Part shown: piece by piece, positions 1 through 33,479 of the stretch | How positions within the stretch are numbered: the stretch's first letter is position 1 | Layout: every line of letters begins with the position of its first letter | DNA from: an uncultured Fibrobacteraceae bacterium | GTDB taxonomy: Bacteria > Krumholzibacteriota > Krumholzibacteriia > LZORAL124-64-63 | DNA: 33,479 nt | Direction: 5' to 3' | NCBI GenBank assembly: GCA_964547085.1 | Contig: CAZJMO010000002.1 | Span: 345-33,823 of the forward strand | Program-made: the position numbers and the translations under genes | Notes under the pieces: generated by a model | Database searches by the model: none | What the model saw: the letters and a program-made list of their open reading frames with translations, nothing else | What the model was told of the DNA's origin: nothing

Positions 1-158
1 TGGGCGGGCAGCCGCGCTTCGCGTTTCCGGAGGGTCTCGAGGCGACGGTGCGCTGGTACCTGGAGAACCGCACGTGGTGGGAGAAGATCCGCAGCGGCGC
101 GTACCTCGACTACTACGAGCAGATGTACGGGCAGGACGGTCGCTACCGGCAGCGCTGA
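1..158 (+). CDS. rfbB: dTDP-glucose 4,6-dehydratase, C-terminal fragment (5' end lies outside the window)
   Basis: Reading from nt 3 gives GGQPRFAFPEGLEATVRWYLENRTWWEKIRSGAYLDYYEQMYGQDGRYRQR, ending at TGA 156-158. The WYLeN..WW...SG.Y..YYE.QY tail is typical of RfbB/RmlB C-termini. Confidence 0.65.
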   Translation, partial: GGQPRFAFPEGLEATVRWYLENRTWWEKIRSGAYLDYYEQMYGQDGRYRQR

Positions 159-193
159 TCCAGACCGGCCGCGTCGTACCGAGGGCGGGAGAC

Positions 194-883
194 ATGCCTC
201 TGATTCTCACTCTTCCCGACGGTCGCGCGGTCACGCTCGACCGGACCATCGGCGATCGGGTCCGCGCGGGCGTGGTCGTGCTCGATTCCGTCGCCGTGTT
301 CGAGGCGCCTGCGGTCTGGAACGAGATCGAACGGCTCGCGGCCGACCTGCGTGCTCGCCATCGGGGACAGCTTCCCAGCGAGATCCCCGGCCTCAAGGAG
401 GCGCGCGATCTCTACAAGAGTTTCGGCATGGAGCCCTCGCGCCATCGGCCGAGCAGCGAGGCGCTTCTGCGGCGCGTGCTCCAGGGCAAGGACCTCTACC
501 GTCTCAACAACGCCGTCGACTGCTGCAACCTGGCGAGTCTCAGCTATCTGTTGCCCATCGGTATGTACGACCTCGACCTGGTTCGCGGCGATGTCGTGCT
601 GCGCGCCGGAGCGGACGGTGACGAGTATGCGGGGATCCGGAAGGGTCCGGTGCACCTCGGCGGTCGCCTGGCGCTCTTCGATCGCGACGGCGGTTTCGGC
701 TCGCCCACCAGCGACAGCGCCCGCACTTGCGTGACCGGCAGGACCGAGCGCATCTTGGCGGTGATCATGGCCACAGCCTCGTATCCTGCCGCGGCGATGC
801 AGGAACACGTCCATCACTTCGCCGACCTCTTCACCCGCCATTGCACGGCCCGTACTTCGCTGCTGGGCCAACTCGGAGGCTGA
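194..883 (+). CDS. B3/B4 tRNA-binding-domain protein (PheT B3/4-like, COG3382-type)
   Basis: The ATG at 194 lies within track ORF 74..883. The motif PSSEALLRRVLQGKDLYRLNNAVDCCNLASLSYLLPIGMYDLD matches the B3/4 domain core as I recall it. Confidence 0.65.
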   Translation: MPLILTLPDGRAVTLDRTIGDRVRAGVVVLDSVAVFEAPAVWNEIERLAADLRARHRGQLPSEIPGLKEARDLYKSFGMEPSRHRPSSEALLRRVLQGKDLYRLNNAVDCCNLASLSYLLPIGMYDLDLVRGDVVLRAGADGDEYAGIRKGPVHLGGRLALFDRDGGFGSPTSDSARTCVTGRTERILAVIMATASYPAAAMQEHVHHFADLFTRHCTARTSLLGQLGG

Positions 884-884
884 C

Positions 885-2174
885 ATGCCGCGACGGATCG
901 CCCTGCTGCTCCTACTGGTTCTCGTTCGATCGACCGCGGCGGTCGATGAGCCGGTGATCGGCGGGCAGCCCATGGCCGCCGCCGTGGAATCGCATGTGAC
1001 GTTGACCGAGGTGATCCGGACGCTGACGTCCGCGGAACTTGCCGGCCGCGGCGCCGGGACGGACGGAGAACGGGCGGCGGCCGAAAGGATCGCCGACTGG
1101 TTCGAAGCGGCCGGCGCCGAGCCGGCGCTGGGTCGTGCCAACGGCTGGCTACAGCCGTTCGTCTTGCACGAGACCGTGGGTGGCGGTCGCTCGTGCAATG
1201 TCTTGGGAATGGTGTCCGGGAGCGGGGATCTGGCCGACCGTTGGATCGTCGTGGGAGCGCATATGGACCACCTCGGCCGGGTACGGCCGGACGCCGTCGG
1301 CATCCCCGCGCCGGGCGAGTACTATCCCGGCGCCGGCGACAACGCCTCTGGGATCGCGGCGCTGATGCGCGTTGCGGAGGGCGCCGCGGCGGGCGCCCGA
1401 GCCGGCGACGCGTCGCATCGCCGGAGCCTCCTGCTGTGCGCCTTCGGTTCGGAGGAGATCGGGCTGCTGGGGTCGTATCATCTCGCGGTCGATCCGCCGA
1501 TCGAACTGGAACACGTCGATGCCATGGTCAATCTGGACGCGATCGGCAACCTTCAGGGAGGGCCGTTGCACGTGGCCGGCATGCAGACGTGCTCCCGGTT
1601 CGCCGGTCTGGTGAAGGGCGCCGCGGCGGATCTCGCGGTCCGTGCGCAGGACCCGGTCCTGCTCGGCGGCGATCACGGCGCGTTCCTCGACCGCGGCATA
1701 CCGGTTCTCTTCCTCTTCACCGGGGCGCACCGGGCGATGAACTCGCCGGCCGACAGCCTGGCCACCATCGACCTGGCCGGACTGGACCGCGTCGCCGGCG
1801 TCGCCGTGCGGCTGGTCGAGGCGCTGCGCACCGCGCCGGGCGCGTTCGAGTTCCGGGCGTCGACATCGCGCGAGGTCGTCGTCGGCGGCGGTAACCGAGC
1901 CACATGGTTCGGCACGGCGCCGGACTTCAGCGGGGATGCCGTCGGCTATACGATCGGCGGGACGGTGGATGCGGGACCCGCGGCGCGGGCGGGGTTGCGT
2001 GCCGGGGACGTGCTGGTGCGATTCGGCAATGCGGCGGTCGTCGGTCTGGCCTCGTTCACCACCGCGCTGCGCGGACACGATCCCGACGACGTGGTCGAGG
2101 TCGAGGTCGTGCGGGACGGGCGGCGGTTGCGGTTCCACGTCAGGCTGGGTGACCGGAGCCGACGTCCTCGGTAG
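885..2174 (+). CDS. Secreted M28-family aminopeptidase with C-terminal PDZ domain
   Basis: There is an N-terminal signal peptide (MPRRIALLLLLVLVRSTAA). M28 metal-ligand motifs are present: GAHMDHLG, GAGDNASGIAALM, FGSEEIGLLGS. The C-terminus has a PDZ-like segment GPAARAGLRAGDVLVRFGN. Confidence 0.8.
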   Translation: MPRRIALLLLLVLVRSTAAVDEPVIGGQPMAAAVESHVTLTEVIRTLTSAELAGRGAGTDGERAAAERIADWFEAAGAEPALGRANGWLQPFVLHETVGGGRSCNVLGMVSGSGDLADRWIVVGAHMDHLGRVRPDAVGIPAPGEYYPGAGDNASGIAALMRVAEGAAAGARAGDASHRRSLLLCAFGSEEIGLLGSYHLAVDPPIELEHVDAMVNLDAIGNLQGGPLHVAGMQTCSRFAGLVKGAAADLAVRAQDPVLLGGDHGAFLDRGIPVLFLFTGAHRAMNSPADSLATIDLAGLDRVAGVAVRLVEALRTAPGAFEFRASTSREVVVGGGNRATWFGTAPDFSGDAVGYTIGGTVDAGPAARAGLRAGDVLVRFGNAAVVGLASFTTALRGHDPDDVVEVEVVRDGRRLRFHVRLGDRSRRPR

Positions 2175-3066
2175 CGGCGACCGGTTCGAACGGCTCGACG
2201 TGGACGAAGACGCGCGACAACTCGCGGAATTCGGCGCGCAGGCTGGTTTCCACCTCGTGGGCGAGACGGTGGGCGACGGCCACGCTGAGCGTGGGGTCGA
2301 CGGCCACGCGCAGGTCGGCGTGGAAGACCGAACCGCGCTGGCGGACGCGCAGGTCCAGGACATCGCGCACGCCGACGGTCTGCAAGGCGGATTCGCGCAT
2401 GGCCCTGACGGTCTCGGCGTCGGGCATGGTGTCCATGAGCGCCAGGACGTTCTGCTGGGTGAGTTTCCAGCCCTCGTGGATCACGAAGAGCGAGATGACC
2501 AGCGCGCCCATGCTGTCCAGCCAGTGGATGCCGAGAAGGGCGCCCATGATGCCCGCGGCGGCGGCGGCGGAGGTGACCGCGTCGGTGCGGTGCATCTGGC
2601 CGTTGCTCAGAAGTGCCGGGCTGTGGTTGAAACGGGCGGCGGTCAGCGTGTACCGCGCCATCCACTCCTTGATCCCGACCGAGACCAGCGCCATGGCGAG
2701 CGCCAGGACGCCGGGGGCGTGATGCTCGCCGCTCAGCAGACGCATCACTGCGTCGCGTCCGATGAGTACGCCGGTGCCGATCATGAAGAGGGCCACCAGG
2801 ATCGCTCCGAGCGTCTCGAAGCTCTCGTGGCCGTACGGATGGTCGTCGTCGGGCGGGCGGCGACTGGCGCGCAGGGCGATCAGGACAGCGATGTCGCTGA
2901 CCACGTCGGCGAAGCTGTGGACGCCGTCGGCCACCAGGGCGGCGCTGCGGAACAGGAAGCCGACGATGATCTTCGCGGCCGTCAACGCGACGTTGCCGAT
3001 CATGCCGACCAGCGTGCATTCGGTGGGGCGATAACGACGCTTAATCGATCGCGGATCAGTGGACAT
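2140..3066 (-). CDS. Cation diffusion facilitator (CDF) family metal efflux transporter
   Basis: NVALTAAKIIVGFLFRSAALVADGVHSFADVVSD and DDDHPYGHESFETLGA are the CDF TM2/TM3 signature regions. A cytoplasmic C-terminal domain follows. Confidence 0.85.
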   Translation of the reverse strand: MSTDPRSIKRRYRPTECTLVGMIGNVALTAAKIIVGFLFRSAALVADGVHSFADVVSDIAVLIALRASRRPPDDDHPYGHESFETLGAILVALFMIGTGVLIGRDAVMRLLSGEHHAPGVLALAMALVSVGIKEWMARYTLTAARFNHSPALLSNGQMHRTDAVTSAAAAAGIMGALLGIHWLDSMGALVISLFVIHEGWKLTQQNVLALMDTMPDAETVRAMRESALQTVGVRDVLDLRVRQRGSVFHADLRVAVDPTLSVAVAHRLAHEVETSLRAEFRELSRVFVHVEPFEPVAATEDVGSGHPA

Positions 3067-4864
3067 CTCTGGCTCCCGGCGGATAGACGGCGTCGATCCG
3101 TTCGCGGTATCGCTCGGCCACCACGAAGCGCTTGACCTTGAGCGTGGGGGTGAGTTCGCCGTCTTCGAGCGTCAGTTCCCGATCCAGCAGGACGTGGCGC
3201 TTCACCTGGTTGAAACCCGGCAGTTCGCGGTTCAGCTCCGCCAGCAGGCCCTGGTAGAGCTTGAACACCTCGCTCGAGGCCAGCAGGGCGTTGCGCCGGG
3301 AGATGTCGAGCCCGATCTGCGTCGCCCAGGCTTCCAGGGTCTCGAACTCGGGCACGATCAGGGCACAGAGGAACGGTCGTTGATCGCCCAGGACGATCGC
3401 CTGCTGGATGAACTCACTACGCCGCAATGCGCTTTCCAGTGGCTGCGGTGCGACGTTCTTGCCGCCTGCGGTCACGATCAGGTCCTTCTTGCGGTCGGTG
3501 ATGAAGAGGTAACCGTCGTCGTCGAGGCGACCGACATCGCCGGTGTGGAGCCAGCCGTCGGCGTCGATCGTCTCGGCGGTGGCGTCGGGGTTGTTCCAGT
3601 ATCCCTGCATCAACTGCGGACCCCGAGCCAGGATCTCGCCGTCGTCGGCGATCTTCAACTCGGTGCGCGGCAGGGCTTGGCCGACCGAGCCGGTGCGCTG
3701 TCGACCTGGACGGTTGACCGTCAGGACGGGGCTGGACTCGGTCAGTCCGTAACCCTCGCAGAGCGGAATGCCGGCACCCACGAAGAACTCGCCCACCAGG
3801 GGCGTCAGCGGCGCCGCGCCCGAGACCGCGAACTGGATCCGCCCGCCCAGCGCCGCCCGCAGCTTGCAGAAGACCAGGCGATCGGCGATGGCCAGGCGCA
3901 GCGCGAGCCACGGCGAGGGGCGTTTCCCCTTTTCCTGCAACCGCGCGCGGGCGCGGCCCACGGAGGCAGCCCAGAGGAAGATCGAACGCTTCAACCGGCC
4001 GGCGCCAAGCGCCTGCGTGACCACGCGGCCGTGGATCTTCTCGAAGAGGCGCGGCACGCTGATCAGGATGGTGGGCCGGACCAGCTTGAGGTCGCGCGGC
4101 ACGGTCTCCATGCGCTCGGCGTAGGCGATGCCCGCGCCGGCCAGCAGCATGGTGTACAGACCGCAGGTGCGCTCGAACACGTGGCTGAGCGGCAGGAAGC
4201 TGAGCGTGGTGTCCCGCGGACTGAACCCGAGAATCTCTTGCGCCTGTTGCGCATTCGCCGTCATGTTGCCGTGGCTGAGCATCACGCCCTTGGGCTTGCC
4301 TGTGGTGCCCGATGTGTAGATGATGCTGGCCAGGTCGTCGGGGCCGATGCCGTCGGGGATCAGCGATCCGTCGGGGTCGTCCACGGGACCCAGGTTGCCG
4401 CCGATCTCCTCGAGTTTGTCGAGATCCAGGATCGAGGGCAGGTCGACCGGGTCGAGGGCGATCACCGTTCGCAGGAAGGGCAGCCGGTCGCGTATCTGCT
4501 GCACCTTCTCCGCCTGGACCTTGCCCGACACCACGATCGCGCACGGTTCGCAGTCGCTCAGAATGAACTCGACGGTGTCCGGCAAGAGAATCGCGTGCAG
4601 CGGGACACTGACGGCGCCGTGGCAGAGGATGGCCAGGTCGATGAGGGCCCACTCGACGCGGTTCTCGGAAAGGATTGCGACACGATCACCGCGCTTGATA
4701 CCCAGGGCACGGAGGCCGCGGGTGAGCCGCAGGACGCGATCGCGCGCTTCGAGGCTGGATAGCGGGCGGAAGCCGTGCCGGCGGTCGTAGATCTGGAAGC
4801 AGTCTTCACGAGGGTGCTCGCGGACCGCTTCGACGAAGAGAACGGGGAGAGTCTGGGGATGCAT
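3056..4864 (-). CDS. Long-chain-fatty-acid--CoA ligase (AMP-dependent synthetase/ligase)
   Basis: It has the AMP-binding motif IIYTSGTTGKPKGVMLSHGNM, then GYGLTESS and TGDVGRLDDDGYLFITDRKKDLI. Its 602 aa length is typical of FadD/FACS-like enzymes. Confidence 0.85.
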   Translation of the reverse strand: MHPQTLPVLFVEAVREHPREDCFQIYDRRHGFRPLSSLEARDRVLRLTRGLRALGIKRGDRVAILSENRVEWALIDLAILCHGAVSVPLHAILLPDTVEFILSDCEPCAIVVSGKVQAEKVQQIRDRLPFLRTVIALDPVDLPSILDLDKLEEIGGNLGPVDDPDGSLIPDGIGPDDLASIIYTSGTTGKPKGVMLSHGNMTANAQQAQEILGFSPRDTTLSFLPLSHVFERTCGLYTMLLAGAGIAYAERMETVPRDLKLVRPTILISVPRLFEKIHGRVVTQALGAGRLKRSIFLWAASVGRARARLQEKGKRPSPWLALRLAIADRLVFCKLRAALGGRIQFAVSGAAPLTPLVGEFFVGAGIPLCEGYGLTESSPVLTVNRPGRQRTGSVGQALPRTELKIADDGEILARGPQLMQGYWNNPDATAETIDADGWLHTGDVGRLDDDGYLFITDRKKDLIVTAGGKNVAPQPLESALRRSEFIQQAIVLGDQRPFLCALIVPEFETLEAWATQIGLDISRRNALLASSEVFKLYQGLLAELNRELPGFNQVKRHVLLDRELTLEDGELTPTLKVKRFVVAERYRERIDAVYPPGARDVH

Positions 4865-4961
4865 GGCCGGCGGCTCCCGGATGAACGTTGACGGGCCCTG
4901 GCGCCGGATGTCGGGCGCGGACGGGTATCAGGATCCTTAGACCGGGGGGGCGGTTTTGTCA

Positions 4962-6101
4962 ATGAACTCGGACGAGGTCGTTGTTGCGAGACGCCGCGCG
5001 TTGCTCGCGTGGTACGACGCGTTCGGCCGTGATCTCCCCTGGCGCCGCGTACGGTCGCTCTACGGCACCTGGATCTCCGAGATCATGTTGCAGCAGACGA
5101 CGGTGCAGGCCGTGATTCCGCGCTGGACGGAGTTCCTCGAGCGGTTCCCGGACGTCGGGGCCCTGGCCGCCGCGGACGAACCCGACGTGCTCGCGGCGTG
5201 GTCGGGTCTGGGCTACTACCGTCGCGCCCGCTTGCTGCATCAGGCGGCGCGCCGCATTGTCAACGACCTCGGGGGAGAGTGTCCGCACAGTCCGGCCGGC
5301 TGGCGCGACCTGCCCGGTGTCGGCGAGTATGCTGCCGGGGCCATCGCCAGCATCGGTCTGGGAGTGGCGGTGCCGGCGATCGATGCGAACGTCCGGCGCG
5401 TCCTGACGCGCTGGGCCTGCGGCACGACGGACGCTGCACGGCGGTTCGGGGCCGCTGCGCTCCGGGATCTGGCGACCCGTCACGTGACCGTCGACCGGCC
5501 GGGCGACTGGAATCAGGCGCTCATGGATCTCGGGGCCGGACCATGCCGTGCCGGGCAGGCCGATTGTTCCGCATGTCCGCTGAAGACCTGGTGCGCCTGC
5601 GGGCTGGCCGACGCGAGTGCGGTCGTTCCGGCGCCGAAGGCGCGTCCGCGGGTGATCCCGGTCCTGCTGTCGAGTCTGGTACTGCACCGGGCCGGGCGCG
5701 TTCTGTTGTTGCCCAGCGAGGCGGCCGTGGTCGTTCCGGTGCGTGGTTTCGGCGTTCCGGTCCGGCGTGGCCTCGACGGCCTGTTCAGCGGGATGGTGAA
5801 TGTTCCCTCGACGCCCTGGTACGGTGATCCGGGCGATTCCGCGGAGGACCCGTTTCCTGCGGTCTGGCGACGTTGGTTGCGTCAGATCGGATGGCGTCGG
5901 CCGACCGTCCGCGCGCTGGGCTCGTATCGTCACGCCATCACGGTCCATCGCCTGCGTGTGGCTGTCTTTATGGCCGAATGGCCTGCCGGGTCCGAACCGG
6001 AGACCGGACTGAACGCCGTCTGGATGAGACCGGATGGGCGCGCGGCGGCGTCTACGATGGCCAAACGATGCCTTGATCTCGCAATTGCAAATGGCCTTTG
6101 A
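4962..6101 (+). CDS. mutY: A/G-specific adenine DNA glycosylase
   Basis: LLAWYDAFGRDLPWRR...YGTWISEIMLQQTTVQAVIPRWTEFLERFP...GLGYYRRAR is the HhH-GPD region. An Fe-S Cys cluster (C..C..C..C near CRAGQADCSACPLKTWC) is present. A TTG at 4956 is an alternative start. Confidence 0.8.
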   Translation: MNSDEVVVARRRALLAWYDAFGRDLPWRRVRSLYGTWISEIMLQQTTVQAVIPRWTEFLERFPDVGALAAADEPDVLAAWSGLGYYRRARLLHQAARRIVNDLGGECPHSPAGWRDLPGVGEYAAGAIASIGLGVAVPAIDANVRRVLTRWACGTTDAARRFGAAALRDLATRHVTVDRPGDWNQALMDLGAGPCRAGQADCSACPLKTWCACGLADASAVVPAPKARPRVIPVLLSSLVLHRAGRVLLLPSEAAVVVPVRGFGVPVRRGLDGLFSGMVNVPSTPWYGDPGDSAEDPFPAVWRRWLRQIGWRRPTVRALGSYRHAITVHRLRVAVFMAEWPAGSEPETGLNAVWMRPDGRAAASTMAKRCLDLAIANGL

Positions 6102-6180
6102 CAATGCGGACCTGATCTCGCACATTTAGGTTTCTTGCGGCTTTCTTTAGGAATCTGACGACACCCCGGAAGGATACGCG

Positions 6181-6579
6181 ATGCTCCAGATCACCAGGCA
6201 GACCGAATACGCCATTCGCGGCCTTCAGGAACTGGCTCGCCGGAACGGCGACGCTCCTGTGCAACTCAAATCGATAGCCAGGAATTGCGACGTTTCCGAA
6301 GCTTTCCTGGCCAAGATCTTCCAGATGCTCTCCCAGCAGCACATCGTCAAGAGCCATCGTGGCGTGAAGGGCGGCTTCAGCCTCGCCCGAACCCCCGAGG
6401 AAATCTCGTTGCGCGATGTCGTCGAAGTTTGTGAGGGTGGAATCGCGCTGAACCATTGCTTGCGCAAGTCCAACCGCTGTGAGAATGCCGAGACGTGCAA
6501 CATGACGTTTGCTTGGGCGAAGGCGCAGAAGGCTCTCATCGATGCGCTCGACGAGACGCACCTGGTCGATCTGCTCTAG
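6181..6579 (+). CDS. Rrf2-family transcriptional regulator (probable Fe-S cluster-binding type)
   Basis: MLQITRQTEYAIRGLQELAR...SHRGVKGGFSLAR is the Rrf2 wHTH signature. A C-x6-C-x5-C triad sits in NHCLRKSNRCENAETCN. The RBS GGAAGGA lies upstream. Confidence 0.85.
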   Translation: MLQITRQTEYAIRGLQELARRNGDAPVQLKSIARNCDVSEAFLAKIFQMLSQQHIVKSHRGVKGGFSLARTPEEISLRDVVEVCEGGIALNHCLRKSNRCENAETCNMTFAWAKAQKALIDALDETHLVDLL

Positions 6580-6631
6580 GTTCGACGACCGCGTCCAGAA
6601 ACGGAATTCGGAACGCCGCGAGACAATTGAT

Positions 6632-6670
6632 GACGCGCCCCTGTGAATCCAGCAGGGGCGCGTCTTTGTT
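6632..6670 (+). terminator. Intrinsic terminator between the convergent Rrf2 and rlmN genes
   Basis: A perfect 12-bp stem joins GACGCGCCCCTG (6632-6643) and CAGGGGCGCGTC (6653-6664). It is followed by TTTGTT. Confidence 0.6.
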
Positions 6671-7722
6671 CAGCGGACTTCGCGGCGCCGACGCAGCTGG
6701 CCGCACGCGGCGCCGATATCCCGGCCGCCGCTGACCCGGATGAACGTCGGTACGCCGGCGTCGGTCAATATCCTCTGGAAGGCGAGAGTGCGTGCGTTGC
6801 CGGTCGCCGCGAGGTCGTCCCCGTCCACCTCGTTGAGTGGGATCAGGTTGACCTTGAACGGCCGGTTGGCGGTGACGCGTGCGAGTTGGCGGGCTTGCTC
6901 GATCTGGTCGGTACGCCCGTCGATGAGAACCCACGCGACGGTGACGCGGCGGCCGCTGCGCCGGGCGTGGCGTTCGGCCGCGGCCAGCGCTTCATCGACG
7001 CCCGCCCGACCGGAGACCGGCATCACCTTGCGCCGCGCGTCGTCGTCTGCGCCGCCCAGACTGATCGTCAACCCCACGGGGAGATCCAGTTCGTCGAGAT
7101 GCGCCAGACCTTGCGGCGGTGCGCTCGTGGAGATCTGGATCCGCCGGGTGGAGAGACCCAAGCCGTCGGGCGAGGTCATGATCGACAGCGACGTCCGGAC
7201 GGCCGCGAAGTTGTCCAGCGGCTCTCCCATGCCCATGAAGACCACGTTGTAGGAGCGGTCGCCGTGTTGCGGGAACGGGTCCGTCCCCAGGTCGGCAGCC
7301 AGGCGCTGCACCTGTTCGACGATCTCGCCGGATGAGAGGTTGCGCACGAGTCCGCCACGGGCCGTGGCGCAGAAACGGCAGGCCATGGCGCATCCGACCT
7401 GGCTGCTGATGCAGAAGGTCGCGTGGTTCTCCATCGGGATGATCACGCTCTCGACGGTCTGGTCGTCGCGCAGGCGGAAGAGGAACTTGCGCGTCCCGTC
7501 GTTGGCCACCTGACGCTCGTCGATCCGCAGGCCCGCCGGGTCGTAGGTGGTCGCCAGCGCGTCGAGCAGGGCGTGCGGAAGGTTCTGCATGGTGTCCCAG
7601 TCCATGGCGCCGTGCCGGTAGAGCCAGTGGACGAGCTGCCGACCGCGGAAGGCCGGCTGCCGGTGTTCGGTCATCAGGCCGGGCCAGGACTCGGGAACGA
7701 TGTCGCGCAGCAAGGGTTTCAT
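6670..7722 (-). CDS. rlmN: 23S rRNA/tRNA (adenine-C2)-methyltransferase, radical SAM
   Basis: It has the radical-SAM motif CISSQVGCAMACRFCATARGG and VVFMGMGEPLDN. The start is set at the internal Met (MKPLLRDIV...) of track ORF 6670..7842, because the 40-aa extension is Pro/Arg-rich and non-conserved-looking. Confidence 0.85.
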   Translation of the reverse strand: MKPLLRDIVPESWPGLMTEHRQPAFRGRQLVHWLYRHGAMDWDTMQNLPHALLDALATTYDPAGLRIDERQVANDGTRKFLFRLRDDQTVESVIIPMENHATFCISSQVGCAMACRFCATARGGLVRNLSSGEIVEQVQRLAADLGTDPFPQHGDRSYNVVFMGMGEPLDNFAAVRTSLSIMTSPDGLGLSTRRIQISTSAPPQGLAHLDELDLPVGLTISLGGADDDARRKVMPVSGRAGVDEALAAAERHARRSGRRVTVAWVLIDGRTDQIEQARQLARVTANRPFKVNLIPLNEVDGDDLAATGNARTLAFQRILTDAGVPTFIRVSGGRDIGAACGQLRRRREVR

Positions 7723-7836
7723 GTCGATCCGGACGTTCCGGCGTGGTTGGGGAGGACGTAGCGGGTTGACAGGATCACCCGCGCCCGCGCAATCTGGCTG
7801 CACGAACCTAGGCCAAGATCGTAGAGGAGGGCTGAA

Positions 7837-9204
7837 TTGCAAACCGTGCTGGTGGTGGACGACGAGATCGCGATCCGCGAAACGCTCGCCCAGATTCTCG
7901 GTTACGAGGATTATCGTGTGCTGACGGCGGCGTCGGGTCCGGAAGCCCTCGACCTGCTCGAAGAGCAGTCGGCCGACCTCGTTCTGCTGGATGTCAAGAT
8001 GCCCGGTATGGACGGCTTCGAGGTCCTGTCACGACTTCAGGAGCGACTTCCGGACCTGCCGGCCATCGTCATCTCCGGCCACGGCGACATCCAAACCGCC
8101 GTGCAGGCGGTCAAGCAGGGGGCGTACGACTTTCTCGAGAAGCCACTCGATCGGTCCCGTCTGCTGGTCACGATCCAGAATTGCCTGCGCCATCGCAGTA
8201 CCCTCGCCGACCGCGAGCGTCTGGCCGCGAAAGCCGGCAGGAGTACGCCCCTCATCGGTGGCTGTCCGGCGATGTGCGACGTGCGTGCTTTCATCGAGAA
8301 GGTGGCGCCTACCGAGTCGACGGTGCTGGTGACGGGGGAGAACGGGACCGGCAAGGAACTGGTGGTCGGTGCGCTCCACGCCGGCAGTCTGCGCCGGGAC
8401 GGACCGCTGGTCGAGGTCAACTGCGCCGCCATTCCCGGCGAACTGGTGGAGAGCGAACTGTTCGGTCACGAGAAGGGGGCGTTCACGGGTGCCGAACGGC
8501 TGCGGATCGGTAAGTTCGAACAGGCCAACGGCGGGACCCTCTTTCTCGACGAGATCGGCGACATGGGCGAGCAGGCCCAAGCCAAGGTGCTGCGCGCGGT
8601 CGAGGAGGGAACGATCCAGCGTGTCGGCGGCAGCGAGACGATGACCGTCGATGTCCGGATCGTGGCCGCCACCAATCACGATCTTTCCGACCCCGCCTCG
8701 GGCTTCCGCCGCGACCTGTTTTTCCGGCTCAATGTGCTGTCCATCCACATGCCGCCGCTCCGCGATCGTCCGGGAGATGTCGAATTGTTGCTCGATTTCC
8801 TCATGGACCAGCTTGCCGGCGCCATGAAGACCGAGCCGAAGACCTTTGCGCCGGAGACGCTGGGCCTGTTGAGGGAATACTCCTGGCCGGGCAATGTCCG
8901 CGAACTCCGCAACCTGGTCGAGCGTCTGTTGATCCTCGCGCCGGGGCCGATTGTCCGCCCGATCGACCTGCCGGTTCTTCCCGGAGCCGCGTCGGCGGCG
9001 CCCGAGGTTCCCGATCTTTTCCGCTGTGCCGATTTCCAGGAATTCAAATCCCGCGCGGAAGCCTTGTTCCTGCAACAAAAACTCCGGGAGCACCGTTACA
9101 ATGTGAGTCGAACGGCTGAGATCCTGGGTATGCAGCGCAGCAACCTCTACAAGAAGATCACCAAGTATGGGCTCCGGACCCAAGTCGAGGACGAACCGTC
9201 ATGA
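7837..9204 (+). CDS. Sigma-54-dependent response regulator (NtrC/AtoC family: receiver + AAA+ + Fis-type HTH)
   Basis: The TTG start is preceded by GAGGAGG. The receiver has LVLLDVKMPGMDG. The protein has Walker A GENGTGKE, a canonical GAFTGA loop (GHEKGAFTGAE), and the C-terminal HTH NVSRTAEILGMQRSNLYKKI. Confidence 0.9.
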   Translation: MQTVLVVDDEIAIRETLAQILGYEDYRVLTAASGPEALDLLEEQSADLVLLDVKMPGMDGFEVLSRLQERLPDLPAIVISGHGDIQTAVQAVKQGAYDFLEKPLDRSRLLVTIQNCLRHRSTLADRERLAAKAGRSTPLIGGCPAMCDVRAFIEKVAPTESTVLVTGENGTGKELVVGALHAGSLRRDGPLVEVNCAAIPGELVESELFGHEKGAFTGAERLRIGKFEQANGGTLFLDEIGDMGEQAQAKVLRAVEEGTIQRVGGSETMTVDVRIVAATNHDLSDPASGFRRDLFFRLNVLSIHMPPLRDRPGDVELLLDFLMDQLAGAMKTEPKTFAPETLGLLREYSWPGNVRELRNLVERLLILAPGPIVRPIDLPVLPGAASAAPEVPDLFRCADFQEFKSRAEALFLQQKLREHRYNVSRTAEILGMQRSNLYKKITKYGLRTQVEDEPS

Positions 9205-9231
9205 AATCTCAAAATATCGATGGTCGCCAAG

Positions 9232-9260
9232 TTGACGTACGGCGGCTGAATCCGTATTGT
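9232..9260 (+). promoter_or_regulatory. Candidate sigma-70-type promoter (TTGACG-17 nt-TATTGT)
   Basis: The -35 TTGACG is at 9232-9237 and the -10 TATTGT at 9255-9260, with a 17-nt spacer. It lies ~100 nt upstream of the small ORF. Confidence 0.35.
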
Positions 9261-9356
9261 CTTGTCTAGAAGATTATTCGGTCGGGCTAAGGATAGCCCA
9301 TCCATCACCTGCGGCCGGGGGAGGCATCGGCCGTGGATACTTCCGAGGAGGAAGGC

Positions 9357-9611
9357 ATGAAGCGTTTTCTCGCCGTCCTCGCGCTGGCGAGCGTTCTAAT
9401 GCTTTTGCCGCTCGCGGCGATGGCCATGGACCCAACGGCGGACGCAGAGTTCGTCGACCATTCGGAAACTGAGGGAATCGCTCTTGATGGCGGCGGCCTT
9501 TTGATAGGCAAGATACCATGGGTGACCCGGACGAACTTGGCGGTGGTTTCCGCAACCAGGTTCTTCCTCCGACGGCCACCGGCGTGGTGCCATACGGCCC
9601 CATGCCAGTGA
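9357..9611 (+). CDS. Small hypothetical secreted protein (84 aa)
   Basis: A strong RBS GAGGAGGAAGG precedes the ATG at 9357. The signal peptide is MKRFLAVLALASVLMLLPLAAMA. I recognise no family, and the weaker GC3 bias leaves coding status uncertain. Confidence 0.4.
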   Translation: MKRFLAVLALASVLMLLPLAAMAMDPTADAEFVDHSETEGIALDGGGLLIGKIPWVTRTNLAVVSATRFFLRRPPAWCHTAPCQ

Positions 9612-9652
9612 TCGATCCATTGTTCCTGCTGCTGATCCAACTCATCTAAGCC

Positions 9653-9677
9653 GGTCGGCGGCCCGAGACCGCCGACC
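9653..9677 (+). terminator. Stem-loop after the small ORF (possible terminator)
   Basis: A perfect 9-bp stem GGTCGGCGG / CCGCCGACC has a 7-nt loop. Only a weak T-tract (TGTTTG) lies downstream. Confidence 0.35.
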
Positions 9678-9727
9678 AGCGACGTGTTTGATCTGCGATC
9701 CACCAACTCGCCAGGGGATGCAGATGA

Positions 9728-12700
9728 ATGGCTGATTTCGAAGGGTTTGACAGGGCGCCCCGTGGCCCCGACAGCATCCAGGGTTCCGACCTGGTCCAGG
9801 AGCTTGAGCGCCTGGAAGCGGTCGGCGATCTTCATTTCCATGCTGCGGCCTACACGACTGCCCTGGACTACTACGATCGCATCTTACCGGAGGAAGCACT
9901 GGCCCTCCTGGCGCCGGCGCATGCGTTGCAGGTGTTGCGCCACGCGCTGACCGCGTGTCTGCATCTCGGTTGGGCCGACCGTGCCGACCAGATGTTCGGT
10001 CGTGCCCGGACCTTCCTGGAGCACGCCGGCGATCTGGATTCCGAGGTCCGCGACTGCGAGCGTGCGCGATTCCAGGTTCGCCTCGCTGCTCTGCGCATGT
10101 TGCGCGGCGACTACCTGGCGGCCCTCGAGACGGCCAAACGGGCCTTCACTTTCCTGGCGCTGACCGACCAGCATGTCGAGGTCGCCAACCTCCAGCTCAC
10201 CATGGGAGCCTGCCACCAGCGTCTGGGACGCCTGGACAAGGCCGAGGAATTCTATCTGGACAGCCTCAGCACCTACCGCCGGGTCGAGGACGAGGCCGGC
10301 GTCGCGACGCTCTACAACGCGCTCGCCATGCTGCACAAGGCAGGCTGCCGCTGGGACAAGGCGCTGTCGCTGCTCGACAAGGCGATCGACCTCGCCGAGC
10401 GGAACGGCGCGCCGCAGCTCCTGTCCTGGTTCCATCTGAACCAGGGCATCATCATGACCAAGGTCAGCCGGTTCGCCGAGGCCCGCCTCGCGCTGGAACG
10501 GAGCCTGCGCCTCTGCAAGAGTCTCGGCGACCGTATTCGTGAACCGAAGGTTTTGCTCGCTCTGGGGCGCCTGGACATGCTGACCGGGCGGCTGGCCCGG
10601 GCCGAGGAGAACATCCTTGCCAGCCAGGTGCTGACCGCGCGGGAGCGCATGAAGCGTGAGGCCGTGATCGCCGACGAGTATCTCGGAGATGTGATGCTCG
10701 CGCGCGGTGACTGGGAAACGGCGCTGGCCAGCTACGAGATGGGACTGGAGCAGACGCGGTCGATCGGTCGGCCCAGCGATGTGGAGGGCGAGTTGCTGAG
10801 ACGTCGGGCGGAGGCCCGGCGAAGGGCCGGCGATCTTTCGGAGGCCGTGGCCGACGCGCACGCCGCCGTCGCGGTCTGCGAAACGTGCAGTGAGGACTAC
10901 GAACTGGGCTTCTGCCACCTGACGCTGGGCGAGGCCTACGCCGCCAGCGAGGACTGGTCACAGGCAGATCACCACTTCCGCGAGGCCGTGGACAAATTCC
11001 AGTCCCAGAACCTCCTTCGTGAGTGGTGCGACGCGGTCTGCACGTTCATGGAAGTGCGTCTGGCGTCGGCCGACAAGCCGATGCTCCTGCTGCTGCGGCG
11101 GCTTTTGCTCGACGTCCAGGACCATGCGGCGGCCAGCGTGAGCGACGAGTCTCTCGCATCTTGCCTGTCGGGGCTGGCCAGGGTGCAGCTTCGTCTCGGG
11201 CTTTGCGACGACGCGCTGCTGACCGTGTTCGAACTCGAACGCGTCGCCCGTGGACTCGAGGACGACGCGCGGTTGCGGGATGTGGCTGGATTACGCCATC
11301 TCGTCGACGCGGGGCTCGTTGGTAGCCTGGACCTGGCGGAATCGCCGGTCCGCGCCATCACCGGGATTCCCGGCCTTTTCCGCTCCAACGACGCCAGTCT
11401 GACCCGCCATCTGGACGCGGTGCTGATGGCGACCTGTGAGCGTGCCCACGCCAACTGCGGGTTCATCGCGCTCGGGGATCCGGCGACGGCCGATCCGGTG
11501 GACATCGCCGCGCGCCAGGACGTGAGCGAGAACCTCGCGGATCAGCTTGTGCAGTGGTATGCCGGCCGCGCCGAAGATCGCTTGGCGCCGCTGTTCTACA
11601 GCCGACTCGGCGAACAAGCCCCGCTTTTCGACCAGGTTCCGGCGCTTCGGGGTCGGGCTGATGGTTGTCTCTTCATGCCGCTGACTGTGCATTCGCGTCG
11701 ACTCGGCGTGTTGTTCCTCGGGATCTCCAGCGACGATTCCGCGGGATCCGTGGTCGACCAGTCCACACTGGACTTCCTGGCCAACTATCTGGGATTCCTG
11801 TCCTTGTTCCTGGCCGAGAAAGCACCGGGCGCGTCGCGGGCGCTGGATGTCATGCCGGACAATGAGGGCTTCGGCAACATCATCACCTGCAACGAGGGCA
11901 TGCTCGAGATGCTTGCGCTCGTACGCAAGGTCGCCAGTAGCGATCTGACCGTGCTGCTCCGCGGCGAAACAGGCACCGGCAAGGGCATGATCGCCTATGC
12001 CCTGCACCGCCTCAGCCCGCGTGCCGAAGGGCGTTTCCAGTCGATCAACTGCGCCGCGATCCCTGAAACACTGCTCGAGAGCGAACTCTTCGGTCACGTC
12101 AAGGGCTCTTTCACCGGCGCCGACAGCGACAAGAAGGGGCTGCTGCTCGAGGCCGAGGGCGGCACGGTCTTCCTCGACGAGATCGGGAAGATGCCGCTCG
12201 CGATGCAGGGCAAGCTCCTGCACTTCCTGGATACCCGTGTGGTGCGCCCGGTCGGCTCGGCGCAGGAACGTCATGTGGATGTGCGGATCGTCTGCGCCAG
12301 CAAGGCGGACCTGAACAGCCTCGTACAGGGCGACCGCTTCCTGGAGGATCTCTACTTCCGCCTCCTCGATTTCCCGCTCGTCGTGCCGCCTCTGCGGGAC
12401 CGCGCCGACGATATCCCGTTGCTGGCCCACCATTTCCTGCAGAAGTACGGTGACGAGTTGGGTGGCCACGTCCCCGAACTGGAGTCGGATGTGCTGGACG
12501 CGCTCGTCCAATACGATTGGCCGGGCAATATCCGGGAACTCGAAAAGTGCTTGAAACGGGGCCTCGTGCTCGCGCAAGGCGAGGACCGGCTGCGCCCCGA
12601 ACACCTACCGCGGGAACTGACCCCCTACTTGGCGGCCAGCGATCGCCGGGGTGTCACGCCGTTGCGCGAGACTCTGGCGGCCGTCGAGTCCCGCGAGATC

Positions 12701-12808
12701 ACGCAGGCGCTCAAGGTCTGCCGGGGCAACAAATCCGCCGCGGGCCGGATGCTGCAGATCAGTTATCCGAGTTTGCTCAAGAAGATCAAGCTCTACGGGC
12801 TGACCTGA
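9728..12808 (+). CDS. Large sigma-54 enhancer-binding protein: N-terminal TPR repeats + GAF-like domain + AAA+ + Fis-type HTH
   Basis: The first ~450 aa are TPR-like repeats (e.g. [32 protein letters not shown]). The GAF-like block is CGFIALGD...[19 protein letters not shown]. The AAA+ module has Walker A GETGTGKG and the loop variant GSFTGA ([11 protein letters not shown]). The C-terminal HTH is [20 protein letters not shown]. Confidence 0.85.
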
Positions 12809-12835
12809 TCGACGTAAGGAACGCGGATCGAGTAG

Positions 12836-12864
12836 GACCGGGCAATGATGTCCGGTCTTTTCTT
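12836..12864 (+). terminator. Intrinsic terminator of the TPR-GAF EBP gene
   Basis: The stem is GACCGG (12836-12841) / CCGGTC (12852-12857). It is followed directly by TTTTCTT. Confidence 0.55.
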
Positions 12865-13162
12865 GTCGTCCCGAAGGTTGCATGAGGTGTCGCGCTCTCT
12901 TGGAAGCCGAATTCGGTGGGCCAACAATGTTCCGGGCACGACTGAAGGTACGAACAATCAGGTGATATTGCGGCGATCGGCCAATGATCGTGGAAAATGT
13001 ATTTACACCGCAATCAATTGCAAAACAAGCTGTTAGGCGGGTTCCTGGAAAACTATAAAGATAGTTTACAGAACGTCGTTCCGCGTCGGTTTGAGGCCTG
13101 GCCGAGGATTTGTAACGCGTTGTGCACCAACGAGTTATTTTCACCTCGGGCTGCGCCGATAT

Positions 13163-13178
13163 CGGCACGGATGATGCA
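13163..13178 (+). promoter_or_regulatory. Candidate sigma-54 (-24/-12) promoter P1
   Basis: cGGCACGgatgaTGCA has GG at 13164-13165 and GC at 13176-13177, which is the canonical 12-nt offset. It fits the TGGCACG-N4-TTGCW consensus apart from two T positions. Confidence 0.45.
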
Positions 13179-13189
13179 GTATGAGCCCA

Positions 13190-13501
13190 TGAAGCGGTGA
13201 GTTGCAGGGAACGAACCCTTCATGTTTGAAATGGTCGTGGCTTGGGGGTACGGAACTGACCCTTGGGCTGACCGGCAAAAACCGAGGGAGTCTTCCACGG
13301 ATAGGCTCGTGGCGGTTCCGGTTAAAGAGGTGGGGTCTTTACCGGACACCGGATGCGAGAGAGGGAAGACGGCGGTTTCGGCCTCCAGTCGCGATCGAAA
13401 TCTCCTGAAGCACGTTTGGTGCGAGAGAGTCCCTCTGGTCTTGAATTGGCGAGATTCAAGCCCAGGATGCCAACTCGGTGGCGGGGCTCTCTCACTTTTT
13501 T
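13190..13501 (+). ncRNA. Candidate ~310-nt structured non-coding RNA (P1 to the T-run); family not recognised
   Basis: It lies in a lower-GC spacer with no convincing ORF or RBS. It is bounded by the P1 -24/-12 element and by a multi-helix 3' domain plus T6. Hairpins seen by eye include CCACG/CGTGG (about 13305-13322) and CTGGTCTTGAAT/ATTCAAGCCCAG (13435-13465). The 5' end is inferred only. Confidence 0.3.
13423..13501 (+). terminator. Compound helix plus T-run (putative 3' end or terminator)
   Basis: An 11-bp closing helix GAGAGAGTCCC (13423-13433) / GGGGCTCTCTC (13483-13493) contains one G-U. It encloses a 12-bp hairpin (one mismatch) and a 4-bp hairpin. AC and TTTTTT (13496-13501) follow. 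Confidence 0.4.
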
Positions 13502-13565
13502 ATGCCGTCGTAACAGACTCGGAGTATGTTTTCCCAGCCCGTTGACGAAGCGTCAGTCGTAGGTG

Positions 13566-13575
13566 ATTCCCGAAA
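13566..13575 (+). promoter_or_regulatory. Repeat motif copy 1: ATTCCCGAAA (candidate regulator site or UAS)
   Basis: The exact 9-mer TTCCCGAAA lies ~185 bp upstream of the P2 -24 element. Confidence 0.4.
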
Positions 13576-13635
13576 CACATTCTCCTAGGCACAACAGTCT
13601 CCAAACGGGGACGGTGTCCTCCTACTCACACAGGT

Positions 13636-13645
13636 ATTCCCGAAA
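13636..13645 (+). promoter_or_regulatory. Repeat motif copy 2: ATTCCCGAAA (candidate regulator site or UAS)
   Basis: The exact 9-mer TTCCCGAAA lies 70 bp downstream of copy 1 and ~115 bp upstream of P2. Both copies share the AGGT(G)ATTCCCGAAA context. Confidence 0.4.
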
Positions 13646-13751
13646 TCGACCCGTCATTATGCGGCGTTCCTGCCGTGTAGGACACGCCCGAGCGCTCGTT
13701 GATACAGCATGTTACGCCATTTTCTGGTTTCCCTGGTCGGCCCGTGTGTGT

Positions 13752-13767
13752 TGGCACGATGCGTGCG
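13752..13767 (+). promoter_or_regulatory. Candidate sigma-54 (-24/-12) promoter P2 for the lipoprotein operon
   Basis: TGGCACGatgcgTGCg has GG at 13753-13754 and GC at 13765-13766, a 12-nt offset. It lies ~45 nt upstream of the ATG at 13812. Confidence 0.55.
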
Positions 13768-13811
13768 ATGAACGGCATACGTAGGACGAACCCGGGTGGG
13801 AAGGAGCGACG

Positions 13812-14801
13812 ATGAAGGCGAAGACGCGACACGAAACGGTGACAGGGGTGGTGATCGGCTTGCTGACACTCCTTCTGCTGCTTCTGGCCACTGGATGCGA
13901 CGAGGAAGAAGATTGCGTCACGTGTGTCGAGGCTCCGCCGGTGGCTCCGACCCAGGTCTACTCCGTGAGTGGGGACGGTCGGATCACGGTTTTCTGGAAC
14001 GACTACCCCGAAATCTACGGCGACGATGTCCGTGGCTACCGGATCTGGAGCCGGTATTTCGTGGATGGCGACCAGAACGATCCCGCCCGGGAGTTCTACC
14101 TCATGGACGAGGTGGCCGTCGGCCAGAATTACGATGCCGACACGGGGCAGTACTACTACATCGACACCGATGTCGAGAACGCCGTGGACTATGAATATGC
14201 CGTCAGCGCGTTCTCCGATCATGGCGACAGCTATCTGAGCTTCGAGTTCGTGGTGGACACGCCGCTGCCCATGAGCGAGACCCCGCTCACACTTTTCGAT
14301 GTCGCTGGCCCTGCCGCCCAACTCTCCGGTTTCGATTTCAGCGTTGCCAGCGAGCACGGGGGCGGGAGCGGCAACGGATCCGAAGGCATCGTGGATCCGC
14401 GGGCCGTGGGCACCACGGCGGATATCCAGATCCGTTTCGACGAGAACGGCGTGCCGTGGCTCGAGACGCTCCGCGGCGAAGTCCACGTGCAGGACTCCGG
14501 GACCTTCCTCGACGCCGACGGCGGACTGTACTTCGAGGGCGTCTCGTGGGCGCCGGAGTTCGGCTGGTCGTCGAGCGGCGTCCTGGAAATGATCCGCGGA
14601 CACATCTACGTCGTCGAGATCTACGACGAACTCGTGGACGACGACATCCACTACGCCAAGTTGGGCGTCACGAACATCGACGCGTCCGCCGGTACGGTCA
14701 GGATCATGTGGGCGTATCAACTCGTCAACGGTCTGCCCGAACTGTCGCCTCCCGAGGCGCGCGGAGGCGACAACGACGATATCCAGGCCATCCGGCTCTA
14801 G
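13812..14801 (+). CDS. Hypothetical lipoprotein with FN3-like domain
   Basis: The RBS GGGAAGGAG lies upstream. The signal peptide has a lipobox-like LLLLATG|C. An FN3-like segment (VYSVSGDGRITVFWNDYP...GYRIWSRY...YYYIDTDVENAVDYEYAVSAF) is followed by an unassigned beta-rich domain. Confidence 0.7.
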   Translation: MKAKTRHETVTGVVIGLLTLLLLLLATGCDEEEDCVTCVEAPPVAPTQVYSVSGDGRITVFWNDYPEIYGDDVRGYRIWSRYFVDGDQNDPAREFYLMDEVAVGQNYDADTGQYYYIDTDVENAVDYEYAVSAFSDHGDSYLSFEFVVDTPLPMSETPLTLFDVAGPAAQLSGFDFSVASEHGGGSGNGSEGIVDPRAVGTTADIQIRFDENGVPWLETLRGEVHVQDSGTFLDADGGLYFEGVSWAPEFGWSSSGVLEMIRGHIYVVEIYDELVDDDIHYAKLGVTNIDASAGTVRIMWAYQLVNGLPELSPPEARGGDNDDIQAIRL

Positions 14802-14839
14802 CGGCGGCCTGAAGTTACCCGATCACGAGGAGGAAGGCC

Positions 14840-16531
14840 ATGGACACCATCAACAGGCGCACGAGGACCGCTCCGGTGTTTGCGTCCGTCCTGGCTGTGT
14901 GGGCCTTTCTGACCCTGGTTTCCGGTGCCATGGCTCAGGTGCCGGCGGAAACTCAGCCGAACGCAGTCGACCATTACCGGGATCAGAGCCTGCGCGTGAG
15001 CCTCTGGCTCAACAAGGACGCCGACCAGATCTTCAAGCGCGGCGAGCAGTTGCAGGTGACGTTCCAAACCAACGAGGACGCCTACGCCGTTCTCTACCGC
15101 ATCGACGTGGAGGGCCGGGTCGATATCCTCTGGCCGACGAGCCGATACAGCGACGGGTTCGTCTTCGGCGGGCACCAGTACCGCCTGCCGTCGACAGAAG
15201 GGCCGAAGCTCCGGATCGGCGACGGCGAGGGCATGGGTTACGTCCAGGCCGTTGTGTCGCGTTATCCCTTCGACCTGCGCGATCTCGAGGTCGACTTCCA
15301 TCACGAGAATGATCAGGGCGAGTTCGGGTTCTACGTCGCGGGGGATCCGTTCCTGGCGATGAACGAGGTCAACTACGCGGTGACCGGTCTCGAGGACGCC
15401 AGCGAGATGGTGGTGACCAACTACGTCAACTACTACGTGCATCGGAAGGTCGATCACCCGCGGTTCCTCTGTTACCAGTGCCACGACGACGCCGACGGTT
15501 ACCAGCCCTACAGCGACACCTGCACCGTGGAGATCCATTACGACCACGGCTGGCAGAACGACTGGTGGGTCAGCTACGGCTTCTACCCGGCCTACTACTA
15601 CCCGACGTACTACTACATCGATCCCTGGACGCGCGCGCGCTGGGTGAACTACTGGTACGACCCCTGGTACAGTTGGCCGTCCGTCTACTCGCACAGGTGG
15701 GATTACCAGTGCTACGACTGGCACCATTCGCCCCACTGGCGTCAAGACAGCTACACCGCCTACAAGCACGGGAATCGTCGTTACCGTCCGCTGGACAAGG
15801 ACTCGCTGATTCGTTCGCGGACCGTGCTCACGACGCGCTCCAAGAATGTCCTGGTCACCGGTAAGAGTCCCGGGGACGAGCGGATCCGCCGGATGAAGGA
15901 CCGCGAGGTGACCAGCCGGACCGACGACCGGACGCGGGACGGCAGCACCACCGCCCTGGACAGGACCAGGATTCCGGCCGGCGGCACCGCCCTGCGCAAC
16001 GTCTCGCCGGTGACGCGTTCGCAGACCCGCTTCGAGCAGAACAACCGGATCCGCACCTCGCCCGGTCTGCGCGTGCCGGGTTCGGGCGAGACCGACGGCG
16101 GGGTGTCTCGGACATCGCAGTCACGATTGCGGACCGGGACCGTTCGCAGCGGATCCTCCGGCACGACCACGCGGACCGAAAGCCGACGATCGGCGGACAG
16201 TCGCGAGACCATCAAGCCGGTGGAGTCCCGACGTGATCAAGGACGCGTCTGGACCAACCGGCGCAGTTCCAGTTCGGCGAACACGAGGCAGTCGACATCG
16301 CCGACGAGGACGGTAAAGCCGGTTTCCCGCAATTCGCGGTCGTCCGGCAGCAGTTCCGGAGAGTCGTCGGGAGGCACCTCGGTGCAGCGCCCGACCAAGA
16401 CGCCGCAACAGATCAAGCAGACGACGCCCGCTCGGTCGGGCAGCAGCACGAGCAGCAAGAGCGGTGAGAGCGGCAAGAGCAGCGGGACCTCGAGCAGTCG
16501 AGGCACCAAGAGCTCGGGAGGTCGTCGCTAG
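14840..16531 (+). CDS. Secreted DUF4384-domain protein with Trp/Tyr-rich block and long Arg/Ser/Thr-rich tail
   Basis: The RBS is GAGGAGGAAGG and the signal peptide is ...FLTLVSGAMAQ. The DUF4384-like core is LRVSLWLNKDADQIFKRGEQLQVTFQTNEDAYAVLYRIDVEGRVDILWP. The frame keeps high GC3 through the low-complexity tail. Confidence 0.7.
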   Translation: MDTINRRTRTAPVFASVLAVWAFLTLVSGAMAQVPAETQPNAVDHYRDQSLRVSLWLNKDADQIFKRGEQLQVTFQTNEDAYAVLYRIDVEGRVDILWPTSRYSDGFVFGGHQYRLPSTEGPKLRIGDGEGMGYVQAVVSRYPFDLRDLEVDFHHENDQGEFGFYVAGDPFLAMNEVNYAVTGLEDASEMVVTNYVNYYVHRKVDHPRFLCYQCHDDADGYQPYSDTCTVEIHYDHGWQNDWWVSYGFYPAYYYPTYYYIDPWTRARWVNYWYDPWYSWPSVYSHRWDYQCYDWHHSPHWRQDSYTAYKHGNRRYRPLDKDSLIRSRTVLTTRSKNVLVTGKSPGDERIRRMKDREVTSRTDDRTRDGSTTALDRTRIPAGGTALRNVSPVTRSQTRFEQNNRIRTSPGLRVPGSGETDGGVSRTSQSRLRTGTVRSGSSGTTTRTESRRSADSRETIKPVESRRDQGRVWTNRRSSSSANTRQSTSPTRTVKPVSRNSRSSGSSSGESSGGTSVQRPTKTPQQIKQTTPARSGSSTSSKSGESGKSSGTSSSRGTKSSGGRR

Positions 16532-16662
16532 GACATCGATGTGTGTTGGAGGCTTTTCCCCCCATCTTCCTGGTCGGAAGGGACGTTCCGGATCCTCGCG
16601 AAGGTTGGCACCAGAGGACGGGTGAAGGAAGGGAACAGAAGGCCGGGGGCCCTCAACACGAC

Positions 16663-16727
16663 GGAAGGGTCTCGGACAAATATTGTTGTCGATCAGGGGT
16701 GGCAATAACAGCGTCCGGGACCCTTCC
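16663..16727 (+). repeat. Long inverted repeat or stem-loop in the DUF4384 / M6-like intergenic region
   Basis: GGAAGGGTCTCGGAC (16663-16677) pairs with GTCCGGGACCCTTCC (16713-16727) at 15 positions, one being T/G. The ~35-nt loop contains a further 5-bp helix TATTG/CAATA. Confidence 0.6.
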
Positions 16728-16733
16728 CGAAAT
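16724..16733 (+). promoter_or_regulatory. Repeat motif copy 3: TTCCCGAAAT
   Basis: The exact 9-mer TTCCCGAAA overlaps the 3' arm of the inverted repeat. It lies ~26 bp upstream of the candidate -35 at 16759. Confidence 0.4.
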
Positions 16734-16758
16734 CACCGGCCGGCGACGGGGTCACAAA

Positions 16759-16787
16759 TTGACCCCGGACCTGGCCGCAGCTATGAT
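16759..16787 (+). promoter_or_regulatory. Candidate sigma-70-type promoter (TTGACC-17 nt-TATGAT) for the M6-like gene
   Basis: The -35 is at 16759-16764 and the -10 at 16782-16787, with a 17-nt spacer. It lies ~50 nt upstream of the ATG at 16836. Confidence 0.4.
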
Positions 16788-16835
16788 ACGCGGCGTTCGC
16801 GTCCACTCTCTCGTCCTATCCGGAAGGTCGCAAGA

Positions 16836-19800
16836 ATGAAGACATGGTCGGCGTGCCTCTGGACTTGCCTCTTGCTCGCCTGGACCTTGCCTGCCACGGC
16901 GATCGTTCCAGCCGCGGGATGGGATCCCTGGTCCCAGGCTCTCGACAAGGCTGCTGATCCGGTCGCCCTGTCCGACATCATGGCTCGGTTGCAGGTCCAG
17001 GCCCGACCCCTGCTGACGGACTGCTCGCGTGCGGTGCAACGGGCCCGCATCGACGGCCTGAAGGCGCCCGGATCCCTGGCGGCCGTCGCGATTCTGGTCG
17101 ATTTCGCCGACACATGCTTCTACGGCCGCGAGGACGAGTTCACGGGGCCGCTGCCCACGTCCGGCCAGAGCGACTTCTACTACGCGGCGCACGACGCCCT
17201 CTACTACGACCACCTCCTGCACGACGTCGGTGATTTCTTCGACGCCGCCAGCGCGGGGCGTTTCGACCTGGATTACGCCGTGCACCCGACGATCCTCGGA
17301 CTCGACGAGGGCATGGCGCATTACGGCAACCATCCCGAGAACGGTGAGCAGTCCGTGCTGCTGGCCGCCGACGCGATCGCCCGGCTGGACGCTGAGATCG
17401 ACTTCTCGCTCTATGACACCGTGCTGCTGATCCACGCCGGAGCCGGCGAGGAAACCGATGTCCTCGACGACTCGCCCGAGCAGATCTACAGCACGTACCT
17501 CGGGCCGGAGGACTTCGTCACCGCGATGGAGGATTCGATCCTCGACCAGCCGTACATCCCGACCGACGACTTCCCTGTCGGCGAGGGCGTACGGCACGTG
17601 CTGATCCTGCCGGAGATCCAGTTCCAGGACGCCTTCCCGGGCTTCAGCGGGAAATACGGTTCGCTCGGCACGTACTGCTTCGAGGTCGGGCTGCGGTTGG
17701 GGATGCTGTCGCTCACGGACTTCACGCCGTCCGGATCGCCGGACAGCCAGGGGATCGGACAGTTCGGGCTCATGGGCTACGGTCTGTTCACGGCCGGCGG
17801 ATTCATTCCGCCCCAGCCGTGCGCCTTCAACAAGCTGCTCATGGGGTGGCTCGACCCGCAGCCGGTGGACCCGGCGTCGGCAGCGACGTGGACACTGCAT
17901 CCGTCCGAGTTCCCCGACCACCCCGAGGCGGCCGCCCGCGTGGACCTCACCGGCTCCGAGTACTTCCTGCTCGAGTACCGGCTGCAGGATCCCGACGGCA
18001 ACGTCATCTTCAGCTTCGACGGCGATCTCAACGGGAACAATACGCCAGATTTCTACGACACCAGCAACGCCGAGAACGGCGGCCGACCGGCCGGTTTCTT
18101 CGACCCCGCCGAGGACATCCGCGAGTGGCTCACCGGAGCCGAGTGGGACTTCTTCGTCAGTGACAACGATGCGCGCGAGGACGGCGTCAAGGGGGCCGGC
18201 AGCGGGCTCTACGTCTGGCACATCGACGAGGGCGTGATCCGAGACGCCTTCGCCCAGGAACGCAACGTCTTCAACGCCGATCCGTCCCGGAAGTCGGTGG
18301 ACCTGGAGGAGGCCGACGGCATTCAGGATCTCGACACCCGCGAGCCGTCGCTGTTCTGGCTCGGTGGCGACGACGACAGTTTCCGCGCCGAGGACAACGC
18401 CGTCTTCGGACCGGACACGCGGCCGGACACACGCACCAACGGCGGCGTCCGCACCGGACTGGTGCTCGACGAGATCAGCGCCGTGGTGGTGGACTCGGTC
18501 CATGTCTTCGACGCCGGGACGCCGGACGAGCGCACCGGGATCCGCTACGCCGAGACCATGACGTTTCGTTGCCGCCGCGACACGGACCCGTTCGGCGTGG
18601 CCATCCGGACGGCGTCACGCGATCTGTCCGGCGTGGATCTGACCGGCAGCCATCTGTTGGCGGCCCCGCTGGCCGGCGGCGCCCAGAGCGAGCAGGTGAT
18701 CGTGGCCGCGGCCGATTCGGGGCGCGTCTACGCCCTCGATTTCGACCTGCTGGAGTGGGTCGACCACGACGGCGACCCCGCGACCGTGGAACCGTTGACC
18801 GTCGGCACCGATGACGCCGGCGCGCCTGTGACGTGGTTCCTGCCGGGCTGCGCAGGACCGGTGGGCACGGACGATGCGGGCCTCGAGATCGTGCTGAGCT
18901 CGCCGTCGGGCGTCTACGCCTTCGACCAGATCGGGGCGCCGCTCGCCGAGGGGCCGGGCGGCACGGCGCGCGGCCGCATCGCCGACGTGACGGCCGTATC
19001 GGCGCCGATTCTGTTGCCGTGGGGCAGCGGCGAGGCGGATCTGGATCCCGCGGTCATCTGCGTCGGCACAGTGAACACCGAAGTGGTCGGAGCCCCGACC
19101 ATGCTGCGATTCCTCGACGCGACCGGCGCCGAGGTCCATCCCGCCGTGAGCCTGGGTGGTGCGATCCAGGGCACGCCCGTCCGCCTGGACCGGATGCTCT
19201 ACGTGCCGGTCATCGCGCCGAACGCCACGGGTGCCCTGGCGGCCGTCACCTGTTTGCAGGTGGGCGACCCCGCGCTGGCATGGTCGGTGCCGCTCGATCT
19301 GTTGCCGGCCGACGTGCCGCCGCTGGTCACCGCGAACGCCGTGGTTGTCCGGGATGTCGACGGCAGGGCGCAGACCGTTTCGATCACGGGTGTGGATCCG
19401 GTCGTGGAACCGCTCTGGCCGGCGGACATCGTGGTCGGGACCGCCATGGGGCCGGGAGGGACATTCATCGGGAACGGCCGGTTCGGGCGCAGTGGCCCCG
19501 AGGCGGCCTGGCTGCTGGGCTGGCCGCGTCGCCCGTTGCCGGCGATCCAGGTCGGACAGGCGCAACCGCTCGCGCTGGGGTTGGATACGGCGCCGACTGG
19601 TTTCCTCTTCGCGAGCCGCGACGGTCGCCTGTTCCTGTGCGGGGCGGACGGTGCGGTGCGCCCCGGCTGGCCCATCGCCGGGCCCGCCGATGCGATGGCG
19701 ACTCCGGTGCTGGTCGAGCCGTGGGATTCGGTCGAGGGGCTGGCGACGCTCATGCTCGCGGCGGCCGGCACCACCCCGGTCGTCACCGGTGTCGACGCCG

Positions 19801-20231
19801 ATGCGGAGGCGTTGCAGACGCGCGCGGTGGCTCACCTCCAGGTGTTCCAGATCGGCGTTCCGTCGGAGTATTCGTTGGCCAGGGGCGCGTCCATGTACGG
19901 TGGCGGTCCTTGGCGGGGGGCGGTCGGCATATACGACGGGACCGCGCCGGCGGACGACGTGTCGCTGGAAGACACCCACGTCTGCTATCCTCAGCCGCTG
20001 ACCGACGCGGAACTGCACGTGCGCGGACGGGCGCCGGAGACGGGGGGCGCCAGAGTCGTGGTCGTCAATCTCCAGGGCGAGGTCGTGCGGGATTCCGGGA
20101 CGCTCGCTGTCGACGGCGGCGCGGTGTTCGAGTTCGTCATCGATATGCGGGATGTCGCGTCCGGTGTTTATCTCTGCAAGCTGCAGGCCGGAGGTCGGAC
20201 GAGCGTGCAGACGATCGCCGTGGCGCACTAG
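16836..20231 (+). CDS. M6 (immune inhibitor A)-like domain protein lacking HExxH, with repeat region and T9SS C-terminal sorting domain
   Basis: The start is set at the internal Met with signal peptide MKTWSACLWTCLLLAWTLPATA and RBS GGAAGG. M6-like blocks are VLLIHAGAGEE, GIGQFGLMGYG, AFNKLLMGWL, LYVWHIDEG and VDLEEADG. The zinc site reads FEVGL instead of HExxH. The C-terminus (CYPQPL...VVVVNLQGEVV...ASGVYLCKLQAGGRTSVQTIAV) resembles a T9SS type A / FlgD-Ig-like sorting domain. Confidence 0.8.
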   Translation: MKTWSACLWTCLLLAWTLPATAIVPAAGWDPWSQALDKAADPVALSDIMARLQVQARPLLTDCSRAVQRARIDGLKAPGSLAAVAILVDFADTCFYGREDEFTGPLPTSGQSDFYYAAHDALYYDHLLHDVGDFFDAASAGRFDLDYAVHPTILGLDEGMAHYGNHPENGEQSVLLAADAIARLDAEIDFSLYDTVLLIHAGAGEETDVLDDSPEQIYSTYLGPEDFVTAMEDSILDQPYIPTDDFPVGEGVRHVLILPEIQFQDAFPGFSGKYGSLGTYCFEVGLRLGMLSLTDFTPSGSPDSQGIGQFGLMGYGLFTAGGFIPPQPCAFNKLLMGWLDPQPVDPASAATWTLHPSEFPDHPEAAARVDLTGSEYFLLEYRLQDPDGNVIFSFDGDLNGNNTPDFYDTSNAENGGRPAGFFDPAEDIREWLTGAEWDFFVSDNDAREDGVKGAGSGLYVWHIDEGVIRDAFAQERNVFNADPSRKSVDLEEADGIQDLDTREPSLFWLGGDDDSFRAEDNAVFGPDTRPDTRTNGGVRTGLVLDEISAVVVDSVHVFDAGTPDERTGIRYAETMTFRCRRDTDPFGVAIRTASRDLSGVDLTGSHLLAAPLAGGAQSEQVIVAAADSGRVYALDFDLLEWVDHDGDPATVEPLTVGTDDAGAPVTWFLPGCAGPVGTDDAGLEIVLSSPSGVYAFDQIGAPLAEGPGGTARGRIADVTAVSAPILLPWGSGEADLDPAVICVGTVNTEVVGAPTMLRFLDATGAEVHPAVSLGGAIQGTPVRLDRMLYVPVIAPNATGALAAVTCLQVGDPALAWSVPLDLLPADVPPLVTANAVVVRDVDGRAQTVSITGVDPVVEPLWPADIVVGTAMGPGGTFIGNGRFGRSGPEAAWLLGWPRRPLPAIQVGQAQPLALGLDTAPTGFLFASRDGRLFLCGADGAVRPGWPIAGPADAMATPVLVEPWDSVEGLATLMLAAAGTTPVVTGVDADAEALQTRAVAHLQVFQIGVPSEYSLARGASMYGGGPWRGAVGIYDGTAPADDVSLEDTHVCYPQPLTDAELHVRGRAPETGGARVVVVNLQGEVVRDSGTLAVDGGAVFEFVIDMRDVASGVYLCKLQAGGRTSVQTIAVAH

Positions 20232-20348
20232 GGTCCGGAACCGGGAGCCGTGCCGCTTGCCGACACGGCGCTCAGGAGCTAGAGTCAGGGACCGATAAGG
20301 GACGTTGCCGGGGACAGTCCGCGGTGACCGTGAGAGGAAAGGCTACCC

Positions 20349-21287
20349 ATGCGGAACAAGACCATCATCACGGGCGTCGCGCTGCTCGGCCTGCTCGCCC
20401 TGATCCTGCCCACCGCCGCTGCTGCCGGCGGCAGTCCCGGCGACGCCGGGTTGCTCTTCCTCCGCCTCGGCATGGGCGCCCGGGAAGCCGCGATGGGCGG
20501 CACCGGAGTGGCGTCCGCCGAAGGCGCTGCGGCGGCGTACTGGAACCCGTCGCGCCTGGCCTTCACGCCTCCGGGCACCGAAGTCCTGGTCCAGCAGCAA
20601 TCGTGGCTCGGCACGTTCGACTACACCGCCGCTGCGCTGGCCCACCACGGGGATTTCGGCGTCATCGGCCTGACCGTCGCGGGTTTCTTCTCCGAGGAGA
20701 TCGAGCGTTACGGCAGCGATGCGGTCGGCGTCTCCGAGGGCACGTTCTCGCCGTACGACCTGGCGTTCGGCGTGAGCTACTCGCGTGCCTTCGGCGAGGA
20801 GTTCGCCATCGGTGCGCAGGCCAAGCTCGTCTACGAGAAGATCGACATCTACAGCGGTTCGGTGGCGTTGTTCGACATCTTCGCCTCCTGGCGCCTGAAG
20901 CACCTGCCGGGAATCAGCCTGGGCGTCAGCGCGACCAACTTCGGCGGCCAGATGACCGTCAACGAGGAACCGTTCGACGCGCCGCAGACCGTCACCGTAG
21001 GCGGTGCCTGGACCATGCAGAACGGTCCGCTGGCCGACCGCGTCACCCTGGCGGCGGATGTCGGGTTCTACAACGACGCGAACGAGAAGGCGCATCTCGG
21101 CGGCGAATTCAAACTGGTGCCGGAACTGGCGCTGCGGCTGGGCTACAAGGTGAACTACGAGAAACAGGGTTTGACCGCGGGCGCGGGTTTCCGGCACGAG
21201 AACTTCGGGATCGGTTATGCCTATGAGGACATCACTGACGACGCCTTCGATCCCGGGCATCGGTTCTCGCTGGAGTTCTTCTTCTAG
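20349..21287 (+). CDS. PorV/PorQ-family outer-membrane beta-barrel protein
   Basis: It has a signal peptide. The N-terminal motif LLFLRLGMGAREAAMGGTGVASAEGAAAAYWNPSRLA is typical of PorV/PorQ-like proteins. Amphipathic beta strands alternate, and the C-terminus is aromatic (...LEFFF). Confidence 0.7.
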   Translation: MRNKTIITGVALLGLLALILPTAAAAGGSPGDAGLLFLRLGMGAREAAMGGTGVASAEGAAAAYWNPSRLAFTPPGTEVLVQQQSWLGTFDYTAAALAHHGDFGVIGLTVAGFFSEEIERYGSDAVGVSEGTFSPYDLAFGVSYSRAFGEEFAIGAQAKLVYEKIDIYSGSVALFDIFASWRLKHLPGISLGVSATNFGGQMTVNEEPFDAPQTVTVGGAWTMQNGPLADRVTLAADVGFYNDANEKAHLGGEFKLVPELALRLGYKVNYEKQGLTAGAGFRHENFGIGYAYEDITDDAFDPGHRFSLEFFF

Positions 21288-22108
21288 TCGGCCGCGACGA
21301 TCCTGGGTCGATCATCGGGCGGTTCGGAGCAATCCGGACCGCTCGTTTCGTCGTCGGGCAACGCGATCACCGGCAGCAGGGATCCGTCGCGCCAGACGCC
21401 GTAGTGGAGCGGATCGAGCCAGCCGCCGAGCGTGGTCAACCGCCGTCCGGCGTCCGTCGCCGTGAACGCGTGGTGGACGTGGCCCATGATCAGATGGTCC
21501 CAGGGCGGATCCTGCTGACGGGAGAGCCAGCGCTGTGCCTTGCTCTCGATGCCGGCGATTTCGTCGCGACGGCTCTCGCGGCTCGAACCGCTGAGCCACG
21601 AGCTGAGCGCGAACAGCAACTCCGGGTGCAGCGACTTGCCGAACATGACCCCGGCGGGATGACGCACGATCGACCGGAAGGTTCGATAAAGGAGATCCCG
21701 CGCCAGCAGACCGTCCCCGTGGACGCAGAAGACCCGCAAGCCATCCAGTTCGAGGGTCACCGGTCCGCCGCCGGAAGCCGTGCCGTAGCGCTCGTGGAAG
21801 TACCGCGCGGCCCAGATGTCGTGATTGCCACCGATGAAATGCAGCTGCGATCCCGACGCCCGGACGCGGTCCAGGACATCCAGGAGCGGCTCGTATCCCT
21901 TCATGACGAAGTGCGGGTAATCGAACCAGAAATCGACGATGTCGCCGAGAAGAACCACATGCGGCACGCCGGCGTATCGGTCGAGAAGCGACACGAATCG
22001 CGAGAGGCGCGACTCCTCGGCCGGGGAGCGGTGCACATGGAAGTGGCTGTCGGTCACGAAGAGGGCGCGGGCGCCTGCGTCATTGTGGTTGCTATTCATG
22101 GTGCCCAA
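21284..22108 (-). CDS. lpxH: UDP-2,3-diacylglucosamine diphosphatase-like metallophosphoesterase
   Basis: Calcineurin-like motifs appear in LpxH order: FVTDSHFH, VVLLGDIVDFW, FIGGNHD, VHGD, IMGHVHH. The length is ~270 aa. Confidence 0.65.
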   Translation of the reverse strand: MGTMNSNHNDAGARALFVTDSHFHVHRSPAEESRLSRFVSLLDRYAGVPHVVLLGDIVDFWFDYPHFVMKGYEPLLDVLDRVRASGSQLHFIGGNHDIWAARYFHERYGTASGGGPVTLELDGLRVFCVHGDGLLARDLLYRTFRSIVRHPAGVMFGKSLHPELLFALSSWLSGSSRESRRDEIAGIESKAQRWLSRQQDPPWDHLIMGHVHHAFTATDAGRRLTTLGGWLDPLHYGVWRDGSLLPVIALPDDETSGPDCSEPPDDRPRIVAAD

Positions 22109-22170
22109 TTTGTAATTTAGGGGCCTGCTGAGGGCAACCCGTTTCCTGATTACGCGGAAGGAAAAACGGC

Positions 22171-22695
22171 ATGTCGATCATGGACCAGGTGAAGCAGAAC
22201 TTGCGTGAGTGGTACTCACTGGCTGCGGACCGGACCGGCGAGATGGCCAAGATCAGCGTCAGGATGTACGACAAGTACGGGATCAGCCGCGAGATCGAGC
22301 GACAGCTCTCAGAACTTGGCAGCTATGTCTATCACGCCGTGGAGCAGGGGCGGACGGACTTCGGCGGCGATCAGGAGTTCCAGGCATGGATCGACCGAAT
22401 CCACGAACTGGACCGGGATCTGGCGGAGAAGGTCGAGGAGATCGAGAAGATCCGTCAGATGCGGCAGCAGAAGCAGGCGGCCCGCGATCAACAGGATCCG
22501 GCCGCGGCCGACACCGCCGACGACCCCGACGACGCTGAGCTTCTCGAGACCCGTGAGGTCGACCAGACCCCGGCCGGAGAGCCCATCGAGACGCCGGCGG
22601 ACGACGTGGATCCGGGACCGTCCTCCGAGGCGCCGGAGGTGCAACCCGCCGAGGATCCCGAGAATGAGGATGAGAACAGCCGAACTGGACATTAA
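22171..22695 (+). CDS. Hypothetical protein: coiled-coil N-terminal half, strongly acidic Pro/Asp/Glu-rich C-terminal half
   Basis: It has good GC3 bias and an upstream RBS (GGAAGGAAAAACGGCATG). I recognise no family. Confidence 0.55.
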   Translation: MSIMDQVKQNLREWYSLAADRTGEMAKISVRMYDKYGISREIERQLSELGSYVYHAVEQGRTDFGGDQEFQAWIDRIHELDRDLAEKVEEIEKIRQMRQQKQAARDQQDPAAADTADDPDDAELLETREVDQTPAGEPIETPADDVDPGPSSEAPEVQPAEDPENEDENSRTGH

Positions 22696-22713
22696 TTTGT
22701 TCTTTAAACGTTG

Positions 22714-22742
22714 TTGACAGTCTTCTCGTACACGGCTATGCT
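22714..22742 (+). promoter_or_regulatory. Candidate sigma-70-type promoter (TTGACA-17 nt-TATGCT) upstream of htrA
   Basis: The -35 TTGACA (22714-22719) matches consensus and the -10 is TATGCT (22737-22742), with a 17-nt spacer. An AT-rich stretch lies upstream. Confidence 0.5.
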
Positions 22743-22825
22743 GTTTTTGTCCCTGCCGAGGCGACCGTCCCTGCCGCCTCACCCCTGTCGGATTTGTCCC
22801 CCACATAATACCGGGATCGGTGTGT

Positions 22826-24274
22826 ATGCGTGTACGTCCGTACCATGACGTTCGCTCGCATCCGGTGGGCTTTCAGGGGCGCTCCGGCGCCTGGCTGTGT
22901 GCGCTGTTGTTGCTGCTGTCGATCCCGGCTGTCGGTGATCCCGTGACCGTCAATGCGGCGTTGCCGCGTTCACCCTTCGTGGCCGTGGGGCACGCCGTTC
23001 GCCCGGCGGTGGTCTCGATCCGGATCACGCGGGTCGTGGGCGCCGGCGGACTGGACCGCACTCCGCTGCAGGAGATGTATCGCCAGTTCTTCCCCGATCG
23101 CGAGGGCGAGGGCGGCCGGTTCGAGAACCCCGGCACCGGATCGGGATTCGTGATCGATCCGCGCGGCGAAATCCTTACGAACCACCACGTGATCGCGGGC
23201 GCCGACCGCATCTTCGTGCGATTCCCGGGTGAGAATCGCGAATATTCCGCGGAACTGGCCGGATCCGACCCGCTGACCGACCTCGCCTTGCTACGTATCG
23301 ATCCCGGGGACCGGACGCTGCCTTATCTCGCCTTCGGCGCGTCGGACGACCTCGAGGTGGGCGACTGGGTGGTCGCGGTCGGCAATCCGTTCGGAAATCT
23401 CGAGGGTTCGATGACGGTGGGGATCCTGAGCGCCAAGGGCCGTGGTGACCTGAACATCCAGGGCCTCACGCCGCGCTACCAGGATTTCCTGCAAACCGAT
23501 GCCAGCATCAACTTCGGCAACAGCGGCGGTCCGCTGGTCGATGTCCACGGCCGGGTCGTGGGCGTGAATACGGCGATCAATTCGGCCGGGCAGGGGATCG
23601 GTTTCGCGGTTCCCAGCCGGCTGGTCCAACGCATCCTGGCGCAGCTCGCCCGCGACGGCCGCGTAACGCGGGGCTGGCTCGGCGCCGCCGCCCACGATGT
23701 CGACGGCATGGTTCTGCTCGGGCGTATCGTGCCCGAATCGCCGGCCGCCGACGCCGGTCTCGCCGAGGGCGACCGCGTGCGTGTCTTCGCCGGCGAGCCG
23801 GTGCAGACGCAACGGCAGCTTCAGTTCCTGGTGGCCGAGAGTCCTGTCGGCGAGCCGCTGACCTGTCTCGTCGAGCGGGACGGGGCCGAGACCTCGGTGA
23901 CCGTGACATTGACCGAATTGGATCAAAAGCGACTGGACGAGGCCGGCGGCGGCGCCTGGCTCGGCCTCGAGGTCGCGAATCTCGAGGGCGCGGATCCCCG
24001 CGTCGAACGCCTGAGGTCGACCTTGGGCATCGAATCCGTCGACGGCCTGATTGTCGTGGCGGTTGAGATCGGGCGTCCCGGAGCCGCGGCCGGTATCCGG
24101 CCCGGGGACGTTCTGGTCGCCATAGAAGATAGGGATCTCCCGGATCTGGCTGCCTGGAAGGCCGCCAGGATTGCGCTTCGAGGGCAACGGGATTCCCTGA
24201 ACCTGATGGTCCGTACGGGGACGACCGAACGGTTCGTCCGGGTGACGCCCCGCGATGCGGGGACCCTGCAGTGA
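22826..24274 (+). CDS. htrA: HtrA/DegP-family periplasmic serine endoprotease with two PDZ domains
   Basis: The catalytic triad context is TNHHVI (His), DLALLRI (Asp) and GNSGGPLVD (Ser). Two PDZ-like segments are present (PAADAGLAEGDRV; GAAAGIRPGDVLVAI). A GTG at 22820 is an alternative start. Confidence 0.85.
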   Translation: MRVRPYHDVRSHPVGFQGRSGAWLCALLLLLSIPAVGDPVTVNAALPRSPFVAVGHAVRPAVVSIRITRVVGAGGLDRTPLQEMYRQFFPDREGEGGRFENPGTGSGFVIDPRGEILTNHHVIAGADRIFVRFPGENREYSAELAGSDPLTDLALLRIDPGDRTLPYLAFGASDDLEVGDWVVAVGNPFGNLEGSMTVGILSAKGRGDLNIQGLTPRYQDFLQTDASINFGNSGGPLVDVHGRVVGVNTAINSAGQGIGFAVPSRLVQRILAQLARDGRVTRGWLGAAAHDVDGMVLLGRIVPESPAADAGLAEGDRVRVFAGEPVQTQRQLQFLVAESPVGEPLTCLVERDGAETSVTVTLTELDQKRLDEAGGGAWLGLEVANLEGADPRVERLRSTLGIESVDGLIVVAVEIGRPGAAAGIRPGDVLVAIEDRDLPDLAAWKAARIALRGQRDSLNLMVRTGTTERFVRVTPRDAGTLQ

Positions 24275-24326
24275 TGTCATCACCGTGACGGGCCGACCAG
24301 GCCCCACGTAGCCGGGAGAGAAACAC

Positions 24327-25193
24327 ATGGCCAGCCGCAGACACATGTTCCCCGCGACCCACGAGAAGGGGTTGGAAGTCTACTTTCGAGACATCAACCG
24401 CTACCCGCTCCTGAGCCGGGAGGAGGAAGGCATTCTGGCCGTCCGGATCCGCAACGGCGAGGAGGAGGCTCTCTGCCACCTCGTGCGGGCCAACCTGCGT
24501 TTCGTGGTGTCGGTGGCCAAGAGGTATGCCGGCCAGGGGCTGCAGCTTTCCGACCTCATCAACGAGGGCAACCTGGGGCTCCTGAAGGCGGCCCGCCGGT
24601 TCGACGAGGGACGCGGCTACCGGTTCATTTCCTATGCTGTGTGGTGGATCCGCCAGGCGATCATGCAGGCCCTGCTCGACAAGTCGCGCACGGTGCGGCT
24701 GCCGCAGAACCAGACGGCCCTGCTCATCAAGATCAACCGGACCCGCTCCGCGCTGCAGGGCGAAGGGGTGCCGAACCCGGATCCGCACCAGATCGCGCAA
24801 CGGCTCGAGGTGGATGAGGCCGATGTCCGACACGCCATCACCTCCGACCGCGTGGAACTGGGGCTGGACGACACCGGCAGCGACGGCGACGAACGGCCGT
24901 TGCGGGAGACGCTGGCCGACCAGGACCAGCGGGCGCCGGATTACGATGTCCTGATGCGCGGCCTCCGCGAGGACGTGCGGCGGGCGCTGTCGGTCCTCAC
25001 CCAGCGTGAGGCGCAGGTGGTTATCCAGTACTTCGGCCTCAGTTTCGAGGATGCCCAGACGTTGCAGACCATCGGCCACCGCCTCGGACTGACCCGCGAG
25101 CGGATTCGTCAGATCAAGGAGCGGGCGCTGTTGAAGATGCGCGGGACGGTCGGCAAGGAGCTGCTATTCGATTACTACCAGGGCGAGTTGTAG
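24327..25193 (+). CDS. rpoD: RpoD/SigA-family sigma-70 factor (short form lacking region 1.1)
   Basis: Region 2 is NLRFVVSVAKRYAGQGLQLSDLINEGNLGLLKAARRFDEGRGYRFISYAVWWIRQAI. Region 4 is LGLTRERIRQIKERALLKMR. At 288 aa it resembles the short primary sigma of FCB-group bacteria, which is inference. Confidence 0.8.
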   Translation: MASRRHMFPATHEKGLEVYFRDINRYPLLSREEEGILAVRIRNGEEEALCHLVRANLRFVVSVAKRYAGQGLQLSDLINEGNLGLLKAARRFDEGRGYRFISYAVWWIRQAIMQALLDKSRTVRLPQNQTALLIKINRTRSALQGEGVPNPDPHQIAQRLEVDEADVRHAITSDRVELGLDDTGSDGDERPLRETLADQDQRAPDYDVLMRGLREDVRRALSVLTQREAQVVIQYFGLSFEDAQTLQTIGHRLGLTRERIRQIKERALLKMRGTVGKELLFDYYQGEL

Positions 25194-25205
25194 GCTTGCG
25201 CGGTG

Positions 25206-25240
25206 TCGGGCCGTGTCTCGATTGGTGCGAGACGGCCCGA
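25206..25240 (+). terminator. Stem-loop after the sigma-factor gene (possible terminator)
   Basis: TCGGGCCGT(GT)CTCG pairs with CGAGACGGCCCGA (13 bp with a 2-nt bulge) around a 7-nt loop. No T-run follows immediately. Confidence 0.35.
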
Positions 25241-25426
25241 TGGTGGCCTCCCTGGCGTATTTCTTGCTTATGACGTATCGTTCCCGTCTCGTTGCGGTGG
25301 TTTGCACGCCGCCACACGTGCGCAGTTGACACGGGGAATCCGAGCCGCCATGCTGGGATTGCCCGTATGGACAATGATGAGCGCCAGCATCGTGCGCCGC
25401 GTAACAGAGGTCACGGCAAGGTCGGC

Positions 25427-26326
25427 ATGAAGCGATACTCCTTTCTGTACATTCCCGAAGGCGATGGACGCAGCCGCGAGTTCAGGATTCCCCGTTGGGT
25501 GTTCCTGGCGTTGGGGGCGGCGTTCGTGACGCTGTTACTGGGTACCGGGCTCTATGTGGTGGATTGCTCGCTGGGCGCGGCCTGGCAGCCGGGCGGTTCG
25601 CCGCTCGCGCACGCGAATGCGGAGCTGCAGCAGGACGTCCAGCACTTCCAGACGAGGGTGTCGGCGCTTCAGCAGGATCTGGACTCGGTGTTCGCGTACC
25701 AGCAGATGGTGGCCGCGGCCGTGGATATCGCGCCGCTCGATCCGGAGACCCGCGCCGGCGGCATCGGCGGTCGCGCGCCGTTGCAGGTGACCGGCGAACG
25801 ACTCGGATTCGCCGTGTCGTCGGACCCCGAGTCGTTGCTGCGTCAGGCGCGGATTCAGCACCAGGGCATGGCGGCGTTGCTCGATACCCTGACCGCGCGC
25901 CGGGCCGTCCGTGACCGGATCCCGTCGATCCGCCCGTGCGACATCGGCTGGCTGAGTTCGCGATTCGGCATGCGCCGAGACCCCTTCACCGGCAAGCAGA
26001 CCTTCCATCGCGGTCTCGATTTCAGCCTGCCGCTGGGCACGCCCGTGCGGGTCACCGCCGACGGCGTCGTGCGGTCGGTCGAGAAGCAACGCGGCCTGGG
26101 CCGTGCGGTGAAGGTCGACCACGGCGGCGGTGTGGTGACGATCTACGCACACCTGCAGGAAGCCAAGGTCAAGAAGGGGCAGAAGGTCCGTCGCGGCGAC
26201 ATCGTGGCGCTGTCGGGCAACACCGGCCGCTCGACCGGGCCGCATCTCCACTACGAAGTGCGGATCGGCAACCGCGTGGTCAATCCCCTGACGTATATCC
26301 TGGACACCTACGCCGAGCGACGTTGA
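25427..26326 (+). CDS. M23/LytM-family peptidase with N-terminal membrane anchor and coiled-coil
   Basis: The M23 catalytic motifs are HRGLD (HxxxD) and GPHLHYEV (HxH). The start is set at MKRYSFLYIP. An alternative ATG lies at 25367. Confidence 0.85.
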   Translation: MKRYSFLYIPEGDGRSREFRIPRWVFLALGAAFVTLLLGTGLYVVDCSLGAAWQPGGSPLAHANAELQQDVQHFQTRVSALQQDLDSVFAYQQMVAAAVDIAPLDPETRAGGIGGRAPLQVTGERLGFAVSSDPESLLRQARIQHQGMAALLDTLTARRAVRDRIPSIRPCDIGWLSSRFGMRRDPFTGKQTFHRGLDFSLPLGTPVRVTADGVVRSVEKQRGLGRAVKVDHGGGVVTIYAHLQEAKVKKGQKVRRGDIVALSGNTGRSTGPHLHYEVRIGNRVVNPLTYILDTYAERR

Positions 26327-26412
26327 CGCGTTCGGCGAGGCTTGGCAGCCGCGGACGGCTGTGCTAGGCTCTGGCCGCGTCGGCGAAAGGATCCGCCGGC
26401 CTTGCGGGTAGG

Positions 26413-27750
26413 ATGCCGCCTGTCATGCGCGAGTCCCGATTCTCGAAACTGAGCCCTTGTCCGTTCACCGCGGGACTCCTGGTCCTCGCGGCGTTCGTGT
26501 GTCTGGGCGAAATCGCCACGGGCGCGACCGTCCAGCGGGTACGCTGGTTCTCGGCGCCGGATCACACGCGGGTGGTGCTGGATCTCGACGGTCCCGCGGA
26601 TTACGAGGTCCGCCGGGTGGCCGATCCCGAGCGTCTGGCCGTCAACGTCGCCGGTTTCCGGTTCGCCGCGACCGCGGCGATCGCGGTGAACGACGGCTTG
26701 ATCCGCGGCCTCCGGCACAACCAGGGGCGCGCGCGGGCCCAGTTGGTGCTGGACCTCGAGCAGGCGTCCCGGTTCCGGCATTTTCGTCTACGCGCTGCCG
26801 ACGGCCGGCCGGATCGGATCGTGGTGGACGTGTTCCACGATCCAGGGGAAGCTGCGCCAAGGGAGGTCGAGACGCCGGCGGCGCCGATCTTCAGGGTGAT
26901 CGTCGATCCCGGCCACGGCGGCCTGGATCCCGGCGCGATCCGCGACGACGTGCAGGAAAAGGATATCGTCCTGGACGTGAGCCGACGGTTGCGTACGATT
27001 CTCGCGGCCCTACCGGGCTACGAGGTCGTCTTGACGCGGGACCGGGACTGGTATCCCAGCCTCGCCGACCGTGTCCGGACGGCGGCGGAGCAGGATGGAG
27101 ACCTGTTCGTCTCCATCCACTGCAACACGCACCGACGGTCCTCGGTGCGGGGTATGGAGGTCTATTTCCTGTCGCTGCAGGGCGCGAGCGATCGCGAGGC
27201 CCAGGAACTGGCGGACAAGGAGAACGCGGCCGACCTCGTCGGACTGGCGCCGGGCGATCCGGCCAGCGATGTCGTGCTGTCGCTGCTGAAGGATCTGGCC
27301 ATCACGGGCGTGTAGCCGCTTTCCAGTCGGCTCGCGCATTCGGTGTAGGCAGCGGCGGACGCCGATGGATTACCCGTCCGGCGGGTCAAGCAGGCCAGGT
27401 TCCAGGTGCTGCGGTCGTTGGCCATGCCGTCGGCGCTGGTGGAACTGGCCTACATGTCCAACGCGGAGGATCGGCGCCTGATGGTCGGAGCAGCCGGACG
27501 CCAGCAGCTGGCGGAGGCGTTGGCGAAGGGGATCCTGGATTACCGCCGCGACGCGGAGACGCTGGCGGCGCGTGCGCCGGCGGCGCGCTGGGACAGCCAT
27601 TACAAGGTGCGTCGGGGGGACAACCTCTGGCGCCTGGCGCGACGTCACGAGACCACGGTGGCGGAGATCCGCCAGCACAACAACCTGCGAACAGACCGGA
27701 TCCGAGCCGGTCAGTACCTGAGCTTGCCGGAGGGACGACCAGAGCCGTGA
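26413..27750 (+). pseudogene. AmiC-like N-acetylmuramoyl-L-alanine amidase (AMIN + Amidase_3 + LysM) interrupted by two in-frame TAG codons
   Basis: Track ORFs 26413..27315 and 27406..27750 are in the same frame. Amidase_3 motifs (VDPGHGGLDPGA, FVSIHCN) lie before the stops. RFQVLRSLAMPSALVELAYMSN and a LysM repeat (YKVRRGDNLWRLA) lie after them. The TAGs are at 27313 and 27346. Confidence 0.7.
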
Positions 27751-28679
27751 AGAATCTGCTCTTGAAAATCGCCTGCGTCGTGGTCGCGGTCCTGGTGTGG
27801 ATCCAGGTGGCGGCCACCACGATGGTCGAGACGGACATCGGGCTGCCGCTGGAAGTGGTGGGCCTGCAGGGCGGCACGACCGTGGCCGGAAGCACGTTGC
27901 CGGACCTCGCTCAGGTCCGCCTGCGCGCGCCCAAGTTGTCGTTCATGGCGCACGATTATCTCGGTGTGTCGATGGGCACCGTCCAGATCGACCTCGCCAA
28001 CGAGAAGCCGGGACCGCCCACGGTGTACGTGCTCAAGGAAAGCGACGTGCGCACCGACGCGGAGGTCGTCACGCTGCTGCCGCCGGTGCGACTGCCGATG
28101 CGCCTGGACTGGGAGGATACGCGCCGTCTGCCGGTGCGGGTTCCGCTGCGCGGGGACGTGCCGGAGGACCGGATGCTCGCCGGCGTGGTCACGGCGAATC
28201 CCGAGAGCCTCGATGTCACCGGCCCCCGACGCTACTTCAACGGCGTGGATTCGCTCCGTACCGAGGTCGTGGATCTGGCGACGATGGACAAGACCATGGC
28301 GCGCGACATTCCGCTGATTCCGCCGCCGGGGCCGCTGCAGGTGGGGCGTGAATCGGTGCTGGTCACCGTACCGATCACCGTGCTGGACGAGCGGGTGCTG
28401 GCCAACGTCCCGGTCATTCCACTGGTGGAGAGCATGCTGGGCGAGGCCGGTGTTTCGCCTCCGGTTTGCGATGTCCTGGTCCGCGGGCCGGCCGATTCGG
28501 TGGCCGCTCTCTCGCCCTCCCGGTTGACGGTGACCGTGCCGGTGGCTGGGCTGGGGCCGGGCGTCCATCAGATCGAGGGCCAAGTGGAGTACCCGGACTG
28601 GGCGGTCTCCGTGCGGCTGGAACCCGCGTCGTTCATGGTCCTGGTGGGCGAACGCCCGACCGGGGAGTCGCCGCGATGA
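27747..28679 (+). CDS. YbbR-domain protein (CdaR-like)
   Basis: The GTG start overlaps the amidase stop (GTGA). There is one N-terminal TM helix (LLLKIACVVVAVLVWIQV). Repeated YbbR-like beta-rich modules follow. Only the 3' part of the 740-aa track ORF is used. Confidence 0.65.
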   Translation: MKNLLLKIACVVVAVLVWIQVAATTMVETDIGLPLEVVGLQGGTTVAGSTLPDLAQVRLRAPKLSFMAHDYLGVSMGTVQIDLANEKPGPPTVYVLKESDVRTDAEVVTLLPPVRLPMRLDWEDTRRLPVRVPLRGDVPEDRMLAGVVTANPESLDVTGPRRYFNGVDSLRTEVVDLATMDKTMARDIPLIPPPGPLQVGRESVLVTVPITVLDERVLANVPVIPLVESMLGEAGVSPPVCDVLVRGPADSVAALSPSRLTVTVPVAGLGPGVHQIEGQVEYPDWAVSVRLEPASFMVLVGERPTGESPR

Positions 28680-28718
28680 GGCCGGGCGTGCGGTGGGCCC
28701 GGCCGAGCATCCCTGTGT

Positions 28719-29561
28719 GTGTGGGGTTTGCGTTCCTGGTGCTCGGCTTCTCGCACAGACGGGGCGTTCCTGGTCCGGGCGCCCGACGCCGGGCCGCGGC
28801 GTTGCCAGGCGCTGGAGACACTGATGACGTTCCTCGAGCAACAGGCGAACGTGGAATTGCGGCTGGCCGTGGCGCCGGACCGCGAGACGTTCTCGGCGTC
28901 GTTGCCGGGGGCGCTGGTGGCGCTGTGTCCGGACGGCGTAGCGATCGGTTTGCAGAGCACCTCGTGGCAGGCTCTGGCGACGGGGCGTCGGCGGGTTCCC
29001 TGGAATCTCCGACCGGTCGCCGTCCTGGTCAGCCGGTTGGGGACCCCCGGTGGCGAGACGCCCTGGAGCACGGCTCCCGGCCGGACCGCGTTCGGGGACT
29101 CGTTGTCGCTGGTATGCCTCGCGCCGCTGTGCGAGGGCGACGCCGCGGCGTCCCGCCCGGCCGGCGTGACCTGGGGCCGCGATCCCTACGACCACCGGGC
29201 CCTGGTGGCGGCCGCCGCGTACGGTGCGTTCGACCATGTGGTGGCCCGGCAATGGGATGTCGCAGCCGTGCAGGCGACGGGTGTTCTGGATCCCAACCAG
29301 TGGCGGGTCCGGCGCCTGTCGGATCCCATGCCGGATGTCGTGGTTCTCGGTTCTCGTCGCCTGACTTCGACCGCGCGTCTGGATCTGCAACAGGCCCTGG
29401 CGGTGCTCGGCCGCGAGTCCGGCGAGCAGACACCGCAACAGGCCAGCGTCCGCGCTCATCTGGGGCAACTGGGTCTCGACGGATTCAACCTGCTGCTCAC
29501 GCCGGATTTCGACCGGATCCGCCGCCGCTTCTGCGCTTGCTGGCCCGGCACGACTGATTGA
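28719..29561 (+). CDS. PhnD/SsuA-like periplasmic substrate-binding protein (N-terminus uncertain)
   Basis: Segments such as ALVAAAAYGAFDHVVARQWDVAAVQATGVLDPNQWRVRRLSDPMPDVVV resemble the PhnD-type binding fold as I recall it. No signal peptide is present in this frame (see findings). Confidence 0.45.
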   Translation: MWGLRSWCSASRTDGAFLVRAPDAGPRRCQALETLMTFLEQQANVELRLAVAPDRETFSASLPGALVALCPDGVAIGLQSTSWQALATGRRRVPWNLRPVAVLVSRLGTPGGETPWSTAPGRTAFGDSLSLVCLAPLCEGDAAASRPAGVTWGRDPYDHRALVAAAAYGAFDHVVARQWDVAAVQATGVLDPNQWRVRRLSDPMPDVVVLGSRRLTSTARLDLQQALAVLGRESGEQTPQQASVRAHLGQLGLDGFNLLLTPDFDRIRRRFCACWPGTTD

Positions 29562-29661
29562 CCCATATTGGAACCCTCGGGACCGGCGGTGGCTGTAAAG
29601 GAACCGCTGTGCTACTGTTCGGCCCGTTGGATGGATTGCTGGATCGAGAGAGGACGGCCCG

Positions 29662-30936
29662 ATGAATCTGAAGTATCGCCGGCTCAAGGGAACCCGCGAC
29701 ATCATGCTCGAAGAAGTCGAGCGCTGGCGCTGGTGCGAGGAGCGCTGGATCGAGACGCTCGTCCGGTACGGCTACGGCGAGATCCGCACCCCGGTGATCG
29801 AGCCCGTGGACCTGTTCCAGCGCTCGATCGGCGAGGGCACCGACGTCGTCGACAAGGAGATGTACGCCTTCGAGACCAAGGGCGGCGACCATCTCGTGTT
29901 GCGGCCCGAGATGACCGCCTCGGTCGTGCGCGCGTACCTGGAGAACGGTCTGACCCGCCAGCCGGGCACCGTGAAGTTCTGGTACATGGCGCCGATGTTC
30001 CGTCACGACCGGCCCCAGGCGGGACGGTACCGCCAGTTCCACCAGATCGGGGTCGAGGCGCTGGGGTCGGACAGTCCGGTCCTCGACGTGGAGGTCATCC
30101 AGACCCTGCTCGCCCTCTTCGACGCGGTGGACGCCCGCGGCCTGACGCTGATCCTCAACAGCATCGGTTGTCCGGCGTGCCGACCGGCGTTCGTGGAGAG
30201 TCTGCGGCGGTATCTCGACGCCAACATCGAGCGGATCCCGCACCAGTTCCGTAACCGCATCGAGGTGAATCCCCTGCGGCTCTACGACGCCAAGGACGAC
30301 ACCGTGCTCGACGTCATTGCGGGACACTCGCCGATCTCCGATCATCTCTGCGACGATTGCCGCCGTCATCACGACGCGGTATGCGAGGGCCTGACCGATC
30401 TGGGCATCGCCTTTGAGAACGACGCCACGCTGGTCCGTGGTCTGGATTATTACAGCCGGACCACCTTCGAGGTCACCGCGCGCAGCGAGCGCAAGCAGAG
30501 CAGCCTCGCCGGGGGCGGCCGTTACGACGGTCTGGTGGCGCAGTGCGGCGGGCCGGCGACACCGGCGATCGGGTTCTCCGTGGGTGTGGAGCGCACGCTC
30601 CTGCACCTGAACGACGATCCGGTCGACCTGCAGCGCAGCCGGCAGTCGGTGGTCGATGTCTACGTCGCGTGCATGGGTGATGCCGCGGCGAGATTCGCGC
30701 TGGCCAAGGCCGATATCCTCCGCGACATCTGCCGCGTCGAGATCGACTACAGCGGCCGGTCGCTGAAAGCCCAGGCCAAGGCGGCCAACCAGCGCCTGGC
30801 CAGGGTCATGCTCATCGCGGGCGACGACGAGGTCGACGCCCGCAACTTCCAACTCAAGGTCCTGGCCACGGGGGAACAGACCGCCGTGGCCTGCGACGAG
30901 ATTCTGACGGCCGTTCGGGAGGTCCTGGGACAGTGA
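29662..30936 (+). CDS. hisS: Histidine--tRNA ligase
   Basis: The sequence reads [15 protein letters not shown]...[17 protein letters not shown]...DKEMYAF...[13 protein letters not shown]...[15 protein letters not shown]. These are class II motifs typical of HisRS. Confidence 0.9.
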
Positions 30937-32714
30937 ACCGCAAAGAGACGACAGCATTGCGTACGCATCACTGCGGCGACATCAACACCGGTCTGGTAGG
31001 CCAGACCGTGCACTTGGCCGGGTGGGCCGGCAAGATCCGCGACATGGGCGGGGTCGCCTTCGTCGATCTGCGCGACCGCTGGGGCGAGATCCAGGTCGTC
31101 TGCGAGGACGGCGCGCCCCGTGACATGGCGGGAGAGTTCAAGCTGGAAAGCGTGCTGCACGTGATCGGCGAGGTCCGGCCGCGCCCCGAGGGTATGGTCA
31201 ACGTGGACAAGCCCACGGGCGCCGTCGAGGTCGTCGCGCGCGAGGTCACCATCCTGAATACGAGCGCCCCGCTGCCCTTCCCGCTCGAACATGCCGACCG
31301 CGTGGACGAGGAGATGCGCCTGAAGTATCGCTATCTCCACCTGCGCCGGCCCGAGATGATGCACAACCTGGTCGTGCGTCACCACGCCGCCATGGCCGCG
31401 CGCCGGTTCCTGGCGGAACGCGAGTTCCTCGAGGTCGAGACGCCGCTCCTGATCAAGACCACCCCCGAGGGCGCGCGCGACTACGTCGTTCCGAGCCGGG
31501 TCCATCACGGTCAGTTCTACGCGTTGCCGCAATCGCCGCAGCTCTACAAGCAGATCCTGATGGCCAGCGGGGTCGACCGCTACTTCCAGCTGCCGCGTTG
31601 CCTGCGCGACGAGGATCTGCGGAAGGATCGGCAGCCGGAGCACACGCAGATCGACATCGAGATGAGCTTCGTCCGCGAGACCGACATCTACGCGCTGGTC
31701 GAGGAGATGATGGCGACGATCTTCGCCGAGGCGGCCGGCATCACGCTGGAGACGCCGTTCCCGCGCATCCGCTACGACGACGCGATGAACCTCTACGGTT
31801 CGGACAAGCCCGACCTGCGCTTCGGTCATCCGATCCAGAACCTCGACGACCTGGCGCCCGGTTGCGGCTTCGGCGTTTTCGAGGGTGCCCTGGAGAAGGG
31901 CGGCACGGTCCGCTGCCTGCGCGCGCCCGGGCTGGCGACGTACAGCCGCAAGCAGGTGGATGAACTCGAAGCGATGGTCAAGAAGCGCGGCCTCGCGGGG
32001 CTGGCGCGGACGAAGGCCACCGCCGACGGTTTCGACACCGGTATCGCCAAGTTCCTGTCCGCGGAGTTCCAGGCCGCGCTGTACCAGCGGCTGGGCTGCC
32101 AGGAGGGCGACCTGGTCCTCTTCGGCGCCGGACCGTCCGCCAAGGTCCTGCCCGCGCTGGGCGAACTTCGCTGTACGATCGCCGCGCGCGAGAACTGGAT
32201 CCCGGAGGATAGCTGGGCGCTGGCATGGGTCCACGACTTCCCGCTCTTCGAGGCCAACGAGGACGGCGGCTGGACCGCCTGCCATCACATGTTCACGATG
32301 CCCCGGGACGAGTTCGTGGACACGCTCGCGGACGATCCCGGCGCCGTGCGCGCGCAGCTCTACGACCTCGTCTGCAACGGCGTCGAGCTGGGATCCGGCA
32401 GCATCCGGATCCACAAGCGCGCGCTGCAGGAACAGATCTTCCAGCTGGTGGGCATGAAGTCCGAGGAGTACCTGGCGAAGTTCGGATTCTTCCTCGAGGC
32501 GCTGGGCTACGGGGCGCCGCCGCACGGCGGAATCGCGCTCGGGCTCGACCGTCTGGTGATGCTGCTCTGCGGGGCGCCGAGTCTGCGCGAAGTCATCGCG
32601 TTCCCGAAGACCACACTGGCGGCGTCGCCGCTGGATGGTGCGCCGGGGACCATCAGCGAGGCGCAGCTCAAGGAACTGAACCTGGCGATCGTGCCGCCGA
32701 AGGACGCCGACTGA
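30933..32714 (+). CDS. aspS: Aspartate--tRNA ligase
   Basis: The GTG start overlaps the hisS stop (GTGA). The sequence reads RTHHCGD...[22 protein letters not shown]...[16 protein letters not shown]...[17 protein letters not shown] at 30957 is an alternative start. Confidence 0.9.
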
Positions 32715-33479
32715 TGAGTGGGGGCGGGCAGCAGCGGACCGAAGAAATCCGTTTCGACCTGCAGGGTGTCGATCAGATGGCCCTGTGCGGCCCGGCCGAC
32801 CAGAACCTGCGGCGGCTGGAACGCCGCTTCGACGGCACGGTGTCCGCGCGCGGCGACCTGCTGCGCATCGTCGGGCCGGTGGAACAGGTGCCCCTGATCC
32901 GTGATGTCGTGGCGGACCTGATTGAACGGGTTCGCCGCGGCCAGCGTATCGACGCGGTGACCGTGGACTACCTGTTGGCCGGGCGCGGGCAGCGGGAACC
33001 GGCGGAGGAATTCCTGGGCGACGGCGAGCAGGAGACCCTGCTGCACGGCAGCGGTTCGCGACGGCCGATCCGGGTCAAGACCGCTGGCCAGCAACGGTAC
33101 GCCGATGCGGTGCGCGACCACGATGTCGTGTTCGCCGTCGGGCCGGCCGGCACCGGCAAGACCTACCTCGCGGTCGTGATGGCGATGGATTACCTCAGAC
33201 GGAATCTCGTCGACCGCATCATCCTGGTGCGGCCGGCGGTGGAGGCGGGGGAGCAGCTGGGATTCTTGCCGGGCGACCTGCAGGAGAAGATCAATCCGTA
33301 CCTGCGGCCGCTCTACGACGCGCTCTCGGACGTGCTGGGGCCGGCGCGGATCGGCAAGTACATGGAGTCGGGAATCATCGAGGCCACGCCGCTGGCATAC
33401 ATGCGCGGTCGGACGTTGAACAACGCCTTTGTGATCCTGGACGAGGCCCAGAATACCACCGTGGGCCAGATGAAGATGT
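32714..33479 (+). CDS. phoH: PhoH-family ATPase, N-terminal part (3' end lies outside the window)
   Basis: The ATG overlaps the aspS stop by 1 nt. It has Walker A FAVGPAGTGKTYLAV, then VRPAVEAGEQLGFLPGDLQEKINPYLRPLYDAL and RGRTLNNAFVILDEAQN. The frame is open to the window end, so it is absent from the ORF track. Confidence 0.85.
   Translation, partial: MSGGGQQRTEEIRFDLQGVDQMALCGPADQNLRRLERRFDGTVSARGDLLRIVGPVEQVPLIRDVVADLIERVRRGQRIDAVTVDYLLAGRGQREPAEEFLGDGEQETLLHGSGSRRPIRVKTAGQQRYADAVRDHDVVFAVGPAGTGKTYLAVVMAMDYLRRNLVDRIILVRPAVEAGEQLGFLPGDLQEKINPYLRPLYDALSDVLGPARIGKYMESGIIEATPLAYMRGRTLNNAFVILDEAQNTTVGQMKM

Follow-up and report, generated by a model that had tools for sequence, protein, structure and literature searches.

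The window, i.e. the whole stretch of 33,479 nucleotides that was analysed, comes from an uncultured member of the Krumholzibacteriota, and two sigma-54 activator genes, a spacer of 1 kb and an operon follow each other on its plus strand. The first activator gene (7837-9204) encodes a response-regulator-type protein with receiver, AAA+ and HTH_8 domains, assigned by Pfam and by the NtrC-like models of NCBIfam, and it is syntenic in all loci with enough flanking DNA. The second (9728-12808), assigned by Pfam and also syntenic, encodes a protein of 1026 amino acids that combines TPR, GAF-like, sigma-54 AAA+ and HTH_8 domains. A preliminary description of this DNA had given the second gene a terminator of its own at 12836-12864, and a terminator-like hairpin (12834-12859) with a T-rich tail does close the gene on the plus strand, the whole element covering 12834-12869. 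Beyond the spacer lies a surface-protein/T9SS-type operon (13812-21287, plus strand; Pfam, NCBIfam and synteny) with genes for an FN3-like lipoprotein (13812-14801), a DUF4384 protein (14840-16531), an M6-like T9SS cargo protein with a Por_Secre_tail (about 16730-20231) and a PorV/PorQ-family protein (20349-21287). The AlphaFold model of the first operon protein gave generic FN3 tandem matches only and no functional clue. The GC content of the spacer is 0.48-0.58 versus 0.62-0.69 in the flanking genes, so the lower value noticed earlier is real.

The spacer contains an RNA gene at 13189-13501 on the plus strand, about 313 nt from its predicted start to the end of a T-run, which is delimited by conservation, covariance-model matches and covariation. 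When homologues were sought, as the preliminary description had proposed, blastn aligned only one part of the 1-kb spacer to relatives, the block 13187-13507, which reaches from the predicted start to the T-run. Searches with nhmmer and with a covariance model built without flanks (trimmed) found one copy per locus, on the plus strand and upstream of the orthologous operon, in 45/45 loci with enough flank. The conservation counts out of 45 refer to these related Krumholzibacteriota loci with enough upstream DNA, and the related genomes are uncultured MAGs; the RNA is kept in every related species-level genome examined. Strand and gene order around the RNA are the same in all 45, and the placement that had been pointed out for the window, with two activator genes on the 5' side and a sigma-54 operon on the 3' side, recurs in every locus examined. 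The linker and several of the helices vary freely in length among the homologues.

The preliminary description had suggested folding the interval, and the fold of 13188-13505 reaches -144.1 kcal/mol (z = -5.3), a stability that 0/100 shuffled sequences attained. All elements of the fold lie on the plus strand: a 5' hairpin, a central domain with a long stem and, just ahead of the T-run, a Y-shaped 3' domain. The 5' hairpin (13188-13224) carries a large conserved loop (GUUGCAGGGAAC, with CAGGGA at 13205-13210). In the central domain (13233-13396) a long helix of 24 bp (13233-13258/13373-13396) leads to a junction from which a hairpin (13260-13288) departs together with a stacked arm (first 13290-13298/13363-13370, then 13306-13320/13343-13359), the apical hairpin of the arm presenting the invariant loop GAGGUGGGGUC (13327-13337). 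The 3' domain (13423-13493; -40.7 kcal/mol, z = -4.55) comprises a closing helix (13423-13432/13484-13493), a hairpin (13435-13465) with the invariant loop GGCGAG at 13448-13453, and a second hairpin (13468-13483). Altogether, about 310 nt form about 100 bp, two multi-helix junctions and several invariant loop sequences; most of the conserved nucleotides are found in separate loops and junctions, not in a single long single-stranded seed, a distribution that agrees with the binding of a protein or ligand as well as with base pairing, and GNRA-type loops (GCC-GCAA-GGC) appear in many homologues. The three-way 3' domain had been recognised before, with a closing helix of 11 bp; the helix is present and has 10 bp, its 11-nt arms being 91% complementary. 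The closing helix is followed by AC and then by the expected T6 at 13496-13501, a putative plus-strand termination signal: at least 6 T per 8-nt window occur at this place in 40/45 loci, and the T-run is weak in three of the closest relatives of the window (L003, L004 and L005). A standard terminator scan did not call the 3' end of the RNA; the terminator is branched and not a simple hairpin. Transcription probably ends at the T-run.

The structure is backed by covariation, the test that had been suggested for it. RNAalifold found compensatory changes in 41/100 pairs among 8 close relatives. In an alignment of 49 sequences, 88.4% of the cells pair, versus 40-52% when the partners are slid, and double changes are seen in 91/99 pairs versus 38-52 after sliding; the covariation score is 0.448 versus at most 0.106 with slid partners, and 0/500 shuffles reach 0.448. 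An alignment made with MAFFT only gives the same helices (38/59 pairs compensatory), and the column pairs with the highest mutual information are the predicted Watson-Crick pairs. The strand can also be read from the pairs, as there are 405 G-U cells versus 91 A-C cells. Mutual information with APC correction revealed no pseudoknot or long-range tertiary covariation beyond the nested helices.

A sigma-54 promoter, termed here P1 (CGGCACGgatgaTGCA, 13163-13178, plus strand; GG at 13164-65, GC at 13176-77), precedes the RNA with a predicted start near 13189. Its GG-N10-GC spacing is canonical and it matches 10/12 consensus positions of TGGCAC-N5-TTGCW, the first letter being C where the consensus has T. 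Note that sites with up to 2 mismatches to this consensus number 15 in the window versus 10 +/- 3 expected, i.e. the match by itself is within chance. P1 is significant because it recurs at a fixed position relative to the 5' end of the RNA: YGGYAYG-N4-NTGCW lies 10-16 nt before this end in 44/45 loci (about 12 nt before the conserved block in the window), and the remaining locus has an 11-nt spacing. The -24/-12 element of the preliminary description, with its canonical N10 spacing, is thus a conserved feature of the family.

Upstream of P1 there are two conserved enhancer-like palindromes at about -95 and -160 relative to the promoter. The distal one (TGGAAAATGTATTTACA, 12991-13007; TRTAAA-N5-TTTAYA) is a putative protein-binding site, and AT-rich TTTAYA elements take its place in the other loci; the proximal one (TATAAAGATAGTTTACA, 13054-13070) precedes the -24 element by about 95 bp and its motif is absent elsewhere in the 33-kb window. 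An AT-rich stretch with the element CAA-N4-TTA (13128-13137; CAAC-N3-TTAAA in most loci) sits in the gap between palindromes and promoter and is a candidate IHF site by its resemblance. With two AAA+ activator genes directly upstream and enhancer-like sites in the range of about 80-200 bp, we infer that transcription of the RNA depends on sigma-54 and an activator.

The operon has a sigma-54 promoter as well. P2 (TGGCACGatgcgTGCG, 13752-13767, plus strand) has a predicted start near 13778, and in 47/47 loci the first gene is separated from the RNA by a TGGCAYG-N4-NTGCS element. About 150 bp upstream of P2 there is a second motif (GTCTCCAAACGGGGACGGTGTCC, 13597-13619; GTCyCy-N4-6-GGrrA-N2-4-TGTCC) that is present in all RNA-to-P2 spacers, is unique in the window and differs from the palindromes of P1. 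Since P2 is conserved in all these loci together with a different motif, the operon can do without P1, and as P2 with its own upstream motif drives the operon, the RNA forms a transcription unit of its own and is no leader. One could still imagine a cis-acting operon leader, either riboswitch-like or protein-controlled, in which the 3' domain and the T-run act as a conditional attenuator and read-through from P1 feeds the operon. The RNA shares the strand of the operon and immediately precedes it, its multi-junction fold and GNRA-type loops are typical of ligand-binding RNAs, and the weak T-run of some relatives would fit such an attenuator. However, in all 47 loci P2 and its motif separate the first gene from the RNA, the spacer of 180-435 nt is otherwise unconserved, no known riboswitch aptamer or leader class was matched in Rfam, and the mutual-information analysis gave no alternative anti-terminator pairing, so that we consider this explanation very unlikely. 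No pairing of the RNA to the 5' UTR of the operon was found either (long-range duplexfold, mean z = -0.04), and the reverse complements of the 5' loop and the apical loop have no consistent site in neighbouring genes. Inside the operon there is a second conserved hairpin (16663-16727, plus strand) with the invariant apical sequence GUCGAUCAGGGGUG, which may be part of the same regulatory system.

The statement that the interval has no ORF with a plausible RBS or protein-like composition has to be qualified: mechanical ORFs do occur in the spacer, e.g. at 13222-13545 (107 aa, ATG), and it holds in the sense that none of them is conserved or matches Pfam. No reading frame stays open across the homologues, the low-GC relatives carrying 2-9 stops in all six frames, and a conserved small ORF is thereby ruled out. 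These observations bear on the possibility that there is no RNA product at all and that the conservation reflects either a small protein gene or DNA-level sites such as an extended P2 enhancer. The mechanical ORFs might be quoted in its favour, and the region does lie upstream of a sigma-54 promoter, which needs enhancers. But no frame is conserved, the short motif at 13597-13619 already accounts for the P2 enhancer, and covariation with strand-specific G-U pairs is inexplicable by DNA sites; we regard this possibility as next to nil.

The preliminary description had matched the element to no RNA family, and cmscan against Rfam 15 gave no match at gathering score in the whole window or in 11 homologous loci. 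A scan of the spacer at E <= 10 had Ysr224 as its best match (E = 0.85; 17 bits versus a gathering score of 70 bits). The Rfam 15 scan did not match the sRNA families Qrr, GlmY, CrcZ/Y, Pxr and NrsZ, and there was no match to the housekeeping RNAs (6S, RNase P, tmRNA, SRP) or to the ornate RNAs OLE, GOLLD, HEARO, ROOL and raiA; ARAGORN found nothing, and the fold differs from the 6S-type rod with a central bubble. A hammerhead-like CUGAnGAG is present in some homologues only; it is unconserved, is not called by Rfam and was rejected. Our literature search found nothing on non-coding RNAs of the Krumholzibacteriota. If the RNA were a large molecule with tertiary structure and its own biochemical role (a ribozyme, an RNP scaffold or a trans-acting sensor) and not a conventional regulator, this would agree with the size of about 310 nt and 100 bp, the two multi-helix junctions, the invariant loops, the GNRA tetraloops of many members and the retention of the RNA in every related species-level genome examined. 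Against this, tertiary covariation was not detected, the linker and several helices are free in length, and a gene so closely linked to activator genes and to a sigma-54 promoter bears the signature of a regulatory sRNA; we give such a role very little chance.

A candidate target of the RNA is the leader of the TPR/GAF activator gene. This leader forms a hairpin (9691-9725, plus strand; loop 9705-9713) whose loop holds an invariant CUCGCC (9707-9712), CTCGCC being present in 37/37 leaders, and the 3' strand of its stem contains the Shine-Dalgarno-like GGGGA (9714-9718). In RNAfold predictions the CUCGCC is in the loop in 35/37 loci and the Shine-Dalgarno sequence is paired in 37/37; the outer stem varies between clades in a compensatory manner. 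The invariant GGCGAG of the 3' domain is complementary to this CUCGCC, both being in loops. In a comparison of sRNA hexamers with gene leaders (60 combinations), GGCGAG/CTCGCC was universal (37/37) and the next best pair reached 20%; CTCGCC is the sole hexamer present in at least 90% of the TPR/GAF activator leaders, and 0.021 complementary universal pairs are expected by chance. Loop probes were compared with the starts of six genes, and a single combination stood out, the GGCGAG loop with the TPR/GAF activator; no complementarity to the RNA was found in the other local genes. The pairing extends to 8 bp in the clade of the window and is 6 bp in most clades. Both hexamers are invariant and can therefore offer no covariation in favour of the contact, and the flanking positions are not consistently paired. 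The complementarity suggests a control similar to that of luxO by Qrr; alternatively, GGCGAG may serve the tertiary structure or bind a protein.

In our opinion the probable explanation of these data is an independently transcribed, structured non-coding RNA (13189-13501) that acts in trans by loop-loop contact with the activator leader. One of the two upstream activators would bind the TRTAAA-N5-TTTAYA palindromes (12991-13070), and bending of the DNA at CAA-N4-TTA would help it to switch on sigma-54 RNA polymerase at P1. The transcript would run from near 13189 to the T-run that follows the closing helix of the 3' domain. Its GGCGAG loop would pair with CUCGCC in the loop of the leader hairpin of the TPR/GAF activator gene, in which the ribosome-binding site is sequestered, and this would make the production of the activator dependent on the RNA. 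Two circuits can be envisaged, a feedback loop as in Qrr/luxO, or a cascade in which the response regulator activates the RNA, the RNA the TPR/GAF activator and the latter the P2 operon. Action in trans, the GGCGAG/CUCGCC pairing and the sign of the effect are read from sequence and are put forward here as predictions. We also speculate about a more ambitious variant that we consider quite unlikely, a large tertiary-folded sensor or RNP RNA (a "trans riboswitch") in which the invariant G-rich apical loop, the GNRA loops and the two multi-helix junctions would recognise a ligand or protein, and the GGCGAG loop would unlock translation of the master sigma-54 activator. If true, such an RNA would be at the centre of a two-activator cascade over a conserved cell-surface/T9SS-type module of the Krumholzibacteriota.

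The loops may also have another purpose. In a protein-binding decoy or scaffold of the CsrB/RsmY/RsmZ, CrcZ or GlmY type, they would titrate an RNA-binding regulator, possibly of the CsrA family, that otherwise sits on GGA/AGGGA ribosome-binding sites, for example in the TPR/GAF activator leader. The concentration of conserved nucleotides in loops and junctions agrees with this, and the 5' hairpin loop GUUACAGGGAUC displays A-GGGA-U and resembles the CsrA SELEX consensus RUACARGGAUGU. The Shine-Dalgarno region of the activator leader reads GAGGGAUG, each RNA has 1-7 unpaired GGA motifs (mean 3.2), and the second hairpin inside the operon shows a similar G-rich loop (CAGGGGUG). GlmY is a sigma-54-dependent sRNA that acts as a protein sponge. 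CrcZ is likewise a protein sponge (PMC5113210), and CsrA homologues occur in the Krumholzibacteriota (PMC13443453). On the other hand, most of these homologues are predicted to be non-canonical (PMC13443453), only one GGA is conserved in position (5' loop, 37/44), and GGA is absent from both of the most invariant loops (GGUGGGG and GGCGAG). As the decoy also leaves the exact GGCGAG/CUCGCC complementarity unexplained, we think it unlikely, if worth keeping in mind, and prefer the trans-acting RNA with its loop-loop contact.

It is useful to compare the locus with known sigma-54-dependent sRNAs. GlmY of the Enterobacteria is such an sRNA, encoded beside the two-component genes GlrK/GlrR; it is about 150-180 nt long, has overlapping sigma-70 and sigma-54 promoters and acts by protein mimicry and titration. 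The placement of a sigma-54 sRNA beside activator genes is common to both, and the Rfam model of GlmY does not match the RNA. The CrcZ promoter of Pseudomonas is also dependent on sigma-54 (RpoN). Like CrcZ/CrcY, the RNA is large (CrcZ has about 400 nt) and its gene is immediately 3' of an activator gene, crcZ being downstream of cbrB, whose product induces the crcZ promoter (PMC5113210). CrcZ differs in its repeated A-rich Hfq/Crc motifs, of which there are none in the RNA described here, and in lacking a comparable covarying multi-junction fold; its Rfam model gave no match. Pxr of Myxococcus is similar in that its gene occupies the spacer downstream of a sigma-54-dependent response regulator gene, nla19, and is preceded by a sigma-54 promoter and an enhancer site, and in that the RNA folds into several stem-loops (PMC5568312). 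Pxr, however, has about 108 nt and three stem-loops, belongs to another phylum and shows no homology.

The Qrr/LuxO system of Vibrio likewise combines an sRNA gene, a sigma-54 promoter and an adjacent AAA+ activator; Qrr sRNAs repress LuxO by pairing with the activator's own mRNA, which makes a feedback loop (PMC3262071), and the proposed GGCGAG/CUCGCC contact would correspond to this pairing. The differences are substantial. Firstly, Qrr sRNAs are about 100 nt long, Hfq-dependent and use a linear seed, whereas the present RNA has about 310 nt and 100 bp and a proposed loop-loop contact of 6-8 bp. Secondly, there are two activators here and two promoters with different upstream motifs, and homology is absent in both sequence and structure.

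What the locus shares with all of these systems is a non-coding gene that has its own sigma-54 promoter and terminator and stands beside an activator gene; the RNA is thus a new family of a kind already known, the activator-linked sigma-54-dependent regulatory sRNAs. The features listed in the preliminary description are all present where it had put them, with small corrections only, and the sequence comparisons support its interpretation as a sigma-54-driven regulatory RNA. This would be the first defined regulatory RNA of the Krumholzibacteriota, an uncultured phylum of the FCB group, with exact boundaries, a structure backed by covariation, a promoter architecture that is laid out and a candidate target that can be tested by mutation. 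Sigma-54 activator genes with an sRNA gene beside them are known from Proteobacteria and Myxococcota; the pattern is hereby extended to the FCB group and to an RNA that is unusually large and ornate. With a pair of activators, two sigma-54 promoters that differ in their enhancers, a single RNA and a single leader hairpin, the circuit is compact and might be reconstructed in a heterologous host.

The alignment and the covariance model are suitable for deposition in Rfam as a new family, for the annotation of MAGs and for the mining of metatranscriptomes. Metagenomes were also scanned with the unspecific pattern GAGGTGGGGTC-N{100,130}-GGCGAG; of the 80 matches listed, one was a true RNA, which lies in the same gene context, and the contigs of the other 79 were used as a negative control for the covariance model.

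The spacer that holds the RNA is 1 kb long (12809-13811) and separates the gene of a 1026-aa activator with TPR, GAF, sigma-54 AAA+ and HTH_8 domains (9728-12808; the TPR/GAF activator) from that of a 329-aa protein whose function is not known (13812-14801). A second activator gene, of the response-regulator type, lies farther upstream (7837-9204), and the 329-aa gene is followed by genes for a DUF4384 protein, an M6-like protein with a T9SS sorting tail and a PorV/PorQ-family protein. This order, i.e. response-regulator activator, TPR/GAF activator, RNA, 329-aa protein, DUF4384, M6-like, PorV/Q, is kept in all loci with enough flanking DNA. Judged by the source names of 329-aa protein homologues, the organism belongs to Krumholzibacteriota. 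The preliminary description had ascribed to the TPR/GAF activator gene its own terminator (12836-12864) and to the spacer a GC content below that of coding DNA; a terminator-like hairpin is indeed present at 12834-12859, and the GC content is 0.48-0.58 in the spacer versus 0.62-0.69 in the genes. The interval between the two activator genes also contains a small ORF of 84 aa (9357-9611, + strand) that starts with a signal-peptide-like sequence and is preceded by a strong GGAGGAAGG ribosome-binding site; its conservation is weak and confined to the two closest relatives (tblastn E ~1e-4), and a GC-rich hairpin without a T-run comes after it.

The candidate had been put forward subject to conservation in relatives, and three methods detected it among 51 loci, one per species-level genome, retrieved via an alignment of 329-aa protein homologues. 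When the whole spacer was compared by blastn, only 13187-13507 aligned, i.e. the segment bounded by the predicted start site and the T-run, and the 3' domain was still detectable in more distant loci; nhmmer widened detection to ~40 loci. A covariance model of eight close relatives (306 positions, 99 bp) gave 49 matches in 52 sources, with one RNA per locus, on the gene strand and upstream of the gene; the loci missed are a doubtful Akkermansiaceae match and those on contigs too short to reach the site. Metagenome contigs scanned by motif alone gave mostly noise, the one true match among the loci listed (L099) having the same context and promoter as the other RNA loci. The complete module, RNA included, is also carried by MAGs L003, L006, L023, L033, L045 and L030, five labelled 'uncultured Fibrobacteraceae' and one 'Gemmatimonadales', which are probably mislabelled Krumholzibacteriota.

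Both the folding and the covariation analysis proposed in the preliminary description speak for a structured RNA, which we regard as almost certainly real. The region 13188-13505 folds at -144.1 kcal/mol (z = -5.3), and the three-way domain with an 11-bp closing helix and a T6 run was recovered as a Y-shaped 3' domain (13423-13493; z = -4.55 alone) with a closing helix of 10-11 bp and two internal hairpins, after which come AC and T6 at 13496-13501. The window structure 13188-13493, with sequence CAUGAAGCGGUGAGUUGCAGGGAACGAACCCUUCAUGUUUGAAAUGGUCGUGGCUUGGGGGUACGGAACUGACCCUUGGGCUGACCGGCAAAAACCGAGGGAGUCUUCCACGGAUAGGCUCGUGGCGGUUCCGGUUAAAGAGGUGGGGUCUUUACCGGACACCGGAUGCGAGAGAGGGAAGACGGCGGUUUCGGCCUCCAGUCGCGAUCGAAAUCUCCUGAAGCACGUUUGGUGCGAGAGAGUCCCUCUGGUCUUGAAUUGGCGAGAUUCAAGCCCAGGAUGCCAACUCGGUGGCGGGGCUCUCUC, is in dot-bracket form (((((((.((...((........))...)))))))))........(((((((.(((((((((.((((((((.((((((.(((....)))......)))))).(((((((.(.......((((((.((((((((...(((((.......)))))..)))).))))..))))))...))))))))..))))))))))))))))))))))))..........................((((((((((..(((((((((((((.....)))))))))))))..(((((......))))))))))))))); RNAalifold predicted 100 pairs from eight sequences, with compensatory changes in 41. 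In a 49-sequence alignment standard pairs fill 88.4% of the cells; a shift of the 3' partners by 1-3 columns lowers this to 40-52%. Both sides vary in 91 of the 99 pairs (38-52 after the shift), covariation scores 0.448 (at most 0.106 after the shift), and none of 500 shuffles reached the observed pairing and covariation values. Because this alignment had been fitted to the covariance model, the test was repeated with 32 sequences aligned by MAFFT alone; RNAalifold again yielded the 5' hairpin, the long helix, the inner arm and the 3' domain, and 38 of its 59 pairs show compensatory changes. Unsupervised mutual-information ranking of the RNA alignment placed predicted Watson-Crick pairs at the top and revealed no additional pseudoknot. 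G-U cells are in excess of A-C cells (405 versus 91), and this, the promoter and the T-run jointly settle the strand of the RNA.

Invariant or near-invariant nucleotides of the RNA cluster in loops, i.e. CAGGGA in the 5' hairpin, GAGGUGGGGUC at the apex of the central domain and GGCGAG in a 3'-domain hairpin. Most homologues outside the window's clade have an extra linker hairpin, GGAUC-UGAUCACC-GGAUCC, between the central and 3' domains (e.g. L024, L016 and L030; columns 265-290 of A5, an alignment of RNA homologues), and in these the last hairpin is a GNRA tetraloop, GCC-GCAA-GGC; the window's clade has neither.

The view that the interval holds no plausible ORF needs qualification, as mechanical ORFs do run across it; they are without a Pfam match, and no reading frame is conserved across the homologues, the low-GC ones having 2-9 stops in every frame. 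The failure to recognize a known family was borne out by Rfam 15, where neither the window nor 11 homologous loci gave a family at gathering score, the sole match at E <= 10 being Ysr224 (17 bits versus a gathering score of 70). ARAGORN found nothing, and a full-text literature search found no paper on non-coding RNAs in Krumholzibacteriota.

The predicted promoter P1, CGGCACGgatgaTGCA (13163-13178), has the canonical GG-N10-GC spacing of the -24/-12 element originally noted. By itself this match is within chance (15 window sites with at most 2 mismatches versus ~10 expected); two similar minus-strand matches, at 15051 and 20775, are intragenic and probably fortuitous. In 44 of 45 homologous loci, however distant, a YGGYAYG-N4-NTGCW element lies 10-16 nt ahead of the point where RNA conservation begins. 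At L048:5262-5278 the GG-to-GC spacing is 11 nt, not 10 (TGGTACGCCATCGTGCT); either the assembly is wrong here or such a variant is tolerated. Nearly all loci have an AT-rich palindrome, TRTAAA-N5-TTTAYA, ~95 bp from the -24 element (13054-13070 in the window), a second related palindrome ~63 bp farther upstream (12991-13007) and, in between the palindromes and P1, an IHF-core-like CAA-N4-TTA element (13128-13137); the TRTAAA-N5-TTTAYA motif has no other occurrence in the 33-kb window. At the other end, at least 6 T fall within 8 nt after the closing helix in 40 of 45 loci. Judged from the sequences, transcription of the RNA is very probably sigma-54-dependent.

A second predicted sigma-54 promoter, P2 (TGGCAYG-N4-NTGCS), is present between the RNA and the 329-aa gene in 47 of 47 loci, 37-154 nt before the start codon (13752-13767 in the window), and a conserved motif, GTCyCy..GGrrA..TGTCC, lies ~150-250 bp upstream of it (13597-13619). 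Since P1, P2, the upstream motifs and the T-run are conserved, the RNA appears to be a separate transcription unit, and we consider it likely to be an independent, terminated transcript. The upstream motifs differ, P1 having the palindrome twice and P2 the GTCyCy..GGrrA..TGTCC motif, which with two activators suggests one activator per promoter, i.e. P1 and P2 probably respond to different activators. On either side of the P2 motif there is one copy of a perfect 10-nt direct repeat, ATTCCCGAAA (13566-13575 and 13636-13645, 70-bp spacing). Judged by the predicted start site, many P2 operon mRNAs would have GGCGAACG at their 5' end (e.g. L038:5926-5945, L009:5845-5860), which is like the GGCGAG loop of the RNA and not its complement.

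An sRNA gene with a sigma-54 promoter, here a predicted one, adjoining an activator gene is an arrangement already known: the crcZ gene follows cbrB (PMC5113210), the pxr gene follows nla19 (PMC5568312), and Qrr/LuxO is a third such system (PMC3262071). The RNA shares this logic but has none of the sequences or folds of CrcZ, Pxr and Qrr, and we regard it as a new family. It is larger and far more structured, and the module to which it belongs, with two activators and two promoters, is conserved in all related loci examined.

As to its possible targets, whole-RNA duplexes with the operon 5' UTR were no better than shuffles, and complements of the 5' and apical loops were not consistently found in nearby genes. 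When the three conserved loops were probed against six gene starts, one outlier emerged, the GGCGAG loop with the TPR/GAF activator start region (mean z = -1.24; 62% of loci below z -1.5), every other combination giving -0.4 to +1.35. The outlier arises because an invariant CUCGCC sits directly 5' of the activator's Shine-Dalgarno-like (SD-like) AGGGA. This hexamer (9707-9712 in the window, start codon at 9728) is present in 37 of 37 leaders and is the sole one common to at least 90% of them; 0.021 complementary pairs would be expected by chance from 8 universal sRNA and 11 universal leader hexamers. It lies within a 7-9-nt loop of a leader hairpin (9691-9725, + strand) in 35 of 37 loci, the SD is in the stem in all 37, and the outer stem shows a compensatory change between clades (GAUCUGC/GCAGAU versus ACCG/CGGU). 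Such predicted sequestration of the SD suggests that the activator is controlled at the level of translation, irrespective of the partner.

A rival mechanism, which we regard as less likely, is that the RNA titrates an RNA-binding protein. Its 5' hairpin loop displays A-GGGA-U, and the activator SD region reads GAGGGAUG; the resemblance to the CsrA consensus is a lead only. Unpaired GGA occurs on average 3.2 times per RNA, but only one is conserved in position, and the CsrA homologues reported in Krumholzibacteriota are predicted to be mostly atypical (PMC13443453).

The GGCGAG/CUCGCC complementarity is G+C-rich and 6-8 bp long; it amounts to only six bp in most clades, and it leaves no room for covariation. 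Kissing complexes are established for antisense RNAs such as RNAI/RNAII, and two hairpin loops complementary in this way fit their geometry. From this loop-loop complementarity we propose, tentatively and as possible rather than probable, that the RNA pairs with the TPR/GAF activator leader. Such contact would alter activator translation, and the RNA might then either close a feedback loop, as with Qrr and LuxO (PMC3262071), or link the response-regulator activator to the TPR/GAF activator as the intermediate step of a cascade.

Farther downstream, 22820-32714 encodes an HtrA/DegP-type protease, an M23 peptidase, a YbbR-domain protein, HisRS, AspRS and a sigma-70-family sigma factor (24327-25193). 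Within the operon, between the DUF4384 and M6-like T9SS cargo genes, there is a second conserved hairpin (16663-16727, + strand), conservation extending from ~16640; its apical GUCGAUCAGGGGUG is invariant (42 loci). The closing helix shows compensatory differences (GGAAGGG/CCCUUCC versus GGAGAGC/GCUCUCC; 8 of 17 pairs), and a T-run often follows. The hairpin resembles an attenuator within the operon or a site for protein binding. Since the mechanical ORF start at 16683 falls inside it, the true gene start must be farther downstream.

Follow-up and report, generated by a model that had tools for sequence, protein, structure and literature searches.

The locus described here is read as three transcription units, one for a structured RNA (RNA1), one for g1-g2 and one for g3-g4, with g3-g4 encoding a secreted cargo and its cognate outer-membrane barrel (we put the probability of this reading at roughly 0.55). 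The window, meaning the whole stretch of 33,479 nucleotides analysed, belongs to a Krumholzibacteriota-type chromosome and holds all four co-oriented plus-strand ORFs exactly where an earlier sequence-only reading had placed them (Table 1). Profile searches of Pfam and NCBIfam, together with orthologue-profile matches to PDB chains, upheld the family assignments of all four products. That reading had combined the genes into one sigma-54 module; its promoter element is real and its cargo/barrel pair stands, but the single sigma-54-controlled unit is only partly supported, since g3-g4 have a conserved sigma-70-type promoter of their own.

Table 1 Features of the locus (window coordinates)
Feature	Position	Strand	Description
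EBP1	7837..9204	+	NtrC-type response-regulator sigma-54 activator: receiver, AAA+, HTH_8
Small conserved ORF	9333..9611	+	Between the two activator genes
EBP2	9728..12808	+	TPR + GAF-like + AAA+ sigma-54 activator
Palindrome	13113..13137	.	Candidate activator-binding site TAACgcGTTG-N5-CAACgaGTTA, ~26 nt upstream of P1
P1	13163..13177	+	Sigma-54-type -24/-12 promoter CGGCACGgatgaTGC, putatively of RNA1; YGGYAYG-N5-TGC
RNA1	13189..13501	+	~315-nt conserved structured non-coding RNA ending in Y-shaped terminator domain + T-run
P2	13752..13766	+	Sigma-54-type -24/-12 promoter TGGCACgatgcGTGC (TGGCACGatgcgTGC), 45 nt before g1 start
g1	13812..14801	+	329 aa; lipoprotein, FN3-like N-terminal domain, C-terminal domain unassigned
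g2	14840..16531	+	563 aa; secreted DUF4384 protein; starts 38 nt after g1
Block 2	16540..16735	+	Conserved structured non-coding element straight after g2 stop codon
Sigma-70-type promoter	16759..16787	+	TTGACC-N17-TATGAT, 47 nt upstream of g3
g3	16836..20231	+	1131 aa; M6-like pseudo-protease + 8-blade-type beta-propeller + divergent T9SS type A-like CTD
g4	20349..21287	+	312 aa; PorV/PorQ-family outer-membrane barrel; 117 nt after g3

Sigma-54 activators, promoters and RNA1

The two upstream genes had been taken for sigma-54 activators, and both carry Sigma54_activat domains (E 9e-63 in EBP1, E 3e-62 in EBP2) with the corresponding loops, GAFTGA at residue 214 and GSFTGA at residue 793. Pfam searches furthermore returned Response_reg (E 2e-33) and HTH_8 for EBP1, and TPR_12 (E 7e-32), HTH_8 and a weak GAF_2 match for EBP2. 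EBP1 keeps its place in every related locus that is long enough, and a gene of 99–113 aa is called at the position of the intervening small ORF in L001-L004; a Pfam search with this ORF gave no match. A terminator-like hairpin with a T-run lies 3′ of EBP2 (12834-12859). The four genes are thus downstream of the activator genes, as claimed, but not directly so, because a gap of 1003 nt with its own sigma-54 promoter and RNA separates them.

The -24/-12 element called good in the earlier reading (P2) is the only one-mismatch match to -24/-12 in the window. It leaves a phylogenetic footprint: T-G-G-C-A-Y-G, N5, T-G-C stays unchanged in 65/65 distinct orthologous loci, whereas the bases on either side drift. 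From P2, g1 and g2 would be transcribed. At a fixed position 200–300 nt after the EBP2 stop lies P1, with GG and TGC invariant in 61/61 aligned copies, from which RNA1 would be transcribed. The window's copy upstream of P1 matches the palindrome perfectly (chance expectation 0), and with up to three mismatches all 28 matches in related loci fell within EBP2-g1 gaps (65 kb), with 0 in the other 1.29 Mb. In the consensus, P1 is preceded by two copies and P2 by one; the window's own copy before P2 is, as read from the sequence, a half-site only. Because the same palindrome precedes both promoters, P1 and P2 are probably activated together, whether by EBP1 (phosphorylation-controlled), by EBP2 (with TPR/GAF sensor domains) or by both of these neighbours.

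The gap before g1, passed over in the earlier reading, holds a previously unrecorded structured RNA. RNA1 was found by nhmmer in 62/65 distinct gaps, and its open frame switches strand and frame among copies. The minimum free energy is -141.6 kcal/mol (z = -5.06), and RNAalifold recorded compensatory changes at 22 of 24 pairs. Projecting the window's RNA1 fold onto 59 copies left 68.7% paired (≤50% when slid), with a covariation score of 0.271 (≤0.177 when slid; 0/500 shuffles). A comparison with Rfam returned no family at gathering or E≤10 thresholds.

Regarding the products of the first gene pair, the g1 signal peptide ends in a lipobox, L-A-T-G-C, whose Cys29 is invariant in 34 orthologues. 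Searches of Pfam and NCBIfam gave no match for g1; its orthologue profile weakly matches FN3-like PDB chains over residues ~33-155 (3mpc, E 0.0017; 1wj3, E 0.01). The g2 protein scores 48.2 bits against DUF4384 (PF14326; cut-off 27) and contains a 90-aa Tyr/Trp-rich stretch followed by a 243-aa basic tail rich in Ser, Arg, Thr and Gly (Ser 20%, Arg 16%, Thr 14%; 50 K+R compared with 19 D+E). Functionally, g1-g2 and RNA1 may be tied to g3-g4.

The g2-g3 gap and transcription of g3-g4

The sigma-70-type promoter before g3 is the only sigma-70-like match in 12800-22200, and its consensus, ATTGACC...CCTATAATGC, marks the top of conservation across 71 loci. The strict pattern is present in 46/71 loci, with near-variants in each of the eight others that were inspected, against a background of 0.02 per kb; a -24/-12 element was found in the g2-g3 gap of 0/71 loci. 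The gap itself measures 304 nt in the window and 245–500 nt across loci, compared with 38 nt between g1 and g2. The claim that all four genes are governed by one sigma-54 promoter is, as it was put, not supported by these results. Transcribed from a housekeeping-type promoter of its own, the g3-g4 pair looks like a standing envelope component.

The same gap contains block 2, found by nhmmer in 71/71 cases and carrying invariant motifs. It includes a long, lineage-variable stem around GATCAGGGG (median of 31 enclosing pairs, compared with 15 when flanks were shuffled), with a T-run after the stem in only 1/65 copies. Since block 2 lacks a T-run, transcription from P2 may continue into g3-g4, and if this occurs, the earlier four-gene unit stays partly valid.

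A pseudo-protease and its adjoining barrel

The M6-like domain of g3 had been called dead, and its sequence agrees: a motif search found no HExxH in g3, and the position of HExxH is taken by FEVGL, which is invariant in the clade. In alignment, the clade's FEVGLRLGMLSLxD corresponds to HEFGHxLGLPDLYD of relatives with an intact motif, so that neither the two His ligands nor the downstream Asp is retained and no zinc site is left. Having lost these ligands, g3 should be unable to cleave peptides; most likely it is a binding or scaffold protein that acts through its beta-propeller and what remains of the protease cleft. Its N-terminal ~500 residues alone align with NF052323 (171 bits; cut-off 600), and TIGR03296 gives 55 bits (cut-off 110.8). 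In the AF2 model (pLDDT 71) the M6-like domain is of low confidence, the propeller (540-1010) is confident and a beta-sandwich (1049-1129) forms the C-terminus. Foldseek placed BamB/YxaL/PQQ-type propellers as best matches, with no PorZ or PorU chain among the top 50.

The g3 CTD falls just under the type A cut-offs (PF18962, 21.2 vs 27; TIGR04183, 21.9 vs 23), and with TIGR04183 a value of E≤0.01 is reached in only 2/21 members of the clade. Profile-profile comparison with CTDs that pass TIGR04183 nevertheless gave probabilities of 97.0% and 97.6%. As judged from these signals, the signal peptide would take g3 through Sec, after which the type IX secretion system would export it by way of the CTD. 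Core T9SS genes and rpoN were found neither in the window nor in the flanks of 80 related loci.

The barrel g4 scores 162 bits against the PorV/PorQ family model NF033709 (cut-off 90), which is matched by 31/31 of its orthologues. Its equivalog scores (PorQ 85.8, PorV 69.2, PorV2 49.8 bits) all lie under the respective cut-offs, leaving the earlier description of g4 as a PorV paralogue unproven. As the cognate partner, g4 would bind the g3 CTD and hold or deliver g3 at the cell surface, a role modelled on PorQ holding PorZ and PorV holding PorU in Porphyromonas.

In Krumholzibacteriota, a gene for an M6-like CTD protein adjoins a PorV/PorQ-family barrel gene in all loci of sufficient length, even where identity falls to 33%. 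The same adjacency is seen in Cloacimonadota (L085-L087), where the barrel scores 88-116 bits against NF033709 and aligns with g4 over its full length (E 4e-15), and in Balneolaceae (L088-L089), where the M6i gene lies 12–16 nt from a barrel gene whose product is likewise a full-length homologue of g4 and, passing the PorV equivalog model (294–305 bits; cut-off 250), a bona fide PorV. Flanking genes differ in all three phyla, both gene orders occur, and none of g1, g2 and the EBPs is present in L085-L089, leaving g3-g4 as the only part of the four-gene set that recurs outside Krumholzibacteriota. Recurrence in unrelated contexts that lack g1, g2 and the activators supports the cargo/partner-barrel reading, and the earlier proposal of such a pair was borne out in this respect.

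Alternatives and known systems

An unlikely alternative is that g1-g2-g3-g4 form one sigma-54-dependent operon, which the activators would induce to build an adhesive or matrix structure at the surface. It draws on the invariance of P2, on the lack of a canonical terminator between g2 and g3 (including the near-absence of T-runs after the block 2 stem), on the four products, in none of which catalytic residues were seen, and on a synteny check in which g1-g4 kept one orientation and one order in every related locus. However, synteny within Krumholzibacteriota also takes in LpxH-like, HtrA, sigma-70 and M23 genes, with gene order frozen over the whole 20-kb block, housekeeping genes included, and so does not mark out a four-gene module. 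The conserved promoter directly before g3, the long g2-g3 gap and the constant absence of g1 and g2 beside the pair in Cloacimonadota and Balneolaceae argue further against a single operon. The frozen block could also suggest that g3 is ordinary T9SS cargo and g4 an unrelated barrel kept near it by slow decay of gene order; this is highly improbable, as three phyla have these two families side by side, in both orders, with flanks that share nothing.

In Bacteroidota, porU and porV are adjacent, and g3-g4 may adjoin for the same reason, with g4 as the lineage's general PorV-type shuttle and g3 as a core T9SS accessory subunit on it, a PorU/PorZ counterpart and not an ordinary cargo. The Balneolaceae neighbour, at up to 305 bits a general PorV and no specialised paralogue, points this way, such that adjacency may mark an accessory role instead of a private shuttle. 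The housekeeping-type promoter, the presence of a g3 relative in 435 species-representative genomes and the weak matches of relatives' CTDs to the C-termini of PorZ and PorU models are consistent with this, as is the retention of CTDs by PorU and PorZ, which sit on PorV and PorQ (PMC10202324). On the other side, at 305-317 aa g4 and its Cloacimonadota counterparts are small barrels whose PorQ scores exceed their PorV scores, both far under the cut-offs, and a dead protease cannot serve as a sortase; we therefore regard this explanation, too, as rather doubtful, and prefer a cargo with its cognate barrel.

The system had been judged undescribed, which holds for the literature searched but not for the M6-like family, already named by NCBI curators (NF052323), nor for cognate cargo/barrel pairs, an established T9SS theme (PMC10202324, PMC12618676). 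In Porphyromonas gingivalis PorZ-PorQ and PorU-PorV, the CTD is kept and bound by the barrel (PMC10202324); as in g3-g4, a large secreted propeller- or peptidase-like CTD protein is matched with a PorV/PorQ-family barrel, and PorQ gives g4 its best score among equivalog models. In contrast, the M6-like pseudo-metalloprotease g3 has a single propeller and is neither a C25-type sortase nor a two-propeller PorZ, g4 is far under the PorQ and PorV cut-offs, and the host phylum is Krumholzibacteriota, not Bacteroidota. In Flavobacterium johnsoniae, type B CTD cargo with a linked PorP/SprF-like shuttle (e.g. SprB-SprF) depends on that shuttle for secretion and final location (PMC12618676). For type A CTDs in general, the same paper names PorV as the handler of all. 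The cargo gene adjoins its own outer-membrane shuttle or anchor gene there as in g3-g4, but with a PorP/SprF-family shuttle and a type B CTD in place of a PorV/PorQ-family barrel and a type A-like CTD.

An architecture like that of g3 is found in the Balneolaceae "T9SS-dependent M6-like inactivated metalloprotease" (NF052323), which shares with g3 a degenerate M6 domain, an FG-GAP/propeller region and a type A CTD, and whose gene also abuts a PorV-family gene. It differs in its degenerate motif (e.g. TAQIGRH, compared with FEVGL in g3, which remains far below the family cut-off), in its reversed gene order, in its equivalog-level PorV and in the absence of sigma-54 elements, g1 and g2 nearby. 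Peptidase family M6 (immune inhibitor A, InhA/PrtV) shares the catalytic-domain fold, detectable in g3 by TIGR03296 and by alignment with intact-motif relatives, but g3 has no zinc site and stays under the domain cut-off.

Small RNAs dependent on sigma-54 and an activator are encoded beside activator genes in enterobacteria (GlrR-GlmY) and Vibrio (LuxO-Qrr). RNA1 resembles GlmY and Qrr in having a -24/-12 promoter, with activator sites upstream of it, and in lying beside an NtrC-type activator gene. It differs from them in being much longer and multi-branched, without sequence or Rfam relation, and in having an activator site common to the protein-coding operon immediately downstream.

Promoters and probable transcription units of the locus

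The four co-oriented genes considered here encode a lipoprotein (g1), a DUF4384 protein (g2), an M6-like pseudo-protease of 1131 aa (g3) and a PorV/PorQ-family barrel (g4), and they would be expressed, together with a non-coding RNA (RNA1), from three units: RNA1 from the -24/-12 promoter P1, g1-g2 from the -24/-12 promoter P2, and g3-g4 from a housekeeping-type promoter. P2 is the best -24/-12 match within the window, where matches with two mismatches are no more frequent than the chance count, and 65/65 distinct orthologous loci keep its footprint (TGGCAYG-N5-TGC) unchanged, adjacent positions varying freely; at P1, GG and TGC are invariant in 61/61 copies and the flanks drift. Both sites thus combine GG at -24, GC at -12, exact spacing and orthologous conservation, the features by which we recognized a sigma-54 promoter. 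Cognate activators are likewise indicated by two adjacent enhancer-binding-protein genes (EBP1 and EBP2, with GAFTGA and GSFTGA loops) and by a palindrome upstream of the promoters. The -24/-12 element and the two activator genes noted in an earlier, sequence-only reading are therefore real; that reading placed the activators directly upstream of g1, when in fact a gap of 1003 nt (12809-13811, 56% G+C), its length conserved in all loci, lies between and holds P1 and RNA1. A terminator-like hairpin follows EBP2.

Positions of genes and regulatory features in the window
Feature	Position	Strand	Description
EBP1	7837-9204		sigma-54 activator gene
Small ORF between EBP1 and EBP2	9333-9611	+	92 aa here, 99-113 aa as called in relatives; conserved
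EBP2	9728-12808		sigma-54 activator gene
Palindrome, degenerate copy	13011-13035		TAACnnGTTG-N5-CAACnnGTTA type
Palindrome TAACgcGTTG-N5-CAACgaGTTA	13113-13137		candidate EBP site; perfect match, none expected by chance; within AT-rich boxes
P1	13163-13177		sigma-54-type promoter
RNA1	13189-13501	+	~315-nt conserved structured non-coding RNA; Y-shaped stem-loop terminator domain with T-run at end
Palindrome half-site	near 13705-13714		
P2	13752-13766		sigma-54-type promoter
g1	13812-14801	+	lipoprotein
g2	14840-16531	+	DUF4384 protein
Block 2	16540-16735		conserved non-coding, between g2 stop codon and sigma-70-type promoter; in 71/71 gaps
TTGACC-N17-TATGAT	16759-16787	+	sigma-70-type promoter; sole such match in 9.4 kb
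g3	16836-20231	+	M6-like pseudo-protease
g4	20349-21287	+	PorV/PorQ-family barrel
TGGCGTatttcTTGC	25253-25267		-24/-12-like site ~25 nt 5′ of M23 peptidase gene

All 28 matches to the palindrome in related loci fall inside the EBP2-g1 gap, with none in the other 1.29 Mb of the 1.35 Mb scanned. By consensus, two copies stand 5′ of P1 and one 5′ of P2, and this sharing suggests that the adjacent activators control both sigma-54 promoters as a single small regulon; the palindrome would be bound by one or both of the EBPs.

The arrangement downstream of g1 differs. The g1-g2 spacing is 38 nt and the g2-g3 spacing 304 nt (245-500 nt in 71 loci), and no -24/-12 element occurs in the g2-g3 gap of any of these 71 loci. 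When this gap is aligned, the -35 and -10 hexamers of the sigma-70-type promoter are its most conserved positions (consensus ATTGACC...CCTATAATGC); the strict pattern is present in 46/71 loci, with near-variants in eight others inspected, against a background of 0.02 per kb. The position of this promoter fixes the start of g3 at ATG 16836, as had been assumed. The proposed sigma-54-fronted four-gene module is thus better regarded as two parts, g1-g2 (plus RNA1) as a probable sigma-54 regulon and g3-g4 as a pair with a promoter of its own. Phylum-wide collinearity is the one basis for a possible functional tie between g1-g2/RNA1 and g3-g4.

A further -24/-12-like site near the M23 peptidase gene was rejected, since it is conserved in closer relatives only (11/48 loci) and is at most a subclade feature.

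Structured non-coding elements

The structured RNA1 is the new element here, a by-product of this analysis that is present in 62/65 distinct gaps. A coding alternative (a 107-aa ORF, 13222-13545) was rejected, as the longest frame switches strand and frame among copies and a conserved start is absent. The RNA1 fold is more stable than shuffled sequences (z = -5.06), and compensatory changes occur in 22/24 RNAalifold-predicted pairs. When the window fold was imposed on 59 copies, 68.7% of cells could pair, compared to at most 50% with the partners slid, and the covariation score (0.271 versus at most 0.177 for slid partners) was reached by 0/500 shuffles. G-U pairs are frequent, consistent with the + strand, and the loops carry the invariant motifs GAGGUGGGGUC and GGCGAGA. 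A de novo helix finder run on a MAFFT alignment was overwhelmed by G-rich/U-rich column pairs and discarded. Rfam gave no match at gathering thresholds anywhere in the window, RNA1 and block 2 included; at E<=10 the sole match in the EBP2-g1 gap was at chance level (Ysr224, 17 bits versus 70), and ARAGORN found nothing in this gap. Some 250 poorly conserved bases separate the RNA1 terminator from P2.

Block 2, the conserved non-coding stretch behind g2, is marked by invariant motifs, namely TTCCCCCCATC, AAGGTTGGCA and GTCGATCAGGGGTG; its long stem varies in sequence from lineage to lineage (median 31 enclosing pairs versus 15 with shuffled flanks). The enclosing-pair count replaced an earlier control (>=7 enclosing pairs), which was uninformative in that 53/65 shuffles passed it. 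RNAalifold returned invariant pairs only, so covariation proof is lacking for block 2. An intrinsic terminator was considered and rejected: a T-run follows in 1/65 copies only, so that block 2 is not a classical terminator and P2 transcripts may read through it toward g3. Block 2 could be a structured 3′UTR or a 3′UTR-derived RNA. By sequence alone, its motif CCCCAUC is complementary to the invariant RNA1 loop GGUGGGG.

The four predicted envelope proteins

All four ORFs exist as the sequence-only reading described them. The g1 signal peptide ends in a lipobox (...LLLLLATG-C29) characteristic of bacterial lipoproteins, with Cys29 invariant and Gly28 nearly so among 34 orthologues. No Pfam or NCBIfam family matches g1; a profile of its orthologues weakly matches FN3-like PDB chains over residues ~33-155, and the single-sequence AlphaFold model (pLDDT 35) is unusable. 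g2 belongs to the DUF4384 family (PF14326, 48.2 bits versus a cut-off of 27; residues 65-142, profile positions 2-80 of 81) and ends in a basic disordered tail of 243 aa, rich in Ser/Arg/Thr/Gly, with 50 basic versus 19 acidic residues. Between domain and tail stands an unusual 90-aa segment (residues 231-320, window 15530-15800; YYPTYYYIDPWTRARWVNYWYDPWYSWP...) of 20% Tyr and 12% Trp.

The M6-like domain of g3 is dead, as had been noted: HExxH was not found and the zinc ligands are replaced. In an alignment with ~100 superfamily representatives from an exhaustive search, the clade-invariant YCFEVGLRLGMLSLxD aligns to HEFGHxLGLPDLYD of relatives with intact sites, so that both His and the downstream Asp are lost and Glu alone is kept; FEVGLRLGMLSLxD is invariant in 21 clade members. 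Across the M6-like/propeller/CTD superfamily the zinc site has been lost in several ways (FEVGL, HQFGH, TLMFGF, TAQIGRH and others), and other members retain HEFGH. Judged from these motifs, the degenerate versions indicate that a secreted protease has repeatedly and independently become non-catalytic.

Family assignment places g3 near, and outside, described groups. It scores 54.9 bits against the peptidase M6 domain (TIGR03296, cut-off 110.8) and 171 bits, over model positions 38-535 only, against the T9SS-dependent M6-like inactivated metalloprotease equivalog NF052323, membership of which takes >=600 bits across all 1043 positions of the model. True NF052323 members (P0257, P0258 and P0261; 973-1294 bits) are from Balneolaceae and were found only among the weaker matches; nine plus two second-tier relatives all score below the cut-off. 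A phmmer search of g3 against PDB sequences gave no match. The alignment-based AlphaFold model (pLDDT 71) resolves the N-terminal domain poorly; it shows with confidence a beta-propeller (~540-1010), whose best structural matches are BamB, YxaL and PQQ-type propellers, and a C-terminal beta-sandwich (1049-1129).

A T9SS type A cargo is recognized by a C-terminal beta-sandwich domain of ~75 residues matching the C-terminal domain (CTD) models. The g3 C-terminus falls just short of both TIGR04183 (21.9 bits versus 23) and PF18962 (21.2 versus 27), and a CTD of this type is detected at E<=0.01 in 2/21 clade members only. When the final 95 residues are compared as a profile, however, hhalign gives 97.0% and 97.6% probability for a match to the TIGR04183-passing CTDs of relatives in Cloacimonadota and Balneolaceae, and on this profile evidence we accept that g3 probably bears a divergent type A-like CTD.

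g4, a putative Sec-exported outer-membrane beta-barrel, starts with a signal-like hydrophobic stretch that includes an AAAAG region, and belongs to the PorV/PorQ family (NF033709, 162 bits versus 90, profile positions 3-324 of 326), as do 31/31 of its orthologues. Scores against the narrower equivalogs lie well below cut-off for T9SS PorV (NF033710, 69.2 bits versus 250, N-terminal half only), PorQ (NF033711, 85.8 versus 220) and PorV2 (NF052325, 49.8 versus 325), and none of the 31/31 orthologues reaches any of these three.

Conservation of the g3-g4 pair across phyla

Full-length g3 homologues at 42-61% identity are plentiful in metagenomes, the named ones being Candidatus Krumholzibacteriia/-ota, and a scan in which each species was represented by a single genome detected relatives in 435 genomes; the 80 best of these are Krumholzibacteriota-type MAGs. 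The complete Krumholzibacteriota-type block also occurs in MAGs titled ‘uncultured Fibrobacteraceae’, ‘Gemmatimonadales’, ‘Latescibacterota’ and ‘Fibrobacter sp.’ (loci L006, L009, L012, L041, L046 and others), labels that are probably wrong or placeholders. Every long-enough Krumholzibacteriota locus shows the order EBP1, small ORF (matching no Pfam family), EBP2, a ~0.9-1.0-kb gap, g1, g2, g3 and g4, followed in fixed order by an LpxH-like gene on the opposite strand, a small ORF, HtrA, a sigma-70 factor and M23, and this order persists down to 33% g3 identity. The window is a chromosomal segment of 67% G+C, in which housekeeping genes flank the module on both sides (RlmN-like, AMP-ligase, HtrA, sigma-70-family factor, M23 peptidase, YbbR, HisRS, AspRS); as these flanks are equally fixed, within-phylum synteny cannot serve to demonstrate a four-gene unit. 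A ~20-kb block (window 7837-26326; loci L001-L084) comprising the activators, the module, the LpxH-like phosphoesterase, HtrA, the sigma-70-family factor (288 aa), M23 and YbbR, with an AmiC-type amidase in some loci, is collinear phylum-wide and may be an envelope-biogenesis supercluster. T9SS core genes (SprA/Sov, PorK/L/M/N or GldK/L/M/N) were not found within +/-10 kb of the locus in relatives, and rpoN is absent from the window.

Outside the phylum, second-tier g3 relatives (~1020-1100 aa; M6, FG-GAP and CTD) are found in Cloacimonadota. On three long contigs there, the gene directly after the M6-like gene encodes a PorV/PorQ-family barrel of 305-317 aa, which aligns with g4 over its whole length (E 4e-15). 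An S8 peptidase of 1380-1400 aa with FG-GAP repeats and a CTD comes third in these loci (L085-L087), and EF-P lies upstream in two of the three (L085, L086). In Balneolaceae (L088-L089), where NF052323 members include cultured Rhodohalobacter, the barrel gene ends 12-16 nt 5′ of the M6-like inactivated metalloprotease gene, and its product passes the PorV equivalog (294-305 bits versus 250); the pair is then followed by a 1076-1115-aa Tricorn/TolB-like propeller protein and a DUF5683 protein. No relatives of g1, g2 or the activators were found in the Cloacimonadota or Balneolaceae loci examined, and so the conserved core is, on gene content, a two-gene pair in either order. Adjacency in Krumholzibacteriota, Cloacimonadota and Balneolaceae is good comparative evidence of a functional link between CTD protein and barrel, and the cargo/partner-barrel idea, proposed from this locus, is thereby supported and extended to three phyla.

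What the barrel does for its neighbor can be read in two ways. g4 may be the private partner of g3, as suggested by its PorQ-like size and scores, which the Cloacimonadota barrels share; or it may serve the lineage as its general PorV, g3 then being an accessory subunit, as suggested by the Balneolaceae arrangement. A bolder reading is that g3-g4 represent an ancient, unrecognized two-component T9SS surface module, a third kind of retained-CTD/barrel complex beside PorU-PorV and PorZ-PorQ, which would be shared by Krumholzibacteriota, Cloacimonadota and Balneolota at the least. In Krumholzibacteriota the module would be functionally coupled to a sigma-54 regulon, the first product of which would be a ~315-nt structured regulatory RNA of a new class; we regard this full reading as tentative, with about one chance in four of being right.

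A type A-like cargo with such a lasting partner would point to a conserved non-enzymatic T9SS surface component outside Bacteroidota, where T9SS is almost unstudied; our literature searches returned nothing on the module, on T9SS in Krumholzibacteriota or on PorV2 as a gene name. The homologous pair is present in cultured Balneolaceae, Rhodohalobacter among them, which makes genetic testing possible. The locus also offers what appears to be a clean sigma-54 regulon, deeply conserved in the phylum, with two activators, a defined palindromic site and two promoters, and its first product, RNA1, is a large structured RNA without an Rfam family and a candidate for a new riboregulator class.

Among known systems, the closest analogues of g3-g4 would be PorU-PorV and PorZ-PorQ, complexes in which the CTD is retained (PMC10202324). 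Also near are the genetically linked PorP-SprF shuttle pairs of type B cargo (PMC12618676), which resemble g3-g4 in gene linkage and differ in that g3 would be cargo of a type A-like kind and its neighbor belongs to the PorV/PorQ family. In the current view, all type A signals use the general shuttle PorV and private PorP/SprF shuttles serve type B alone; a type A-like cargo keeping its own PorV/PorQ-family partner over three phyla would extend the cognate-shuttle idea. According to the same paper (PMC12618676), PorV recognizes every type A CTD, so a type A-like g3 with its own PorV/PorQ-family neighbor would be a variation on this theme.

Follow-up and report, generated by a model that had tools for sequence, protein, structure and literature searches.

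The locus described here raises the question of why a single-copy, phylum-wide gene for a peptidase-like protein devoid of its zinc ligands should be kept, tied to an outer-membrane barrel of the PorV/PorQ type. The gene lies in the window (the whole stretch of DNA analysed, 33,479 nucleotides, from an uncultured member of the Krumholzibacteriota) and its product joins a metzincin-fold domain of the M6 (InhA) type to an eight-bladed beta-propeller, followed by a T9SS C-terminal sorting domain (CTD) of type A. The reading frame is unbroken across 1131 codons and the initial methionine is nearly invariant in orthologs. The features of the gene and of its upstream flank are the following.

16759..16787, + strand: sigma-70-like promoter match, TTGACC-17-TATGAT (10/12), 49 nt 5' of the ATG; a consensus match only
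16836..20231, + strand: gene for the M6-like pseudo-protease with propeller and CTD (1131 aa, P0001), open reading frame from ATG
16836..16904, + strand: putative N-terminal signal peptide, Sec-type, MKTWSACLWTCLLLAWTLPATA..., approximate boundary from direct reading of the sequence
17058..18515, + strand: M6/InhA-like metzincin-fold domain, aa 75-560 (HMM, hhalign, model, fold match, conservation)
17661..17699, + strand: former active-site helix, aa 276-288, helical by DSSP in the AlphaFold models
17679..17693, + strand: FEVGL, aa 282-286, in the HExxH columns, with F282 at His1, E283 at the catalytic Glu and L286 at His2 (alignments)
17709..17711, + strand: S292, family-invariant, where the signature HExxHxxGxxD has the Asp that serves as third zinc ligand (alignments)
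17772..17774, + strand: M313 in GLMGYG, candidate Met-turn methionine; invariant, and aligned with the Met of G(I/L)G..(G)LM in active paralogs
18216..18233, + strand: WHIDEG motif, aa 461-466, kept in dead and active M6-propeller proteins
18297..18335, + strand: acidic motif VDLEEADGIQDLD, aa 488-500, nearly invariant superfamily-wide
18528..19955, + strand: eight-bladed beta-propeller, about aa 565-1040, BamB/YxaL-like (AlphaFold model, fold search)
19968..20231, + strand: T9SS type A C-terminal sorting domain, aa 1045-1131, and stop codon (HMMs below cut-off, model, identity to a paralog)

A protease fold and its lost zinc site

Homology to the M6/InhA peptidases, proposed in a preliminary description made from the sequence alone, was recovered by TIGR03296 (E 1.2e-14; 54.9 bits vs a cut-off of 110.8), by hhalign (99.9%) and by a fold match to 4yu6. 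In the Pfam search with the 1131-aa protein PF05547 was not matched at E<=1, and PDB sequence searches with the protein or the family profile returned nothing relevant. When the full-length model was submitted to the fold search, beta-propellers such as BamB, YxaL and BBS9 dominated the matches, and the InhA match was obtained through a separate model of the N-domain alone (pLDDT 83, pTM 0.89). The best PDB matches of this model were 4yu6 and 4yu5 (Foldseek: E 4.4e-10, prob 1.00, TMq 0.53), so that the structure prediction suggested in that description as a check points to the M6 prototype, immune inhibitor A2.

The T9SS tail implied in the same description is probably real but weak by HMM, being below both cut-offs: 21.2 bits vs 27 for Por_Secre_tail (PF18962) and 21.9 bits vs 23 for TIGR04183. 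A C-terminal beta-sandwich was modelled by AlphaFold at aa 1049-1129, the CTD is 40% identical to that of an active-type paralog on contig C47 of the same genome, and PF18962 is carried by homologs. The signal-peptide stretch has low pLDDT in the AlphaFold model. In some homologs FG-GAP/VCBS matches were identified by Pfam in the propeller.

Positions 17679-17693 read ttc gag gtc ggg ctg, that is F-E-V-G-L. All the M6 blocks quoted in the preliminary description are found in the translation, and the dipeptide HE, hence HExxH, occurs nowhere in its 1131 aa. When compared by phmmer with intact M6 paralogs of its own genome, GTYCFEVGLRLGMLSLTD aligned with GVFCHEYGHVLGLPDLYD; the family profile aligned with own-genome M6 paralogs by hhalign (probability 99.9, E 1.5e-33) in the same register, and the profile alignment asked for beforehand therefore confirms that FEVGL occupies the HExxH columns. 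This column assignment is based on the paralogs L001-L003 and on hhalign. The active C47 paralog was rejected as a register reference, the HExxH region being mis-registered in pairwise BLAST and hmmalign.

Against five intact own-genome paralogs F282, E283, L286 and S292 fall on H, E, H and D. Both histidine ligands are thus replaced, as had been claimed, and a point beyond the earlier claim is that the third zinc ligand is also gone, with S292 in place of Asp. The M6 signature HExxHxxGxxD reads here F-E-V-G-L-R-L-G-M-L-S, the Glu being the sole one of these four residues retained. The retention of that Glu had been noted previously: it is present in 114/121 sequences but is not essential, since it is Val in 7/121 orthologs and Gln at the same locus in other families. 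Because Phe, Leu and Ser occupy all three ligand positions of HExxHxxGxxD, the protease domain is, judged by its sequence, unable to bind the catalytic zinc and is therefore a pseudoenzyme, for which we infer loss of activity.

Conservation and the already curated inactivated family

The substitution is shared by the orthologs and the domain is strongly conserved, which bears out a conserved pseudoenzyme, rather than a recent loss. HExxH was found in 0/120 homologs. F282 and L286 are identical in 121/121 family members, down to 42% identity, and on this alignment sequencing error is excluded because of that conservation. The motif C-F-E-V-G-L-x-L-G-M-L-S-L-x-D is nearly invariant (n=121 sequences). 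Conservation is highest in the M6 domain (mean identity 63%, invariant columns 18%) and much lower in the propeller (35% and 2.7% respectively); in the segment 275-316, where the active site used to be, identity reaches 87%. In 91/101 Krumholzibacteriota genomes the gene is present as a single copy.

At the same locus in other families of the phylum the ligand positions vary (FEFGL, HEIGQ, FELGN, FELAS, YQFAK, FEIGS and HQIGS), the flanking scaffold is constant and HExxH...D has been regained in none. The loss of the zinc site is old and has been selected, and the protein is probably not a decaying enzyme. By these comparisons purifying selection within the protein is strongest on the scaffold that surrounds the former cleft, which probably persists because it binds something rather than because it catalyses a reaction. 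Where a pseudoenzyme is better conserved than its active relatives, an unstudied binding or scaffolding function is usually the reason.

Proteins of this kind have been curated before: NCBIfam NF052323 is a curated equivalog HMM named 'T9SS-dependent M6-like inactivated metalloprotease' (T9SSA_dep_M6i). No paper behind it was found in the literature search. It is the best NCBIfam match of the window protein (E 2.9e-50, 171.2 bits vs a cut-off of 600; 152.8 bits in a six-frame search), the match being confined to aa 75-550 and profile positions 38-535 of 1043. Both combine a propeller and a T9SS type A CTD with an M6-like domain that has no HExxH. In the NF052323 relatives close to the cut-off, P0229 (598 bits) and P0247 (539 bits), the site reads LMFGF or ILFGS, so that the Glu is missing too. 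In the NF052323 family the barrel is upstream and of the porU-linked PorV type, whereas that of the window protein is downstream and of a different subtype; an NF052323-level protein at locus L117 adjoins a PorV-family barrel of the C47 type.

In a FastTree phylogeny of the M6 domain (midpoint-rooted, the root being uncertain) P0229 and P0247 form a separate clade with 0.99 support, the window protein belongs to another 0.99 clade, and HExxH-intact lineages sit between the two. Membership in NF052323 was rejected by score (171 vs 600 bits) and by the tree. Because the clades are separate and lineages with HExxH intact lie between them, the inactivations are taken as independent, and the window protein is, as far as this phylogeny indicates, an independently inactivated lineage of an already curated kind. 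NF052323 covers one branch only of the M6-propeller-CTD architecture.

The probable barrel partner and the active paralog

The M6-like gene is the third in a co-oriented row of four, whose other members are as follows.

13812..14801, + strand: putative lipoprotein, 329 aa, first in the row; syntenic in 66/80 loci
14840..16531, + strand: secreted protein of 563 aa with DUF4384 and a tail rich in Ser, Thr, Arg and Gly; syntenic in 72/80 loci
20349..21287, + strand: PorV/PorQ-family outer-membrane barrel, 312 aa (NF033709, 162 bits vs a cut-off of 90)

The 329-aa putative lipoprotein had no family match. The barrel scored 85.8 bits with the PorQ model and 69.2 bits with the PorV model, a small preference with both scores far under the equivalog cut-offs. 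It was identified directly downstream of the M6-like gene in 68/68 loci with enough flank, and a barrel adjoins the M6-like gene in 8/8 loci from six other families; in the sister-clade loci (L113-L116) a barrel of the same type is also downstream. No terminator-like site was predicted between the M6-like gene and the barrel gene. The entire region is syntenic across the phylum, from a sigma-54 activator to HtrA, sigma-70 and an M23 peptidase, so the adjacency alone could be a by-product of a gene order that is conserved in general. A 304-nt spacer with the promoter-like site precedes the M6-like gene, and the row of four may therefore be transcribed in more than one unit. A scan for sigma-54 promoters over the whole window gave 15 matches vs 10 expected, which is not significant.

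Contig C47 of the same genome carries porU, porV and an active-type M6-propeller-CTD gene with HEFGH...D. Its product (1140 aa) has the same three-part architecture and an adjacent PorV-family barrel; its M6 domain is 26% and its CTD 40% identical to those of the window protein. Unlike the window protein, this paralog keeps HEFGHxxGxxD and is porU-linked, and its barrel is upstream and leans to PorV, that of the window being downstream and leaning to PorQ. The porU-porV-M6 adjacency was identified by coordinates in at least 16 other genomes, and HExGHxxGxxD is kept in 12/12 fetched orthologs of the C47 paralog. At C47, L117 and L118, where the other neighbours differ, an M6-propeller protein is again paired with a PorV-family barrel, and across these paralogous loci the barrel subtype tracks the M6 subtype.

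The secretion apparatus itself was also identified. PorU is above cut-off in 39/41 genomes of the phylum (the copy in the own genome is cut by the contig end), and the PorV family is above cut-off five times in the own genome. Replacement of the PorU sortase by the window protein was rejected, given PorU in those 39/41 genomes and porU-porV on C47. The preliminary description had also called the protein a T9SS cargo: the sorting domain is backed by the model, the paralog and the homologs, but the protein, whose gene is phylum-wide, single-copy and locked to a barrel gene of its own, does not resemble an ordinary cargo.

Possible roles and comparison with known systems

We lean slightly towards a role as a Sec-exported, T9SS-sorted, non-catalytic binding or scaffold partner docked on its own barrel. 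The pseudo-protease and the PorV/PorQ-family barrel downstream would be an evolutionarily fixed pair. The former would be exported through the T9SS and, after export, its CTD would keep it docked on that barrel at the cell surface. There it would belong to an envelope module linked to the T9SS, as a subunit that binds or scaffolds without catalysis, working beside the still active M6-propeller-CTD paralog of the porU-porV row. This mechanism is the most likely one by analogy with the PorU-PorV and PorZ-PorQ pairs of P. gingivalis (PMC8545088, PMC10947112). The analysis shows the sequence, the column assignment, the fold, the conservation, the synteny and that the paralogous pair exists; the surface docking on the barrel and the nature of the ligand are what we infer.

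That the protein is instead an ordinary T9SS cargo is rather unlikely. It would then be a surface adhesin or binding protein whose protease domain is dead, either released or anchored to lipid like other CTD proteins, and have no special relation to the barrel. In favour of this reading, a signal peptide and a CTD are present, the genome has dozens of CTD proteins (more than 40 CTD-type matches), adhesins often contain propeller and FG-GAP domains, and in a wholly syntenic neighbourhood the adjacency may be passive. Cargo adhesins are usually fast-evolving and variable in copy number, whereas this gene is single-copy in 91/101 genomes and its dead domain is the most conserved part; the recurrence of the M6-propeller/barrel pairing at three loci, with the barrel subtype following the M6 subtype, also argues against a mere cargo. 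Many dead enzyme paralogs act as regulators of active ones, and the likeness in architecture of the two paralogs, their coexistence in the same genomes and the conserved cleft scaffold would fit a regulatory pseudoenzyme that binds the substrates or the pro-form of the active paralog as decoy, inhibitor or activator. We hold such a role to be very improbable, since families f5 and f8 have the dead gene and gave no active-paralog match at E<=1e-20, and the two genes are unlinked, each with its own barrel partner.

The chance that the protein is still an enzyme seems slighter again, be it through another site or chemistry, with WHIDEG and the VDLEEADGIQDLD acidic cluster, or through E283 with a different metal. 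The acidic motifs are more conserved superfamily-wide than the zinc site, active members included, and E283 is kept in most sequences. Because the most conserved acidic motif (aa 488-500) falls in a low-confidence region of the AlphaFold model, it may hold a second, unrecognised metal or catalytic site. Phe, Leu and Ser are, however, incapable of zinc binding, E283 is itself replaced in some orthologs and other families, the Pfam and NCBIfam searches gave no match to any other catalytic family, and the sharing of the acidic motifs with zinc-competent paralogs suggests a structural or calcium-binding role. An artefact, be it an error of sequencing or assembly or a pseudogene in recent decay, has a negligible probability: nothing specific speaks for it beyond the origin of the window in a fragmented MAG (290 contigs, 85% complete), and against it stand the intact frame, the same substitutions in 120 homologs from independent assemblies and the strong purifying selection.

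The binding or scaffold partner favoured above can be extended to a wider proposal, which we regard as unlikely. Proteins with M6 fold, propeller and CTD would form, with their own barrels, undescribed subunits of the T9SS secretion and attachment apparatus outside Bacteroidia, and Krumholzibacteriota would have two such modules, the active one being the porU-porV row and the dead one the pair with the PorQ-like barrel. The dead module would stand in for PorZ-PorQ, which is undetectable in the phylum, and its zinc-less cleft or its propeller would present to the PorU sortase either the linker of the cargo or the glycolipid that anchors it. If this were true, the repeated independent loss of the zinc site would mean that the ancestral job of the scaffold was binding, not proteolysis. 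Should the pairing be functional in any form, it would represent a new T9SS accessory module in uncultured phyla of the FCB group and a natural series of active, half-dead and dead proteins for dissecting the role of the M6 scaffold; should it not be, the locus would still offer a well-documented case of repeated catalytic-site loss within one architecture.

The window protein has in common with MEROPS M6/InhA (PDB 4YU5, 4YU6) the fold of the catalytic domain and several blocks: HAGxGxE, the Gly at HExxH +3, the LG...D after the helix, GIG..GLM (candidate Met-turn), WH(I/V)D and (V/L)E(E/Q)ADG. It differs from M6/InhA by the replacement of all three zinc ligands, by the added beta-propeller and T9SS CTD, and by its origin in a Gram-negative phylum of the FCB group.

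To our knowledge, what is known of the T9SS attachment step comes almost entirely from Porphyromonas and Flavobacterium, neither of which uses such a protein. In the literature search no paper was found on Krumholzibacteriota with T9SS, on a T9SS pseudoprotease or on the M6 family with PorV. The PorZ N-terminal propeller (PF21544) had no Pfam match in the window protein and was at cut-off in 0/21 genomes of the phylum, the Bacteroides control reaching it. PorZ is non-catalytic and has two propellers and no protease-fold domain (PMC8545088, PMC10947112, PMC12365241). Other traits that define it are a CTD that is retained and docks on the PorQ barrel, and the binding of A-LPS. Compared with PorZ the window protein has no sequence similarity, and its putative physical interaction with the barrel is here suggested by gene adjacency to a barrel that leans to PorQ. 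The PorZ-PorQ and PorU-PorV systems of P. gingivalis likewise join a large CTD surface protein containing a beta-propeller with a barrel of the PorV/PorQ family and, like Porphyromonas gingivalis, the genome of the window has both porU and porV.

The former zinc site and fold of P0001

The M6-like protein P0001 is encoded by an open frame at 16683-20231 (+), where an internal ATG at 16836 gives 1131 aa. Codons 17679-17693 (ttc gag gtc ggg ctg) read FEVGL, aa 282-286. The blocks named in the preliminary description as typical of M6 peptidases (VLLIHAGAGEE, GIGQFGLMGYG, AFNKLLMGWL, LYVWHIDEG and VDLEEADG) were all found in the translation, and the HE dipeptide is absent from the whole of it, as stated there. 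NCBIfam matches were NF052323, "T9SS-dependent M6-like inactivated metalloprotease" (171 bits, cut-off 600, aa 75-550), TIGR03296, the M6 domain (54.9 bits, cut-off 110.8), and TIGR04183, the T9SS tail (21.9 bits, cut-off 23); in a Pfam search the tail was the sole match.

The genome of the window (2.8 Mb, 290 contigs) contains five M6 paralogs with HExxH intact. P0001 GTYCFEVGLRLGMLSLTD...SQGIGQFGLMGYG was paired by phmmer with GVFCHEYGHVLGLPDLYD...SSGIGEYGLMSGG of an own-genome paralog, and hhalign of the P0001 family profile against these paralogs (probability 99.9, E 1.5e-33) gave the same register. F282 thus corresponds to His1, E283 to the catalytic Glu, L286 to His2 and S292 to the third ligand, the Asp of HExxHxxGxxD. 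FEVGL is therefore placed by the profile-profile alignment on the HExxH columns, as had been proposed, and the replacement of both histidines stands; the count of two was short, the Asp being also lost. By alignment, all three metal ligands are replaced.

The AlphaFold model of the full-length protein (pLDDT 84.4, pTM 0.82) comprises three parts:

to ~aa 560: alpha/beta domain, with FEVGL on helix 276-288
~aa 565-1010: all-beta region, best PDB matches 8-bladed propellers, e.g. BamB, YxaL and BBS9
aa 1049-1129: C-terminal beta-sandwich

Residues 62-562 were modelled separately (pLDDT 83.2, pTM 0.89). The top matches were four chains of immune inhibitor A2 (4yu6/4yu5; E 4e-10 to 8e-9, prob 1.00), the prototype of M6, followed by the metzincin-type peptidases OgpA/Amuc_1438, ADAMTS and fragilysin. 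The predicted fold of the N-domain is therefore that of M6, and the homology claimed from sequence is borne out in the model.

Conservation and distribution of the dead domain

Among 5.8 billion proteins searched, 594 relatives of P0001 were identified. The best 120 show 42-61% identity, all have lengths of about 1100-1200 aa and, if named at all, are called Krumholzibacteriia or Krumholzibacteriota; none of them contains HExxH. In the alignment, little or no variation is seen at C281, F282, L286, G289, M290, S292, D295 and M313; at E283, 114 sequences have Glu and 7 have Val.

Mean identity to the query and share of invariant columns by part of P0001
M6 domain: 63%; 18% invariant
segment 275-316 (former active site): 87%
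propeller: 35%; 2.7% invariant
CTD (T9SS type A C-terminal sorting domain): 42%; 6.9% invariant

The strongest constraint in the alignment lies on the dead domain and, inside it, on the former active-site region, which is the signature of a kept function and not of decay. The near-invariance of F282 and L286, with HExxH in none of the 120, argues for a conserved pseudoenzyme and not a recent loss, the choice that the preliminary description had left to the orthologues.

In a sample of 101 genomes from across the GTDB phylum, 91 carry a single copy of the gene (E<=1e-60), and 8 of the 10 misses come from one numbered family, f2. The gene row was unchanged at all eight loci fetched, each from a different genome and together covering six other families, where the site reads as follows:

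f2: HQIGS
f3: HEIGQ
f5: FELGN and FELAS
f6: FEFGL
f7: YQFAK
f8: FEIGS

The third-ligand column is Pro in these loci, except for Ser in f6 and f2. Around the site the scaffold is preserved, with G-x-Y/W-C/A preceding it, Gly at +3, R-L-G-M/L following it and Asp at +13. Ligand positions thus drift between families while the scaffold is constant. A complete zinc site was found at this locus in none of the lineages examined, and the inactivation dates from near the base of the phylum.

The wider M6-propeller superfamily

The M6 domain was searched exhaustively with HMMER, which gave 1804 cluster representatives (E<=0.001). Lengths among the best 150 are mostly 1000-1200 aa, and the sites of these proteins form a series from intact HEFGH...D to degenerate forms:

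HEFGH...T: third ligand changed
HQFGH...T: catalytic Glu lost
HMTGR, HEVGQ, HQxxS, FEVGS, YQVGL, FEVGL: degenerate
LMFGF and ILFGS: group at or near the NF052323 cut-off (proteins P0229, 598 bits, and P0247, 539 bits)

In a FastTree of the M6 domain, midpoint-rooted and weak at the deeper nodes, the P0001 clade (support 1.00) is nested in a 0.99 clade with the YQVGL, FEVGS, HQxxS and HEVGQ groups. A second 0.99 clade holds the NF052323-like group, and intact-site lineages stand between the two, which implies at least three independent losses whatever the root. One clade holds intermediates (P0166, P0177, P0178, P0203, P0211 and others) with HEFGH and Asp replaced by Thr as third ligand, or with HQFGH, in which both His remain and Gln stands in for the catalytic Glu; these states suggest a stepwise and repeated inactivation.

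WHIDE and VDLEEADGIQDLD (window 18216-18233 and 18297-18335) hardly vary among the best 150 representatives, dead or active, and across the whole M6-propeller superfamily (representatives P0122-P0265) both are more conserved than the zinc site. They may form an overlooked metal-binding or partner-binding site. Residues 471-510 of P0001 were modelled by AlphaFold with low confidence.

Gene neighbourhood and the active pair

The next gene downstream of P0001, at 20349-21287, encodes a PorV/PorQ-family barrel (NF033709 162 bits, cut-off 90), scoring 85.8 bits with the PorQ model and 69.2 with the PorV model, each below its own cut-off. Eighty loci were collected from public genomes (Krumholzibacteriota/-ia or mislabelled). 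The pairing is invariable: the barrel directly follows the P0001-type gene in all 68 loci with downstream flank, the remaining 12 stopping at a contig edge. No terminator-like site was predicted between the two genes. Also syntenic are, upstream, a 329-aa putative lipoprotein, a DUF4384 protein and a sigma-54 activator and, downstream, a metallophosphoesterase (other strand), HtrA, a sigma-70 factor and an M23 peptidase.

The spacer before the P0001 gene (16532-16835) is unusually long, 304 nt, and a match to a sigma-70-like promoter (16759-16787) falls within it, 49 nt ahead of the ATG; transcription of the gene may be separate from that of the two genes upstream. The DUF4384 protein (14840-16531), conserved in position across the phylum, ends in a tail of ~250 aa with a high content of Ser, Thr, Arg and Gly. 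A site resembling a sigma-54 -24/-12 element, TGGCACGATGCGTGCG (13752-13767), precedes the lipoprotein gene by 45 nt; immediately upstream of the site are two genes for sigma-54 enhancer-binding proteins (7837-9204 and 9728-12808). Over the window as a whole, such patterns number 15 against 10 expected, not above chance. Many public MAG records with a Krumholzibacteriota-type locus are titled 'uncultured Fibrobacteraceae' (loci L018, L021, L023, L029 and others) and single ones 'Gemmatimonadales' or 'Latescibacterota'; these labels look unreliable.

The same genome carries a paralogous active pair at porU-porV, on contig C47 (92-6985; loci L005, L010, L101), with three genes in one row: porU, truncated by the contig end, a PorV-family barrel (NF033709 178 bits, PorV model 104, PorQ model 61) and an M6-propeller-CTD gene. 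The latter protein (1140 aa) reads HEFGHAMGLPD, and HExGHxxGxxD is kept in 12 of 12 fetched orthologs; it is the active counterpart of P0001. By coordinates, the arrangement porU, barrel-sized gap, M6 recurs in at least 16 other genomes of the phylum. PorU is thus present, and P0001 as its stand-in was rejected. A search of 21 genomes of the phylum for a PorZ-type propeller (PF21544) found none, the Bacteroides control being positive. Further PorV/PorQ-family barrels of this genome are:

C139:1838-2638: over cut-off, preceded on its contig by a CTD-type match
C88:5846-6667: over cut-off, within a 686-aa open frame running on into a long Ala/Glu/Arg-rich stretch
C258:3949-4905: over cut-off, leans to NF052325 'PorV2' (131 bits)
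C106:4945-5745 and C182:1950-2813: below cut-off

In other M6 clades, a PorV-family barrel adjoins the M6 gene in six of six fetched loci. In the four sister-clade loci it lies downstream and shares 32-38% identity with the window's barrel, compared with 27-28% for the C47 PorV. The barrel of the NF052323-type locus is upstream and closer to the C47 PorV (154 bits against 66 for the window's barrel). Barrel subtype tracks M6 subtype.

In Porphyromonas gingivalis PorU is docked on PorV, and PorZ on PorQ, via the CTD (PMC8545088, PMC10947112, PMC12365241). By analogy P0001, single-copy across the phylum, with an M6 fold devoid of zinc ligands and a dead domain under strong selection, would be exported by the T9SS and kept at the cell surface, its CTD docking on its own barrel and its zinc-less cleft, its propeller, or both, binding a ligand. 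The main alternative is that P0001 is an ordinary adhesin of the cell surface, the conservation of its neighbourhood having unrelated causes. No paper was found on proteins of the NF052323 kind. NCBI has curated in that family the same kind of protein, but P0001 falls below its cut-off and into another clade, and differs in barrel partner and gene order; it is therefore a variant of a kind already curated.
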